Source: a virus
Taxonomy: Duplodnaviria > Caudoviricetes
Virus record (IMG/VR): IMGVR_UViG_3300020042_004234
Coordinates: 1 to 42,945 of that record
Length of the DNA: 42,945 bases
Direction: 5' to 3' (one strand)
Every line of letters begins with the position of its first letter. Within the stretch, counting starts at the first letter, position 1. Below the pieces are notes generated by a model. That model made no database searches and had not been told where the DNA came from. It saw only the letters and a list, made by a program, of their open reading frames with translations. Of the stretch, positions 1 to 42,945 are shown one piece after another. The translations under genes and the position numbers were made by a program.

Positions 1-1
1 T

Positions 2-151
2 ATTCATATTAGCCATTTGTTCTGCACCAGTCGTACCTTTAGAAGTCAATCCCTTGGCAGAAATAGCCTTGCCTTTCATGGTATGGGGAGGAGCATAGAC
101 TTTAGCGTCTCCAACTTCTTTGCCCATTACTTTCTTTGAATAGTTAGCCAT
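2..151 (-). CDS. small Lys-rich phage protein, runs off left edge (MANYSKKVMGKEVGDAKVYAPPHTMKG...)
   Basis: ATG at 151 overlaps the TAA of the upstream ORF; frame open to the window edge; translated by hand. Confidence 0.7.
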   Translation of the reverse strand, partial: MANYSKKVMGKEVGDAKVYAPPHTMKGKAISAKGLTSKGTTGAEQMANMN

Positions 152-360
152 TATCGACCTCTCCCTGCGCTTTTACGCATCATGCCTTGGTTCTTGACTT
201 TGGCTAAATTACGCCCCATTTTCTTCATGTCCATTTGGCTTTTGCCACCCATCTTTGGCTTTGCCTTCATGCCCAAGACTGTAGGACCACTATCGCCTAA
301 ATTTGTACCTTCGGTCTTACCTTTTTTGGCTACTCCGTCTGCTGTTGATGTATAACCCAT
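151..360 (-). CDS. small basic Lys/Gly/Met-rich protein (putative virion core peptide)
   Basis: AGGAG RBS; contains ADGVAKKGKT motif shared with neighbouring ORFs. Confidence 0.75.
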   Translation of the reverse strand: MGYTSTADGVAKKGKTEGTNLGDSGPTVLGMKAKPKMGGKSQMDMKKMGRNLAKVKNQGMMRKSAGRGR

Positions 361-369
361 TTTAAACTC

Positions 370-759
370 CTAAGTTGTTGATACTGTTATTGTACCAAGT
401 TGCCCTATTGCCACCAAATAGTTTGGGGTTAAAACGGTATCAAACCCGCTTGCCCCGCCCACTGGTGCCCACCCCCACTGAAATACCCTACTACCGCCAG
501 ACACATTCCCTAAAACATCTGTCCCTGAGACCAGATAACTAACGTCAGGTCTTGGTTCCCGAACTGCCTGCGGGTCATTAACTGGATATAAACCCAGCGA
601 TAACTGTGGCTGATCTGGGTCCCAACAGCTAGGACACACCTTAATATTATAAAGCTTGGTCTTAACTACTTGTTTCTGTAATTCCTTAAGTTTATACCTC
701 TGACCACATCGGTCACACTCCGCAATCGAATTCTTGCCAGATGCATATTTAGATGGCAT
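370..759 (-). CDS. phage protein with CxxC...CxxC zinc-ribbon-like N-terminus
   Basis: CDRCG and CPSC motifs; coupled to upstream gene; late operon. Confidence 0.75.
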   Translation of the reverse strand: MPSKYASGKNSIAECDRCGQRYKLKELQKQVVKTKLYNIKVCPSCWDPDQPQLSLGLYPVNDPQAVREPRPDVSYLVSGTDVLGNVSGGSRVFQWGWAPVGGASGFDTVLTPNYLVAIGQLGTITVSTT

Positions 760-1700
760 TAATAAAACAACTGACGGGGTACAAACCTATCAGAAGCCTT
801 TTCTCTATCTTCTTGAGAAGCTAATAGCCATTGTTGTTCGTAGTCGGCTTTAAGACCTAGAACTCTGTCTGGCGTTACTTCTGGTTTCTTCATTGCAATA
901 TAGTATGCCAATCCAGCCACCATACAGGGAATAAAGCGGAATGGGATGTCTTGAATGTTTACACCGTTTCCAGCATCTTGCATGCGGCGCATGCGCCAGT
1001 AAACAAACGTATAGTCTCCACCAGCATTAGGGGCAGGCCAAACATTAATACATGGTAAGTTTTGTATTTTTACAGAAGCACCAGTGGCGTGGGTAGCTGC
1101 GGTAGTTCCGTTTTGTCCTCTTACGCAGTTTATTAGTTGGTTGTCGGTTACGTTGGTATACCCGATAGTTTCCGAATCAATTAAAACAAACCCAGTTGAA
1201 GGTAAGTTTGCTGTAGATCCTACGTAAATTGTAGTGTCTGTAGTAGATACGCTTGGTGTGTTTCCGCTTACCGCTACCGTTGTAGACGCCGCTGAGTTTG
1301 TGTTTGCAGTCTGGCGGTTAATCCAAACTTGAATTGGTCGGCCGTTTGCTAGCTTATTAGGTATGGTTGAGTAAGTAGACTCAGAGATACGGGAAATATT
1401 AATATCTGACTGTGTGCTAGCAGTGCCGTTGTTTTGGCGAATGACGTGGTCTAAAAGGTCGATTGTGTCTTCTGGTATGGGATATACTGCCTGCCCTGTA
1501 ACCATTGGAATTACGCCTTCTTCAATAGTCCATAAGTTAATACCACGGTTTGCCCACTCAATAGTAAGCAAGTTTAAAGACCGGCGGGCCGTACGAAAGT
1601 CATAGCCAGAACGCAACTGTAACCCAGAGCGCTCGTATGCTTCCTCTATTAGATCGTTAAGATCTAAATTAAATGTAGTAAGGCCGGTTGTATTTGCCAT
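759..1700 (-). CDS. putative head-tail adaptor/connector protein with inserted beta-rich domain
   Basis: N-terminal DLIEEAYERSG..SLNLLTIEWANRG and C-terminal P.RF.PC.VAGLAYY resemble podovirus adaptor helices; position in structural operon. Confidence 0.55.
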   Translation of the reverse strand: MANTTGLTTFNLDLNDLIEEAYERSGLQLRSGYDFRTARRSLNLLTIEWANRGINLWTIEEGVIPMVTGQAVYPIPEDTIDLLDHVIRQNNGTASTQSDINISRISESTYSTIPNKLANGRPIQVWINRQTANTNSAASTTVAVSGNTPSVSTTDTTIYVGSTANLPSTGFVLIDSETIGYTNVTDNQLINCVRGQNGTTAATHATGASVKIQNLPCINVWPAPNAGGDYTFVYWRMRRMQDAGNGVNIQDIPFRFIPCMVAGLAYYIAMKKPEVTPDRVLGLKADYEQQWLLASQEDREKASDRFVPRQLFY

Positions 1701-1702
1701 AG

Positions 1703-1906
1703 TTATTTATTCTTAAGCACTTCAATTTCTCTGTGAAGCTTTTCTATCAGTTCGTCTCGTTCGTCTAGTTTTTTCATAAGACTTACACTAGTTTCAGCCC
1801 ACATCGACATATCTTTAATTCGTTCTTTATGGTCATCAAGCATCATTTGATATAAACGCTCAGACGCCTCTACTTGTAGTTGAATAAAGTCTTTTGTATC
1901 AGCCAC
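1703..1906 (-). CDS. hypothetical coiled-coil protein
   Basis: 67 aa ORF tightly packed in operon; heptad pattern. Confidence 0.6.
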   Translation of the reverse strand: MADTKDFIQLQVEASERLYQMMLDDHKERIKDMSMWAETSVSLMKKLDERDELIEKLHREIEVLKNK

Positions 1907-1909
1907 TAT

Positions 1910-2257
1910 TTACACCTTTCGATATGGTTTTACTTTTGCTTTTACCTTTTTTGGCTGTGGCACGAACTGTTGTCCCTGTGCTTTTCCTTGCCGTTTTGCT
2001 CGTGTTGTTGCTGCGTACTCGCTTGGGCTTAACGCTTGTATTGCTTTCTTGGGCAGGTATCGTTCCCCCGTCTCGGATGACTTCTTCCCTGACTTGGTTG
2101 TCCACTCTTGGTCGCCCCAAGCTTTTAAGGAACGTTGTGATGCGGCTAAACCACCCCCTGCCATTTTCTTCTTTTTGCTGGCGCAATGGGCTTTCTCCGA
2201 GAACCCCTTTGGGCTGTCGCAGTTGATTGACTTTTTGCGTTTGTCTGACCATTTCAC
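1910..2257 (-). CDS. basic two-module protein (C-terminal part DUF5872-like) joined by MAGGG
   Basis: SQRSLKAWGDQEWTTKSG..GERYLPKKA motif recognised from phage proteins; ATGA coupling. Confidence 0.75.
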   Translation of the reverse strand: MKWSDKRKKSINCDSPKGFSEKAHCASKKKKMAGGGLAASQRSLKAWGDQEWTTKSGKKSSETGERYLPKKAIQALSPSEYAATTRAKRQGKAQGQQFVPQPKKVKAKVKPYRKV

Positions 2258-2784
2258 TTATAGCCCCCGCCTTTTTCTTTATAGCGTTTAGCTAAGAGTT
2301 GTGCCTTCCTAGCAGACCATTGACCCGCCGCCGTACCATGAGTAGCCGATGCTTTAATACTGTTAAATAAAGATTTGCGCATACCAGGTTTCGTATAGTT
2401 ACCAGCTTTATTAACACTAGAAGTTTTGCCGCCTTCTGCATACATATCCGCCGCAGTTAAAGAACCAGGTTTTTGTAAAAGTTTTTTTGCTATTGCCGAA
2501 CCAGCTCCGGCTTTGCCACCCTTACCAACCTTACCACCTTTGGCGTATGAAGCTGTTTTAGCAGCACTGGCAAAGTCACTCTTCTTAGGAGCACCTTTAG
2601 CGCCAGCACTACGCATCTTCTCGCCTGACCCAGAAGCTATACGTTTTTTCTTTGCAGCGATATTGGCATAAAGTCCACCACCCGCAAACATTTCCACATC
2701 TTCTGGATTGTCCTTACGCTTGATCGTTTTCTTTCCAGGCATCTTAGATGGGTTAATGTCCCCCATTCCACGGCTAGATCTCAT
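2254..2784 (-). CDS. basic multi-module protein with FAGGG/YAKGG/YAEGG linkers
   Basis: GLYANI..K.KRI..GSGEKMR and NYTKP.MRK..GQWSARKAQ modules; ATGA coupling. Confidence 0.8.
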   Translation of the reverse strand: MRSSRGMGDINPSKMPGKKTIKRKDNPEDVEMFAGGGLYANIAAKKKRIASGSGEKMRSAGAKGAPKKSDFASAAKTASYAKGGKVGKGGKAGAGSAIAKKLLQKPGSLTAADMYAEGGKTSSVNKAGNYTKPGMRKSLFNSIKASATHGTAAGQWSARKAQLLAKRYKEKGGGYK

Positions 2785-3251
2785 ATGCGTGTCTTTCCTC
2801 TAATGGCAATACCGTCGGCCCGTTTAGATGCTGAGGATACTTTCCCACCAGTTCTAAGATTATCAGGTGCATCGTCGCCCCTTTTGCTACCACCTGTATG
2901 TTTATCAAGAACTGCTTGAAAGCCTTTGGCGCCAGGTTTTTTAGAATCTTTATCTACTGCGTTAGGGTTCTGCTTAGCAGGTGTTGCTGGGATGGAAGGG
3001 GTGGGGTTAACTTTATTAAGTCCGCCTTTATTAAAGCCAGCTTGATTATAAGCCTCGCCCTCACGAGCGGCAGCAGGTACAGACTCCCGCATAGCTTTTC
3101 CAGCTCGGATCTGATCCCGAGCGTCTTTTGCCATAGTCGGCATAAGCCTTGAAAACATATCTTTCTCGGCTTCGATGCCTTCTACTGTTTTCTTGCGAGC
3201 GCCTTCAAGCTTTTTCGCTTCTTTTTCAGTAGGTTGTCTGTAGTTTGGCAT
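2781..3251 (-). CDS. basic low-complexity protein ending in ADGIAIRGKTRI
   Basis: operon-coupled ORF; shared C-terminal motif. Confidence 0.75.
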   Translation of the reverse strand: MPNYRQPTEKEAKKLEGARKKTVEGIEAEKDMFSRLMPTMAKDARDQIRAGKAMRESVPAAAREGEAYNQAGFNKGGLNKVNPTPSIPATPAKQNPNAVDKDSKKPGAKGFQAVLDKHTGGSKRGDDAPDNLRTGGKVSSASKRADGIAIRGKTRI

Positions 3252-3253
3252 AG

Positions 3254-3880
3254 TTATACCATCCGGCCTTTTGTCTTACCACGGACAGCGCAGCCATCAG
3301 CACGAGAAGAAGCTGAAGACTTAACTGAGCCGCCTTTTTTATAGGAAGTAATGCCGGCTTTCTCACGTAGATTTTTGGCAATTTTACCAAAACTAAATGT
3401 ACCTGGTTCTATTTTAGTCTTTGGCTTTTCTGTGCTTTCTTTTTTGTACGATCCGGGCATCTCTGGAGCTTTTTTAAGAGACTCTCTAAAATCTTGAACA
3501 GTAGTTCTTTTGGTTGGACCCATTTCAGATTTTGCCTCTGCCTTTGCAGCAGGTTTTGTTTCAGCCTTTGGAGCAGATTTTGTTTCAGCCTTTGCAGCAG
3601 GTTTTGTTTCAGCCTTTGGTGTAGGGGCTTCTGTGCTGTATAGGTCACCAGTCTCGGTATTGCGACGGATCTTAGAAGTAGCGCCAGTCTCATCACGTAG
3701 TTCACCGGTATCCGCTTTAGTATCTACCTTAGCAGCTTTTGGCGCATCAGGAGCAGCTTTACGCATACGAGCCAAAATGTATGGGTCTGTACGGTCTGCA
3801 CCACCTAAGAACTTTAATTGCTCAGGCGTAAAATTTTCATCCGCAGTTCCACCGTCTTGAAATTTTTTCATCTTTTTCAT
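3254..3880 (-). CDS. Lys/Ala/Pro-rich protein with internal repeats, ending in ADGCAVRGKTKGRMV
   Basis: operon-coupled ORF; shared C-terminal motif; PKAETKPAAKAETK repeats. Confidence 0.75.
   Translation of the reverse strand: MKKMKKFQDGGTADENFTPEQLKFLGGADRTDPYILARMRKAAPDAPKAAKVDTKADTGELRDETGATSKIRRNTETGDLYSTEAPTPKAETKPAAKAETKSAPKAETKPAAKAEAKSEMGPTKRTTVQDFRESLKKAPEMPGSYKKESTEKPKTKIEPGTFSFGKIAKNLREKAGITSYKKGGSVKSSASSRADGCAVRGKTKGRMV
3540..3619. repeat. in-frame tandem repeat, 24-bp unit, about 3.3 copies
   Basis: gcctttgcagcaggttttgtttca / gcctttggagcagattttgtttca / gcctttgcagcaggttttgtttca / gcctttgg. Confidence 0.9.
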
Positions 3881-3881
3881 A

Positions 3882-4301
3882 TTAGCAAGCCTTTCCGCCT
3901 CTATTCATTTTAATCATTTTGCCTTTGGTTTTACCCTTGGCCTCTACGCCACCACCTTTAGCCATTCCATGCAAACGCTTCTCATGGCCTTTCACAGCTT
4001 TAGCTGCTACCTTCTTCATCATAGGTTTGTCTTTAGCTATATCTGAGTGCGCTTTACCGCCCTCTTTCATAAAACCCATTTTATTGCGTACAGCTGTAGG
4101 TAACTTAGCCATACCTGGATTTTTCTTCATGTCTACTGGTTTCATTTTTTTCATGGTTCCACCTTCTTTAAATGTTTTGCCTTTGTCGGCAGTTAAAAAT
4201 TCCTTCCCAACAGAAGAAGGCACTCCTGATTTTTTGGCAAACTTTGGGTTATTAGCCACAGCCGCCATGAAATTATGTTGCTTCTTACTTACGCTTGGCA
4301 C
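3882..4301 (-). CDS. basic Lys/Met/Gly-rich protein with four xxGG linkers (likely GTG start, MPSVSKKQHNFM)
   Basis: FKEGG, MKEGG, MAKGG, MNRGG; GTG start at 4301 inferred (ORF track extends to 4334). Confidence 0.75.
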   Translation of the reverse strand: MPSVSKKQHNFMAAVANNPKFAKKSGVPSSVGKEFLTADKGKTFKEGGTMKKMKPVDMKKNPGMAKLPTAVRNKMGFMKEGGKAHSDIAKDKPMMKKVAAKAVKGHEKRLHGMAKGGGVEAKGKTKGKMIKMNRGGKAC

Positions 4302-4470
4302 GGCTAACCCATCCTTGAACTGTCTTGGTTTCATAGATACGAATTACTGTCCAAACAATTGTAAATAAAGCTGCTACTGCAGGCAATAAATCTGTTAGTG
4401 TACCTATCACTGTAACTAAAGATAGCCCATCTACAACGTGTTTAGTGCCTTCGGTTAAATGCTCTTTCAT
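4285..4470 (-). CDS. small membrane protein, putative holin
   Basis: hydrophobic core LSLVTVIGTLTDLLPAVAALFTIVWTVI with basic C-terminus; AAGGTG RBS. Confidence 0.5.
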   Translation of the reverse strand: MKEHLTEGTKHVVDGLSLVTVIGTLTDLLPAVAALFTIVWTVIRIYETKTVQGWVSRAKRK

Positions 4471-4766
4471 ATCACCTTCTTTTTAGCTTTGCTTTTAATT
4501 GCTCCGCCTTCTTTGCAGTTCCAAGCCCGTAAAGACTTATTGATGCGTGAATCTGGGTCGTTAGCGGTTTTAGCGCTGGTTAGTTTCTTTTTCATACCTG
4601 ACATCCTTGCACAGAACGATTTTTTTCTTGAACCGCCTTCTGGTTGTGGTCGTTTTAATCCAGGTTTACCAGGATTGGCTGCGTTATACGAAGCTCTACC
4701 CTTGGCGTTTAAACCGCCTTCAGGGTTTTTGCCCTCTTTGCGTTGCCACGCAGGAGTCTTAGCCAT
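4467..4766 (-). CDS. conserved basic phage protein (DUF6321-like) with C-terminal CKEGG extension
   Basis: AWQRKEGKNPEGGLN.KGRASY..RKKSFCARM..DP.SR..SLRAWNC motif. Confidence 0.75.
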   Translation of the reverse strand: MAKTPAWQRKEGKNPEGGLNAKGRASYNAANPGKPGLKRPQPEGGSRKKSFCARMSGMKKKLTSAKTANDPDSRINKSLRAWNCKEGGAIKSKAKKKVI

Positions 4767-5271
4767 AGTAAATCTGCGCTGAATCTATGGCACTCATATA
4801 CGCATAAATCCCATTAGCTGCTAATACACCCTCGCCAGGAATAAGCGGAGCGTTTTGGAACTCATCTGTTGAGTGTGTTTCATAAGTCATTAACCAACGA
4901 TTAACCCCGCTAACATATATAGCCGCAGTACTTGTGATTGTGCGTGAGTTAATGTCAGTCAAAGTAAACGAATTTGCATCTACTCTAGTAATAGAATAAT
5001 TGCCGTCCGTTGCGGATACGCCTGTATTTGAGTCAAAGTGGATGCCAACCACATCACCTGTAACTAGACCATGAGATGTTTTACTTACGGTTACGGTTGT
5101 ACCGCTTTGTGCATAAGTAACACTAGAAGATACAGGAGCAGAAGTCGTGTCAAATAACACTAAAGTTCCACCGCCACCAAAGAAAGAAACAGCCTTGACA
5201 CGGTTGCGTCCAAGAACAAAGAAACCACTTTCGTTTAAGTGTCCTTGTTTTACGTCATATTGCATACCCAT
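4759..5271 (-). CDS. putative minor virion protein with inserted beta-domain
   Basis: Ser/Thr/Gly-rich beta pattern (TVTVSKTSHGLVTGD..GNYSITRVDANSFT); AGGAG RBS. Confidence 0.6.
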   Translation of the reverse strand: MGMQYDVKQGHLNESGFFVLGRNRVKAVSFFGGGGTLVLFDTTSAPVSSSVTYAQSGTTVTVSKTSHGLVTGDVVGIHFDSNTGVSATDGNYSITRVDANSFTLTDINSRTITSTAAIYVSGVNRWLMTYETHSTDEFQNAPLIPGEGVLAANGIYAYMSAIDSAQIYYG

Positions 5272-5296
5272 AATTAATCTCCTAAGATGTTGAGTA

Positions 5297-5316
5297 GACT
5301 AGGGTTTTCCCTAGTC
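5297..5316. other. intergenic hairpin GACTAGGG-4nt-CCCTAGTC
   Basis: perfect 8-bp stem between two late genes; no U-tract. Confidence 0.5.
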
Positions 5317-5327
5317 CGCCAGATTAA

Positions 5328-5867
5328 TTAAGAAGTAGCAAACGGAGTAGCAACAGTACCAGAACCTAGCACTGTGCCTGTAACCATATACTTTAATGCA
5401 GCAATTGCGTAGATCTGTACAAATGTACCTGCAACACCGCCAGTAGTTGTGCCGTTAAAGTTAATAAAGTCATCACTTGCGCCAGCTACAAAACCTACGG
5501 CAGCACCAGAAGTGTCAGTGTCGATTGACAATACAGAACCTACATACTTATCTGTGCCATCAGTACCAATCTTCAAGGAAGAAGTAGAGATTGTGGTTGG
5601 AACCCAGATTGTGTACACAACGCCTTCATTATTGGCTGTGCTTGGGTCTTGACCAGGACCAGATGTGATTGGATTGGCTGAGGCGTTAATGGTTGGTAGG
5701 GTTAGGGTTAAGGCAGCCGCTAAAGAACCACCAATGGAAATAATACGTCCGCCGTGAGCCTCTGGGTTTAAGGTGGTGCTGGTTGTAATTTCAACAATAG
5801 TAGCTGGACCTTGTTGATAAATGCCGCCCAATGAACGAATTGGACCTTGGAATGTGGATCGTGCCAT
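5328..5867 (-). CDS. putative capsid decoration/fibre protein
   Basis: MARSTFQGPIRS start; Thr/Gly/Ala-rich; downstream of capsid gene; GGAG RBS. Confidence 0.55.
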   Translation of the reverse strand: MARSTFQGPIRSLGGIYQQGPATIVEITTSTTLNPEAHGGRIISIGGSLAAALTLTLPTINASANPITSGPGQDPSTANNEGVVYTIWVPTTISTSSLKIGTDGTDKYVGSVLSIDTDTSGAAVGFVAGASDDFINFNGTTTGGVAGTFVQIYAIAALKYMVTGTVLGSGTVATPFATS

Positions 5868-5874
5868 GTTAATT

Positions 5875-5945
5875 CTCCATACAAAGTAAGCCTATTAATC
5901 GTGTATGCGTCTGCTGGGACAGTTTAATAAGCTGGTTTCCCAGTT
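5875..5945 (-). ncRNA. putative cis-regulatory structured leader (double pseudoknot) abutting RBS
   Basis: complementary segments 5938-5943/5914-5919, 5924-5933/5889-5898 and 5902-5907/5878-5883. Confidence 0.5.
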
Positions 5946-6013
5946 TCCACTATATTACTACATTTTTAACAATGTGTAGCACTTTTTTGGTTAGAATGTA
6001 AAAAAAGGAAATT

Positions 6014-6160
6014 ATGAGTTCTTGGCTAATTATTCTTACTGGGCTAATTTACATATACATAGCTGCGGAACAATGCTTTAAAGGAAACATAGGCATGGCA
6101 ATTTGTTATGCGGGGTATGCTTTTGGAAACGTTGGTCTATATATAATGGCTACTAAATGA
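6014..6160 (+). CDS. 48-aa membrane protein (MSSWLIILTGLIYIYIAAEQ...)
   Basis: AAGGA RBS; two hydrophobic segments; hand-translated; ATGA coupling to next ORF. Confidence 0.7.
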   Translation: MSSWLIILTGLIYIYIAAEQCFKGNIGMAICYAGYAFGNVGLYIMATK

Positions 6161-6312
6161 TTGAGTCTTTAGTTAAACCCACCCCACTAGATAACGATGT
6201 TGCTGTTATAAAAATACTGCAGTTGATGGGTCAGTTAAGCCCTAAAGATATTGGGCACGTTTTAGCCATAGCAAATCAAGTATATAAAGTTGTTGCCAAA
6301 GAAACCGCATGA
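6157..6312 (+). CDS. 51-aa hypothetical protein
   Basis: ATGA overlaps at both ends; hand-translated. Confidence 0.6.
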   Translation: MIESLVKPTPLDNDVAVIKILQLMGQLSPKDIGHVLAIANQVYKVVAKETA

Positions 6313-6440
6313 GTTTTACGATATACCAAGCAAACGGTATGAAGGTTATTCAATGGTTTAGTACGATTGATAGCCTGATTCAAAGTATGATTAAAAACCC
6401 TAAAGATAGGTACCACAGAAATGACGACAATCGTTGGTGA
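6309..6440 (+). CDS. 43-aa hypothetical protein
   Basis: ATGA coupling; hand-translated. Confidence 0.5.
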   Translation: MSFTIYQANGMKVIQWFSTIDSLIQSMIKNPKDRYHRNDDNRW

Positions 6441-6852
6441 CTGGGGCAAGAAAATTCTTGTAGCGGATAGTCAGTTTACTGACACCGATTCGGGCATTAA
6501 ATATTTTGAAGACAAGATATTTCCGATAGAAGGTGGGTGGATGGGCATAGCAGGTAACTACTGTGATGCCGAAAAGGTTTTAGACTACCTAAGCAAAAAG
6601 AACAAAACAAAACCTAAACTTAAATCCAACAGTTCTTTTATCAAGCTAACTAAAGACGGGCTGTTTTCCTGCGGGGACGATTTAGAGTGGGAACGGGTGC
6701 GAACTTTTATGGCTATTGGCTCTGGGGCTATGGCGGCTGAAGTCTGTATGCGTATGGGTTTAACGGCAGAAGAGGCCGTTAAGTGGGCTTGTAACGTAGA
6801 CATTAATAGTAGCGAGCCAGTCAAAACTTATAAGCTAGACGATGCCCTATAA
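6421..6852 (+). CDS. Ntn-hydrolase, proteasome beta-subunit/HslV-like threonine peptidase
   Basis: N-terminal M-T-T-I, ADSQ, conserved K (DKIF), GIAG, AIGSG, late A...D..S. Confidence 0.8.
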   Translation: MTTIVGDWGKKILVADSQFTDTDSGIKYFEDKIFPIEGGWMGIAGNYCDAEKVLDYLSKKNKTKPKLKSNSSFIKLTKDGLFSCGDDLEWERVRTFMAIGSGAMAAEVCMRMGLTAEEAVKWACNVDINSSEPVKTYKLDDAL

Positions 6853-7195
6853 AGACCCAAAAGTTAAAAAGGCGTATAACAAAATTCAAAGCCGTAAGCA
6901 TTACGAGGCAAACCGAAAAGCGCTAATACAAAAAGCAGCCGATAAAAAGAAAATATTTAAAACAGAGTGGAAAAAATATAAAGCTACTCTAGCCTGTACC
7001 AAATGCGGGTTTGCCCATTCAGCAGCATTAGACTTTCACCATGAAGACCCAACAAAAAAAGAAGCAAACATCCATCGTTTGTTGTCAAATGGGCAATACG
7101 TCAAACTACAAAAAGAATTAAAAAAGTGTATCGTATTGTGTGCAAACTGCCATCGAATACACCATTGGCAAGAAAAGAAAAACCCCGCTTTATGA
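6842..7195 (+). CDS. HNH endonuclease with Zn-binding cysteines
   Basis: CTKCG..LDFHH.DP..KCIVLCANCHRIHH. Confidence 0.85.
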   Translation: MPYKDPKVKKAYNKIQSRKHYEANRKALIQKAADKKKIFKTEWKKYKATLACTKCGFAHSAALDFHHEDPTKKEANIHRLLSNGQYVKLQKELKKCIVLCANCHRIHHWQEKKNPAL

Positions 7196-7202
7196 GCGGG
7201 GT
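7172..7202 (-). terminator. intrinsic terminator after major capsid gene
   Basis: ACCCCGCT-5nt-AGCGGGGT stem followed by U-rich tract on the minus strand. Confidence 0.75.
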
Positions 7203-7223
7203 CAAAACACTATAGTGTGTTTA

Positions 7224-8138
7224 TTAAGCGCCGGGTGAACCAAACATTCCGAGTGGATCAGACCAACCAAACGAATAACGCTCACGAGACTTGTAACGTA
7301 CGTTACCAGTATCAAAGTCGCCGTCCATGTTGTTAGCCAAAGGCATACGCTCAAAGTGCTTCATGCCGTTAGGTACGTCAGTTGTCAAGAACCAAGCATT
7401 TGTGTCGGTCAAGTAGTGGTTAATTGCGTAACCTTCTGGGATTGAACCGTTGTTCTTCAATGCGTTGATGTCGTTGTCAGTTGTACCTACGCGCAAGTTA
7501 GTTTCCAACAAGCGGGTTGCAACGAATTGCAGTGCTGGTGGGATGATTAACTTACGTGGCATTGCGGCAATTAACAGACCACGCTCGTCAGTCCAAGCAG
7601 CGATTTGAATAACAGCGTTTTCCAACGAAGTTTCATTCAAGTCAGCGCCAGTTGTAGGACGGTTGCTGTTAGTGCCACCAGAAACTAAAGGATGCGCTGT
7701 TGAGAACAGTGGAACGCCATCGCCGCCGTAGTACTGGGCAGAGTTGGTGAAGCCGTTGTTCAATACAGAAGCAGCTTTAACTTGCTTGGTGTATGCCATT
7801 GCACGAGCTAATGCTTTGGTATAACGAGCAGACAGTGAGTCATACAAGTTATCTTCGATTGCTTCTTCAGTAACTGAGAAGCCCAAAGCAATTGTTTCGT
7901 GGTTGTAACGTGCTGTAAATGCCTCTTGTGCATTGTCATAAGCGATGGCAGAACCTTCGTTTTTGACTGGTGCAGCAGAGAAGCCGGACAGCTTGGTTTC
8001 TTCTTCAAAACTACGTTCTGATTTCTCAGTTTCGTAGATCTCTTTGTGCTCTTCGCCGTAACGCTTGTACTCTAAACCGAACAATGCGTTCAAACCGGGG
8101 AGCAACTCTTTCAGTAGTTGTGCGCGTGAAATAGCCAT
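7224..8138 (-). CDS. major capsid protein (HK97 fold, Mu gpT-like family)
   Basis: MAISRAQLLKELLPGLNALFG start; ARYTKALAR.M; DFDTGNVRYK.RERYSFGWSDP; AGGAG RBS; followed by terminator. Confidence 0.9.
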   Translation of the reverse strand: MAISRAQLLKELLPGLNALFGLEYKRYGEEHKEIYETEKSERSFEEETKLSGFSAAPVKNEGSAIAYDNAQEAFTARYNHETIALGFSVTEEAIEDNLYDSLSARYTKALARAMAYTKQVKAASVLNNGFTNSAQYYGGDGVPLFSTAHPLVSGGTNSNRPTTGADLNETSLENAVIQIAAWTDERGLLIAAMPRKLIIPPALQFVATRLLETNLRVGTTDNDINALKNNGSIPEGYAINHYLTDTNAWFLTTDVPNGMKHFERMPLANNMDGDFDTGNVRYKSRERYSFGWSDPLGMFGSPGA

Positions 8139-8150
8139 AGTTTATGCTCC

Positions 8151-8756
8151 TTATACGCCAGTGGCGTTGTTGTACTGATGCATAGTCGCATTGATTTTGA
8201 CAATAACTTCAGGGAAGTTATCGGCGGCAGTTGCGGTGTCCCGAACTACATCAATGATACGAATAGGCAAAGTGTTGGTTGTGGCAGTGGCAGCCGTAAC
8301 AGCTACTTGGGAATTACCTGTCGTGGTGATACCTGCATTCTGTACCAACGTGGTGTTATTTCCAATGGCAGTAATGCCAACACCAGTAACAGTTGTTCCG
8401 CTAGAAACTACAGCAACCTGGAACAACGTATCAGGATCATCTGCAACCACAGCAAAAATTTTACTCCCCGAAGCGATTGACTGACTTGCTGGGTAGAACT
8501 GTTGTTGTTGAACTTGACCAGTTGAGGAATTGGTAAAACTAACACCTAAAAATACACCGCAAGGCGTAGCTGTAGTTGTGCCAGTATCTTTTTCAATCGT
8601 TCCATCAGAAATACGTTTTACTAAATCGCCATAAAAAATGCTAGTAGCATAGCCACTTGCAATTTCCATTTGACGAGTTGCTCCCGCAAAGACTTGACCA
8701 CCAATCAAATTGACTGGTTTTAGTCCGTACGGTTTATCTACGGTTGGGTAAGCCAT
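8151..8756 (-). CDS. putative capsid cement/minor head protein
   Basis: PYGLKPV..IFYGD.V..GVFLG..V.DDP..LF; immediately upstream of capsid gene. Confidence 0.6.
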   Translation of the reverse strand: MAYPTVDKPYGLKPVNLIGGQVFAGATRQMEIASGYATSIFYGDLVKRISDGTIEKDTGTTTATPCGVFLGVSFTNSSTGQVQQQQFYPASQSIASGSKIFAVVADDPDTLFQVAVVSSGTTVTGVGITAIGNNTTLVQNAGITTTGNSQVAVTAATATTNTLPIRIIDVVRDTATAADNFPEVIVKINATMHQYNNATGV

Positions 8757-8778
8757 ATTAAACTCCTAGTTAAATTAA

Positions 8779-9231
8779 TTATTTGATTCCGTTACCAAAC
8801 CCACCGCCTTTAGTTGTTGTGCTCTTGCGATCACTAAACAGGGGCATGCGGGCATCACTATTACGTAGAAAGCTGTTGTCTACAGAGTCCATTTGATTAC
8901 GAGCTTTTTGGTCGTAATAGGTATCTCTAGCTTCAGCCATCTCTCTTGGTTTCTTACATAAAAGCAAGCCACCAATTTCAACATTTCCATCCTTGTTTGC
9001 TTGAATTTGCAATTCAGGATGGTCCACTGCCTTACATGGCACCCAGTGGTCACGGAACTTTTGAGACACGTTAGTGTCGTTCGGTTGTCCAGCGATCGCT
9101 GTTGCTACCCAGTGAAATACATAATCTGGGTCTGGTGTTGGATCAGGCAATGAGCTCGGTGGTTTGTAAACATAACGAGTTTCGGTTTTTTCGCGGGTTT
9201 CTAAATCCCGGGGTGTGCGTTTATTAGTCAT
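8779..9231 (-). CDS. conserved head-module hypothetical protein
   Basis: GGLLLCK.P motif; between scaffold and capsid genes. Confidence 0.7.
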   Translation of the reverse strand: MTNKRTPRDLETREKTETRYVYKPPSSLPDPTPDPDYVFHWVATAIAGQPNDTNVSQKFRDHWVPCKAVDHPELQIQANKDGNVEIGGLLLCKKPREMAEARDTYYDQKARNQMDSVDNSFLRNSDARMPLFSDRKSTTTKGGGFGNGIK

Positions 9232-9233
9232 TT

Positions 9234-10211
9234 TTAAATCTCCAGTTTAAGAACTTCTTGTGCATATTGTTTGTGGGATAAGCCAAATTTATCTGCCAAC
9301 CTTTGTTGGGTTGTAGTTAGTTTGACTACTCTTTTTGCTCCGGTAGAGCGGGAAGAAGAGGCCACTACAGTTGCGGGTTTCTTAACTGGATCAGCCTTTC
9401 TGTCAGCTGACTCAGAAATACCTAATAACTCAGGGAACACTTGTTTTAAGCGTCCATCAACACGAGAAAAATAATCATCAGAGCGGGGGTCGATTCCCGT
9501 AGCCACTAGTTTTTGGTGCAGCCCTAGTGCAAAAGCTGTCATTTCTTCGTACCCCGGAGACCCAAACCACTGGTTTTTTGCTTGCCAGCGCAAGGTTTTA
9601 TCGTCGAGTCTCGGTGCTTCTTGGGACGATGGTTGTATTTGTACACCAGAATTGTCGTTTTGTAAAGGGGTAGGCTTGAAATTTTTTGCAGACTCTAATT
9701 TCATCTTAGCGTCTGTCAAGTTTTCTTGTGCCGCGAGCATAGCGTCAGAATCGTAAGATTCTTGTGCTTCTTTATACCTGCGGCGTGCCATCTCCATTTC
9801 CGCTTCAGCCTTAGCCTGTAAGGTTTCTGCGTAGGTAACTTCACCATTTTTTACATATTCTTTGAGCCGCTGGTTCTCTTCCAAAATAGAACGAGCCATA
9901 CGTTCAAGTTCGTCTTTTTCACGCGAAATTTCTTCTTTGGCGCGTCTTTCATCATGCCGTGCGTGTGTAAGTTTTTTTATTTTAAGCTGAACAGTTTTAG
10001 AATATTCATCAAGTTCTTCGTCTGAAGGGTCTTCAACTTCATAACCAAGGGGTCTTGCATCACGATCTTTTTCAGGAGTGTCATCTTCGATTTGGATATC
10101 AACGTCACCTTCTGCGTCAATATCTATATCAAAGTCGTCTTCGGGTTTACCCTTAGTTTCTGACTGTTCTTCTTCAATCTCATGCGGGAATTTGTAGTCG
10201 TTATCTGCCAT
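9234..10211 (-). CDS. putative capsid scaffolding protein
   Basis: acidic N-terminus, long coiled coil, C-terminal helix pair (LT..QQ.LADKFGLS..QYA); position. Confidence 0.7.
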   Translation of the reverse strand: MADNDYKFPHEIEEEQSETKGKPEDDFDIDIDAEGDVDIQIEDDTPEKDRDARPLGYEVEDPSDEELDEYSKTVQLKIKKLTHARHDERRAKEEISREKDELERMARSILEENQRLKEYVKNGEVTYAETLQAKAEAEMEMARRRYKEAQESYDSDAMLAAQENLTDAKMKLESAKNFKPTPLQNDNSGVQIQPSSQEAPRLDDKTLRWQAKNQWFGSPGYEEMTAFALGLHQKLVATGIDPRSDDYFSRVDGRLKQVFPELLGISESADRKADPVKKPATVVASSSRSTGAKRVVKLTTTQQRLADKFGLSHKQYAQEVLKLEI

Positions 10212-10222
10212 GTGTATCTCCT

Positions 10223-10651
10223 TTATACGCGGGTAATGCCGCGTGGGTCTTCAACAGTTGCTTCAACCTGATCATCATTAATCAAGCGAAACTCTTTTCC
10301 GTGAATTTTTAGACGGGTTCCTGTATACGGGCGGGTAATAACGAAGTCGCCTTCTTTACACCATGCACCTTCTGGGAATTTTTCCGCATCATAGGCGCTA
10401 GGCCCCAGTTTTATAACAAACAGCACTGGTGAGGTCAATTCCTCAATTTCTTTGGTTTTATCTGCCTTAACAATCCCACTATCAAATGCGTCGTCAGGGT
10501 CGATTAATGCACAGAGCAAACGCCAACCTTTAGGGTCGGGTAGCGCCTTTGCCTTATCTTCTGCTGCTTCGTACTCTTGATCCACTTCTGGGGCTTTAAC
10601 GCCCGGCGGCAGGACTAATTCCGTTTCTGGTAACGCGATGGTTTCACTCAT
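10223..10651 (-). CDS. groES: GroES-like co-chaperonin
   Basis: P.GWRLL, SGI mobile loop, VIKLG, WCKEGDFV..YTGT..GKEFRLINDD.V.A. Confidence 0.85.
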   Translation of the reverse strand: MSETIALPETELVLPPGVKAPEVDQEYEAAEDKAKALPDPKGWRLLCALIDPDDAFDSGIVKADKTKEIEELTSPVLFVIKLGPSAYDAEKFPEGAWCKEGDFVITRPYTGTRLKIHGKEFRLINDDQVEATVEDPRGITRV

Positions 10652-10850
10652 CGTTGTCTTTCTCTATATTTTCAGCGAGGTCAATTAAATGGCGCTCTGC
10701 ATAGGCTAGACCTCGAATCACCCCGCAAAGTTCTTTGTACTGCTCAAAGGACGCGCACTGACCATTTGCCAAATCGTCAGTAAAGTTGTTCATATCTGCA
10801 CGAAATTTATCGCGTAATACCTGTAATACATTCATCGTTGATACATCCAT
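10644..10850 (-). CDS. small helical hypothetical protein
   Basis: FEQYKELCGVIRGL motif; between portal and GroES. Confidence 0.7.
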   Translation of the reverse strand: MDVSTMNVLQVLRDKFRADMNNFTDDLANGQCASFEQYKELCGVIRGLAYAERHLIDLAENIEKDNDE

Positions 10851-10853
10851 TTA

Positions 10854-13304
10854 TTACTCTCCTTTTTGTTTTTTGTACATTTGAGCCCGTGATTTAGCAA
10901 TGTCTACACCAATCTTGGTGCCTTCAAGCTGTTCTTTTATCTGCATTTCTCTGGTTTTTACCTTGTTTTGCTCGGTAATTTTAACCATGTCCATCTCCAT
11001 TTTGGACTCAAGTTCTTGTTTCTTAAGGTTAAGTTCATCAACCTTAGCGGCGCCATCAATCTGCATCTTCTGCTTTTTAAGCTCCAGCTCGCCTTGTTTA
11101 ATCTGCAATTCTTGCATCTGCATCTGTAATACAGGGTCTTGGGCGTTTTGCTGGGCTTGCTGCTGTGCAGCCATAGCTTTGGACTCTGCAAGCACTTGTG
11201 GTGCTGCTTCTGCCATAAGGCGGCTGATTTCTTTTTCCAACTCTGGTGGCAATTCGTCTTCTGGGTTCGGTAGTGCTACACCCAACGCTAGCTCGATCTT
11301 GTTTCTGTAGGCATATCCAACGTGCTCGGCAATGTGCGCCTGCATAGACCCCATGATTGCCTGAGCCTGTGGGTTCTGTCCAATGAGTTGCATAACGATT
11401 GGGTCCGTCATGGCAGACTGGTGAACCTTGATATGCGCTTCGTGATCTTGATACGAGAACGCCTTGAGTGGTTTGCCCCGCAGTGCGTTCTGGTTTTCCG
11501 TTACAGGATCTTTTGGCTTCTCGTCATCTTCCAACGGCACGAGTTTGCTAGCGTGCTTGATACCCAACACATCTAGCATCTGACGGTGCAGGAACGGCAA
11601 GTCATAAATCTGCGGAGCCATCTGCGCCATCTGGATAACGGCTTGGTACTGGACAACTCGTTGAGAAAGAGTTGCTGCGTTGGGGTCGCTTACTGGAATT
11701 ACTTCAACGATGCTGTAGTCTTCGCGCTTGGCGCTTGGACGACCTTCTTCTGGCTCGTAGGTGTAGTCAGGATCGGTGTAGTCACGGATCAAACCAGCGA
11801 TAAGCTGCAACTCTTGCTTGAGAGCGTAGTGAACACGGGCTTGTACCGCACTCATTACCTTTAGGCTTCTTTCCAATATAGCCAGCGTAGTACCCACTGG
11901 CGCCTGATTAGACATGTCGCTAATCTTCATATCAGATGTTGCGGCAAAACGACGTGCTTCATCAATGATCTTATCCATCAAGCCAGACAGAACTACCGAC
12001 GGCTCTTTGTATGGCAACGGCAAGATGTTGTCTCTAATGCTGCCTGAACCTACATCTACGTCACGGAACTCACCCGGTGCGATCGGTGTGTCATCACCTT
12101 TTATACGCAAGCCACGGGCTTTGAGACCGCCGGGCAAGTTGGAGAGGGTTCCGGCGTCCACGAGCTGACGCATGATGCTAGTAGCAGACTTAGCGTAGCC
12201 ACCAATAAGATGGAACAAACCAAAACCGTACGAGCCATAGCCCGGAATGTATTGGTAATGTATAAAATGATGGCGCTTAAGTTTGAGGTCATCGTCTTCT
12301 CTCCAGTTGCGGCGAATAGCTAGAATTTCATTGGTACCACGAAGCATGGTTACTACGTAAGGCAACGCAATCCCGGTGGGCTCGTCGTCTTCGTCTTTAT
12401 CTTCATAGCCCTCGATGTCAAGGTCAACGTGTGATTCGTACAGTTCAAAGCGATCATCGTTTGATGCAGAAAAGCCAGTCTCTCTGTCTTTGCTTTCTTG
12501 AATATCACTAGTAAATTTATCTGGTTCACCTAGCTCAATGTCACGGTAAAAGCCAGCATTCATTAGCTTTAACAGCTCATTTTTAGTCTTGCGCATGCGG
12601 TGCGTGATGCGATGACACGTATTTATCTCACTAATCCCATACGGCAGCATAATGTCTTCGGCAGGTATAAATACCGATACTGGACGCCCAAGGCTGGGGT
12701 CGTAATACACTTTCTTAAACGCCGAACCAGCACTTGGCAGATTCCAGAGCATCTTCTCGTGCTCAGGTCTGTACTCAGGCATCTTCTCTGTTAACTGGTA
12801 GTTCATGTCGTCTTCAACACGAGTAGCCGCATCTTTCTTCTCTGGGGTATCCCGCCCAATGATTTGCGTACGTACAGGTCCTTTTGCTGGGAAAGTCTCC
12901 ATGATGGTATCTGACTGGAAACGTACTACCGCTTCTGTAATCATCGGGTGAAACACACCGCAAGCACCATCCCAAGGCTCAGTTCTTTCTTCAAACTTCA
13001 AACCCAAGAGCGTAATGCCCTCTTTGTACATTTTCTCCCAGTCAGAGCGAGAGCCAATGTCATTATCAATATCTTCTGAAAGATCACTTGCTAGCGATTG
13101 CAAAACGCCATCATCTAGAATATCGGCAAGGTTCTCATCAAAATTAGCGTCATCTTCGCCTTTTTCAATACTAAGAATCTCTTCACCGTCAAGGCTGAGT
13201 TTTACTGATTCCGGATCTTCGATCTCAATCTCAATGTCTGGCTCTTCGTTTTCCAAGCCTTCTAAACCCTGTGGGGCTGCGTATAAACTTTTTTCTATGC
13301 TCAT
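10854..13304 (-). CDS. portal protein (P22-like, long C-terminal Gln-rich coiled coil)
   Basis: 816 aa directly after terL; PWDGACGVFHP, GSAFKKVYYD, PG.G.YGFGL.H; helical tail. Confidence 0.85.
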   Translation of the reverse strand: MSIEKSLYAAPQGLEGLENEEPDIEIEIEDPESVKLSLDGEEILSIEKGEDDANFDENLADILDDGVLQSLASDLSEDIDNDIGSRSDWEKMYKEGITLLGLKFEERTEPWDGACGVFHPMITEAVVRFQSDTIMETFPAKGPVRTQIIGRDTPEKKDAATRVEDDMNYQLTEKMPEYRPEHEKMLWNLPSAGSAFKKVYYDPSLGRPVSVFIPAEDIMLPYGISEINTCHRITHRMRKTKNELLKLMNAGFYRDIELGEPDKFTSDIQESKDRETGFSASNDDRFELYESHVDLDIEGYEDKDEDDEPTGIALPYVVTMLRGTNEILAIRRNWREDDDLKLKRHHFIHYQYIPGYGSYGFGLFHLIGGYAKSATSIMRQLVDAGTLSNLPGGLKARGLRIKGDDTPIAPGEFRDVDVGSGSIRDNILPLPYKEPSVVLSGLMDKIIDEARRFAATSDMKISDMSNQAPVGTTLAILERSLKVMSAVQARVHYALKQELQLIAGLIRDYTDPDYTYEPEEGRPSAKREDYSIVEVIPVSDPNAATLSQRVVQYQAVIQMAQMAPQIYDLPFLHRQMLDVLGIKHASKLVPLEDDEKPKDPVTENQNALRGKPLKAFSYQDHEAHIKVHQSAMTDPIVMQLIGQNPQAQAIMGSMQAHIAEHVGYAYRNKIELALGVALPNPEDELPPELEKEISRLMAEAAPQVLAESKAMAAQQQAQQNAQDPVLQMQMQELQIKQGELELKKQKMQIDGAAKVDELNLKKQELESKMEMDMVKITEQNKVKTREMQIKEQLEGTKIGVDIAKSRAQMYKKQKGE

Positions 13305-13312
13305 TTTTGGTC

Positions 13313-14884
13313 CTAGTAATATGCCGCACGTCTGCGGTATTTGTAAGTTAAATCTTCTTGTTCATCAGTTTCAAGGCTAATAAAGCCCCCCTGCCTGTAA
13401 CGCAGTAGCGCCTGTGTGCAAGTATCCACGAAGTCATCGTGTTCGCCAACTGGGAAACTAGCAATTTCTTCAATTACTTCTCTTGCCCAACGTGTGTCTG
13501 GTGCCCATACTTTACCAGATGTAAACAGATCCGCTACAGCGTTTAAACGAACCATTTTGTCGTTGCCGCGTGAGGGTGAAAATTCCTGCACCGGAATACC
13601 GATGAGGCGAAGTTCTTGAATTAACGGGGCACCCGCCGCCTTTTTCTCCACAATAAACGCATCTGGTGTCCACTCTTTGTAATGCTTAAGGGCTATCTGT
13701 TTGAGTTCCGGGAAGGTCATGCGGTCTTTAAATGCGTCAAGCAGAATGATGTTGGGGCTGCGTTTATCCTCGTTATCGTAGAAAACACCCCATGTTGTGC
13801 ACGCAGAATAGTCACTGTTGTTTTTTGTTTCAAACGCCGTATCCCAAGACTGAATCAAATACTCACACTTGGGCGGATCGTCTGCTTCCCATATTTTCCA
13901 ATCCTTTCGCCCTACCAGTGCGCTCATGTCACTAGTCGGATTCTGCATGTACTGGGCATTCCAGTACCGTGGGTCTATGGAATTCTGGGTGTTTTTTAAC
14001 GCTTCAAGGCTCCACTGCGCAGGCCAAAGCGATTTTTCATCATCTGTACCAGCGTTAACTATGGCGGGCAGTTCTACGATTTCCCAAGGTATGGTCTCTG
14101 GGTTTTTTATCTGATAGTCAATTAAACGCCCTGTTAAATCTAACAACGACCACCTAGTCATGATTACTATGATTGCACCGCCAGGCATTAAACGTTGCAA
14201 GGGACCCGTTTGAAACCAAGACCAAGCGTTATCAAACGCCAGCCTTGAGTTTGCTTTCATATCTTGTTCAGAATGTGGGTCGTCAATAACAAATAAATCT
14301 GCTCCGCGACCAGCCAAAGCCCCGCCAACACCAGCTGCGTAATACTGACCACCAGCACCAGTACTCCATTTCCCAGCCGCTTTCTGGTCGTCTGCGACGA
14401 CGGTATTTGGAAAGATTTCACGGTATTCCTCACTATCTATTAGGTTTCGCACCCGTCGTCCAAAGTCCTCAGACAAACTTGCCGTATGGGTACCCATGAT
14501 AATTTTCTTATGTGGGAAGTTACCTAAAAAATAAGCAGGAAATAAGTAAGAGCTGAACTCCGACTTACCCATACGAGGTGCAATGTTGATAATGACCCGC
14601 TTTTTCTTACCATCGACTACGTCTTGAAAGATTTTAGCTAAGCGTTTGTGGTGCGGGCCTACTTTAAACCCAGGATATATGCGTTTTGCAAACTCTATCG
14701 GGTTAGTTTTAGAGGTGTGTACCTCAAACCTGTGTTCTTTTTTCTCAAGATCGGCTAAAAATGCCAGTTTCTCGACCTTGTCCATGTCTTTTAGCGCTTT
14801 TTGCGCCGCCATTGCTTCTTCTGGGGTAAAAAAATCTAGATTCATGTATACGTTTTTGGGGTTTTTATGTACATCTATGTTCAT
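13313..14884 (-). CDS. terL: terminase large subunit
   Basis: Walker A APRMGKS, GRGADLFVIDDP, YMQNP, nuclease SWDTA, VEKKAAG, HDDFVD. Confidence 0.95.
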   Translation of the reverse strand: MNIDVHKNPKNVYMNLDFFTPEEAMAAQKALKDMDKVEKLAFLADLEKKEHRFEVHTSKTNPIEFAKRIYPGFKVGPHHKRLAKIFQDVVDGKKKRVIINIAPRMGKSEFSSYLFPAYFLGNFPHKKIIMGTHTASLSEDFGRRVRNLIDSEEYREIFPNTVVADDQKAAGKWSTGAGGQYYAAGVGGALAGRGADLFVIDDPHSEQDMKANSRLAFDNAWSWFQTGPLQRLMPGGAIIVIMTRWSLLDLTGRLIDYQIKNPETIPWEIVELPAIVNAGTDDEKSLWPAQWSLEALKNTQNSIDPRYWNAQYMQNPTSDMSALVGRKDWKIWEADDPPKCEYLIQSWDTAFETKNNSDYSACTTWGVFYDNEDKRSPNIILLDAFKDRMTFPELKQIALKHYKEWTPDAFIVEKKAAGAPLIQELRLIGIPVQEFSPSRGNDKMVRLNAVADLFTSGKVWAPDTRWAREVIEEIASFPVGEHDDFVDTCTQALLRYRQGGFISLETDEQEDLTYKYRRRAAYY

Positions 14885-15474
14885 GTGTCGATTTTTTCGT
14901 CTTTTGTATACACGTCTTCTACATCGACCACATCTACCGCACCCATGTACCTACCCAGCTTCTCTTTTATGCGTGCATCCAATTCCTCATCACTAACATC
15001 CTCACTTTTGACCGCTATGCGGTCAGTGAAAAGGGCGACTTCTGTAACCTTGCCTAGCATTTCTAGTGCTTTTAATCTTATTCTTGCATCTGGGTGGCTA
15101 ACTTCTTTGACAATATGGGTTACTGCCATGCTTCGTAACTCTTCTGCTTGCTCAATAAACTTCCACTGGTACGCAGTCACCATGCCTACGGCTGTCTTTA
15201 TCTCTTCTGGTAAGTCTAGCTCGAGTAATTTTTGTTTTGCGTTGGGGTCTCTGGTTGTCAACGCATTGAAGGCGTCAACCGTTTTTTCTTCTTGGGCTTC
15301 GGTTAGTGTAGCTTCGTCATCGTCTTGAAAAGCCTCTAGCCATTTACTGGTTTTGTGCTGTGCGCTAAGTGTTTGCGCTGGGGTGAGGTCTTCTAGGGGG
15401 TCAAAGGTTTCGCCAGAGAAGGTGTCTGGTATATAGTCTGCTGCGGACGCTGTGACTAAGTGTTCTAAAAACAA
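14881..15474 (-). CDS. putative terminase small subunit
   Basis: directly upstream of terL; helical RLKALEMLGK motif; TTG start after purine-rich RBS. Confidence 0.55.
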   Translation of the reverse strand: MFLEHLVTASAADYIPDTFSGETFDPLEDLTPAQTLSAQHKTSKWLEAFQDDDEATLTEAQEEKTVDAFNALTTRDPNAKQKLLELDLPEEIKTAVGMVTAYQWKFIEQAEELRSMAVTHIVKEVSHPDARIRLKALEMLGKVTEVALFTDRIAVKSEDVSDEELDARIKEKLGRYMGAVDVVDVEDVYTKDEKIDT

Positions 15475-15546
15475 CTGCTCTTCCCCTTTGGTTGCGTGTG
15501 GTGATCACGTATGGCTGGAGTATATATTGTTTTTCAGTTTTTTGTG

Positions 15547-15552
15547 TATAAT
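15547..15552 (+). promoter_or_regulatory. -10 box TATAAT for putative small RNA
   Basis: consensus TATAAT 7 nt before first hairpin; no clear -35. Confidence 0.5.
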
Positions 15553-15558
15553 TTGTTT

Positions 15559-15647
15559 ACCGTAGCTTTTCCTCCTTCGTTTGGGCTATGGTTGATGTTA
15601 GTACATCCTCGTTTAAACCCCCACCTAAGACGTGGGGGTTTTTTTTT
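15559..15647 (+). ncRNA. putative small RNA with anti-Shine-Dalgarno loop
   Basis: hairpin ACCGTAGC/GCTATGGT with loop TTTTCCTCCTTCGTTTGG, second hairpin GATGT/ACATC, then terminator. Confidence 0.55.
15615..15647 (+). terminator. intrinsic terminator (possibly bidirectional)
   Basis: AAACCCCCAC-7nt-GTGGGGGTTT plus T run. Confidence 0.8.
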
Positions 15648-15648
15648 A

Positions 15649-15771
15649 TTACTTGGTGAACTGCTTGATGCTTGAGACAAAAGCGTTAATCCAAAACTCG
15701 TTTACTTCTTTGATGCGCTCTGCCAACTGTTCGAACTGCTTGGTTTGTTTAGTGAAATCGAAATAATTCAT
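15649..15771 (-). CDS. 40-aa amphipathic helical peptide (phasin-like, inferred)
   Basis: MNYFDFTKQTKQFEQLAERIKEVNEFWINAFVSSIKQFTK; TAAGGA RBS; own TATAAT upstream. Confidence 0.65.
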   Translation of the reverse strand: MNYFDFTKQTKQFEQLAERIKEVNEFWINAFVSSIKQFTK

Positions 15772-15824
15772 ATATGTTTCCTTAAGTAGGTTATTGACTC
15801 GTTTATGTTACACAAGGTTTATGT

Positions 15825-15842
15825 TGCAACGCACCAATTATA
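15825..15842 (-). promoter_or_regulatory. -10 box TATAAT (15842-15837) with TGC-N3-GCA site near +1
   Basis: plus strand reads TGCAACGCA at 15825-15833 and ATTATA at 15837-15842. Confidence 0.45.
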
Positions 15843-16033
15843 GCGTGGAATTTTTTGTAGTGCCGGTGTATAAGATTTGACATGCCCCCTTATTTTTTTT
15901 ACAAAATTTGACATAAATTAAAATTATGGCTGAGGAACAGTGTTGTATCCGCCACGCACGCACGACAGCAAAACGGGTTGGTGGGTATCGGGTGGGGTTC
16001 ACGCCTAGCCACACATAGTTCTCCACAAGCCGT

Positions 16034-16044
16034 TGTGGTATAAT
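16034..16044 (+). promoter_or_regulatory. extended -10 sigma70 promoter of early arm
   Basis: TGTGGTATAAT matches TGnTATAAT. Confidence 0.7.
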
Positions 16045-16077
16045 AGAGGTATCGATTGAGTGATCAGTCGGTGTTCC

Positions 16078-16110
16078 GAGCCAAGCCTAACCGCTTGGCT
16101 CTTTTCGTTT
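16078..16110 (+). terminator. terminator/attenuator-like hairpin in early leader
   Basis: GAGCCAAGC-6nt-GCTTGGCTC followed by TTTTCGTTT. Confidence 0.5.
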
Positions 16111-16129
16111 GAGGACAAGTTGTCCTCAA
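16109..16129. repeat. 21-bp palindrome copy 1 (TTGAGGACAAGTTGTCCTCAA)
   Basis: perfect dyad with 1-nt centre. Confidence 0.9.
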
Positions 16130-16152
16130 TTACTTTTGATAGGAGTTTAGCT

Positions 16153-16578
16153 ATGAACGCAACAATCGTTAACAACTACTTCGCTTCTCTTGAGGCGTTA
16201 CTTAAAGCTGGTACGGATTATGCCAAGGCTGTCAAGGCATTGATACCCGAATGGAGAAAGGCAAGTCCTGAGGAACGAAATGTGATACGCAATCGTGTTG
16301 CAGAAGTCATTGGTAAGAAGTATGGGGTCAAGCCTAAGCTGATGGAGAAAGGTTCTAGCAAGGGCTTGCTAGGGTTTGATCAGCATGGTAGTACAGCCGA
16401 GTCGAGTGCTAGGGCTTTTATGCGTAACAACTTCAAGGTCACGCCTACCAAGAAGAAAGGTTCTACGCCCAAGGTTCGTGCCAAGGTTGATCCTGTTGAG
16501 CAAGCTCTTGAGTTGGTTGAGTCATTGAGTAAGGCTCAGCAAGACAAGTTCTTCAGTCGTGTTAGTCGTAAGAAGTAA
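16153..16578 (+). CDS. first early gene, basic hypothetical protein
   Basis: AGGAG RBS at 16141 before ATG 16153. Confidence 0.75.
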   Translation: MNATIVNNYFASLEALLKAGTDYAKAVKALIPEWRKASPEERNVIRNRVAEVIGKKYGVKPKLMEKGSSKGLLGFDQHGSTAESSARAFMRNNFKVTPTKKKGSTPKVRAKVDPVEQALELVESLSKAQQDKFFSRVSRKK

Positions 16579-16665
16579 TCAAGCGGGCGAGGCTTCAAGG
16601 CTGTTTAGTTATCTGTCAAACCTCGCCCCTTCTCACCAACAAGTATCACAACACAGGAGTTAATC

Positions 16666-16839
16666 ATGTCAGCAATGAACAACTTAACGCAACAGATTTA
16701 CCTAGACTTCCTTGAGATATACAACGACCCATTCAGTATGCAGAAACTCGCTAAGAAGCACGGGTTTACCGAAGCAGAGATCCGCAATGCCATTACCGAA
16801 ATGGAACACCACCTAGACAGAGAGGCAGAGCAAGTATGA
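16666..16839 (+). CDS. 57-aa protein, possible helix-turn-helix
   Basis: AGGAG RBS; SMQKLAKKHGFTEAEIRNAI pattern; hand-translated. Confidence 0.6.
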   Translation: MSAMNNLTQQIYLDFLEIYNDPFSMQKLAKKHGFTEAEIRNAITEMEHHLDREAEQV

Positions 16840-16979
16840 CTAACTTCTTTACCTTAATAGTTTGTATGTTGTATCACAAGGGCAAAAGCCCTGCCTTCAT
16901 TGCGAAGTACCTCAGGACATCAGAGGATAAAGTTGATGCCGTATTACAGAAGCACTACACAGGAGAATCACCATGCTAA
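16836..16979 (+). CDS. 47-aa protein, possible helix-turn-helix
   Basis: ATGA coupling; GKSPAFIAKYLRTSEDKVDAVL pattern; hand-translated. Confidence 0.55.
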   Translation: MTNFFTLIVCMLYHKGKSPAFIAKYLRTSEDKVDAVLQKHYTGESPC

Positions 16980-17131
16980 CCAAGCAACAATGCGTATTAC
17001 TCAAGGCTCAGGCTAAGCAACAAGTTGAGGACAAGCCGTCCTCAAAACCCAAAGAAGTAGAGGTAGAAGTATCCATGCAGTCAGCGTTCAATCAGTTCAG
17101 TCTTACCATTTACAAACAACATAAGGAGTAA
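16973..17131 (+). CDS. 52-aa hypothetical protein
   Basis: AGGAG RBS; hand-translated. Confidence 0.6.
   Translation: MLTKQQCVLLKAQAKQQVEDKPSSKPKEVEVEVSMQSAFNQFSLTIYKQHKE
17025..17045. repeat. 21-bp palindrome copy 2 (TTGAGGACAAGCCGTCCTCAA)
   Basis: 19/21 match to copy 1. Confidence 0.9.
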
Positions 17132-17135
17132 CACC

Positions 17136-17354
17136 ATGAAAAGTAAAAACAACCCAACGGGCTACCATGTTATCTACAAAGAGGACGGGCTTATCTGTTC
17201 ATTCCAACGAGATACTAACGGCATGATGAAATGCCACGACCACTACAAGACGGCACTCAACGCACTCAAGAAGCTAGGTGCTAATGATGGCTTTCGAGAT
17301 GGCTGGTTCATTGTTACATCAGTCGCACTAGCTCGTTCTAAGTGGGCGGATTGA
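17136..17354 (+). CDS. hypothetical protein
   Basis: TAAGGAG RBS. Confidence 0.7.
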   Translation: MKSKNNPTGYHVIYKEDGLICSFQRDTNGMMKCHDHYKTALNALKKLGANDGFRDGWFIVTSVALARSKWAD

Positions 17355-17365
17355 ATGATGCTAAT

Positions 17366-17403
17366 GGGTTCTCTGCAATGTGTTGTGGAGAACCCCTCTT
17401 TTT
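17366..17403 (+). terminator. probable intrinsic terminator
   Basis: GGGTTCTC...GAGAACCC stem followed by CTCTTTTT. Confidence 0.55.
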
Positions 17404-17412
17404 ACCCCAAGT

Positions 17413-17709
17413 TGACAATAGTCTACCTCTTTACTACAAGTGGACATATAGTGGACGCTCCCAAAGGTATATAGAATATGATTGCGTCAACTTGGCAACA
17501 TACCTATATATATATAAAAGAGAATAGAATACATAATAATAAGAGAGAAAAAAGTGGACAAAGTATTCTTGTTGAAAGAATTAGTTAGGTTAAAAAAACT
17601 CTGTAGCTCGTATACACTTTGGTCACTACCCTTATCAAGCCATATTCTGTATACTTCTTATGGCGTCCACTTATGTGTCCACCTGTACTTAAATGGTAGA
17701 CTATTGTCA
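17413..17709. repeat. long imperfect inverted repeat (17413-17480 / 17641-17709) around AT-rich core; candidate origin
   Basis: outer 15 bp perfect (TGACAATAGTCTACC / GGTAGACTATTGTCA); paired GTGGAC/GTCCAC boxes. Confidence 0.8.
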
Positions 17710-17728
17710 GATTTTTAGGAGAACTCTT

Positions 17729-18346
17729 ATGCCTTCGCATCTTCGGTCATCACTTATTGAGGACAAATTGTCCTTAAAACTTTGTGCATCATGCAACGAA
17801 ACCAAACCCAAAAAGGAATTCCACCGAGTGCTAACACTTGCACAAAGCAAAGCATTACTCAAGAAACCGAACCTCAAGACAAGGCACACATTGTACAGTT
17901 CGTTGTGCAATACCTGTAGAAGAATCAAAAAAAGACGCACACCGCTATCCATCAAAGAGCTACGCAACAAGATCACAACAGGCGACATGAACCCCGTCAT
18001 AGGCGAAGCCCTGATACAAGAAAAGCGAAAGGCTATCCCAAAAGCAAGAGCACGAGTCATGAAAGAGTATTGGCAAAAGAAACGATTGGGCTGGCAAAGC
18101 GAACTCAAAGCCAACCTCCAAAAGCAAGTCACACGCTATGCCTCACGCTACTACTCATACCAAAACCATATGCCCGAACAGGCAACACCAGCACAACACG
18201 CCATGCTAGATCAACATAGGTACAACTACGCAGAGGCGAAACGAATAAGACAAGACCTGATAGACCGAGTCAAAGCAGGCGAAGTAGTAGAAGTGTGTAT
18301 ACAAATCAACGAGTTAATCAAACGAAGAAAGGTAGGTGCGGTATGA
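17729..18346 (+). CDS. basic protein with CxxC...CxxC zinc finger
   Basis: AGGAG RBS before ATG 17729; CASC..K...EF..CNTC. Confidence 0.7.
   Translation: MPSHLRSSLIEDKLSLKLCASCNETKPKKEFHRVLTLAQSKALLKKPNLKTRHTLYSSLCNTCRRIKKRRTPLSIKELRNKITTGDMNPVIGEALIQEKRKAIPKARARVMKEYWQKKRLGWQSELKANLQKQVTRYASRYYSYQNHMPEQATPAQHAMLDQHRYNYAEAKRIRQDLIDRVKAGEVVEVCIQINELIKRRKVGAV
17757..17777. repeat. 21-bp palindrome copy 3 (TTGAGGACAAATTGTCCTTAA)
   Basis: 19/21 match to copy 1. Confidence 0.9.
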
Positions 18347-18444
18347 ACTGGATGGATGATGATAAATTTATATGGGTGATTCTTGCCCTTGCGTTGTTTT
18401 TCTTTATTGCACAGATGTTGCGTGTTCTTTTGGGGGCAATGTGA
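18343..18444 (+). CDS. 33-aa single-pass membrane peptide
   Basis: MNWMDDDKFIWVILALALFFFIAQMLRVLLGAM; ATGA coupling. Confidence 0.55.
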   Translation: MNWMDDDKFIWVILALALFFFIAQMLRVLLGAM

Positions 18445-18629
18445 TGATGCAGATAGAAGAAGTATGCATTTTGTTAAAGCGACTGACTGAGGTATCCCAT
18501 CAGATACTTGATGATGTTGAGTCTGTTAGTAACACAGGCGACCATGCTCTGTTCTACGACCGCATGCTTGCTAACGCAGAAGATTTACAAACAGCGTTAA
18601 CTGCTCAGATACAGAAAATAGGGAGTTGA
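18444..18629 (+). CDS. hypothetical helical protein
   Basis: start coupled to previous stop; GGGGG upstream. Confidence 0.55.
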   Translation: MMQIEEVCILLKRLTEVSHQILDDVESVSNTGDHALFYDRMLANAEDLQTALTAQIQKIGS

Positions 18630-18630
18630 T

Positions 18631-18747
18631 ATGTATAAGTCTTGTTTTAGGTGTGGTAAGCAGGGCGTTAGTCGTTGCCATGCGTGTTCTAGGTATGAGA
18701 AGGCAAAGAAGTTACATGAAACGGAGAGAATTCTCTCCAACAAGTAG
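18631..18747 (+). CDS. 38-aa Cys4 zinc-finger peptide
   Basis: GGGAG RBS; CFRC...CHAC. Confidence 0.55.
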   Translation: MYKSCFRCGKQGVSRCHACSRYEKAKKLHETERILSNK

Positions 18748-18780
18748 CACAAACCCATTGACAAAGAAAGTGAGGTAAGC

Positions 18781-18906
18781 ATGGGCGAGTTATTAATGGA
18801 AGTGGGCGGTTGGTTCATAGCCATAGGCTTGACGAGTCTGATGTTCGTCTTGTTGATGTATTGCTTGGCTGTGTTGTTTGATGTGATAACGAGAGAGAAA
18901 GGGTAG
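18781..18906 (+). CDS. 41-aa single-pass membrane peptide
   Basis: GAGGT RBS; WFIAIGLTSLMFVLLMYCLAVLF. Confidence 0.6.
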   Translation: MGELLMEVGGWFIAIGLTSLMFVLLMYCLAVLFDVITREKG

Positions 18907-18909
18907 GTG

Positions 18910-19086
18910 ATGATTAATTTTGATAGATTCCTAGACTACGAGTGGGCTAGGGCTTGTGAGGCAGATGATGCTGAAGAAGGCATGGTTGGCTTTTGGGGCG
19001 AACGCTGTGATGTCTACCAAGAGGGGTGCTGTGCCTGTGATGCGTGGAAACGCTTTGACGAAACAGGGGAGATATTTAAACCATGA
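18910..19086 (+). CDS. 58-aa acidic Cys-rich peptide
   Basis: FWGERCDVYQEGCCACDAW; coupled to next ORF. Confidence 0.55.
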   Translation: MINFDRFLDYEWARACEADDAEEGMVGFWGERCDVYQEGCCACDAWKRFDETGEIFKP

Positions 19087-19526
19087 CAAACAAACGAAGA
19101 TACCTGTACATGCACAAGGGGGACAACGAGTGGCTATCAGGTGATCCAACAGTTGAAGAGTGGAACAACGCATGGGAAGAACTAAAAGCCAAGTGCCCTC
19201 ATCAAATCGAGATCACCGAGGATATGTATGCCTCCGCTGAGTATGGCGAAACGCCTGAGTGGGTTGATGTAACCATAGAAGACGAGGGCGTGTTGGCGTT
19301 CAAGATGGCACGAGGTGTTATTGGTGGTATAGCAGGGGCAACCTCAGTAGTTTTCAACCGCCACTATGACCTCAATGTAAGCCAAGAATGGGGCGGGTGG
19401 GACTACAACCGCCTAGAAGTATTTGATGGTAGTGCATACCTAACCTTCCGAGGTAAGCATAGTAGTGATGAAGTAGAAGTAAACATAACCGAGCAGTTTA
19501 ACCAAGCCATAGGAGAAGTGATATGA
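19083..19526 (+). CDS. acidic hypothetical protein
   Basis: GGGGAG RBS; ATGA coupling. Confidence 0.7.
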   Translation: MTNKRRYLYMHKGDNEWLSGDPTVEEWNNAWEELKAKCPHQIEITEDMYASAEYGETPEWVDVTIEDEGVLAFKMARGVIGGIAGATSVVFNRHYDLNVSQEWGGWDYNRLEVFDGSAYLTFRGKHSSDEVEVNITEQFNQAIGEVI

Positions 19527-19726
19527 AAAGAGTACTGAAATTTACATGGATAACCCAAATTACCACCACAGCAGGACACAAAGCAACTAGCCTGATACCA
19601 ACCAACGACTACACACGCAAGTTTGTAGAGAAAGCCATAGGTTCAATGGCGGGTGTGTATGGCTTTGATGCTTCATACCTAGGCGAAAAGAAAGAGTTTC
19701 GCAATCAATCAATCACAGTCAGATAA
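19523..19726 (+). CDS. hypothetical protein
   Basis: AGGAG RBS. Confidence 0.65.
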   Translation: MKRVLKFTWITQITTTAGHKATSLIPTNDYTRKFVEKAIGSMAGVYGFDASYLGEKKEFRNQSITVR

Positions 19727-19738
19727 GGAGAAAACACC

Positions 19739-20275
19739 ATGACAACATTCACATTGCAAGACCTTAACTTACCAGCAACAGCAGAGCAAGCAGTCGCAAT
19801 AACCAAGGACGAGATGTTTAAAACCATGGCAGAGATGAGCAGAGAACCCCAACACGCCCCCGTACCACAACCTACCTTGACTGACATCATCAACAACATC
19901 TGTACCCAACTACAGCTTCTATCTTCGGTCATCAGCCAAGCTAAAGCCCAACCCGTTGAGGACACGTTGTCCTCAAGCGCACCACTTCAAGAAACAGTCG
20001 CATTGGTATTACAACAGGCTGAGTGGTTCAAAGAAACAGTTGAGGAAAAGGTTGAAACGCTTGTTGATGACATGGATCACACCTATGAGATCGAGTCAGC
20101 CGTTGAAACATATTTCAGCAACTCGTTCAGTCTTGATGACCATGTGGACATCACCGCAGAGGTAGAGAGCAAGGTCGAGGAGATTGCCGAGGACTTGCTA
20201 AAAGACATAGTGCAAGAGCAGTTAGAGGAAGTCGTTGCAGAGAAGTTGAAGAACCTACGTATTACTTTTGATTAA
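19739..20275 (+). CDS. acidic helical hypothetical protein
   Basis: TAAGGAG RBS; D/E-rich C-terminal half. Confidence 0.75.
   Translation: MTTFTLQDLNLPATAEQAVAITKDEMFKTMAEMSREPQHAPVPQPTLTDIINNICTQLQLLSSVISQAKAQPVEDTLSSSAPLQETVALVLQQAEWFKETVEEKVETLVDDMDHTYEIESAVETYFSNSFSLDDHVDITAEVESKVEEIAEDLLKDIVQEQLEEVVAEKLKNLRITFD
19956..19976. repeat. 21-bp palindrome copy 4 (TTGAGGACACGTTGTCCTCAA)
   Basis: 20/21 match to copy 1. Confidence 0.9.
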
Positions 20276-20284
20276 GGGGGTTGT

Positions 20285-20461
20285 ATGAATCAAGAAGACC
20301 TGATGTTCATGGTGGAACTGACAAGGATAGCAAGAAGCCCTGATGCTGTTAGGCGTTTTTCTACCGACAAGGAGTTGCACAACCGCATGGCAGAAGTGCG
20401 GCAGAAGTACAGTAGGCAACAGTTCGACGAGTTATCTAAACAAGCGGAGGAAATGCTATGA
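20285..20461 (+). CDS. 58-aa hypothetical protein
   Basis: AAGGGGG RBS; ATGA coupling; hand-translated. Confidence 0.6.
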   Translation: MNQEDLMFMVELTRIARSPDAVRRFSTDKELHNRMAEVRQKYSRQQFDELSKQAEEML

Positions 20462-21081
20462 GCAAAGTAATTGAGGTAGAGGTTTACAAGTATGGCGAGC
20501 TATCCGAGTCAGCCCAACAGAAAGCTCGTGAGTGGATGGCTATTGAAGATGGCAAAGAGAAAGGCTTTTACATCGACAAGATTTACTTCTCAGGCTTTCA
20601 CTCACAAGGTGATGGCGCTAGCTGGATAGGTCAGGTTGATGTACGGCAATGGCTTGAGGAGAACTTGCCTGACTCGATAGGCTTATCGGCATGGTGTCAG
20701 CTTATCCAAGAAGGTGTCGTATCTATGCACGTCAAGGTCGAGGCTAACAACACGCACTACTGCCATGAAAGCACGATGCAGTTTGGTGAGGTGCTAGACG
20801 ATACCGATGTCTTTGAAGATGACTACACCATGCAAAAAGAATCAATCTTCAAGGGCATGGAGATACAGCACCTATTTGACATCATTGAGAGCGACGACAA
20901 CTGCCCTATCAAAAGCACCGAGGGTATAGAGCAAGCCATTGTAGAGAGTGGCAAGCAGTATGCCAAAGATATTTACCACCGACTGAGAGAGGAGTACGAC
21001 TACCTATGTAGCGACGAGATGATGCTTGACCACTTTGATGCAAACGATTACCACTTTACTAACGAAGGGAGATTGGCATGA
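20458..21081 (+). CDS. conserved acidic phage/mobile-element protein (FSGFxSQGDGA motif)
   Basis: VYKYGELSE.AQQKA, FSGFHSQGDGAS, EYDYL.SDE; GGAGG RBS. Confidence 0.75.
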   Translation: MSKVIEVEVYKYGELSESAQQKAREWMAIEDGKEKGFYIDKIYFSGFHSQGDGASWIGQVDVRQWLEENLPDSIGLSAWCQLIQEGVVSMHVKVEANNTHYCHESTMQFGEVLDDTDVFEDDYTMQKESIFKGMEIQHLFDIIESDDNCPIKSTEGIEQAIVESGKQYAKDIYHRLREEYDYLCSDEMMLDHFDANDYHFTNEGRLA

Positions 21082-21236
21082 CAACGATACAACTAACACT
21101 AAACGAAGATGACATACAGGCACTTGAAAGGATAGCCCGTCAGTCTTGGAACGACCCCGACATGATAGCGATAGCAACACACATTCTCGAGCAAGTTAAT
21201 TTAAAACAAGGAGCAATAGCATGTACATACCAGTAA
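21078..21236 (+). CDS. 52-aa hypothetical protein
   Basis: GGGAG RBS; ATGA coupling. Confidence 0.5.
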   Translation: MTTIQLTLNEDDIQALERIARQSWNDPDMIAIATHILEQVNLKQGAIACTYQ

Positions 21237-22204
21237 CCTACCAACAAGCACACGATAAATTCAACAGTATCAAGAAGCCACCACGCAGTAAGAAGTACAA
21301 CGAGTATCAACGACCCTTGCGTAGGGTATCCGAGTCACATCTCATGTTGCAGAAAGATGCACATAGCTATGTGTACAAGGTCAACGGCGTAGATGTCGTC
21401 AGAGTGTACGAACCTAATGATCAAGGTGAGTATGAGGTAGCTGTGATCGGGTTGTATGGCACATACGATATACAACTGCAGTACAAGTTCACAGGGTATC
21501 ACAACGGCAGGGGTGCAATCACTACGTTAGGCGACATGGTTCGTATACCGCTCAACCCATTCTACAAAGATCAGGGCAAGGACTTCTCAGCTTTGCTTAC
21601 CTACAATAGTTCTGACCAACTCATTGTGGAGAAGTCATGGCATGCTGATATATACCGCCTTGCCTCAAACGAGGGTGACAAGCAGACACGCAAGGACATC
21701 AAGAAAGAACTCGATGCCTACGTCACGCTTCAACTGTTCAAACTACCCACACTCAAGGACAACTGCAAGTTAGAGCAGTCAATGGGCAGACCATTCGGCG
21801 AGTCACGTTTGGGCTGGTCGGTACAGTCAAGCATGCAAGATGCCCTGCGTAACCTACCCCTACCCCTTGAATCGCAAGCCTTCATGGAAACCTTCGACAA
21901 GGTAGCGCAAGACTGCTTCAACATGCTAGCCAGCAAGAAGGTATACAACCACGACAGCGACAGTCTGTTCCACAAGATGGGTAATTGGCACAGACAGCGT
22001 GACCCTGCTAGCGCTGACGATGCCCAAGAGAAAGCTGACGACCTTGTGGCTGAGATCACTGCTGACGAGTTCAAGAAGTCGTTGGTAGCTAAGCTGATGT
22101 CGTTCGCTGGACTATCCAAAGGGACTGAATCAATAGCCCTGCCACAGTTTGGCAAGACGTTGCCGAGAACTTATTACACCCGTGCCAACAAGAGAAAGGA
22201 GTAA
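21221..22204 (+). CDS. hypothetical protein (327 aa)
   Basis: AAGGAG RBS; long ORF; no family recognised. Confidence 0.8.
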   Translation: MYIPVTYQQAHDKFNSIKKPPRSKKYNEYQRPLRRVSESHLMLQKDAHSYVYKVNGVDVVRVYEPNDQGEYEVAVIGLYGTYDIQLQYKFTGYHNGRGAITTLGDMVRIPLNPFYKDQGKDFSALLTYNSSDQLIVEKSWHADIYRLASNEGDKQTRKDIKKELDAYVTLQLFKLPTLKDNCKLEQSMGRPFGESRLGWSVQSSMQDALRNLPLPLESQAFMETFDKVAQDCFNMLASKKVYNHDSDSLFHKMGNWHRQRDPASADDAQEKADDLVAEITADEFKKSLVAKLMSFAGLSKGTESIALPQFGKTLPRTYYTRANKRKE

Positions 22205-22230
22205 GTAGTTGTTGTTTCTATAAAGCAGTA

Positions 22231-22239
22231 TGTTATACT
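22231..22239 (+). promoter_or_regulatory. extended -10 promoter upstream of MoxR ATPase
   Basis: TGTTATACT (TGn-TATACT) in intergenic gap; TTGTTT 16 nt upstream. Confidence 0.5.
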
Positions 22240-22273
22240 TTCTAAAAAGTAGTACTAATCAAACGAGGACAAT

Positions 22274-23389
22274 ATGAAATTACTTAATTCGCTACAAGTA
22301 GCAAACGCTATCAAGATGGTTGGTCACAAGCGCACCATCATTGTTCAAGGTGAGAATGGTATCGGCAAGACTGGTATCTTCCACACCCTTGAGCGTGACC
22401 CACACTTTGCCAATCACGTTGCGGTCAAGCTCGACTGTACTCAGATGTCTGATGGTTCTGTGTGGATGCCTGACATTGATCGTGATGCAGGTGTATCTCG
22501 TGAGTTACCCAACGAGCGCTTCGGTGTAAGCAAAGCTAATCAGAAGGGTATCAATGGTGCTCGTCCATCGCTTGTGTTCCTTGACGAGTTGGCTAAGGCT
22601 AAGCAGTACATCAAGGACGTGCTTGCTCCGATTGTGTACGAGCGTGCTGTTGGTAACTACGAGATGGCTGAGGGTTCTGTCGTGTTCGCTGGTACTAACC
22701 TTGCGGTCGAGGGCTTGGGCGATTCGATACAGGCTCACTTGCGTAATCGTCTTGTGTTCTTGACCATGCGTAAGCCTACGCAACCCGAGTGGTATACATG
22801 GGGTGTCGACAACGGCATCGACCCTATTCTCTTAGCATGTACCAACGAGAATCCACAATGGTTCGATAGCTTCCTTGACTTCCAAGATGGCGGTAAGTAT
22901 GCAGGTCGTGATCAGTCTAAGGAGAATGACGTTATCTTCAATCCGTTGTTATCTCAGCAGGCGTACATCACACCACGCTCACTACACTCTGCGTCAGACA
23001 TTGTCAAAGAGCGTGAGTACATGGATACCGATACGTTGCAGGGTCTACTCGAGGGTACGATCGGTCGTGCTGGTGCTGAGGTATTGGGTGCGTTCATTCG
23101 CTTTGGTGATGAGACACCTGCGTTCAGTAAGATCGTGTCGTCCCCAAGCACTTGCCCTATCCCTACCAATCCTGTGGCGCAGATCATTACTGTGCTCAAG
23201 TGTGTCACGCAAACTTCCACTAGAGAAGAAGCCGAGGCATGCACCGAGTATGTGATGCGCAATCGTCGTGAGTTGCAGTCTATGTTCGCTAACAACATTG
23301 CCAACTCTACACGTGCGGCGTTGTTCGTCACAGTCAAGCCGTTCCAAGCATTGATGAATGACAACAAGATTTATTTCTCAACCAAGTAA
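22274..23389 (+). CDS. MoxR-like AAA+ ATPase
   Basis: Walker A GENGIGKT, Walker B LVFLDE, sensor AGTN, arginine finger LRNR, TPRS. Confidence 0.85.
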   Translation: MKLLNSLQVANAIKMVGHKRTIIVQGENGIGKTGIFHTLERDPHFANHVAVKLDCTQMSDGSVWMPDIDRDAGVSRELPNERFGVSKANQKGINGARPSLVFLDELAKAKQYIKDVLAPIVYERAVGNYEMAEGSVVFAGTNLAVEGLGDSIQAHLRNRLVFLTMRKPTQPEWYTWGVDNGIDPILLACTNENPQWFDSFLDFQDGGKYAGRDQSKENDVIFNPLLSQQAYITPRSLHSASDIVKEREYMDTDTLQGLLEGTIGRAGAEVLGAFIRFGDETPAFSKIVSSPSTCPIPTNPVAQIITVLKCVTQTSTREEAEACTEYVMRNRRELQSMFANNIANSTRAALFVTVKPFQALMNDNKIYFSTK

Positions 23390-23398
23390 GGGGGATGT

Positions 23399-23563
23399 AT
23401 GAAAAAGTGGTCAGGCTACGCCATTAGGAAAGAGTACTTCAAGGTTGAAGTAGAAGCCGACACGTGGGAAGAAGCACGAGAGAAGGCGTGGGACTCTGAA
23501 GTTACTGACGAACCAATTGATATTATTTGGGAAATTTACGATATAGAGGAGGTACTAGCATGA
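23399..23563 (+). CDS. 54-aa acidic protein (VEVEA.T.EEA.EKA pattern)
   Basis: GGGGG RBS; ATGA coupling; hand-translated. Confidence 0.6.
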   Translation: MKKWSGYAIRKEYFKVEVEADTWEEAREKAWDSEVTDEPIDIIWEIYDIEEVLA

Positions 23564-24774
23564 GCAAAACATGGGACAAACTAACCGCACCCGATCGGGT
23601 GATTGCAGTACACGTTGACTTCACCAACAACAAAGACTTCGCTGGTCTATCAGGCTATGCGTATGTCGGTGATGTCAAGTTCGAGGGCATCGGCACAGCA
23701 GGCACAGATGGTCGTGATGTATGGTATGACCCTGCGTTTGTCGGTGGGCTTAACCGCAAGCAGTTGCGCTATCTCGTTGCACACGAGTCGTTACACAAGG
23801 CGCTAATGCATTGCACTAACTACAAGGAATTATCCAAGAAGTATCCACAGCTATGCAACATGGCTATGGACTACGTAGTCAATGCAACCATCGAGGAGAT
23901 CGACCCCAACTTCACGTTTGTCGAGCGCATAGTAGATCCTGCACCACTCATTGACCCCAAGTATCAGGGCTGGTCTTTCATCGAGGTGTTGCAAGACTTG
24001 TTACGCAATCCTCCACCTCCACCACCCAAAGGTAAGGGCAACGGCGATGGTGATAAGGGTGGGCATGGCACACTCGACGAGCATATGTTCGGCGATGCAG
24101 TTGAGCTAGGCAGTAAGGAAGCCAACGAGCTAGCTCGTCAGATAGATGATGCTGGTCGTCAGGGTAAGATACTTGCCGACAAGATCGCAGGCAAAGGCTC
24201 TCGCAACAGCGCACTCGATCGTGCTACACAAAAGCGTGACACTAACTGGCGTGAGCACTTGCGTGAGTGGGTTACTGCACTATGTGAGGGTGATGAGTAC
24301 TCTCGCTTTGCACCACCCAACAAGCGACTATTACCGCTTGGCGTTATTATGCCGTCGCACTTTTCTGAGGCTACGGGTGAGCTAATCGTTGCGTGTGATA
24401 CATCAGGCTCTATGGGCGGTATCTACCCTACTGTGTTCGGAGAGATTGCCCGCATTGCGGAGAACGTACGACCTGACTCTGTGCGCATCATTTGGTGGGA
24501 CAGCGCTGTGTGTGGCGAGCAAGTGTTCAAGCCGCATGAGTTCGAGAGGATCGGTCATCAGCTAAAGCCAGTCGGGGGCGGTGGCACTAGCCCTGAGTGC
24601 GTTGTGCAATACATTCGTGACAAGAAATACCAACCCAAAGGTGTTGTGTGGTTAACCGATGGGTACTTAGATGGTAGCAATGCGTGTGTCGATGTGCCTG
24701 CAATATGGGGCGTAGTTAACAACGACCACTTCAAACCACCGCAAGGCAAAGCAGTTCGTATCTACTCAAACTAA
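23560..24774 (+). CDS. metallopeptidase-like plus VWA domain protein (DUF2201-type)
   Basis: TAGTDG, HESLH (HExxH), N.AMD..VN, MIDAS DTSGS, GGGGT, TDGY; GAGGAGGT RBS. Confidence 0.85.
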   Translation: MSKTWDKLTAPDRVIAVHVDFTNNKDFAGLSGYAYVGDVKFEGIGTAGTDGRDVWYDPAFVGGLNRKQLRYLVAHESLHKALMHCTNYKELSKKYPQLCNMAMDYVVNATIEEIDPNFTFVERIVDPAPLIDPKYQGWSFIEVLQDLLRNPPPPPPKGKGNGDGDKGGHGTLDEHMFGDAVELGSKEANELARQIDDAGRQGKILADKIAGKGSRNSALDRATQKRDTNWREHLREWVTALCEGDEYSRFAPPNKRLLPLGVIMPSHFSEATGELIVACDTSGSMGGIYPTVFGEIARIAENVRPDSVRIIWWDSAVCGEQVFKPHEFERIGHQLKPVGGGGTSPECVVQYIRDKKYQPKGVVWLTDGYLDGSNACVDVPAIWGVVNNDHFKPPQGKAVRIYSN

Positions 24775-24790
24775 ACCAAGGAGAATTACC

Positions 24791-25267
24791 ATGAATCAAG
24801 TAGAAAACTCTGTATTAAATAAAGTAACAGCCGTATTGAATAGCCTTAACCTCAAGTTCGCTATCATCGACAGCGATGGCAACAAGCATGGCGAACTTAA
24901 CATAGAGCAAGTCAAGAAGCTCAAGCGTCGCCGTTCCATCTATCCGTTAGGCGAACTGCGTGCACACATAATGCCTCACATGAAGAGCATTATGATTAAC
25001 ACAACCGCGCACATTCCTGTTGGCAATTACCAAGCCGAGGTAATTCGTGGGTCAGCCAGTTCGTATGCCACGCAGTTGTGGGGTGCGGGTAACTACAAGA
25101 CCCGTGTGACAGCAGACAAACGCTATGTTGAAGTGACACGCATGGATCCATCAGTAGCATCGTTCATGAAGAACGACCCTGTCGCAGATCTATTGTCAGG
25201 GTTAGATGATCTGCCTAAGCAACGTATAACGAGAGAGGTTTACTCTCGTAACGGAATGTCAAGTTAA
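24791..25267 (+). CDS. hypothetical protein
   Basis: AAGGAG RBS. Confidence 0.7.
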   Translation: MNQVENSVLNKVTAVLNSLNLKFAIIDSDGNKHGELNIEQVKKLKRRRSIYPLGELRAHIMPHMKSIMINTTAHIPVGNYQAEVIRGSASSYATQLWGAGNYKTRVTADKRYVEVTRMDPSVASFMKNDPVADLLSGLDDLPKQRITREVYSRNGMSS

Positions 25268-25297
25268 TTAAACCAACCAAACGAGGAGAAGTAAATC

Positions 25298-26170
25298 ATG
25301 ACACGCTATAACATTGATACATGCGCATTACTAGTAGAACTCAATGTATCCCAATGGACTGCACGCAAGCTAGATCGCTCGACTACTGACGAGTTGGTTA
25401 GTAACAAGCATGCACAGGCTAAGGGTGCGGCTCGGGTTAACAAGAACCTGTTCGCAGGGCGCAGTGAGTTAGAAGTAGTAGGTCAGCACGTTACAGAAAC
25501 ACGTAGCTATGTGTATGACAATACGTTACCTTGGAGTGATTCGGGTATACGACTATTGCCAAGTGCTAAGTTTATGGAATTTAATAGCAAGCTACAACAA
25601 GCAGAGGATAAGTTTCATGGGCTGGTTACTGAGTTCGTTACTGTATACCCATCGCTTATCACAGCGCAAGCTATGGCACTAGGTGATATGTTCAACCGCA
25701 ACGACTACCCACAACCCAACGACATTGAGCATCGGTTCAACTTCAACGTCAACTACATGCCTGTACCTGCATCGGGTGACTTTCGTGTAGATATTGGTAA
25801 TGATGCGCAAGAAGAACTGCGCAAGAAGTTGTCAAGCCTAGCCGATGAGCGTGTTGAGTATGCGATGAAGGACATCAAGACACGACTGATGGAGCACTTG
25901 AAGCGTATGTCTGACCGCCTGTCTGTTGACTATGTTAGTGGTGAGGCTAAGCCTCGCAAGTTCCACGACTCGTTGCTAGAAGGTGCGCATGACTTGTGTG
26001 ACTTGGCAGATAGCTTAAACATTGTGGGTGATGTACAGCTAAGCGATGCACGCAAGGCGTTAAAGAAAGCCATCGGCGGTATTGATGTGAAAGACTTACG
26101 CAAGGATGTGGGCGCACGTACCGATGTCAAGACGCAAGTCGATGACATCTTATCTAAGTTTAATTTCTAA
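25298..26170 (+). CDS. conserved helical phage protein (DUF3150-like)
   Basis: LVELNVSQWTARKLD, TLPW.D.G.RLLP, FN..DYP; GAGGAG RBS. Confidence 0.7.
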   Translation: MTRYNIDTCALLVELNVSQWTARKLDRSTTDELVSNKHAQAKGAARVNKNLFAGRSELEVVGQHVTETRSYVYDNTLPWSDSGIRLLPSAKFMEFNSKLQQAEDKFHGLVTEFVTVYPSLITAQAMALGDMFNRNDYPQPNDIEHRFNFNVNYMPVPASGDFRVDIGNDAQEELRKKLSSLADERVEYAMKDIKTRLMEHLKRMSDRLSVDYVSGEAKPRKFHDSLLEGAHDLCDLADSLNIVGDVQLSDARKALKKAIGGIDVKDLRKDVGARTDVKTQVDDILSKFNF

Positions 26171-26179
26171 GGGGGTTGT

Positions 26180-26410
26180 ATGAAAATAGTTGTGTACTTT
26201 GAAAACGGTAGGGCTTCTGAGGTAGTGGCACAGTTTGCTAGTGAAGAACTGTATGCCGCTTGCTTGCCATTACTAGAAGACTTTGCTGGTAAAGATGGGT
26301 ACATCGTAACCGAATCATGCCGTGAAGATGAGAAAGTTACTGATGACTTTGATTACGATGGTGATGAAGCAGAAGCACAAGCCATTGATGACGCATCATG
26401 GAGAGCTTAA
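26180..26410 (+). CDS. acidic hypothetical protein
   Basis: AAGGGGG RBS. Confidence 0.65.
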   Translation: MKIVVYFENGRASEVVAQFASEELYAACLPLLEDFAGKDGYIVTESCREDEKVTDDFDYDGDEAEAQAIDDASWRA

Positions 26411-26411
26411 T

Positions 26412-26702
26412 ATGAGTATATTAAAAGAAGCAAACACCATAATTTATGGTGATAGAGAAAAGACATATGGTAGTCCAGCTAAGAACTTGCAGACCATAGC
26501 TGCAATGTGGGACGCATACTTAAAAGCACGCAAGTATTCAGATGTAGTATCACCAAAAGATGTTGCCGCAATGATGGTGCTAGTTAAGGTAGCTAGGTTT
26601 GCCAACGACCCTGACCATAGAGATAACCTAGTAGACATGTGTGGCTATGCCGCATTGATTGAACGGTGTGATGAAGAACCAACTAAAGGAGAAGAAAAGT
26701 GA
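26412..26702 (+). CDS. DUF6378-like protein
   Basis: GDREKTYG.P..N...IA.MW..YL..DVA.MM.LVK.AR..H.DN.VD.CGYAA. Confidence 0.75.
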   Translation: MSILKEANTIIYGDREKTYGSPAKNLQTIAAMWDAYLKARKYSDVVSPKDVAAMMVLVKVARFANDPDHRDNLVDMCGYAALIERCDEEPTKGEEK

Positions 26703-26998
26703 ACGCATACGAAACGCAGATAGTGCGCAAAAAGCACAACGTATCTTGGAATGAAGAATACATAGTTGCTATGGTGCATCATAACGAAGGCATTAGCACG
26801 ATGCGTGTCCTCAACATAGCTAGTCTACAAAAGGTTATGTCGCCAGCCACAACGCACAAGTATTTATCACAAGCCGTTACCAAGAAGTTGCTTAATCACA
26901 AGCAAAACGAAGAGGACATGCGCAGTATGACCTTATCCCTAACCGCAAAGGGCGAACGTTTTTTAAAGGAGATTAAAGATGCCCATGTCAGAAAATGA
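26699..26998 (+). CDS. MarR-like winged-helix DNA-binding protein
   Basis: SPATTHKYL..KKLL..EDMRS..LSLTAKG. Confidence 0.7.
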   Translation: MNAYETQIVRKKHNVSWNEEYIVAMVHHNEGISTMRVLNIASLQKVMSPATTHKYLSQAVTKKLLNHKQNEEDMRSMTLSLTAKGERFLKEIKDAHVRK

Positions 26999-27197
26999 AG
27001 TTCTAGCAATGATGCGTGAGAATGCCGCTCTGTGTAACCTTGAAGCTGAGGTAATCATTGCGCTCAAAGCGTATCAAGCTAATGACCAACGAGTTCTCAA
27101 CCAACAACTTAATCTAATTGTTATCTGTCTGCAACGGCTTGATGACGTAAGGAGACGCTATGACCCCCGAAGCCAAAGTAAAGAAGAAAGTAGTTGA
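26979..27197 (+). CDS. hypothetical protein
   Basis: AAGGAG RBS. Confidence 0.6.
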   Translation: MPMSENEVLAMMRENAALCNLEAEVIIALKAYQANDQRVLNQQLNLIVICLQRLDDVRRRYDPRSQSKEESS

Positions 27198-27447
27198 TGT
27201 ACTTAAGAAAGGTGGTGCTTATTATTTTTTCCCTGCTACTGGTGGTTATGGGCGTAGTGGGGTTCCTGATATTGTTGGTTGTTATCGGGGTGTGTTCTTT
27301 GCTATTGAGTGTAAGGCAGGCACTAACAAACCTACTGCACTACAAGAAGCAGAGATGCACAAAATAAAAGAAGCCAATGGGCAGGTACTCGTTGTCAACG
27401 AAGACAATATATCTGACGTAACAATTTTATTGAGGGATATATCATGA
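27160..27447 (+). CDS. VRR-NUC domain nuclease (Holliday-junction-resolvase-like)
   Basis: PEAKVK, GVPD, FAIECK, PT.LQ. Confidence 0.85.
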   Translation: MTPEAKVKKKVVDVLKKGGAYYFFPATGGYGRSGVPDIVGCYRGVFFAIECKAGTNKPTALQEAEMHKIKEANGQVLVVNEDNISDVTILLRDIS

Positions 27448-27671
27448 GTAAGGAACAAGCGTACAACGAAATACTACAGCAACTAAATCTATGCACAGTA
27501 GAGAACGCTGTTCATTCAGCCGCAGTAATCATACTCAACAACAAAACAGAAACCGTCAGGGTCTATGGGTTGAATATGGACGAGAGTGAATTGCCAATGA
27601 TACTTGTTGAATCCGCCGCAAACATAAGTGAAACTATTTCCAACCTAATTAAGAACAGGACTATCCAATGA
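27444..27671 (+). CDS. hypothetical protein
   Basis: GAGGG RBS; ATGA coupling. Confidence 0.65.
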   Translation: MSKEQAYNEILQQLNLCTVENAVHSAAVIILNNKTETVRVYGLNMDESELPMILVESAANISETISNLIKNRTIQ

Positions 27672-27853
27672 AGCCAGCTAACTTTGAAACATATCAACCA
27701 AAACAAGATGAGTTCAAGATTGCACAATCACGCACCAACCCGTCGTACCACAAGGTATATGTACCAACACCACATCCATTTGTTGAACGCCTACAAGAGC
27801 ATCGCAGTATTCCAAGCAAGTGGACACCCGGCGTTGTTAGAAAGGGCAAGTGA
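27668..27853 (+). CDS. hypothetical protein
   Basis: coupled ORF. Confidence 0.55.
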   Translation: MKPANFETYQPKQDEFKIAQSRTNPSYHKVYVPTPHPFVERLQEHRSIPSKWTPGVVRKGK

Positions 27854-28053
27854 TGGAAATTACAGTGAAGGTAGTTAAAGAAAATAAAGATGGGTCAGCA
27901 GACGCCCTCATTCACTTTGATAAAGAAGGATTGGAGTTTTTAGTACAAGAAGGTGTATTAGTCATACTCAAACAGTTCATCGAGCAAAGCAAAAATGCGC
28001 AAGCTGGTATAAAAATGCGCAAGAAACTAACAACAAAAAAGGCTCAAAAATGA
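27850..28053 (+). CDS. hypothetical protein
   Basis: KENKDGSA motif; coupled ORF. Confidence 0.6.
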   Translation: MMEITVKVVKENKDGSADALIHFDKEGLEFLVQEGVLVILKQFIEQSKNAQAGIKMRKKLTTKKAQK

Positions 28054-28364
28054 GAAAGGTGAGCATACGAACAGTTGAAAATACTATTGGGTTGGCACGT
28101 AGTGTTGCTAATGGAACAACCAAATTTCCGTTTATGGGTTATTGCGCAGACCTGATGGAAAAGATGTTAGAAGAGATTAAAAAAGCAAGAAAGGCCCCTG
28201 ACTTTATTCCACTCTACACCCATCCAGCAAAGACATTAACAGATAAAGAAATGAAAGACCTTATCCAAGAATATTGGGGTGATGTGCATATTGTTGACCC
28301 TGATGGCTTTTTGCATGAAATTGCATTTATAAAAGCAATACTAAAAAAGGCACAAGAGAAATGA
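28050..28364 (+). CDS. hypothetical protein with PLYTHP..LTD.E module
   Basis: coupled ORF. Confidence 0.6.
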   Translation: MRKVSIRTVENTIGLARSVANGTTKFPFMGYCADLMEKMLEEIKKARKAPDFIPLYTHPAKTLTDKEMKDLIQEYWGDVHIVDPDGFLHEIAFIKAILKKAQEK

Positions 28365-30346
28365 GTGCACCATTTGACAAGATACTTGTCATTGACTTTG
28401 AGACGAGGTGGGATAGCAAAGAGTACACACTATCTAAGATGACGACAGAAGAGTACGTCAGAGACCCTCGCTTCAAAGCCTTTGGCTTGTGCTACAAAAC
28501 ACTAGACGCCGAGGAGGGCATCACATGGGTATCACACGATGAGTTACAAGACTGGGTTGATTCGATTGATTGGAGTCGGACAGCGGTGCTTGCGCACAAT
28601 GCTCAGTTCGATATTTCTATTCTTAGCTGGGTGTATGGGGCAAAGCCTTGCTTTATTTTTGACTCTCTATCTATGGCTCGTGCTCTTAGGGGTGTGGAAG
28701 TAGGCAACAGCCTAATGAAACTAGCTGAGGTATACGAGTTACCACCAAAAGGCAATGCAGTACACAGCACCAATGGGTTAACCGAACTTAGTTATGAGGT
28801 AGAGCAAGAGCTTGCTGAGTACTGTAAGCATGATGTGTTCTTGTGCGAGAAGATCTTTGAGCGCTTGATGTTGGAGGTTGATGGTGGCTTCCCTTTGAAA
28901 GAACTCAAGCTAATAGACATGACGCTCAAGATGTTTACTAACCCTATACTAGAACTAGACGAGGAGATGTTGAGTGAGGCGATTGAAGACGAAAGGCATA
29001 AAAGGGAAAGTCTTTTGAAGAAGATCGCCGTTGAAGAAACGGCGCTTGCAAGTAATGAAAAATTTGCAGAGGTTCTTACGGCACTTGGTATTGTCCCGCC
29101 GAGAAAAATTAGCAAAACAACTGGCAAAGAAGCGTACGCATTTGCAAAGAACGACGCCCTCTTCCAAGCCTTACTTAACAGCGACAACGAAGATGTTGCA
29201 CTACTTTGCGAAGCAAGGCTTAAAGTTAAGAGTACGTTGGAGCGTACAAGAGCGCAAAGATTTGTCGATATTGCAGAGCGTGGTACGCTCCCTGTACCGC
29301 TCAACTACTACGGCGCACACACAGGTCGTTGGTCAGCGTCCAAAGGTTCGGGGCTTAATTTACAAAACCTCAAGCGGGGGTCTTTCTTACGTAAAAGTAT
29401 TCAAGCGCCGGAAGGTTATACCCTTGTGGTCTGCGACCTTTCCCAAATTGAACCAAGGGTTCTTGCATACCTCAGCGATTATCAGCCACTACTCGAAATA
29501 TTTTCTTCGGGTAGGGATGCGTATGCGAGCTTCGGCGCACAAATGTTTGGTATTCCAAACCTTACGAAAGAAAGTCACCCCGATCTTAGGCAATCCGCCA
29601 AGTCTGCGCTACTAGGTTGTGGATATGGCATGGGCTGGGCTAGTTTCTCTGCACAACTACTTACTGGTTTCCTAGGTGCGCCACCTACCATGTACGACAA
29701 AGCGTTTGCCAAGCAGTTGGGTGTAAGTACTCAGGATGTGAACGACTTCATTGGTTGGGAAAAGAACATGGAGATGATGCGTGCCATACCGCACACCTGC
29801 TCCGAGAAAGAACTGCTGATACATTGCCTTGCCGCCAAGAAGATCATCGATAAGTACCGAGATGCCGCCAGCCCTGTGGTCGATCTATGGGAGCTGTGCA
29901 ACTCGTTGGTGAGTAATAGCCTGTATCAGGGTAAACCCTATGTATATAAATGCCTAACTTTTGACAAAGAGCGTATACTATTACCTAGTGGACTTGCTTT
30001 AAAGTACCCTGCTTTGACTGGAGAAGCCGATGTAAAAGGGCGTATTCAGTGGGTTTATGGCGTCGATGAAAAGTCTAAGCGCAAGCTGTATGGCGGTAAG
30101 ATAGTAGAAAACGTAGTACAAGCGGTAGCAAGATGTGTGATGACGGACGGCATGCTCAGGATACAAAAGAGGTATTCCTGCGTATTGACTGTGCACGATG
30201 AGGTTGTGTGCCTAGTACCCGAAGACGAAGCCAAAGAAGCTAAGCAATGGGTTTTGGAGCAGATGATTAAAGACCCCTCGTACATGCCCGGCATACCTTT
30301 AGATGCTGAAACAGGATGTAGCAAACGATATGGAGAAGCCAAATGA
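28361..30346 (+). CDS. polA: DNA polymerase family A with 3'-5' exonuclease
   Basis: DFET, AHNAQFD, YC..DV, TGRWS, NLQN, motif A DLSQIEPR, motif B RQSAKSALLGCGYG, motif C VHDE. Confidence 0.95.
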   Translation: MSAPFDKILVIDFETRWDSKEYTLSKMTTEEYVRDPRFKAFGLCYKTLDAEEGITWVSHDELQDWVDSIDWSRTAVLAHNAQFDISILSWVYGAKPCFIFDSLSMARALRGVEVGNSLMKLAEVYELPPKGNAVHSTNGLTELSYEVEQELAEYCKHDVFLCEKIFERLMLEVDGGFPLKELKLIDMTLKMFTNPILELDEEMLSEAIEDERHKRESLLKKIAVEETALASNEKFAEVLTALGIVPPRKISKTTGKEAYAFAKNDALFQALLNSDNEDVALLCEARLKVKSTLERTRAQRFVDIAERGTLPVPLNYYGAHTGRWSASKGSGLNLQNLKRGSFLRKSIQAPEGYTLVVCDLSQIEPRVLAYLSDYQPLLEIFSSGRDAYASFGAQMFGIPNLTKESHPDLRQSAKSALLGCGYGMGWASFSAQLLTGFLGAPPTMYDKAFAKQLGVSTQDVNDFIGWEKNMEMMRAIPHTCSEKELLIHCLAAKKIIDKYRDAASPVVDLWELCNSLVSNSLYQGKPYVYKCLTFDKERILLPSGLALKYPALTGEADVKGRIQWVYGVDEKSKRKLYGGKIVENVVQAVARCVMTDGMLRIQKRYSCVLTVHDEVVCLVPEDEAKEAKQWVLEQMIKDPSYMPGIPLDAETGCSKRYGEAK

Positions 30347-30648
30347 AGATACCAAAAGAAGTTGTCATAGGTAATACCCCCCACCAGATATGCACGAAAA
30401 AAAGTGTAGTCGTAGGTAACAAGATATGTCATGGGTCTTTTGACGAGAAAACCCACATCATTACCATAGCCAAAGGCAACCTACTCAGAGAGTATAAGTA
30501 CGACGCAGATGAGCAAGCTAATACCTTTTGGCACGAGCTTACCCACGCTATTCTTTATGATATGGGTTGCGCGCTAACGCACAACGAGAAGTTCGTTACT
30601 GAGTTTTCCAACCGCCTAGACCAAGCCATCAAGACTGCGAGATTCTGA
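30343..30648 (+). CDS. small zincin-like HExxH protein
   Basis: TFWHELTHAIL..E.FV. Confidence 0.7.
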   Translation: MKIPKEVVIGNTPHQICTKKSVVVGNKICHGSFDEKTHIITIAKGNLLREYKYDADEQANTFWHELTHAILYDMGCALTHNEKFVTEFSNRLDQAIKTARF

Positions 30649-31313
30649 TGACCAAAATCAAATGGAGCTACTCAGGTCTTAAAGACTACGAGGGCTGTGC
30701 AAGACGTTTCCACGAAGTCAAGGTACTGAAGAACTACCCGTTCACAGATACAGTCCACACCATATATGGCAAGCAAGTGCATGAGTCGGCTGAGCACTAC
30801 ATCAAAGACGGCACACCTTTACCCCCCGAACATGCCTTTATCCAACCAACCCTTGACGCTTTGAGTAAGAAGGTGGGTAGAAAATTAACCGAGCACGAGA
30901 TGGCATTAACTGAAGACTTACAGCCTTGTGCTTTTGATTCACCTGACGTATGGGTGCGTGGTATTGCTGACCTACTGATTGTGGATGACGATGGGTTTAA
31001 GGCTAGGGTAGTGGACTACAAAACAGGCAACAACAAATACCCTGACCAAGATCAACTAACCCTGATGTCTTTGATGGTGTTTGCCCACTTCCCCCACATA
31101 CGCCAAGTAAATTCCGCTCTACTGTTTGTTGTTAAGAACACGATGGTTACACAGACGATGACCGTAGAAGAGAAGGATTTTCATTGGCAGCTATACAGGG
31201 AGAGGGTAGCAAAACTGGCAGCATCCTACGATAATGACGTTTGGAACCCAACAAGTACACCGCTATGCGGATGGTGTCAAGTAAAGGGTTGCGAATTTAA
31301 CCCCAAGCACTAA
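30648..31313 (+). CDS. PD-(D/E)XK exonuclease, Cas4/RecB-like
   Basis: WSYS..C.R, G..VH, RGIAD, VDYKTG, C-terminal CGWC...C. Confidence 0.85.
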   Translation: MTKIKWSYSGLKDYEGCARRFHEVKVLKNYPFTDTVHTIYGKQVHESAEHYIKDGTPLPPEHAFIQPTLDALSKKVGRKLTEHEMALTEDLQPCAFDSPDVWVRGIADLLIVDDDGFKARVVDYKTGNNKYPDQDQLTLMSLMVFAHFPHIRQVNSALLFVVKNTMVTQTMTVEEKDFHWQLYRERVAKLAASYDNDVWNPTSTPLCGWCQVKGCEFNPKH

Positions 31314-31321
31314 GGACAATC

Positions 31322-31579
31322 ATGACTTACAAAAGAGACTACAAGCAAGAGTACGCAACATACGATGGCACAGAAGCAGTTAAGAAGAAACGTGCACAGC
31401 GCAACAAAGCACGACGTATGTTAGAGCGTGAAGGCGTAGTACACAAGGGCGATGGTTTAGATGTAGACCACAAGAAGCCACTAAGCAAGGGCGGTACAAC
31501 AACTCGCTCTAATCTTAAAGCCGTACCAGCTAGCAAGAACCGCTCATACAAACGAACATCCAAGGGGGCAATCAAGTAA
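31322..31579 (+). CDS. small HNH-like protein
   Basis: DVDHKKPLSKGG...SNL...NRS. Confidence 0.75.
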   Translation: MTYKRDYKQEYATYDGTEAVKKKRAQRNKARRMLEREGVVHKGDGLDVDHKKPLSKGGTTTRSNLKAVPASKNRSYKRTSKGAIK

Positions 31580-31941
31580 TGGGCATATCAGACGAGGATT
31601 ATGCAAGACAACTTGAAAAGTTAAAAAAAGAATCCGCAGTTGTACATGCGCAACAACAAACTTTTCAAGCAACAAACATAAACACAGGCGCATCCGCTAA
31701 AGCATCTCCGCCCCTAAAGATGAAAAACGATGATTTAGATCGTGAAGCATGCAAGGTTTCTATATCAACGTTGGTTGATATGTGGGTGCTACGTTGGCAG
31801 GACAAGTGGGTAACTGAAGACGAGATACGTAATGTCGAAGACTTTTGGCGCATTGCGTTTGTGCGTTTAGAAAACGTTAACAAGATAGAAAAACACACGC
31901 TTGGCGATTCATACGACAAGGTGTACAGGATTATTGAATAA
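31579..31941 (+). CDS. hypothetical protein
   Basis: TAATG coupling at both ends. Confidence 0.65.
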   Translation: MGISDEDYARQLEKLKKESAVVHAQQQTFQATNINTGASAKASPPLKMKNDDLDREACKVSISTLVDMWVLRWQDKWVTEDEIRNVEDFWRIAFVRLENVNKIEKHTLGDSYDKVYRIIE

Positions 31942-33500
31942 TGCAGATTATAGAAAATAAAGCGTTGCTGTTTAAGACACGCAACCCTGACAAGTACAGC
32001 GTTATACCAAGAAGCAAAGTAGTGAGCGAAGACAACGGCACGTTTGAAGTAGCCGTGTACTGGGGGTTGGACGAAGCTCGTGTGCTCCGCAACCTAGGTG
32101 TTAAGAACACACCATCACCTATTGAAGCCAAGTATAGTTGGCCCGGTCGCCATAGACCCTTTGCACATCAAATAGATACGTCGTCTTTCTTGACAATGAA
32201 CCGCAGAGCGTTTGTGTTTAACGACCCCGGTACTGGCAAGACGTTCTCAGCATTATGGGCGGCTGACTACCTGATGAAGCTAGGGCATGTACGTCGTTGT
32301 TTAATTCTGTGTCCGCTATCCATTATGCACGACGCTTGGGTGAGTAGTATTGGTAAGAGTGTTATTCATCGTTCGGTTGTTGCGGCACACCATACCCAAG
32401 CATCAAGACGTGTTGAGATGGTACAAGGCGACTACGAGTTTGTTGTGGTGAACTACGACGGCTTAAACCTAATTGCTGAAGAAGTTGTTGCCAACGGCAA
32501 GTTTGATTTGGTTATCGTAGACGAAGCTAACGCATACAAAAACCCTAGTACGAAACGCTGGAAGTCACTTAATAAAATTCTTAAACCCGAAACCATGTTG
32601 TGGATGATGACGGGCACACCTTCTGCACAATCACCTGTGGACGCCTATGGTTTGGCTAAGCTAGTGAACCCTTCAGGTGTACCGAAATTTGCTACTGCCT
32701 GGCGTGACAAGGTAATGAGCAAGCTAACCAAGTTTAAGTGGGTGCCAAAGTCAGGTGCGGCGCAAGCGGTATACGATGCCCTTCAGCCAGCAATACGTTA
32801 TACAAAAGAAGAGTGTACCGACCTACCCCCTGTACTTACCGAAACACGAGAAATTCCCCTTACACCTCAACAGGTTAAGTACTACCGCCTACTCAAAGAT
32901 CGCATGGTTATGCAGGCATCGGGTGAAACTATTACTGCGGTTAATGCGGCGGCTGGTGTATCAAAGTTGCTACAAATTTCAGCAGGTGCGGCATATACCG
33001 ATGACCATGAAGTTGTTGAGTTTGATTGTATGCCCCGTTTGAACGTACTACTTGAGGTGCTAGAAGAAACTAGCCGTAAGGTAATTGTGTTTGCGCCGTT
33101 CAGACACAGCATAGAAACTATACAAACTTACTTAATAAAACGTGGTATAGCAAGCGAAGTAATTCATGGGGATGTGACTGTTAATAAACGCACCGACATA
33201 TTTAAGCGCTTTCAAACTTTGCCTAACCCTCGCATACTGGTGGTGCAACCTCAAGCCGCCTCGCATGGTGTAACCCTAACAGCCGCCGATACTGTGGTGT
33301 TCTATGGTCCTGTAATGTCGGTAGAGACGTACTTACAATGTATTGCTCGAGCAGATCGTATTGGTCAGACATCCACCAATGTGACGGTAATACACTTACA
33401 AGGTAGTGATATAGAGAAGAAGATGTTTAAGCAGTTAGAGAAACGTGTTGCAGGGCACGACATACTCTTGAACCTATATAAGGAGGAAATTAATTTATAA
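31941..33500 (+). CDS. SNF2-family (SF2) helicase
   Basis: PGTGKT, VDEA, MTGTP, HGVTLT, Q..AR.DRIGQ. Confidence 0.9.
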   Translation: MQIIENKALLFKTRNPDKYSVIPRSKVVSEDNGTFEVAVYWGLDEARVLRNLGVKNTPSPIEAKYSWPGRHRPFAHQIDTSSFLTMNRRAFVFNDPGTGKTFSALWAADYLMKLGHVRRCLILCPLSIMHDAWVSSIGKSVIHRSVVAAHHTQASRRVEMVQGDYEFVVVNYDGLNLIAEEVVANGKFDLVIVDEANAYKNPSTKRWKSLNKILKPETMLWMMTGTPSAQSPVDAYGLAKLVNPSGVPKFATAWRDKVMSKLTKFKWVPKSGAAQAVYDALQPAIRYTKEECTDLPPVLTETREIPLTPQQVKYYRLLKDRMVMQASGETITAVNAAAGVSKLLQISAGAAYTDDHEVVEFDCMPRLNVLLEVLEETSRKVIVFAPFRHSIETIQTYLIKRGIASEVIHGDVTVNKRTDIFKRFQTLPNPRILVVQPQAASHGVTLTAADTVVFYGPVMSVETYLQCIARADRIGQTSTNVTVIHLQGSDIEKKMFKQLEKRVAGHDILLNLYKEEINL

Positions 33501-33567
33501 GGAAAACCCTATGTCGGGGTACTAATTGACTTTACTGATGTATAATATTTTACAAAGGAGCATAAAA

Positions 33568-33978
33568 ATGCCAAACGAAGAGGATGTAATACCGCTAGAT
33601 AAACTAGCAAGGGTGTATCGCAAGATATACTCAAAAGTTCAAGAGCTGACCAAGGAGTACGAGAGTCAGATCGAAGAACTCAAAGTGAAGCAAGACGAAA
33701 TTAAGAACGCCATGAAAGATCAAATGTTGGCATTGGGCAGTAGCTCGGTGCGCACAGATGAAGGCACTATTATTTTGTCACAAAAGACACGCTACTACAC
33801 AGACGATTGGGATTCATTCAAGACGTTTGTCATGGAGCATGATGCACTAGACCTATTCGAAAAGCGTATAGCGCAGAAAAATATGTCTATGTTTTTAGAG
33901 GAGAACCCCGGCATGGTGCCAGCCGGTCTCAATTCGATGTCCGAGTATGCAGTAACTGTACGTAAACCAACCAAATAA
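33568..33978 (+). CDS. conserved coiled-coil phage protein upstream of SSB
   Basis: AAGGAG RBS before ATG 33568; DWDSF..FV..LFEKRI..P.GLN. Confidence 0.7.
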   Translation: MPNEEDVIPLDKLARVYRKIYSKVQELTKEYESQIEELKVKQDEIKNAMKDQMLALGSSSVRTDEGTIILSQKTRYYTDDWDSFKTFVMEHDALDLFEKRIAQKNMSMFLEENPGMVPAGLNSMSEYAVTVRKPTK

Positions 33979-33988
33979 GGAATGTATT

Positions 33989-34873
33989 ATGGGCGAACTA
34001 GCCAACTTTAACACAACACAAGCACCCGCCTTTGCACGCAAAGGGGAATTATCAACATTAGCTAAGAGCCTCGCAGGAGGTGGCGGTGGTGGTGGTGGCA
34101 AACGTATCTCTATCAAGGGCGGTGTATTCCGTTTGATGGCTGACGGCAAAGAGATTACCTCTATTGACGATCGTCACCTTGATGTTGTTATCGTTAATGC
34201 CGCACCAAAGATCAGCCGTACATACTACGCTGGCACATACGAAGAAGGTAACACTTCAGCACCTAATTGCTGGTCTGCTGACGGCGAAACACCTGATGCG
34301 TCTATTGATACACCACAAGCATCAAACTGTGCATCATGCCCAATGAATGTTAAGGGCTCAGGTCAGGGCGAGTCCAAGGCTTGCCGTTTCTCACAACGAC
34401 TTGCTGTAGTACTAGCCAACGATATTCAAGGCGACGTAATGCAGTTAACCTTAGCGGCTACATCGATCTTTGGTAAAGAAGAAGGCGACAAACGCCCACT
34501 ACAAGCCTATGCTCGTTATTTAGCGGCACAGAACATTAATCCTGAGACACTTGTAACACGTCTACGTTTTGATACAAAAGCCGCAGTACCCAAGTTGTTT
34601 TTCCAACCACTACGTTGGTTAGAGGATGATGAGTATGCAGTAGCAGTAGACAAGGGTGCTTCAACTCCAGCCAAAAACGCCGTGACAATGAGCGTAGCTA
34701 AAAAAGCTGATGCTCCATTAGCAATCGAAGGGGCTAAGCCAAAAGCTAAAGCCGAAGAAGCGGAGTCATTTGACGAGCCTGAGAAGCGCAAGCCAGCCGC
34801 TAAAGCAAGCGCAGTACCACAGAAGAAAGCCGGTAGCTTAGCCGCTACAGTCGACGAGTGGGATGACGAGTAA
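33989..34873 (+). CDS. putative single-stranded DNA-binding/annealing protein
   Basis: RISIKGG.F, Cys cluster (C..C.SCP.N..GS..KAC), acidic tail DEWDDE; replication module. Confidence 0.6.
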   Translation: MGELANFNTTQAPAFARKGELSTLAKSLAGGGGGGGGKRISIKGGVFRLMADGKEITSIDDRHLDVVIVNAAPKISRTYYAGTYEEGNTSAPNCWSADGETPDASIDTPQASNCASCPMNVKGSGQGESKACRFSQRLAVVLANDIQGDVMQLTLAATSIFGKEEGDKRPLQAYARYLAAQNINPETLVTRLRFDTKAAVPKLFFQPLRWLEDDEYAVAVDKGASTPAKNAVTMSVAKKADAPLAIEGAKPKAKAEEAESFDEPEKRKPAAKASAVPQKKAGSLAATVDEWDDE

Positions 34874-34881
34874 GCACACAA

Positions 34882-34896
34882 GGGGGCGTTGCCCCC
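34882..34896 (+). other. GC-rich hairpin after SSB gene
   Basis: GGGGGC-GTT-GCCCCC; no clean U-tract. Confidence 0.4.
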
Positions 34897-34923
34897 AACT
34901 AATTAATTTAAAAGGATACAAAA

Positions 34924-35223
34924 ATGGTTTCAAGAAAAGAAATGGTTGCAGAAAGAAACGCTAGATTAGAGGCAAAGCAACGAGAAAACGAAATTCAAGG
35001 CATGGTATTTAGCCACATTGATATGCGAAAAGAGATGCGGCGTCAGGAGCTAGTTAAAGAATTTATGCTTGCTTTAGCACCTAGGTTTGATCACGACGAC
35101 AACGATAGTTCAGAAAGTATTCATAGCGCCGCACTAGATTTAGCTACTGTGTATATGGTAAGGAGCAAAGAGTGGCTTGATGAAGTTGAAGGCGATATAC
35201 GATACGAGCTAACAGGCAAATAA
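34924..35223 (+). CDS. hypothetical protein
   Basis: AAGGA RBS. Confidence 0.7.
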   Translation: MVSRKEMVAERNARLEAKQRENEIQGMVFSHIDMRKEMRRQELVKEFMLALAPRFDHDDNDSSESIHSAALDLATVYMVRSKEWLDEVEGDIRYELTGK

Positions 35224-35227
35224 GTTT

Positions 35228-35288
35228 TGGGGGGAATGTGGATGGTTTAATAACCCGATGCTTCACGTACATTGCACTAGTACCCCCA
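35228..35288 (+). ncRNA. putative structured intergenic RNA with loop-E-like GAA/AGUA internal loop
   Basis: TGGGGG-GAA...AGTA-CCCCCA closing a multi-hairpin segment. Confidence 0.35.
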
Positions 35289-35310
35289 CCCCCAATATAC
35301 CGAGAAAATC

Positions 35311-35577
35311 ATGGCTTATTCAGAAGAAATTAGAAACACAACAAAGAACGCACCTAAGACGCTGGGCAACCAGCTAGGACGGTGGGCTATCAGCTTAGAT
35401 TTCCCAGTAATAGAAGTAGCAAAATTTACAGGCGCAACAAGACAAACTGTGTACAACTGGTTCAGCGGAACCGAAGTAACCAACGCATATAAGATGCGTG
35501 TGCAGTCCTTGTTGAACATACTCCAATCAAGCAAGACATCCGAAGAGGCACTAAGACAATGCAACAAACATCAATAG
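35311..35577 (+). CDS. Cro/XRE-like helix-turn-helix protein
   Basis: VIEVAKFTGATRQTVYNWFSG. Confidence 0.8.
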   Translation: MAYSEEIRNTTKNAPKTLGNQLGRWAISLDFPVIEVAKFTGATRQTVYNWFSGTEVTNAYKMRVQSLLNILQSSKTSEEALRQCNKHQ

Positions 35578-35726
35578 AATCCCCAATCCATGCCGCATCC
35601 CTTAGTGATCTTGAACTGTTACGCTTTGCTGAAGAATTTGTATATGGTCAAGGATTACCTAAGCATTTCCAAATAGAGTTAGTTCGCCGTTTCGCTGACA
35701 AAATAGTACAAACACGCAGTTATTAA
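35559..35726 (+). CDS. 55-aa hypothetical protein
   Basis: GAGG RBS; fills gap before primase; hand-translated. Confidence 0.5.
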   Translation: MQQTSIESPIHAASLSDLELLRFAEEFVYGQGLPKHFQIELVRRFADKIVQTRSY

Positions 35727-35741
35727 TTCGAAAGGTTTCAC

Positions 35742-38612
35742 ATGACGTCGCAGGAATTCCTAGCGACTGTGCTACCGACTTCGGGTATTTATTGCGCCGT
35801 AGAACTTAGCACAGCTAAAAAAGAACATGTATTCGTCAACACGATTGACGAACTGTATAACACCGCAATGGCATTTGATGAGAAGGGCTACAACACTTTC
35901 TACGCATTAGCATCCTTTAACGAGAAGAAGCGCACGGCTGATAGCGCCTCAAAGATGAAGTCGTTGTTCTTGGATATTGATTGCGGAGTAGGTAAAGATT
36001 ACGAGAACAAGGGGCAAGCGGCTACTGCTTTGGATTTGTTCTTGGGTGATACAGACTTAAACACTTTAGGCACGCCGTTCATTGTTTCTAGTGGCGGTGG
36101 GTTACATGTGTATTTCCCCCTTGAGGAAGAAGTAGATATTGCTGTTTGGAAACCTGTTGCAGAGAACCTTAAACGCTTAGCTAAGAAGCACGGCTTTAAC
36201 ATCGACGCCTCTGTTACTGGGGACGTAGCACGGATTCTGCGTGTGCCTGATACACACAACTATAAAGAAACCAAGCCACGCAAGGTATCTATCAAGGTCA
36301 AGGGTGATGTATTCAACTTTGAGGCACTTTCTACCCACCTTAGAGAAGCGATTGGGGTTGCGGCATACGAAGGCTTACCTGCATTACAACTGCCCGGAAA
36401 CCGCCCTAAACTACCGCCCAATGCCAATAGCGTCAAGCTAATAGAGAACAGCGTTACGTTCTTTAAAAACATTACAACCTGTGGGCAGATCAAATACTAC
36501 AAAGAACACGCAACAAAAGACGGCATGGAACCCTTGTGGCGTGGCATCCTCAGCATAGCTAAATCGTGTGCTGATGGGGTAGAAGAAGGCTTGGCGTTAT
36601 CAGCTATGCACCCCTACGATTTAGACCGCCACAACACTAAGTGGAATCAGATCAAAGGACCCTACAAGTGCCTTAAGCTGGACGAAGCAAATCCCGGTGT
36701 ATGTACAAACTGCTCACACTACGGCAAGATTACTAACCCCCTAGCACTAGGTCGGGAGATAAAGGTTGACAACGAACCGAAAGAAATTGTAGTCGATCGG
36801 ATACAAGAGAAAGAAGTATCAGCCAATCTTAATGACGAGACAGAGCCAGTCAAGATTACACGCCCAACCCCACCTAAAGGATTTGGCTTTGGTGCTAATG
36901 GCGGTGTGTTTATGGATAGGATGGTGGAGGACGAACAGGGCGGTAAATCACGAAAACAGGTCATGCTTCTCCCTTACGATTTGTTCGCAGTAGATATCCT
37001 TAATAATAAAGGAGATCACATAGTTCACCTAATGGCTTTTCGTCCTGATGGTGCAATTGATGTTTTAATCCCTCAGAAATCCATTGTCAGTAAAGAAGAA
37101 ACCGTCAAGGCACTAGCCAATCAGAACATCATTGCCGCCTTTGGTGCTGGTAATGACAAGAACCTATTTGACTATGTGCGTGGCTGTGTGGAGTTTATTA
37201 GTGCCAATAAGAAGGCTATACCTATACCAAGTAGTTGTGGCTGGCAAGAAGACGAAACATTCGTATACAACAGCCGTATCTTTGCACCTAACGGCACAGA
37301 AATATACGTGCCAACCCCAGCGTTAGATAACATCAACCAGTCTACCAAACCAACTGGCACGCTAGATAACTGGAAAAAGGTCTTTAACATGCTGATTGCC
37401 AAGGGTGAGTGGCAGGTCTTGGCTATGTCTTTAGTTGGTCCAGCATCCATCCTAATGGACTTTACAGGGTATAACGGCTGTGTATATCACCTTGGTTCAT
37501 CCAAATCAGGTATGGGTAAGTCGTTGGCGCTTGAACTAGCGGCTAGTTTCTTTGGTCATCCTGAGCGGTATCGTGTAACGCAGAGTACATCTATTGTTGC
37601 ATCGCAACAGCGTCAGGGTTTACTTAACAGCTTGCCATTCATTATTGACGAGACTACCAACAAGAGCCGTGACGACTTTGAGTGGTTGCCTGAGTTCCTG
37701 CTAGATTTAACGCAGGGTAAGGGTAAAGATCGTATGAAACAGGGCTCTAATGAAGAGCGGATTAACGACACTACTTGGAAACTGCTGGTGCTTTTCTCAT
37801 CCAATACGCACGTCATGGACTTTTTATCAGGCGCTCGTAAACACGCATCACAGGCTGAGATGTTCCGTCTTCTAGAACTGCAAATGAACAAGAAGCTGAA
37901 GTGGACAGCCGAAGAAGCCGAAGCTTTGTCGTTACTTAAAAAGAACTTCGGTGTGGCAGGACGTGAACTGATTCGCTGGATTGTTAGGAATAGGGAAACC
38001 GCCAAGCAGGTGTTAGCTGAAACCAAAGCCAAGCTCAAAGTAGAGTTTGAATCTAACGAAGACGAGCGCTACTGGACTGCGGGTAATAGTTGCATCATCG
38101 CTGTTGTACAACTGCTTGGTAAGAAGTATGCAAACATAATCGACATTCCAGTTAAGCCTATCGTAGAAGTTCTGCGCATGATGGTATACAGCGCCCGTGG
38201 GATTATCCATAGTAGTGAGCGTACGGCTGAGGATGTATTGAACGCCTATACCCGTGAGTATTTTGGTAAGTTTGTTATGGTCAAAGTATCTATCGAGGGC
38301 AAAATAGCCGCTAGCTTTGGTGTTGATGGGGTGATTGATGAGTCACTTACTCGATCGGATATTGCAGGGCGTGTAGAAAAAGGCTTCACACCGGGGCACA
38401 TTGACTACTTCATTGAAGAGCAACTACTCAAACAGCATTGTGTATCAATGAGTTTTGGCTACAAGGATTTTAAAGAAGCCATTGAAGTGTTGCCTAACTA
38501 CAAGGTCAAGTATGTGCGCAAGGATATGTTAACCAAGACTCGTGGTCCTAGCATGCGGGTCAACGTGATGCAGATTACTAGACCAATAACGCCTGACGAT
38601 GAAGAAAGTTAA
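35742..38612 (+). CDS. primase-helicase (AEP/RepB-like primase plus DUF927-type P-loop domain)
   Basis: LDID, SGGGLHVY, ARILRVP..HNYK, Cys cluster C..C..C.H, GMGKS, IIDE. Confidence 0.85.
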   Translation: MTSQEFLATVLPTSGIYCAVELSTAKKEHVFVNTIDELYNTAMAFDEKGYNTFYALASFNEKKRTADSASKMKSLFLDIDCGVGKDYENKGQAATALDLFLGDTDLNTLGTPFIVSSGGGLHVYFPLEEEVDIAVWKPVAENLKRLAKKHGFNIDASVTGDVARILRVPDTHNYKETKPRKVSIKVKGDVFNFEALSTHLREAIGVAAYEGLPALQLPGNRPKLPPNANSVKLIENSVTFFKNITTCGQIKYYKEHATKDGMEPLWRGILSIAKSCADGVEEGLALSAMHPYDLDRHNTKWNQIKGPYKCLKLDEANPGVCTNCSHYGKITNPLALGREIKVDNEPKEIVVDRIQEKEVSANLNDETEPVKITRPTPPKGFGFGANGGVFMDRMVEDEQGGKSRKQVMLLPYDLFAVDILNNKGDHIVHLMAFRPDGAIDVLIPQKSIVSKEETVKALANQNIIAAFGAGNDKNLFDYVRGCVEFISANKKAIPIPSSCGWQEDETFVYNSRIFAPNGTEIYVPTPALDNINQSTKPTGTLDNWKKVFNMLIAKGEWQVLAMSLVGPASILMDFTGYNGCVYHLGSSKSGMGKSLALELAASFFGHPERYRVTQSTSIVASQQRQGLLNSLPFIIDETTNKSRDDFEWLPEFLLDLTQGKGKDRMKQGSNEERINDTTWKLLVLFSSNTHVMDFLSGARKHASQAEMFRLLELQMNKKLKWTAEEAEALSLLKKNFGVAGRELIRWIVRNRETAKQVLAETKAKLKVEFESNEDERYWTAGNSCIIAVVQLLGKKYANIIDIPVKPIVEVLRMMVYSARGIIHSSERTAEDVLNAYTREYFGKFVMVKVSIEGKIAASFGVDGVIDESLTRSDIAGRVEKGFTPGHIDYFIEEQLLKQHCVSMSFGYKDFKEAIEVLPNYKVKYVRKDMLTKTRGPSMRVNVMQITRPITPDDEES

Positions 38613-38790
38613 AGTGCACTACCCGTGGCAGAAGTTAGAGATTAAACAGAAGTTTTTTATACCAACACTGCGACTAGAGGAGACAAAAAGTGAAGGGCTA
38701 AGCGCCGCCACTCACCACCGCATTATAGGTAAAGCCGAGTTTGGCACCGTACAGGGCAAACTCGGTGTTTTGTTTACTCGCGTGCGCTAG
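38599..38790 (+). CDS. hypothetical protein
   Basis: YPW..L...FFIP pattern; last gene of plus arm, overlapping the convergent stop. Confidence 0.6.
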   Translation: MKKVKVHYPWQKLEIKQKFFIPTLRLEETKSEGLSAATHHRIIGKAEFGTVQGKLGVLFTRVR

Positions 38791-41700
38791 AAAATTCTTT
38801 AGCTAGCTGTATCTTATCTTGGCGAATGGCGTCTAGTTCAGCACGTTTCTCTGCGCCATTTAACGAACCATCAGCCCTAACATTGCGTTCTGCTCTAGTT
38901 AAGTCACCCATTTTTTTACGGAAAGAGCCTGCCATAGTACCCATACCAAGCATGTCGGCGTTAGCAGTTACATAATCTTCGGCTTCTTTCTCACGACCTT
39001 CTTCTATCATCTTGTCGTACGTTTCCTTAGTCTGAACAATTTCGTTCATATCTTTGTAGGCTTTGTTAATTAGCCCACCAGCATCTTTAGGTTGAAAGAA
39101 CGAACCAATCAACGGGGTTTCGCTACTTAACATACCACGGCTCTCAGGCTGTTCACCTGCCTCAGAAGAACGCAAGATTGGATTAGACAACGAAACAATG
39201 GCTAACGGCAAGCTACCTGTATAGCCACGGACCAAATACTCAAGTTTAACAGGCGAAATATTAAACGTGGCACCAATCATCTTAGCAATCTCAGAAGTGC
39301 GCTCGGTGTAACGCTCGCCCGGCTCGTATTGTTGTAATCTAGCGGATTCAATATCACGCCATGTAAAGAACGAATGGTTGATAGCCACTTCAAGCAACGG
39401 TTTAATACCCTGTGGACCGCTGATTGGAATAGAATTCCATGCCATTTTACCGATTGCAGATACAGCATCACGGGCTTTTTCGTCGCCAAACATAGTGTTG
39501 ACAAGCGCTTCCGGTATAGCTTTAAACAGTAGCCCAACTTCAAATGGAATAGGTACTTTGATGTACTCATCGCCAAACGGATTTGGAAAAAACCAGTTGC
39601 CATACTTCTCGTCATCATTAGCGTTCTGATAAGACTCGTCGTCCTGCATCATAGATGCGTACAACATGGTAAATCCAGCCATCATAATGGCCCGTTGCAC
39701 TAGCTTCTGTTTAACTTTTAACTTCTCATTAAACGGCATCTTGCCTGTAAACGCTTGGTATATTACGTTTAGACCTTGGATCTGTGCGTTCATAAACGGC
39801 ACCATTGTAGACAGTGCAAACAAGCTAGGCGAGATACCACGTTTACTAAAGTTCATAGACTCAAGCGTAGCCAAGGTAGCTTCCATTTCAGACAGCCCTT
39901 GTTTAATAAAGTTGTTGTACATTACAACACGCGTTGCAGCATCACCTTGGATAGCCAGTTGGTCTAGCTGAGCCATGCGGTATTCCCAACCTTTTTTACC
40001 AGCCGTAACATCACGGAGAATCTTGGTCATATCTTCAGAAGTGCCAGTTAATACCTGACCGCCCAAAATACCTCGACGTTGGAGAAGAGGCTCACCCTCA
40101 CTCTTGCCACGAATCATCTTGCTAATTTCTTTAAACGAGCTAACGATTGGAACTGTATCTAAACCAGTAGTAAATACGGCGTTTAATGGGTCACGAACTA
40201 CCTGACGTAGCGCATACGCTGGGTTTCTTGTTACCCACTTGCGCAGTAAGTTAGCCGGTATATTCATCAGCTTGACTGCGTTTGGCAACGAAGTGTTAAC
40301 GCCCTCCATGCCCTTAATCAACAACTCAGCAGGAATATCAAGAGATTTAGTGTTTACTGTAGCCCAGTAATTTTCGCCATCAATTTTAAAACGAAGAGTG
40401 TCAACGCCTTTTGGACCATCGCCCTTGTGCAAACCAACACCTTTTTCTTTCTCGCCTACTTTAAGTAGCCCCATATCGCCCAAAGCAAACGCCGTATTGC
40501 GAGTTGCTAGGTTGCGTAAAGCCATATCGGTAAGCATAGCGGTGTTCTGTAACGCACTGGTATACACATCATAGATCGGTTTATCGCCACCAACTAACTC
40601 ATGCAAGTACGGCTGGTCAGCCAAGTTACCAATCTTAATAGCGGGCGCACCGCCAATCTCAAGGAACACAGACCCGTCAGAACGTTGACGATAAAACGGA
40701 ACATAATCGCCGTCTTTAGTTAGTTGCGCACCAATATCTTTAGGAATAGCGCCTGTCTTAACCGCAAAGTTGATTAAACCTTTGTTGTATTCAGCATAAA
40801 TGCCTGCGGCTTTTTCAAAGGCGGCTTTAGTTGACGGGCTACCATTAACAGCTTTCATGGTGTCGTCAAGCATTTTCTGTGTAAGATCAGGTCCAAAGTT
40901 TAACTTAGCAAGACCTATTTTTGGGTTAGCGGCACGCTTAGCGGCTAAATACATGGTAAAAATACGAGAAGTTGCTTCTGCATTACCTACGTCAGCATCT
41001 TTAAGAGCGGCTGCCATATCTTTTAAGTTAGCGCCCGGCTCGCTTTCAATAATAAGACCTTTGCCGTCTTTAGCAGGTTTTAAATCTAGCGGACCATTAG
41101 ACGCCACTTCAGAAGTAAAAGACATACGTTGGTCGTGCATGCGCAAGAAATACATTAGCTGAGTTGCTTTTAAAGAGTCTTTCATCTGATTGGCAACGGC
41201 TTGTATAGGCGCAAAGCGGTCAATGTACTTGGTCTTAAATATTAAACCAGTAGCTTCGCCTTTGATCTTGTTAACAAACGACTTCTCTTTAGCAACAATC
41301 TTGTCAGAATAATCAAGCACGTTCTCAAAACCAGCATTAGCTACGGCTGGTTTAACGCTAAATAAAATGTCGCCGTTTTTATTTACGTAGGCACCGGGCG
41401 AACCCTCATTAAATTGCTTGCGTGCGTCGCGCAGTAACTTGTAGATGTCAGACGTACTAATATCTAAATCCACACCACGCTTACGTAGCGCAGCACGGAC
41501 AGCGCCTACCAAAGCCTTAATAAACGCCTTGGCTGTTTCCAGCATGTTTCTAGTAGGTCTTGTTTCTTCAACGTGCGCAATCAATTCACGTACGGCATTC
41601 AGTACGCTATCTTCTTCAGACTTGGTGCGGCGAGCATTAGCGTAGGCGGCTAACACATCGTCAAGTACTCCAAGCTTTTCAGCTAAATCAAAAACACTGT

Positions 41701-42943
41701 TTTCTGTTTTTTGAATCTGTTTAGCAAGGGCTTTCATGCCAGCTTCGCCGAGCAGTTGCTCTACACCTAAGTGACCAATCAACTCGTGCGCAATGGTTTG
41801 CTTTACATCGTTAAGGTCTGTATGGTTTTCAGCAACAAATATTACAGTACCATCAGGCAGAACACCACCACGAACTTGCTTAGGGTCATGCCCAGCCGCA
41901 GAAATCTTTTCTGCCAAACTACCGCCCAGCTTATCAAAAATAACAATCTTCAAGCCTTTAGGTATCTTAATCTTGGCAAGCTCTTTCTTAACGTCAGCTT
42001 GGCTCACATTACCCGTAGTAGCAGGCGCTTTCTCAGCACGAGCCTTAAAGCCAAAAGTTAAACCCTGTTGCACAAACTCATAATCTTCACGACTAATGCC
42101 TGCGTCGCGTGCTTCTTGTTCTAAATCTTCTGTTTTTCTTTGTGTAGGCTTTTTTGCTACTCCCGTAACCATTTTAGGAGGGCGTGTTGTTTTTACATCT
42201 TTTACCCCAGTCATAGCCATACGGGCTTGAGCCATCTTACTCTTAAGTTGTTTTTCTAACGAATTGGCAGTTTGTTCTTGGCGTTTAGCTTGTTTTTCGT
42301 TGCCATTCTTGCGGCTCTCTACGGCTGCGGCTTTAAACTTCTTAACCTCAGTCTCCATCTGTTGTGGTGTCATACCACGCTTAACTTGCTCACGAATAGC
42401 TTGACGTTCTATGGCGGCTTCTTTTTCTTCTGCAATTATTTCTGCACGTTTTTCAGCAGAAGTTTTGGGTTTAATAGAGTACCGAATTGCTTCTGATACT
42501 TTTTCTTTTCCTTCTTTAGTTGTACTAATTGTTCTTGGAAATACAATTCCAGTTGTTTTCTTTTGAAGAATGGGTTCACCAGTACCAACTTTTTTAGCAC
42601 GGGTTGTAACAATTTCTTGTTTTATTGATGGCAGCTCTTTTAATGCTTCCGTTTGCTTTTGTTCAGCTTTACGTTTTTCTTTAATTTGTTTTTCTAGGGC
42701 GTTTGCAACTTCAGCTTTGGTTTTGCCTACGTCAGCACGCGCTTTAATAACAGCCGCTTCTTTTATACCCTGTGGTGTTTTTTCATACGCTTTTTCAAAA
42801 CGATCTAAAAGTTTTTGTTCGTATTCTAAATTAGCTTTTGCTAATTCATTAGCTTTAGCGTGTAGTTTATCTATTTGTTTACTACGACTAACAGTTTCAA
42901 CGTCTAGTTCTTTAATTTGTCTTTCAAAATAATCAAAATTATT
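38774..42943 (-). CDS. giant virion/ejection-type polyvalent protein with zincin-like HExxGH and C-terminal LPD38-like domain; 5' end beyond window
   Basis: frame checked open from 42373 to the right edge; AHELIGH; NFS.RG..VPF.NA.IQG; IKVPIPFEVG..FK..PE; SP.KLEYLVRGYTG. Confidence 0.8.
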   Translation of the reverse strand, partial: NNFDYFERQIKELDVETVSRSKQIDKLHAKANELAKANLEYEQKLLDRFEKAYEKTPQGIKEAAVIKARADVGKTKAEVANALEKQIKEKRKAEQKQTEALKELPSIKQEIVTTRAKKVGTGEPILQKKTTGIVFPRTISTTKEGKEKVSEAIRYSIKPKTSAEKRAEIIAEEKEAAIERQAIREQVKRGMTPQQMETEVKKFKAAAVESRKNGNEKQAKRQEQTANSLEKQLKSKMAQARMAMTGVKDVKTTRPPKMVTGVAKKPTQRKTEDLEQEARDAGISREDYEFVQQGLTFGFKARAEKAPATTGNVSQADVKKELAKIKIPKGLKIVIFDKLGGSLAEKISAAGHDPKQVRGGVLPDGTVIFVAENHTDLNDVKQTIAHELIGHLGVEQLLGEAGMKALAKQIQKTENSVFDLAEKLGVLDDVLAAYANARRTKSEEDSVLNAVRELIAHVEETRPTRNMLETAKAFIKALVGAVRAALRKRGVDLDISTSDIYKLLRDARKQFNEGSPGAYVNKNGDILFSVKPAVANAGFENVLDYSDKIVAKEKSFVNKIKGEATGLIFKTKYIDRFAPIQAVANQMKDSLKATQLMYFLRMHDQRMSFTSEVASNGPLDLKPAKDGKGLIIESEPGANLKDMAAALKDADVGNAEATSRIFTMYLAAKRAANPKIGLAKLNFGPDLTQKMLDDTMKAVNGSPSTKAAFEKAAGIYAEYNKGLINFAVKTGAIPKDIGAQLTKDGDYVPFYRQRSDGSVFLEIGGAPAIKIGNLADQPYLHELVGGDKPIYDVYTSALQNTAMLTDMALRNLATRNTAFALGDMGLLKVGEKEKGVGLHKGDGPKGVDTLRFKIDGENYWATVNTKSLDIPAELLIKGMEGVNTSLPNAVKLMNIPANLLRKWVTRNPAYALRQVVRDPLNAVFTTGLDTVPIVSSFKEISKMIRGKSEGEPLLQRRGILGGQVLTGTSEDMTKILRDVTAGKKGWEYRMAQLDQLAIQGDAATRVVMYNNFIKQGLSEMEATLATLESMNFSKRGISPSLFALSTMVPFMNAQIQGLNVIYQAFTGKMPFNEKLKVKQKLVQRAIMMAGFTMLYASMMQDDESYQNANDDEKYGNWFFPNPFGDEYIKVPIPFEVGLLFKAIPEALVNTMFGDEKARDAVSAIGKMAWNSIPISGPQGIKPLLEVAINHSFFTWRDIESARLQQYEPGERYTERTSEIAKMIGATFNISPVKLEYLVRGYTGSLPLAIVSLSNPILRSSEAGEQPESRGMLSSETPLIGSFFQPKDAGGLINKAYKDMNEIVQTKETYDKMIEEGREKEAEDYVTANADMLGMGTMAGSFRKKMGDLTRAERNVRADGSLNGAEKRAELDAIRQDKIQLAKEFSSARE

Positions 42944-42945
42944 TT

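Follow-up and report, generated by a model that had tools for sequence, protein, structure and literature searches.

Why should six small, very basic proteins of one phage be punctuated by the same pentapeptide, a hydrophobic residue followed by two variable ones and Gly-Gly? The DNA that raises the question (the window, a stretch of 42,945 nt) is an incomplete fragment of the genome of a freshwater phage. Its head gene set (terminase, portal, GroES, scaffold, capsid) and capsid homology (64% identity to HTVC023P, 73% to Pag-Yong1) are those of an HTVC023P-type podovirus. Contigs with pieces identical to the window occur in two other freshwater metagenomes; identical pieces in two metatranscriptome assemblies do not imply transcription. 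Nine late genes are common to all eight genomes compared; the small basic late genes of these phages are unannotated. The features that matter here are:

2..151, minus strand: a further basic ORF, truncated by the window edge and motif-free in the part present
151..360, minus strand: basic protein, 69 residues, in which an ADG-like segment lies close to the N-terminus; relatives at the same position carry the motif
759..1700, minus strand: SU10-type head-tail adaptor (context), the downstream border of the basic-gene cluster
1910..2257, minus strand: 115-residue chain made of a 31-residue basic module, MAGGG (2150-2164) and the SQRSLK module (PHROG 14910)
2254..2784, minus strand: 176-residue chain opening with an SRGMG leader; motifs at 2674-2688, 2533-2547 and 2428-2442
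2781..3251, minus strand: 156-residue protein; motifs at 3021-3035 and 2844-2858, then a C-terminal ADG tag (2784-2843)
3254..3880, minus strand: low-complexity protein, 208 residues; motifs at 3848-3862 and 3329-3343, then a C-terminal ADG tag (3257-3328)
3882..4301, minus strand: basic protein, 139 residues, with an N-terminal PHROG 16759 module; four motifs (4158-4172, 4056-4070, 3951-3965, 3894-3908), the last leaving 3 residues that end in Cys
4467..4766, minus strand: DUF6321 protein, 99 residues, net charge +20, of a family present in 8/8 genomes compared
4503-4517, minus strand: motif CKEGG of the DUF6321 protein, joining an 11-residue basic tail
6421..6852, plus strand (opposite to the cluster): HslV-family peptidase gene adjoining an HNH gene (context, outside the system)
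7224..13304, minus strand: major capsid protein, decoration-like protein, conserved unknown (8779-9231), scaffold-like protein, GroES and portal (context)

An earlier note on this DNA had counted at least 13 such pentapeptides in the six lysine-rich ORFs at 1910-4766, and all 13 that it listed are there; within the wider limits that it gave the cluster, 151..4766, the ORF at 151-360 is without the motif. Shuffling within proteins (20,000 rounds) produces 1.3 copies on average and at most 7, and 13 of the 19 Gly-Gly runs in the six ORFs have Phe, Tyr, Met, Leu or Cys three positions ahead of them (background 0.12). Because the pattern was first read off these very proteins, it was retested out of sample, on the basic ORFs lying between the capsid and adaptor genes in those 32 of 80 related loci that span both genes (166 ORFs, after HNH- and GIY-YIG-like ones had been removed by pattern). 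There [FYM]xxGG occurs about 188 times (188-189), against a mean of 22.7 and a maximum of 38 in 1,000 shuffles, the 32 loci being relatives rather than independent samples. The excess over shuffled sequence presupposed by the earlier note is thus seen at home and in related loci alike. The register is strict: with one more residue interposed, [FYM]xxxGG, the related loci yield 49 copies against 23 in shuffles, compared with 189 against 23 for [FYM]xxGG.

Might Gly-Gly be a by-product of something written in the DNA, namely Shine-Dalgarno sequences serving internal translation starts? Of 200 motifs, 54 are indeed followed by a Met no more than two residues on. The spelling speaks against it: the motifs write their first Gly as GGC or GGT in 198 of 200 cases and as GGA in 1, against GGA or GGG in 399 of the 1,627 other Gly codons. 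The motif avoids the Shine-Dalgarno spelling, and this origin is therefore refuted; we leave it only a vanishing probability. Gly-Gly is spelled by ten codon pairs, with Met, Phe or Tyr at the first motif position: the motif is selected at the protein level.

Where does it stand? In the chain at 2254..2784 the order is SRGMG leader, motif, GLYANI module, motif, spacer, motif, NYTKP module; PHROG 16028 (GLYANI) covers residues 37-78 and PHROG 17747 (NYTKP) residues 120-176. PHROG 14910 covers residues 37-114 of the chain at 1910-2257, and each of these three matches starts or stops at a motif. The PHROG matches of the DUF6321 protein stop at residue 84, which is where CKEGG starts. The earlier note had described the GLYANI, NYTKP and SQRSLK modules as stand-alone small ORFs in other phages, and the three PHROG families bear this out; the SQRSLK module is a separate 79-residue gene in HMO-2011. 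The ORF at 3882..4301 most likely has GTG 4301 as its start codon, and its PHROG 16759 module has further matches at the N-terminal ends of two PHROG families labelled "virion structural protein". The assertion that the motif falls between modules nevertheless stands only in part, since several copies separate no modules (one leaves 3 residues, another lies at residue 7).

Fusions show the joint as well. Among 120 DUF6321 hits, 8 had no anchor, 12 began with the module and 5 were gene-call extensions; in all 95 that are left, the place of the free gene's start Met is taken by Gly-Gly (background 10%). It begins 6-12 residues before a conserved Trp, at 6-7 in 90 of the 95, and the N-terminal parts belong to 17 unrelated families; Gln takes the first motif position in 25/95. 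The free DUF6321 protein has an internal QPEGG-type loop in 23/24 copies. GLYANI fusions have Gly-Gly in 105/105, a count to be given little weight because the module itself starts with Gly and the matches are 91-98% identical. For the module behind the SRGMG leader, a tree of 26 loci counts 8 changes, no fewer than the 8.7 of shuffled labels, so that swaps there are frequent; in contigs of relatives, joints lie near motif positions. The motif thus marks fusion points at which modules have been swapped repeatedly. (A technical note: a conserved ORF overprinted across the SQRSLK module was considered and rejected; one alternative frame is open in 1 of 22 copies and the other in 4, and overprinting is thus not a general feature.)

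These swaps suggest a simple account, in which no protein reads the motif; it would be a flexible joint with a passive role, and a stretch of short DNA homology at which recombination exchanges modules. The frequent changes behind the leader and the positions of the relatives' joints are what it would predict. It is nonetheless improbable: the peptide is kept while its codons vary, the register is strict, and a mere hinge would not be exchanged for a protease-type site, as happens in another family of phages.

That family is the T4-like cyanophages, which also string DUF6321 and GLxxNI basic modules on one chain, in proteins of the T4-GC119 type. In their loci the DUF6321 module starts 1-5 residues after a Glu in 79/79 cases (61 distinct), against a background of 30%; 46 of the 79 read [ILVF]xE and none has Gly-Gly. 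Cultured T4-like examples have the Glu in 8/8, and the second shared module, GLxxNI, follows Glu in 6/6 distinct contexts. Conversely, [ILVF]xE precedes the module in 0/95 of the Gly-Gly-type fusions. Over whole T4-like chains [ILVF]xE occurs 471 times against 268 expected and [FYM]xxGG 5 times against 16.6; in the podovirus clade [ILVF]xE is also mildly raised (124 against 89). The gp21 prohead protease of T4 cuts after L/I-X-E (PMC9026906), and the cyanophage Glu sites are probably sites of gp21 cutting. In one and the same search the gp21 family, S77, was found in 5/5 T4-like genomes and in 0/5 complete HTVC023P-clade genomes; the genes of the incomplete window likewise gave no match, in keeping with the earlier note's remark that a canonical prohead protease is absent.

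The resemblance extends to layout. T4 internal/core proteins and T4-GC119 proteins (Syn9 gp114, S-SM1 SSM1_115) likewise consist of small basic modules, several per chain, with short targeting-like leaders and a short site at each joint, and the T4-like chains share DUF6321 and GLxxNI with the joint at the identical position (PMC9026906; PMC3037559). The differences are that the site here is Met/Phe/Tyr-x-x-Gly-Gly rather than L/I-X-E, that scaffold and capsid are without it, that the T4-like loci examined lack the C-terminal ADG tag, and that this is a podovirus, not a myovirus.

A motif at module joints, with a Glu site of gp21 type at the same place in T4-like phages, makes a cutting signal likely among the functions to be considered, and we tentatively read it as a processing joint, a protease-recognition site in predicted head-internal basic proteins, with a confidence somewhat short of even. 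Lysine-rich chains of portable modules would be cut at the motif into short basic peptides. If cutting took place after Gly-Gly, the resulting N-terminus of DUF6321 would lie close to that of the free gene, or to that left by a cut after Glu. The SRGMG leader and the ADG tag may be loading sequences akin to the T4 capsid-targeting sequence, in which case one tag could load unrelated passengers; the products might bind or neutralise packaged DNA, or leave the head with it on ejection. A position inside the head is suggested by gene order, by motifs on ejection-type proteins, and by the mark for proteomic data that T4-GC119 carries in PMC3037559, a mark that concerns the T4-like family only. A literature search for a paper on this motif, and for DUF6321 by name, gave no result, nor did a virion proteome of the present clade come to light.

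Several observations favour another reading, and most of them count against cutting as well: that the motif stays uncut and serves as a docking tag for the procapsid interior, the scaffold or the portal, whose copies add avidity and load basic and ejection proteins. First, the C-terminus is no more than 5 residues away from 26 of 200 motifs, and 29 of 100 spacers are of 7 residues or fewer; such near-terminal and tandem copies suit a multivalent tag as well as cutting, or better. Second, the motif is enriched in ejection-type proteins (38 against 13.6 expected) and not in the usual substrates of head proteases: 19 shell proteins (capsid, scaffold, portal, adaptor) have 4 against 2.9, early proteins show no enrichment, and none of the head genes at 7224..13304 contains [FYM]xxGG. 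Third, the ADG tag, a second element of about 22 residues behind the motif, has Gly-Gly within 20 residues upstream in 53/53 proteins and sits on 38 unrelated bodies among 52 compared. Fourth, similar motifs are modelled intact in virions of crAss001 and lambda, and the search for a conserved protease in eight genomes was negative. Against cutting alone count the QPEGG-type loop of free DUF6321, the Gln at the first motif position of some fusions and the mildly raised [ILVF]xE of the podovirus clade. Docking is nevertheless the less favoured possibility, to which we give about one chance in three: free SQxSLK (0/14) and free WIK genes (0/5) lack the motif, which is thus dispensable on some cluster proteins, an absence that also speaks for cutting; the giant LPD38-type proteins show no enrichment (4 against 4.9); and the motif appears exactly at fusion points (95/95), giving way there to a protease-type Glu site in gp21-bearing phages. 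Under either reading the motif is a sequence marker of likely head-internal and ejected proteins; as a tag, it would be a portable loading signal for podovirus heads.

If the processing joint is real, what cuts it? The co-occurring protease for which the earlier note proposed a search did not turn up: no conserved protease was found across eight genomes. The HslV-like gene at 6421-6852 is present in only 1/32 full loci and 0/5 complete genomes and was rejected. So was the conserved unknown at 8779-9231 as a hidden protease, in which not one His, Ser or Cys is invariant; a model of it (mean pLDDT 77; best VIA Z 4.4, to GNAT sheets) neither names nor excludes a fold, Foldseek gave no match at E <= 0.001, and the ESM Atlas gave unnamed viral clusters only. 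Other peptidase matches among 116 proteins (M20/M28, M15, S74, DUF2201) are sporadic or fall on early-region, lysis or tail-chaperone genes, and the DUF2201 metallopeptidase gene is missing from 3/8 genomes. The enzyme would accordingly come from the host, in the way that OpdA processes P22 gp7, or be a peptidase that goes unrecognised; if there is cutting, head maturation in these phages would depend on a protease yet to be named.

The adenovirus protease cuts (M/I/L)xGG|x in basic core proteins, and ASFV pS273R cuts GG|x in core polyproteins. The likeness lies in basic, probably DNA-associated precursors punctuated by Gly-Gly; here one more residue separates the hydrophobic position from Gly-Gly, and the host is a bacterium. 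In the related loci the adenovirus consensus is at chance, (M/I/L)xGG with 26 copies against 26.2 in shuffles and (M/I/L)xGxG with 22 against 26.4. No clan-CE protease was seen by Pfam match among the 116 proteins and 25 window proteins, the direct search having used PF03290 only, without a positive control. Kinship with the adenovirus protease system is on these grounds unsupported. What survives of the proposal of cassette-like precursors matured at di-glycine is a motif above chance, at boundaries, and where T4-like phages have a gp21-type Glu.

Phages offer precedents for the processing reading. P22, also a podovirus without a head protease, has a Gly-Gly-containing site: host OpdA removes a 20-residue leader from gp7, and the mature protein begins Lys-Gly-Gly (PMC8402733). 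A comparable series of ejection-type genes is present in relatives of this phage, and one of them encodes a short leader followed by a run of Gly. The P22 cut, however, falls before Lys-Gly-Gly, at a single site in a single protein that contains no [FYML]xxGG, and nothing ties OpdA to this clade. In this clade's ejection-type protein, the small domain that follows the motif bears a weak resemblance to tape-measure C-termini (PHROG E 0.0017; HH probability 43% with gpH). The GEFV domain behind the motif in such proteins matched 13,237 representatives (model pLDDT 55); its link to the portal-bound domain of crAss001, one Atlas lead at 0.85 unseen by profile comparison, was discarded.

The crAss001 cargo protein C1 gp45 and lambda gpH are virion proteins that are ejected and have similar motifs at the edges of domains. 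They belong to other phage orders, and the likeness of these motifs to [FYM]xxGG need not reflect homology. The portal-bound part of C1 is modelled from residue 425 and opens with Ala-Phe-Gly-Gly (PMC10172136; PDB 7QOG), so that there is no cut behind that Gly-Gly; in the lambda virion the modelled gpH piece 818-849 holds MRDGG intact. A further speculation is a widespread di-glycine maturation code in tailed phages without a head protease: a host or unrecognised peptidase would cut the motif in head-internal basic proteins and ejection proteins of HTVC023P-type and other aquatic phages, would fill gp21's role there, and might also cut the lambda tape measure. We consider it unlikely. Lambda gpH loses about 14 kDa in a cleavage whose site and enzyme are called unknown in a 2025 paper (PMC12617516). 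FATGG lies at 733-737 of gpH, a precise candidate site if the motif is cut; counting against it, a hypothetical cut behind it would yield pieces of 80.1 and 12.2 kDa, against about 78 and 14 reported.

All 13 copies of the hydrophobic-x-x-Gly-Gly motif that an earlier note on this DNA counted in the six lysine-rich cluster ORFs are present, and they stand well above chance (mean 1.3, maximum 7 in 20,000 within-protein shuffles). With the pattern [FYM]xxGG fixed beforehand, the excess recurs out of sample: 188 motifs against 22.7 expected in 166 basic ORFs, taken from those 32 of 80 related loci that reach from capsid to adaptor. The motif's consensus reads basic-basic-[MFY]-[KA]-[KESR]-G-G, with the hydrophobic residue in strict register to Gly-Gly; the adenovirus spacing, (M/I/L)xGG, is found only at chance level. 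Its Gly codons show synonymous variation and steer clear of Shine-Dalgarno spelling; selection therefore acts on the peptide. (A technical note: in loci L001–L080, the 80 related loci, the first motif Gly codon is GGA or GGG in 2 of 200 cases, as against 399 of 1,627 other Gly codons; this keeps internal Shine-Dalgarno sequences from forming after Lys codons in nearly all copies.)

In five complete relatives the basic cluster is rich in the motif (21 vs 2.8 expected), as are ejection-type proteins (38 vs 13.6); other late proteins show a mild excess (54 vs 33, partly Gly-rich fibres), whereas there is no enrichment in the group of capsid, scaffold, portal and adaptor (4 vs 2.9), in giant late proteins (4 vs 4.9) or in early proteins (15 vs 18.3). 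Proteins were assigned to these classes by the position and size of their genes, with the cluster border placed at 5 kb in two genomes. The labels "scaffold-like", "decoration-like" and "ejection-type" are presumptive and draw on gene position and a single PHROG match. The sequence [FY]R[QH]GG lies near the C-terminus of the terminase large subunit (13313–14884) in the window and the relatives compared, where it is possibly structural.

Does the motif mark module borders, as had been suggested? In part: PHROG family matches start or stop at it, but some copies separate no modules: 26 of 200 lie within five residues of a C-terminus, and no more than seven residues make up 29 of 100 spacers. The SRGMG leader is followed by the motif and then by one of four or more alternative modules. 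A tree built from capsid and adaptor covers 26 loci (7 of 33 lacked a gene call and were left out); on it the module after this leader changes 8 times, much like shuffled labels, so modules have repeatedly been exchanged at the joint. A passive linker accompanied by recombination is an improbable account of the motif. The second recurring element is a tag of about 22 residues (ADG-x-A-x-R-G-K-T) at the C-terminus of 53 proteins in 34 loci, always with a Gly-Gly no more than 20 residues upstream; among 52 bodies compared there are 38 unrelated families. It terminates two of the six cluster proteins of the window:

2784–2843, minus strand: C-terminal ADG tag
3257–3328, minus strand: C-terminal ADG tag

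Separately, 68 of 166 cluster proteins have a Cys among their final three residues (4.6 expected; loci L001–L080), as do 43 of 141 outside DUF6321, with a window example at 3882–3890; this hints at cross-linking or metal binding.

The most telling comparison is provided by DUF6321, a core gene of the clade (8/8 genomes) that many phages also carry as part of a longer protein. Of 120 longer homologues, 95 have it as a true C-terminal fusion, behind N-terminal parts of 17 families, and without exception these 95 show Gly-Gly at the position of the free gene's start Met; of the other 25, 8 have no anchor, 12 open with the module and 5 are extended gene calls. In the fusions the first motif position is more variable (Met 42, Gln 25, Leu 14, Tyr 6, other 8). 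The same module is preceded instead by Glu in T4-like cyanophages, in 8/8 cultured phages and in all 79 anchored loci of 80 (Gly-Gly in 0), with T4-like neighbour genes around 75 of the 80; the T4-like chains are enriched in [ILVF]xE and depleted in [FYM]xxGG. The gp21 family is encoded in 5/5 T4-like genomes and in 0/5 clade genomes searched, which bears out the claim that a canonical prohead protease is missing. Common blocks thus carry a protease-type Glu joint where gp21 is present and a Gly-Gly joint where it is absent. This swap is the strongest support for the processing-site idea, but it makes T4, rather than adenovirus, the closer model: T4-type head-internal basic polyproteins resemble the window chains in kind and differ in joint signal. 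According to PMC9026906, gp21 cleaves after L/I-X-E, and the short leaders of T4 internal proteins serve for targeting and are themselves cut. Such a leader opens the T4-like homologue of P-TIM40, directly before a shared module, and likewise that of P-SSM7 (PMC3037559 supplement); the same supplement flags family T4-GC119 as one with proteomic data. In a giant phage, a related protease processes propeptides at multiple redundant sites (PMC10052503).

It is quite possible, if a little short of probable, that the motif is a processing joint in putative head-internal basic chains: the chains would enter the procapsid by way of their leaders and C-terminal tag and be cut at the motif by a peptidase that is either the host's or unrecognised, and the products, basic peptides mostly of about 20–80 residues, would bind DNA or be ejected. 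That the motif is a docking tag, left uncut, is a less likely but still serious reading; the two are compatible, because the T4 leader does both. Several observations argue against cutting: 1) Family scans of clade genomes for a co-occurring protease, which the earlier note had wanted sought, found sporadic peptidases and no conserved enzyme, although a diverged one could be present. 2) The shell proteins lack the motif. 3) Cargo protein C1 of crAss001 carries motifs at residues 17, 260 and 559, and the model of its portal-bound part begins at residue 425, where the sequence reads Ala-Phe-Gly-Gly; the authors regard the protein as one continuous chain, and their text nowhere uses the word "cleavage" (PMC10172136). 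4) The modelled piece 818–849 of lambda gpH contains MRDGG (PMC12617516, in part). Both phages are distant, and may not share the system of this clade. The argument from free modules without the motif is weakened by a QPEGG-type loop inside free DUF6321; it holds for SQxSLK and WIK.

Two candidate proteases were rejected: the HslV-like gene is sporadic among loci, and the product of core gene 8779–9231 has neither catalytic-type invariants nor a clear fold match. (The latter gene, present in 8/8 genomes between the scaffold and decoration-like genes, yields a confident small alpha/beta model with no clear structural match.) Searches of the openly accessible literature yielded no paper on the motif or on "DUF6321", and a term search found neither "protease" nor "peptidase" in the main text of the 80-genome study of HTVC023P-type phages (PMC9599517).

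A host enzyme would have precedents. In P22, the host's OpdA cuts gp7, which then starts Lys-Gly-Gly (PMC8402733), although gp7 lacks the window-type motif; T5 pb2 is cut after Arg1127 (PMC10038345), which is a site of another kind. Lambda gpH is shortened by about 14 kDa, with both site and enzyme unknown according to PMC12617516. It has FATGG at 733–737 and YATGG at 778–782, flanking a small domain weakly like that behind the motif in the clade's ejection-type protein; a cut after 737 would give a computed 80.1 + 12.2 kDa, near but not exactly the reported ~78 + 14. The clade's domain (about 90 residues, C-terminal and directly behind the motif; 3811–4086 in L095, one of the five complete relatives) is conserved in the four others and weakly resembles tape-measure C-termini, lambda gpH included.

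The window, a complete virus contig of 42,945 bases, is a fragment of a genome of probably 60–65 kb, one edge lying within the tail region and the other within an LPD38 protein. It occurs in freshwater metagenomes, and in the capsid protein it shares 73% identity with Pag-Yong1/MinM2 and 64% with pelagiphage HTVC023P, whose group is described as podoviral (bioRxiv 10.1101/2019.12.14.876532). The motif cluster is part of the late operon and sits between the capsid gene and an SU10-type adaptor, its six genes abutting or overlapping by a few bases. An overlapping frame of 117 codons (1899–2252) runs across ORF 1910–2257 and is open in few relatives only. Behind the capsid gene lies an opposite-strand insert (6014–7195) that encodes the HslV-family peptidase beside an HNH gene; HNH or GIY-YIG-like genes are frequent at this spot in relatives. 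In the early region (22274–24774) an AAA-type ATPase gene adjoins a DUF2201 metallopeptidase/VWA gene, and both are present in 5/8 genomes.

Follow-up and report, generated by a model that had tools for sequence, protein, structure and literature searches.

Amongst a large group of uncultured phages we identified, next to the DNA-packaging genes, a conserved gene for a predicted small RNA (sRNA) that likely pairs over the ribosome-binding sites (RBSs) of early genes bearing a matching sequence tag, and that would thus repress these genes together. This reading is drawn from sequence comparison: the anatomy of the predicted gene, its place back-to-back with the putative terminase small subunit gene (terS), covariation within its stem, conservation of its seed, and a covariation between seed and RBS that is seen in early genes only.

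The stretch of DNA that was analysed, referred to here as the window, is a 42,945-nucleotide (43-kb) phage fragment that is 66% complete. Its minus strand carries a late arm with the putative TerS gene (14881-15474), TerL (13313-14884), the portal and the capsid (7224-8138), and its plus strand carries an early/replication arm that begins at 16153 and comprises genes for an AAA ATPase (22274-23389; phrog_1297), DUF2201/VWA and DUF3150 (25298-26170) proteins, DNA polymerase, helicase and primase. The ATPase has been called MoxR, a label that we take to be borrowed from its VWA/DUF2201 neighbour. TerS, the constant neighbour of the sRNA, was assigned by its position before TerL; the protein of the window has no PHROG match and none in Pfam over the cut-off. 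Within the late arm, a pair of genes encoding an HslV-family peptidase and an HNH protein (6142-7195, +) lies on the opposite strand with its own TATAAT and converges on the capsid terminator (7175-7221).

Cultured relatives of the capsid, at 56-73%, include HTVC023P, CRP-901/902, DSL-LC04 and Pag-Yong1, and relatives of the major capsid protein as a whole are 28-73% identical, with alpha-, beta- and gammaproteobacterial as well as cyanobacterial hosts. Judging by the related records, these phages may come from freshwater. No close cultured relative was found amongst 50,697 phage records, either by blastn with the region or by tblastn with TerS, and a simple motif scan of the divergent region of Pag-Yong1, the nearest cultured phage, found no such inverted RBS unit. 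Many early genes of Pag-Yong1 (L310, 29663-38841) carry CTGAACC some 20-30 nt before the start codon, which is another start-associated tag in a cultured relative. A role in lysogeny was considered and is without integrase support, as a search for the tyrosine integrase domain (PF00589) found none in five of five near-complete relatives, with no HTH_3 domain over the cut-off.

The predicted sRNA is 89 nt long (15559-15647, +), its 5' end being placed from the -10 box TATAAT at 15547-15552. The earlier note on this DNA, made from the letters alone, had described this box, a hairpin, a second small hairpin and a terminator, and each was found where the note had put it. Hairpin 1 (15559-15592) has a 10-bp covarying stem and a loop (15569-15582) that is open and unpaired in the prediction and combines an anti-Shine-Dalgarno (anti-SD) core with a clade-specific extension; the note had reported this loop as an 18-mer, two closing G-U pairs of which belong to the stem, leaving 14 open nucleotides. 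Hairpin 2 (15594-15607) is small and variable amongst relatives, and the intrinsic terminator (15615-15647) consists of a stem at 15615-15641 followed by a U9 tail. The fold has a predicted energy of -32.2 kcal/mol (z -4.69), and 0 of 200 shuffled sequences were equally stable. On the minus strand, the AGGAGG at 15576 has no start codon in range, as had been observed before.

Three further features had been missing from the earlier account. First, a mostly unpaired second seed-like site, AUCCUCGUUU (complement AAACGAGGAU), spans 15605-15614 (+) and is a 9-nt perfect complement to the RBSs at 22261 and 25279; CCUCGUU is found at this site in 11 of 56 loci, and a UCCUU variant occupies it in most others. 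Second, a promoter-like site for the late arm (TACACA-18-TATACT, 15519-15548, -) stands back-to-back with the sRNA promoter and overlaps it. Third, a 40-aa open reading frame (ORF) converges on the sRNA (15649-15771, -), and the terminator stem of the sRNA lies, on the minus strand, directly after its stop. This ORF has a good RBS, a terminator in common with the sRNA, and no Pfam or PHROG match; some of its homologs carry the JGI label 'RNase H-like HicB family', and it may resemble a phasin fragment. It has 50 homologs; of 153 loci, only 12 have it within 800 nt of terS, which makes it an accessory and not a fixed part of the locus.

The arrangement of the two promoters recurs amongst relatives, which fall into nine clades (A to I) by their seeds. 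In these relatives a -10 box of the TATAAT, TATACT or TACACT type lies about 7 nt ahead of the first stem, without a good -35 in the window and with a best -35 match of only 1-3 of 6 positions across 29 distinct clade-A promoters. The divergent -10 of terS is 22 nt from that of the sRNA in the window, and the distance is 22-24 nt in clades C and E as well as at many promoters of clades A and D; in clades F-I it overlaps the sRNA -10 directly, forming a palindrome of the GTGTACAC/GTGTATAC type. This predicted arrangement ties the sRNA to the terS promoter, and both joint firing and mutual exclusion would be compatible with it. In loci L040 and L045, an insertion of about 40-60 nt has brought a TTTACA-17-TACAAT promoter to the same sRNA start. 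This canonical -35/-10 at the same start supports the proposed transcription from the sRNA -10 box. The insertion also uncouples the sRNA from the terS promoter.

To define the family, IMG/VR was searched for the exact 17-nt loop, which returned 35 loci; 30 of these have the same layout, divergent from a terS homolog and upstream of it, and the other five do not. A second set, gathered by TerS and thereby free of selection on the loop sequence, comprised 188 loci with a strong TerS match, 165 of which have at least 260 nt upstream. A -10 box, UCCU core and terminator, scored by a fixed rule, were present and divergent from the putative terS in 162 of the 165, a count that includes near-duplicates and corresponds to 89 distinct 5' ends; the exceptions failed the terminator rule (L105, L107) or the core rule (L238). 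In the window's own clade, the loop core UUCGUUU is found in all 56 TerS-found loci (L036-L096) while the stem swaps pairs, and the longer forms CUUCGUUU and CCUUCGUUUGG are retained in 53 and 50 of them, respectively.

Covariation was assessed in an alignment of 36 main-clade sequences (the window plus 12 obtained with the loop and 23 obtained with TerS), which was made from sequence only, leaves out near-duplicates and distant clades, and has some rows off register. Stem 1 has two-sided changes at all 7 counted pairs, and over both helices 78 cells have such changes versus 34 in shuffles. Stem covariation was 0.329 versus 0.149 when shuffled, a contrast that is inflated by relatedness, and did not exceed 0.123 in slid controls. 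The seed is single-copy and more conserved than its stem, and each related record yields a single strong match to model R1, which was built from the alignment. Conservation and stem covariation thus place the sRNA itself beyond chance: the predicted element is a real, conserved family adjoining the packaging genes, and it has the stand-alone non-coding unit, promoter, terminator and conserved structure of a putative trans-acting sRNA.

In the 15 loci viewed of the distant TerS relatives L166-L190 (27-37%), the element was not seen by eye. A search of GTDB for a bacterial homolog with a seed-plus-terminator pattern, which as an exact pattern misses diverged homologs, gave three matches; none of them is linked to terS, and the model scored them weakly at best. 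No Rfam family reached its gathering cut-off in 11 loci covering the clades. Literature searches returned no account of this RNA family; subscription journals and supplements lay outside their scope and may hold it unnamed.

Within the window, pairing was ranked over the start regions of all genes. The best predicted target is the RBS of the DUF3150 gene (25277-25288, +; start at 25298), which ranks 1st of 74 start regions with accessibility taken into account (-13.7 kcal/mol) and 1st of 63 in the second ranking; the earlier note had named this gene as DUF3150-like, and a PF11348 match over the cut-off bears that out. The note's two other targets fared less evenly. The ATPase gene (start at 22274) is 15th of 74 with accessibility, and its RBS (22261-22269, +), a 9-nt complement of the second site, is better fitted by that site and then ranks 3rd of 63; its orthologs track the seed, as described below. 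The RBS at 21061-21068 (+), with an 8-nt match, precedes a 52-aa ORF (21078-21236) and is a weak predicted target: it is 9th of 63, falls outside the top 25 of the accessibility ranking, lies partly within the coding end of the preceding gene and belongs to an ORF with no ortholog found in the set.

After DUF3150, the accessibility ranking continues with the VWA gene, 20458, 33568 and 24791. The possible VWA/DUF2201 target (23546-23563, +; 2nd of 74) covers RBS and start and pairs with hairpin 2 and the second site; it is not conserved, as the orthologs differ. That at 33571-33588 (+; 4th of 74) lies just after the start codon of a DUF7307-like gene (33568-33978), whose start is the same in records G001-G005 and not in G006-G009. 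In G008 (near 28130, -) and G009 (near 39828, +) there are genes that start M-P-N-E-G, where a 13-nt perfect complement of the loop follows the start codon directly; the gene at 33568 is similar.

On average, early genes of the window pair better than late ones (mean energy with accessibility -5.7 versus -3.8, p 0.007). The RBS strings that the earlier note had quoted were found at 25277, 22260 and 21061, and they do continue the match beyond the SD into AACGA as it had claimed, but AACGA occurs 82 times on the plus strand of the window, and when the 8-nt extension was permuted, 52 of 279 permutations paired as well with the top five early RBSs and 78 of 279 with the best one; for the best late RBS, 275 of 279 paired at least as well. 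As this result is unremarkable, those three matches cannot carry the claim alone. When early RBSs were pooled over clade A, only 2 of 279 permuted extensions did as well, compared with 149 of 279 for late RBSs. The target match is significant across relatives only, and not within the window genome by itself. The clade-A records G008 and G009 have an identical loop and gave no tblastn match for the ATPase, VWA and DUF3150 genes, and therefore the target would be a tagged, shifting set of early genes and not those three.

We then compared seeds with RBSs across the nine clades. Genes were called with our own simple RBS-weighted caller and arms were assigned by strand; distinct regions from -28 to -3 were kept, and the 7-mer complementary to each clade's seed was counted, with G and H left out of each other's background and L097 and nine unclassified loci left out of all. 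The anti-SD core (CCUU-type) is universal, and the bases after it differ by clade. The cognate word was found in early RBSs of its own clade versus those of other clades in 27/338 versus 4/563 cases for clade A, 3/18 versus 16/883 for B, 3/31 versus 11/870 for C, 3/46 versus 14/855 for D, 5/15 versus 6/886 for E, 21/260 versus 7/481 for G and 33/160 versus 4/481 for H, and it was absent from early RBSs of clade F (0/13), clade I (0/20) and locus L097 (0/16). Clade D is borderline (p 0.051). RBS-level p values are inflated by relatedness, and the clades are few, with some resting on one or two phages. Nor are the counts of tagged RBSs independent, because early RBS regions are partly near-repeats (G001, G004, G005).

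Ranked amongst 64 words, a clade's own word came first in five of the nine clades, outright in C, E and H, alongside AGAAAGG in A and with a tie in B; it took second place in D and G. In early RBSs of clade G, the H-type word (30) is more frequent than its own (21). Counting each gene family once left 19/95 in clade A versus 2/262 elsewhere, 13/67 in H, 10/82 in G and 5/14 in E. The words are also more frequent at RBSs than elsewhere on the strand in A (26/201 versus 14/722), H (32/93 versus 22/387), G (20/167 versus 20/611), E (5/9 versus 2/45) and B (3/14 versus 0/59), an enrichment that is not significant in C and D. Strand composition as the cause of the word enrichment was ruled out, the words being concentrated at RBSs.

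Late genes are largely spared. Cognate words were counted in 0/93 late-arm RBSs of clade G, 0/118 of H, 0/19 of E, 0/37 of C, 0/35 of D and 1/10 of B, and in the whole record G007 they mark 6/63 early and 0/44 late RBSs. An effect of the host 16S tail was rejected, as it would not spare late genes. Clade A has 8/184 in the late arm, all in one family of 68-aa genes after the portal, and because of these eight RBSs the comparison of early with late in this clade reaches only p 0.077 at RBS level. The 68-aa gene is the best late match in the window and may be deliberately tuned down; it lies at 10644-10850 (-), with orthologs for example at 2667-2873 in G021.

Pairing energies gave a similar picture. 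In a 9 x 9 matrix of hybrid energies, six of the nine clades were paired best by their own seed; in the other three it took second (I), third (G) and last (F) place. The permutation p was about 1e-4, becoming 0.0008 on removal of clade A and 0.0002 on removal of clade G, and the same test on late arms, leaving out three pseudo-ORFs formed by the antisense of the sRNA, gave p 0.67. Part of the seed extension lies within a predicted stem in clades C, G and H. Perfect matches of 13-16 nt are found at early RBSs of L064, L042, L050, L039, L063 and L096, and the bulged form AACGA(1-3)GG, with one A more or less, is common (40/338 clade-A early RBSs).

Individual gene families follow the seed as well. 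The RBS of the ATPase ortholog tracks it in five clades, reading as the complement of the clade's own seed AAACGAGGA or AAACGAAGGA in A, ACGAAAGG in B, ACCAAGGAAAT in C, TAAAGGAAAA in D and CACAAGGAGA in E; the ATPase RBSs of G006 and L157 have no fit. Contiguous pairing of at least 8 nt into the SD is present in 8 of 14 distinct rows, and four more achieve it with a 1-nt bulge. The seeds of clades G and H, which differ at one base, are interleaved on a quick version of the TerS tree (9 changes, at least 3 forced), and the opposite RBS base follows the seed in six gene families (14 versus 9.55 expected, one-sided p 0.004), with p 0.066 at the level of loci. At family level, then, the conserved seed covaries with several predicted trans targets, clades F and I and locus L097 excepted. 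Covariation between loop and target RBS in related phages was the test that the earlier note had set for itself, and it is passed across clades by early and not by late genes. Its explanation in terms of a trans-acting sRNA that silences early genes is thus supported as a class, with a target list that was only partly right.

Several other repeats mark the early arm. A 21-bp palindrome of the TTGAGGACA-N3-TGTCCTCAA type is present in four copies (16109-16129, 17025-17045, 17757-17777 and 19956-19976), one just before the RBS of the first early gene and three inside ORFs; these look operator-like and recall the inverted repeats of extended start-associated sequences (SAS). An imperfect inverted repeat (17413-17480/17641-17709), with arms of about 68 nt and a 160-nt AT-rich spacer, could be an origin, an invertible segment or a structured RNA. 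A 16-bp perfect palindrome at 18723-18738 is also found ahead of tagged RBSs in the early arms of G001 and G005, and in relatives GGAGAGAATTCTCTC is followed by the clade-A tag, which is likely a repeated gene-boundary unit.

Some phages keep the seed with hardly any cognate RBSs of their own (0-1 exact ones each in G006, G008, G009, G024 and G025), which hints at further targets, and because the seed is invariant in clade-A phages with few own matches there is room for host targets. The element could be mainly a host-directed anti-SD regulator that damps host mRNAs to free ribosomes, with early phage RBSs secondary, although we consider this unlikely. Its architecture is like that of the CU-rich sRNAs of Burkholderia, the double-hairpin 'toxic' sRNAs RF02278 (ncS03/05/27/62) and anti-hemB/ncS04 (RF02837), which are described as 60-105 nt long, with hairpins, an intrinsic terminator and one or two CU-rich stretches that are unpaired and complementary to RBSs (PMC5688073); these are predicted to cover many RBSs, and overexpression of ncS27 slows growth (PMC5688073). 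Signals for both families fall below the gathering cut-off (RF02837 anti-hemB, 30.5 bits and E 0.0025 versus 49.5; RF02278 Betaproteobacteria toxic sRNA, 21.1 versus 50 bits), and the RF02278 search is weakly positive, again below cut-off, in 11 of 14 control genomes. The Burkholderia sRNAs, as described, are chromosomal host genes with predicted metabolic targets, whereas the predicted sRNA here is encoded by the phage, is linked to terS and matches genes of the phage itself. Host direction does not predict that early, and not late, RBSs track the seed clade by clade. Regulation of host mRNAs and of the phage's own early genes can both hold.

It is rather improbable that the same pairing serves superinfection exclusion or a quiescent carrier state, with the clade-specific seeds as immunity groups. 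Seed/tag pairs are indeed clade-specific, strong matches frequently include the first early gene, the promoter resembles the sigma-70 -10 of a host (with a fully canonical form in L040 and L045), and RNA-based exclusion is known for the cis-antisense RNAs STnc6030 and sas (PMC12197685). The five near-complete records without tyrosine integrase or HTH_3 weigh against such a role, as does the fixed coupling to the terS promoter region, which suggests a developmental one.

We give little credence to the view that seed and RBS are alike by descent or conversion, through inverted copies of clade-specific repeats that bear RBSs in the mosaic early arm, or through one clade-specific protein that binds both, with RNA pairing incidental. 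In favour of this view, early RBS regions of single phages (G001, G004, G005) are often near-repeats. However, the seed is a single inverted copy that is exposed, in an open loop or a linker, by a covarying structure with a promoter and a terminator of its own, it outlasts its stem in conservation, and the match has been renewed in at least six lineages; a protein site, for its part, need not be an exact reverse complement spanning the SD.

A cis element, be it a terS leader or decoy RBS, a bidirectional terminator or a type I antitoxin to the 40-aa ORF, is very improbable: the terminator directly follows the stop of that ORF and the minus strand has AGGAGG upstream of terS, but the plus strand bears the U-tail as well as the -10 box, which precedes the stem by 7 nt, the predicted terS promoter is downstream of the element on the minus strand, which places the element outside the terS leader, and the ORF, adjacent in only those 12 of 153 loci and overlapping at most at the terminator, is not hydrophobic. 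A terS leader was rejected on the position of that promoter, and a type I toxin-antitoxin pair for the want of a constant link to a small hydrophobic toxin ORF. A CsrB-like GGA sponge on the minus strand was rejected as well, the promoter and U-tail being on the plus strand.

Repression of tagged early genes by the sRNA would proceed as follows. The sRNA would be transcribed from its own -10 box and might be assisted by Hfq via its U-tail; a U9 tail fits the rule for Hfq-binding sRNAs. Its anti-SD core would provide affinity, and the 3-6 nt clade-specific extension selectivity for early over late RBSs. Occlusion of the SD by an sRNA is an established means of repressing translation, and here the seed would cover the SD of tagged early mRNAs and so repress theirs. 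In the weakest step of this scheme, the sRNA would accumulate as the late genes are transcribed from the divergent promoter region that it shares with them; its presence late is favoured because late RBSs are spared. Once accumulated, it may help the switch from early to late expression, as RegB does in T4.

Amongst known trans-acting phage RNAs, the C4 antisense RNA of P1 and P7 is one whose seed and target have changed together between relatives. C4 controls a single antirepressor operon in temperate phages, and the window has no Rfam match to it at E up to 1. VpdS of VP882, PreS of lambda and 24B_1 also act in trans, VpdS on phage and host mRNAs alike (PMC12197685), and SviR of PLE lowers the translation of phage targets (bioRxiv 10.1101/2022.04.08.487710). 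These four come from temperate phages or a satellite, and those accounts describe none that covers an RBS tag shared throughout its own early regulon and specific to one clade. T4 RegB inactivates early mRNAs at the SD and spares late ones, the bases flanking GGAG setting its selectivity (PMC3014915); unlike the predicted base-pairing RNA, it is a protein nuclease with S1 as cofactor. According to the same 2010 review, T4 had as yet no characterised regulatory RNA that acts in trans (PMC3014915).

The closest genomic parallel comes from the cluster K mycobacteriophages. Their SAS is an extended RBS word common to non-structural genes (Pope et al. 2011, PMC3203893), whose extra conserved bases cannot pair with 16S rRNA and whose binder, RNA or protein, that account left open (PMC3203893). 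Like SAS, the tag described here is an RBS word of non-structural, early genes, with one clade-A late-arm family as the exception, and it has a single inverted copy not tied to a start codon (one strong model match per record). SAS is reported as a tight 13-mer with 11-19 copies in temperate actinophages (PMC3203893), whereas the present tag is a looser, clade-variable 7-12-mer with about 0-6 exact copies per genome. A further difference is that here the inverted copy amounts to an entire predicted sRNA gene, whose seed covaries with the tag from clade to clade.

The role of non-coding RNA in lytic phages is still largely unexplained according to a 2024 review (PMC10884466), and the family offers a concrete predicted function. 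We propose, tentatively and at somewhat less than even confidence, that lytic phages can run the early-to-late switch by an RNA address code, in which lineage-specific tags sit by the SD and one sRNA from the terminase promoter region silences all genes that carry them. If so, tag and RNA would co-evolve, and the code would differ from one lineage to the next; it could also exclude related phages that superinfect. Such an RNA would do by base pairing what RegB does in T4, and would supply the reader that start-associated sequences, unexplained since 2011, have lacked; the SAS puzzle would become testable, with the inverted copy as a candidate sRNA. As natural compensatory changes are present in about six lineages, the alleles for a test already exist. 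More generally, an anti-SD core joined to a short variable address would explain how one RNA could select a class of genes amongst ordinary RBSs.
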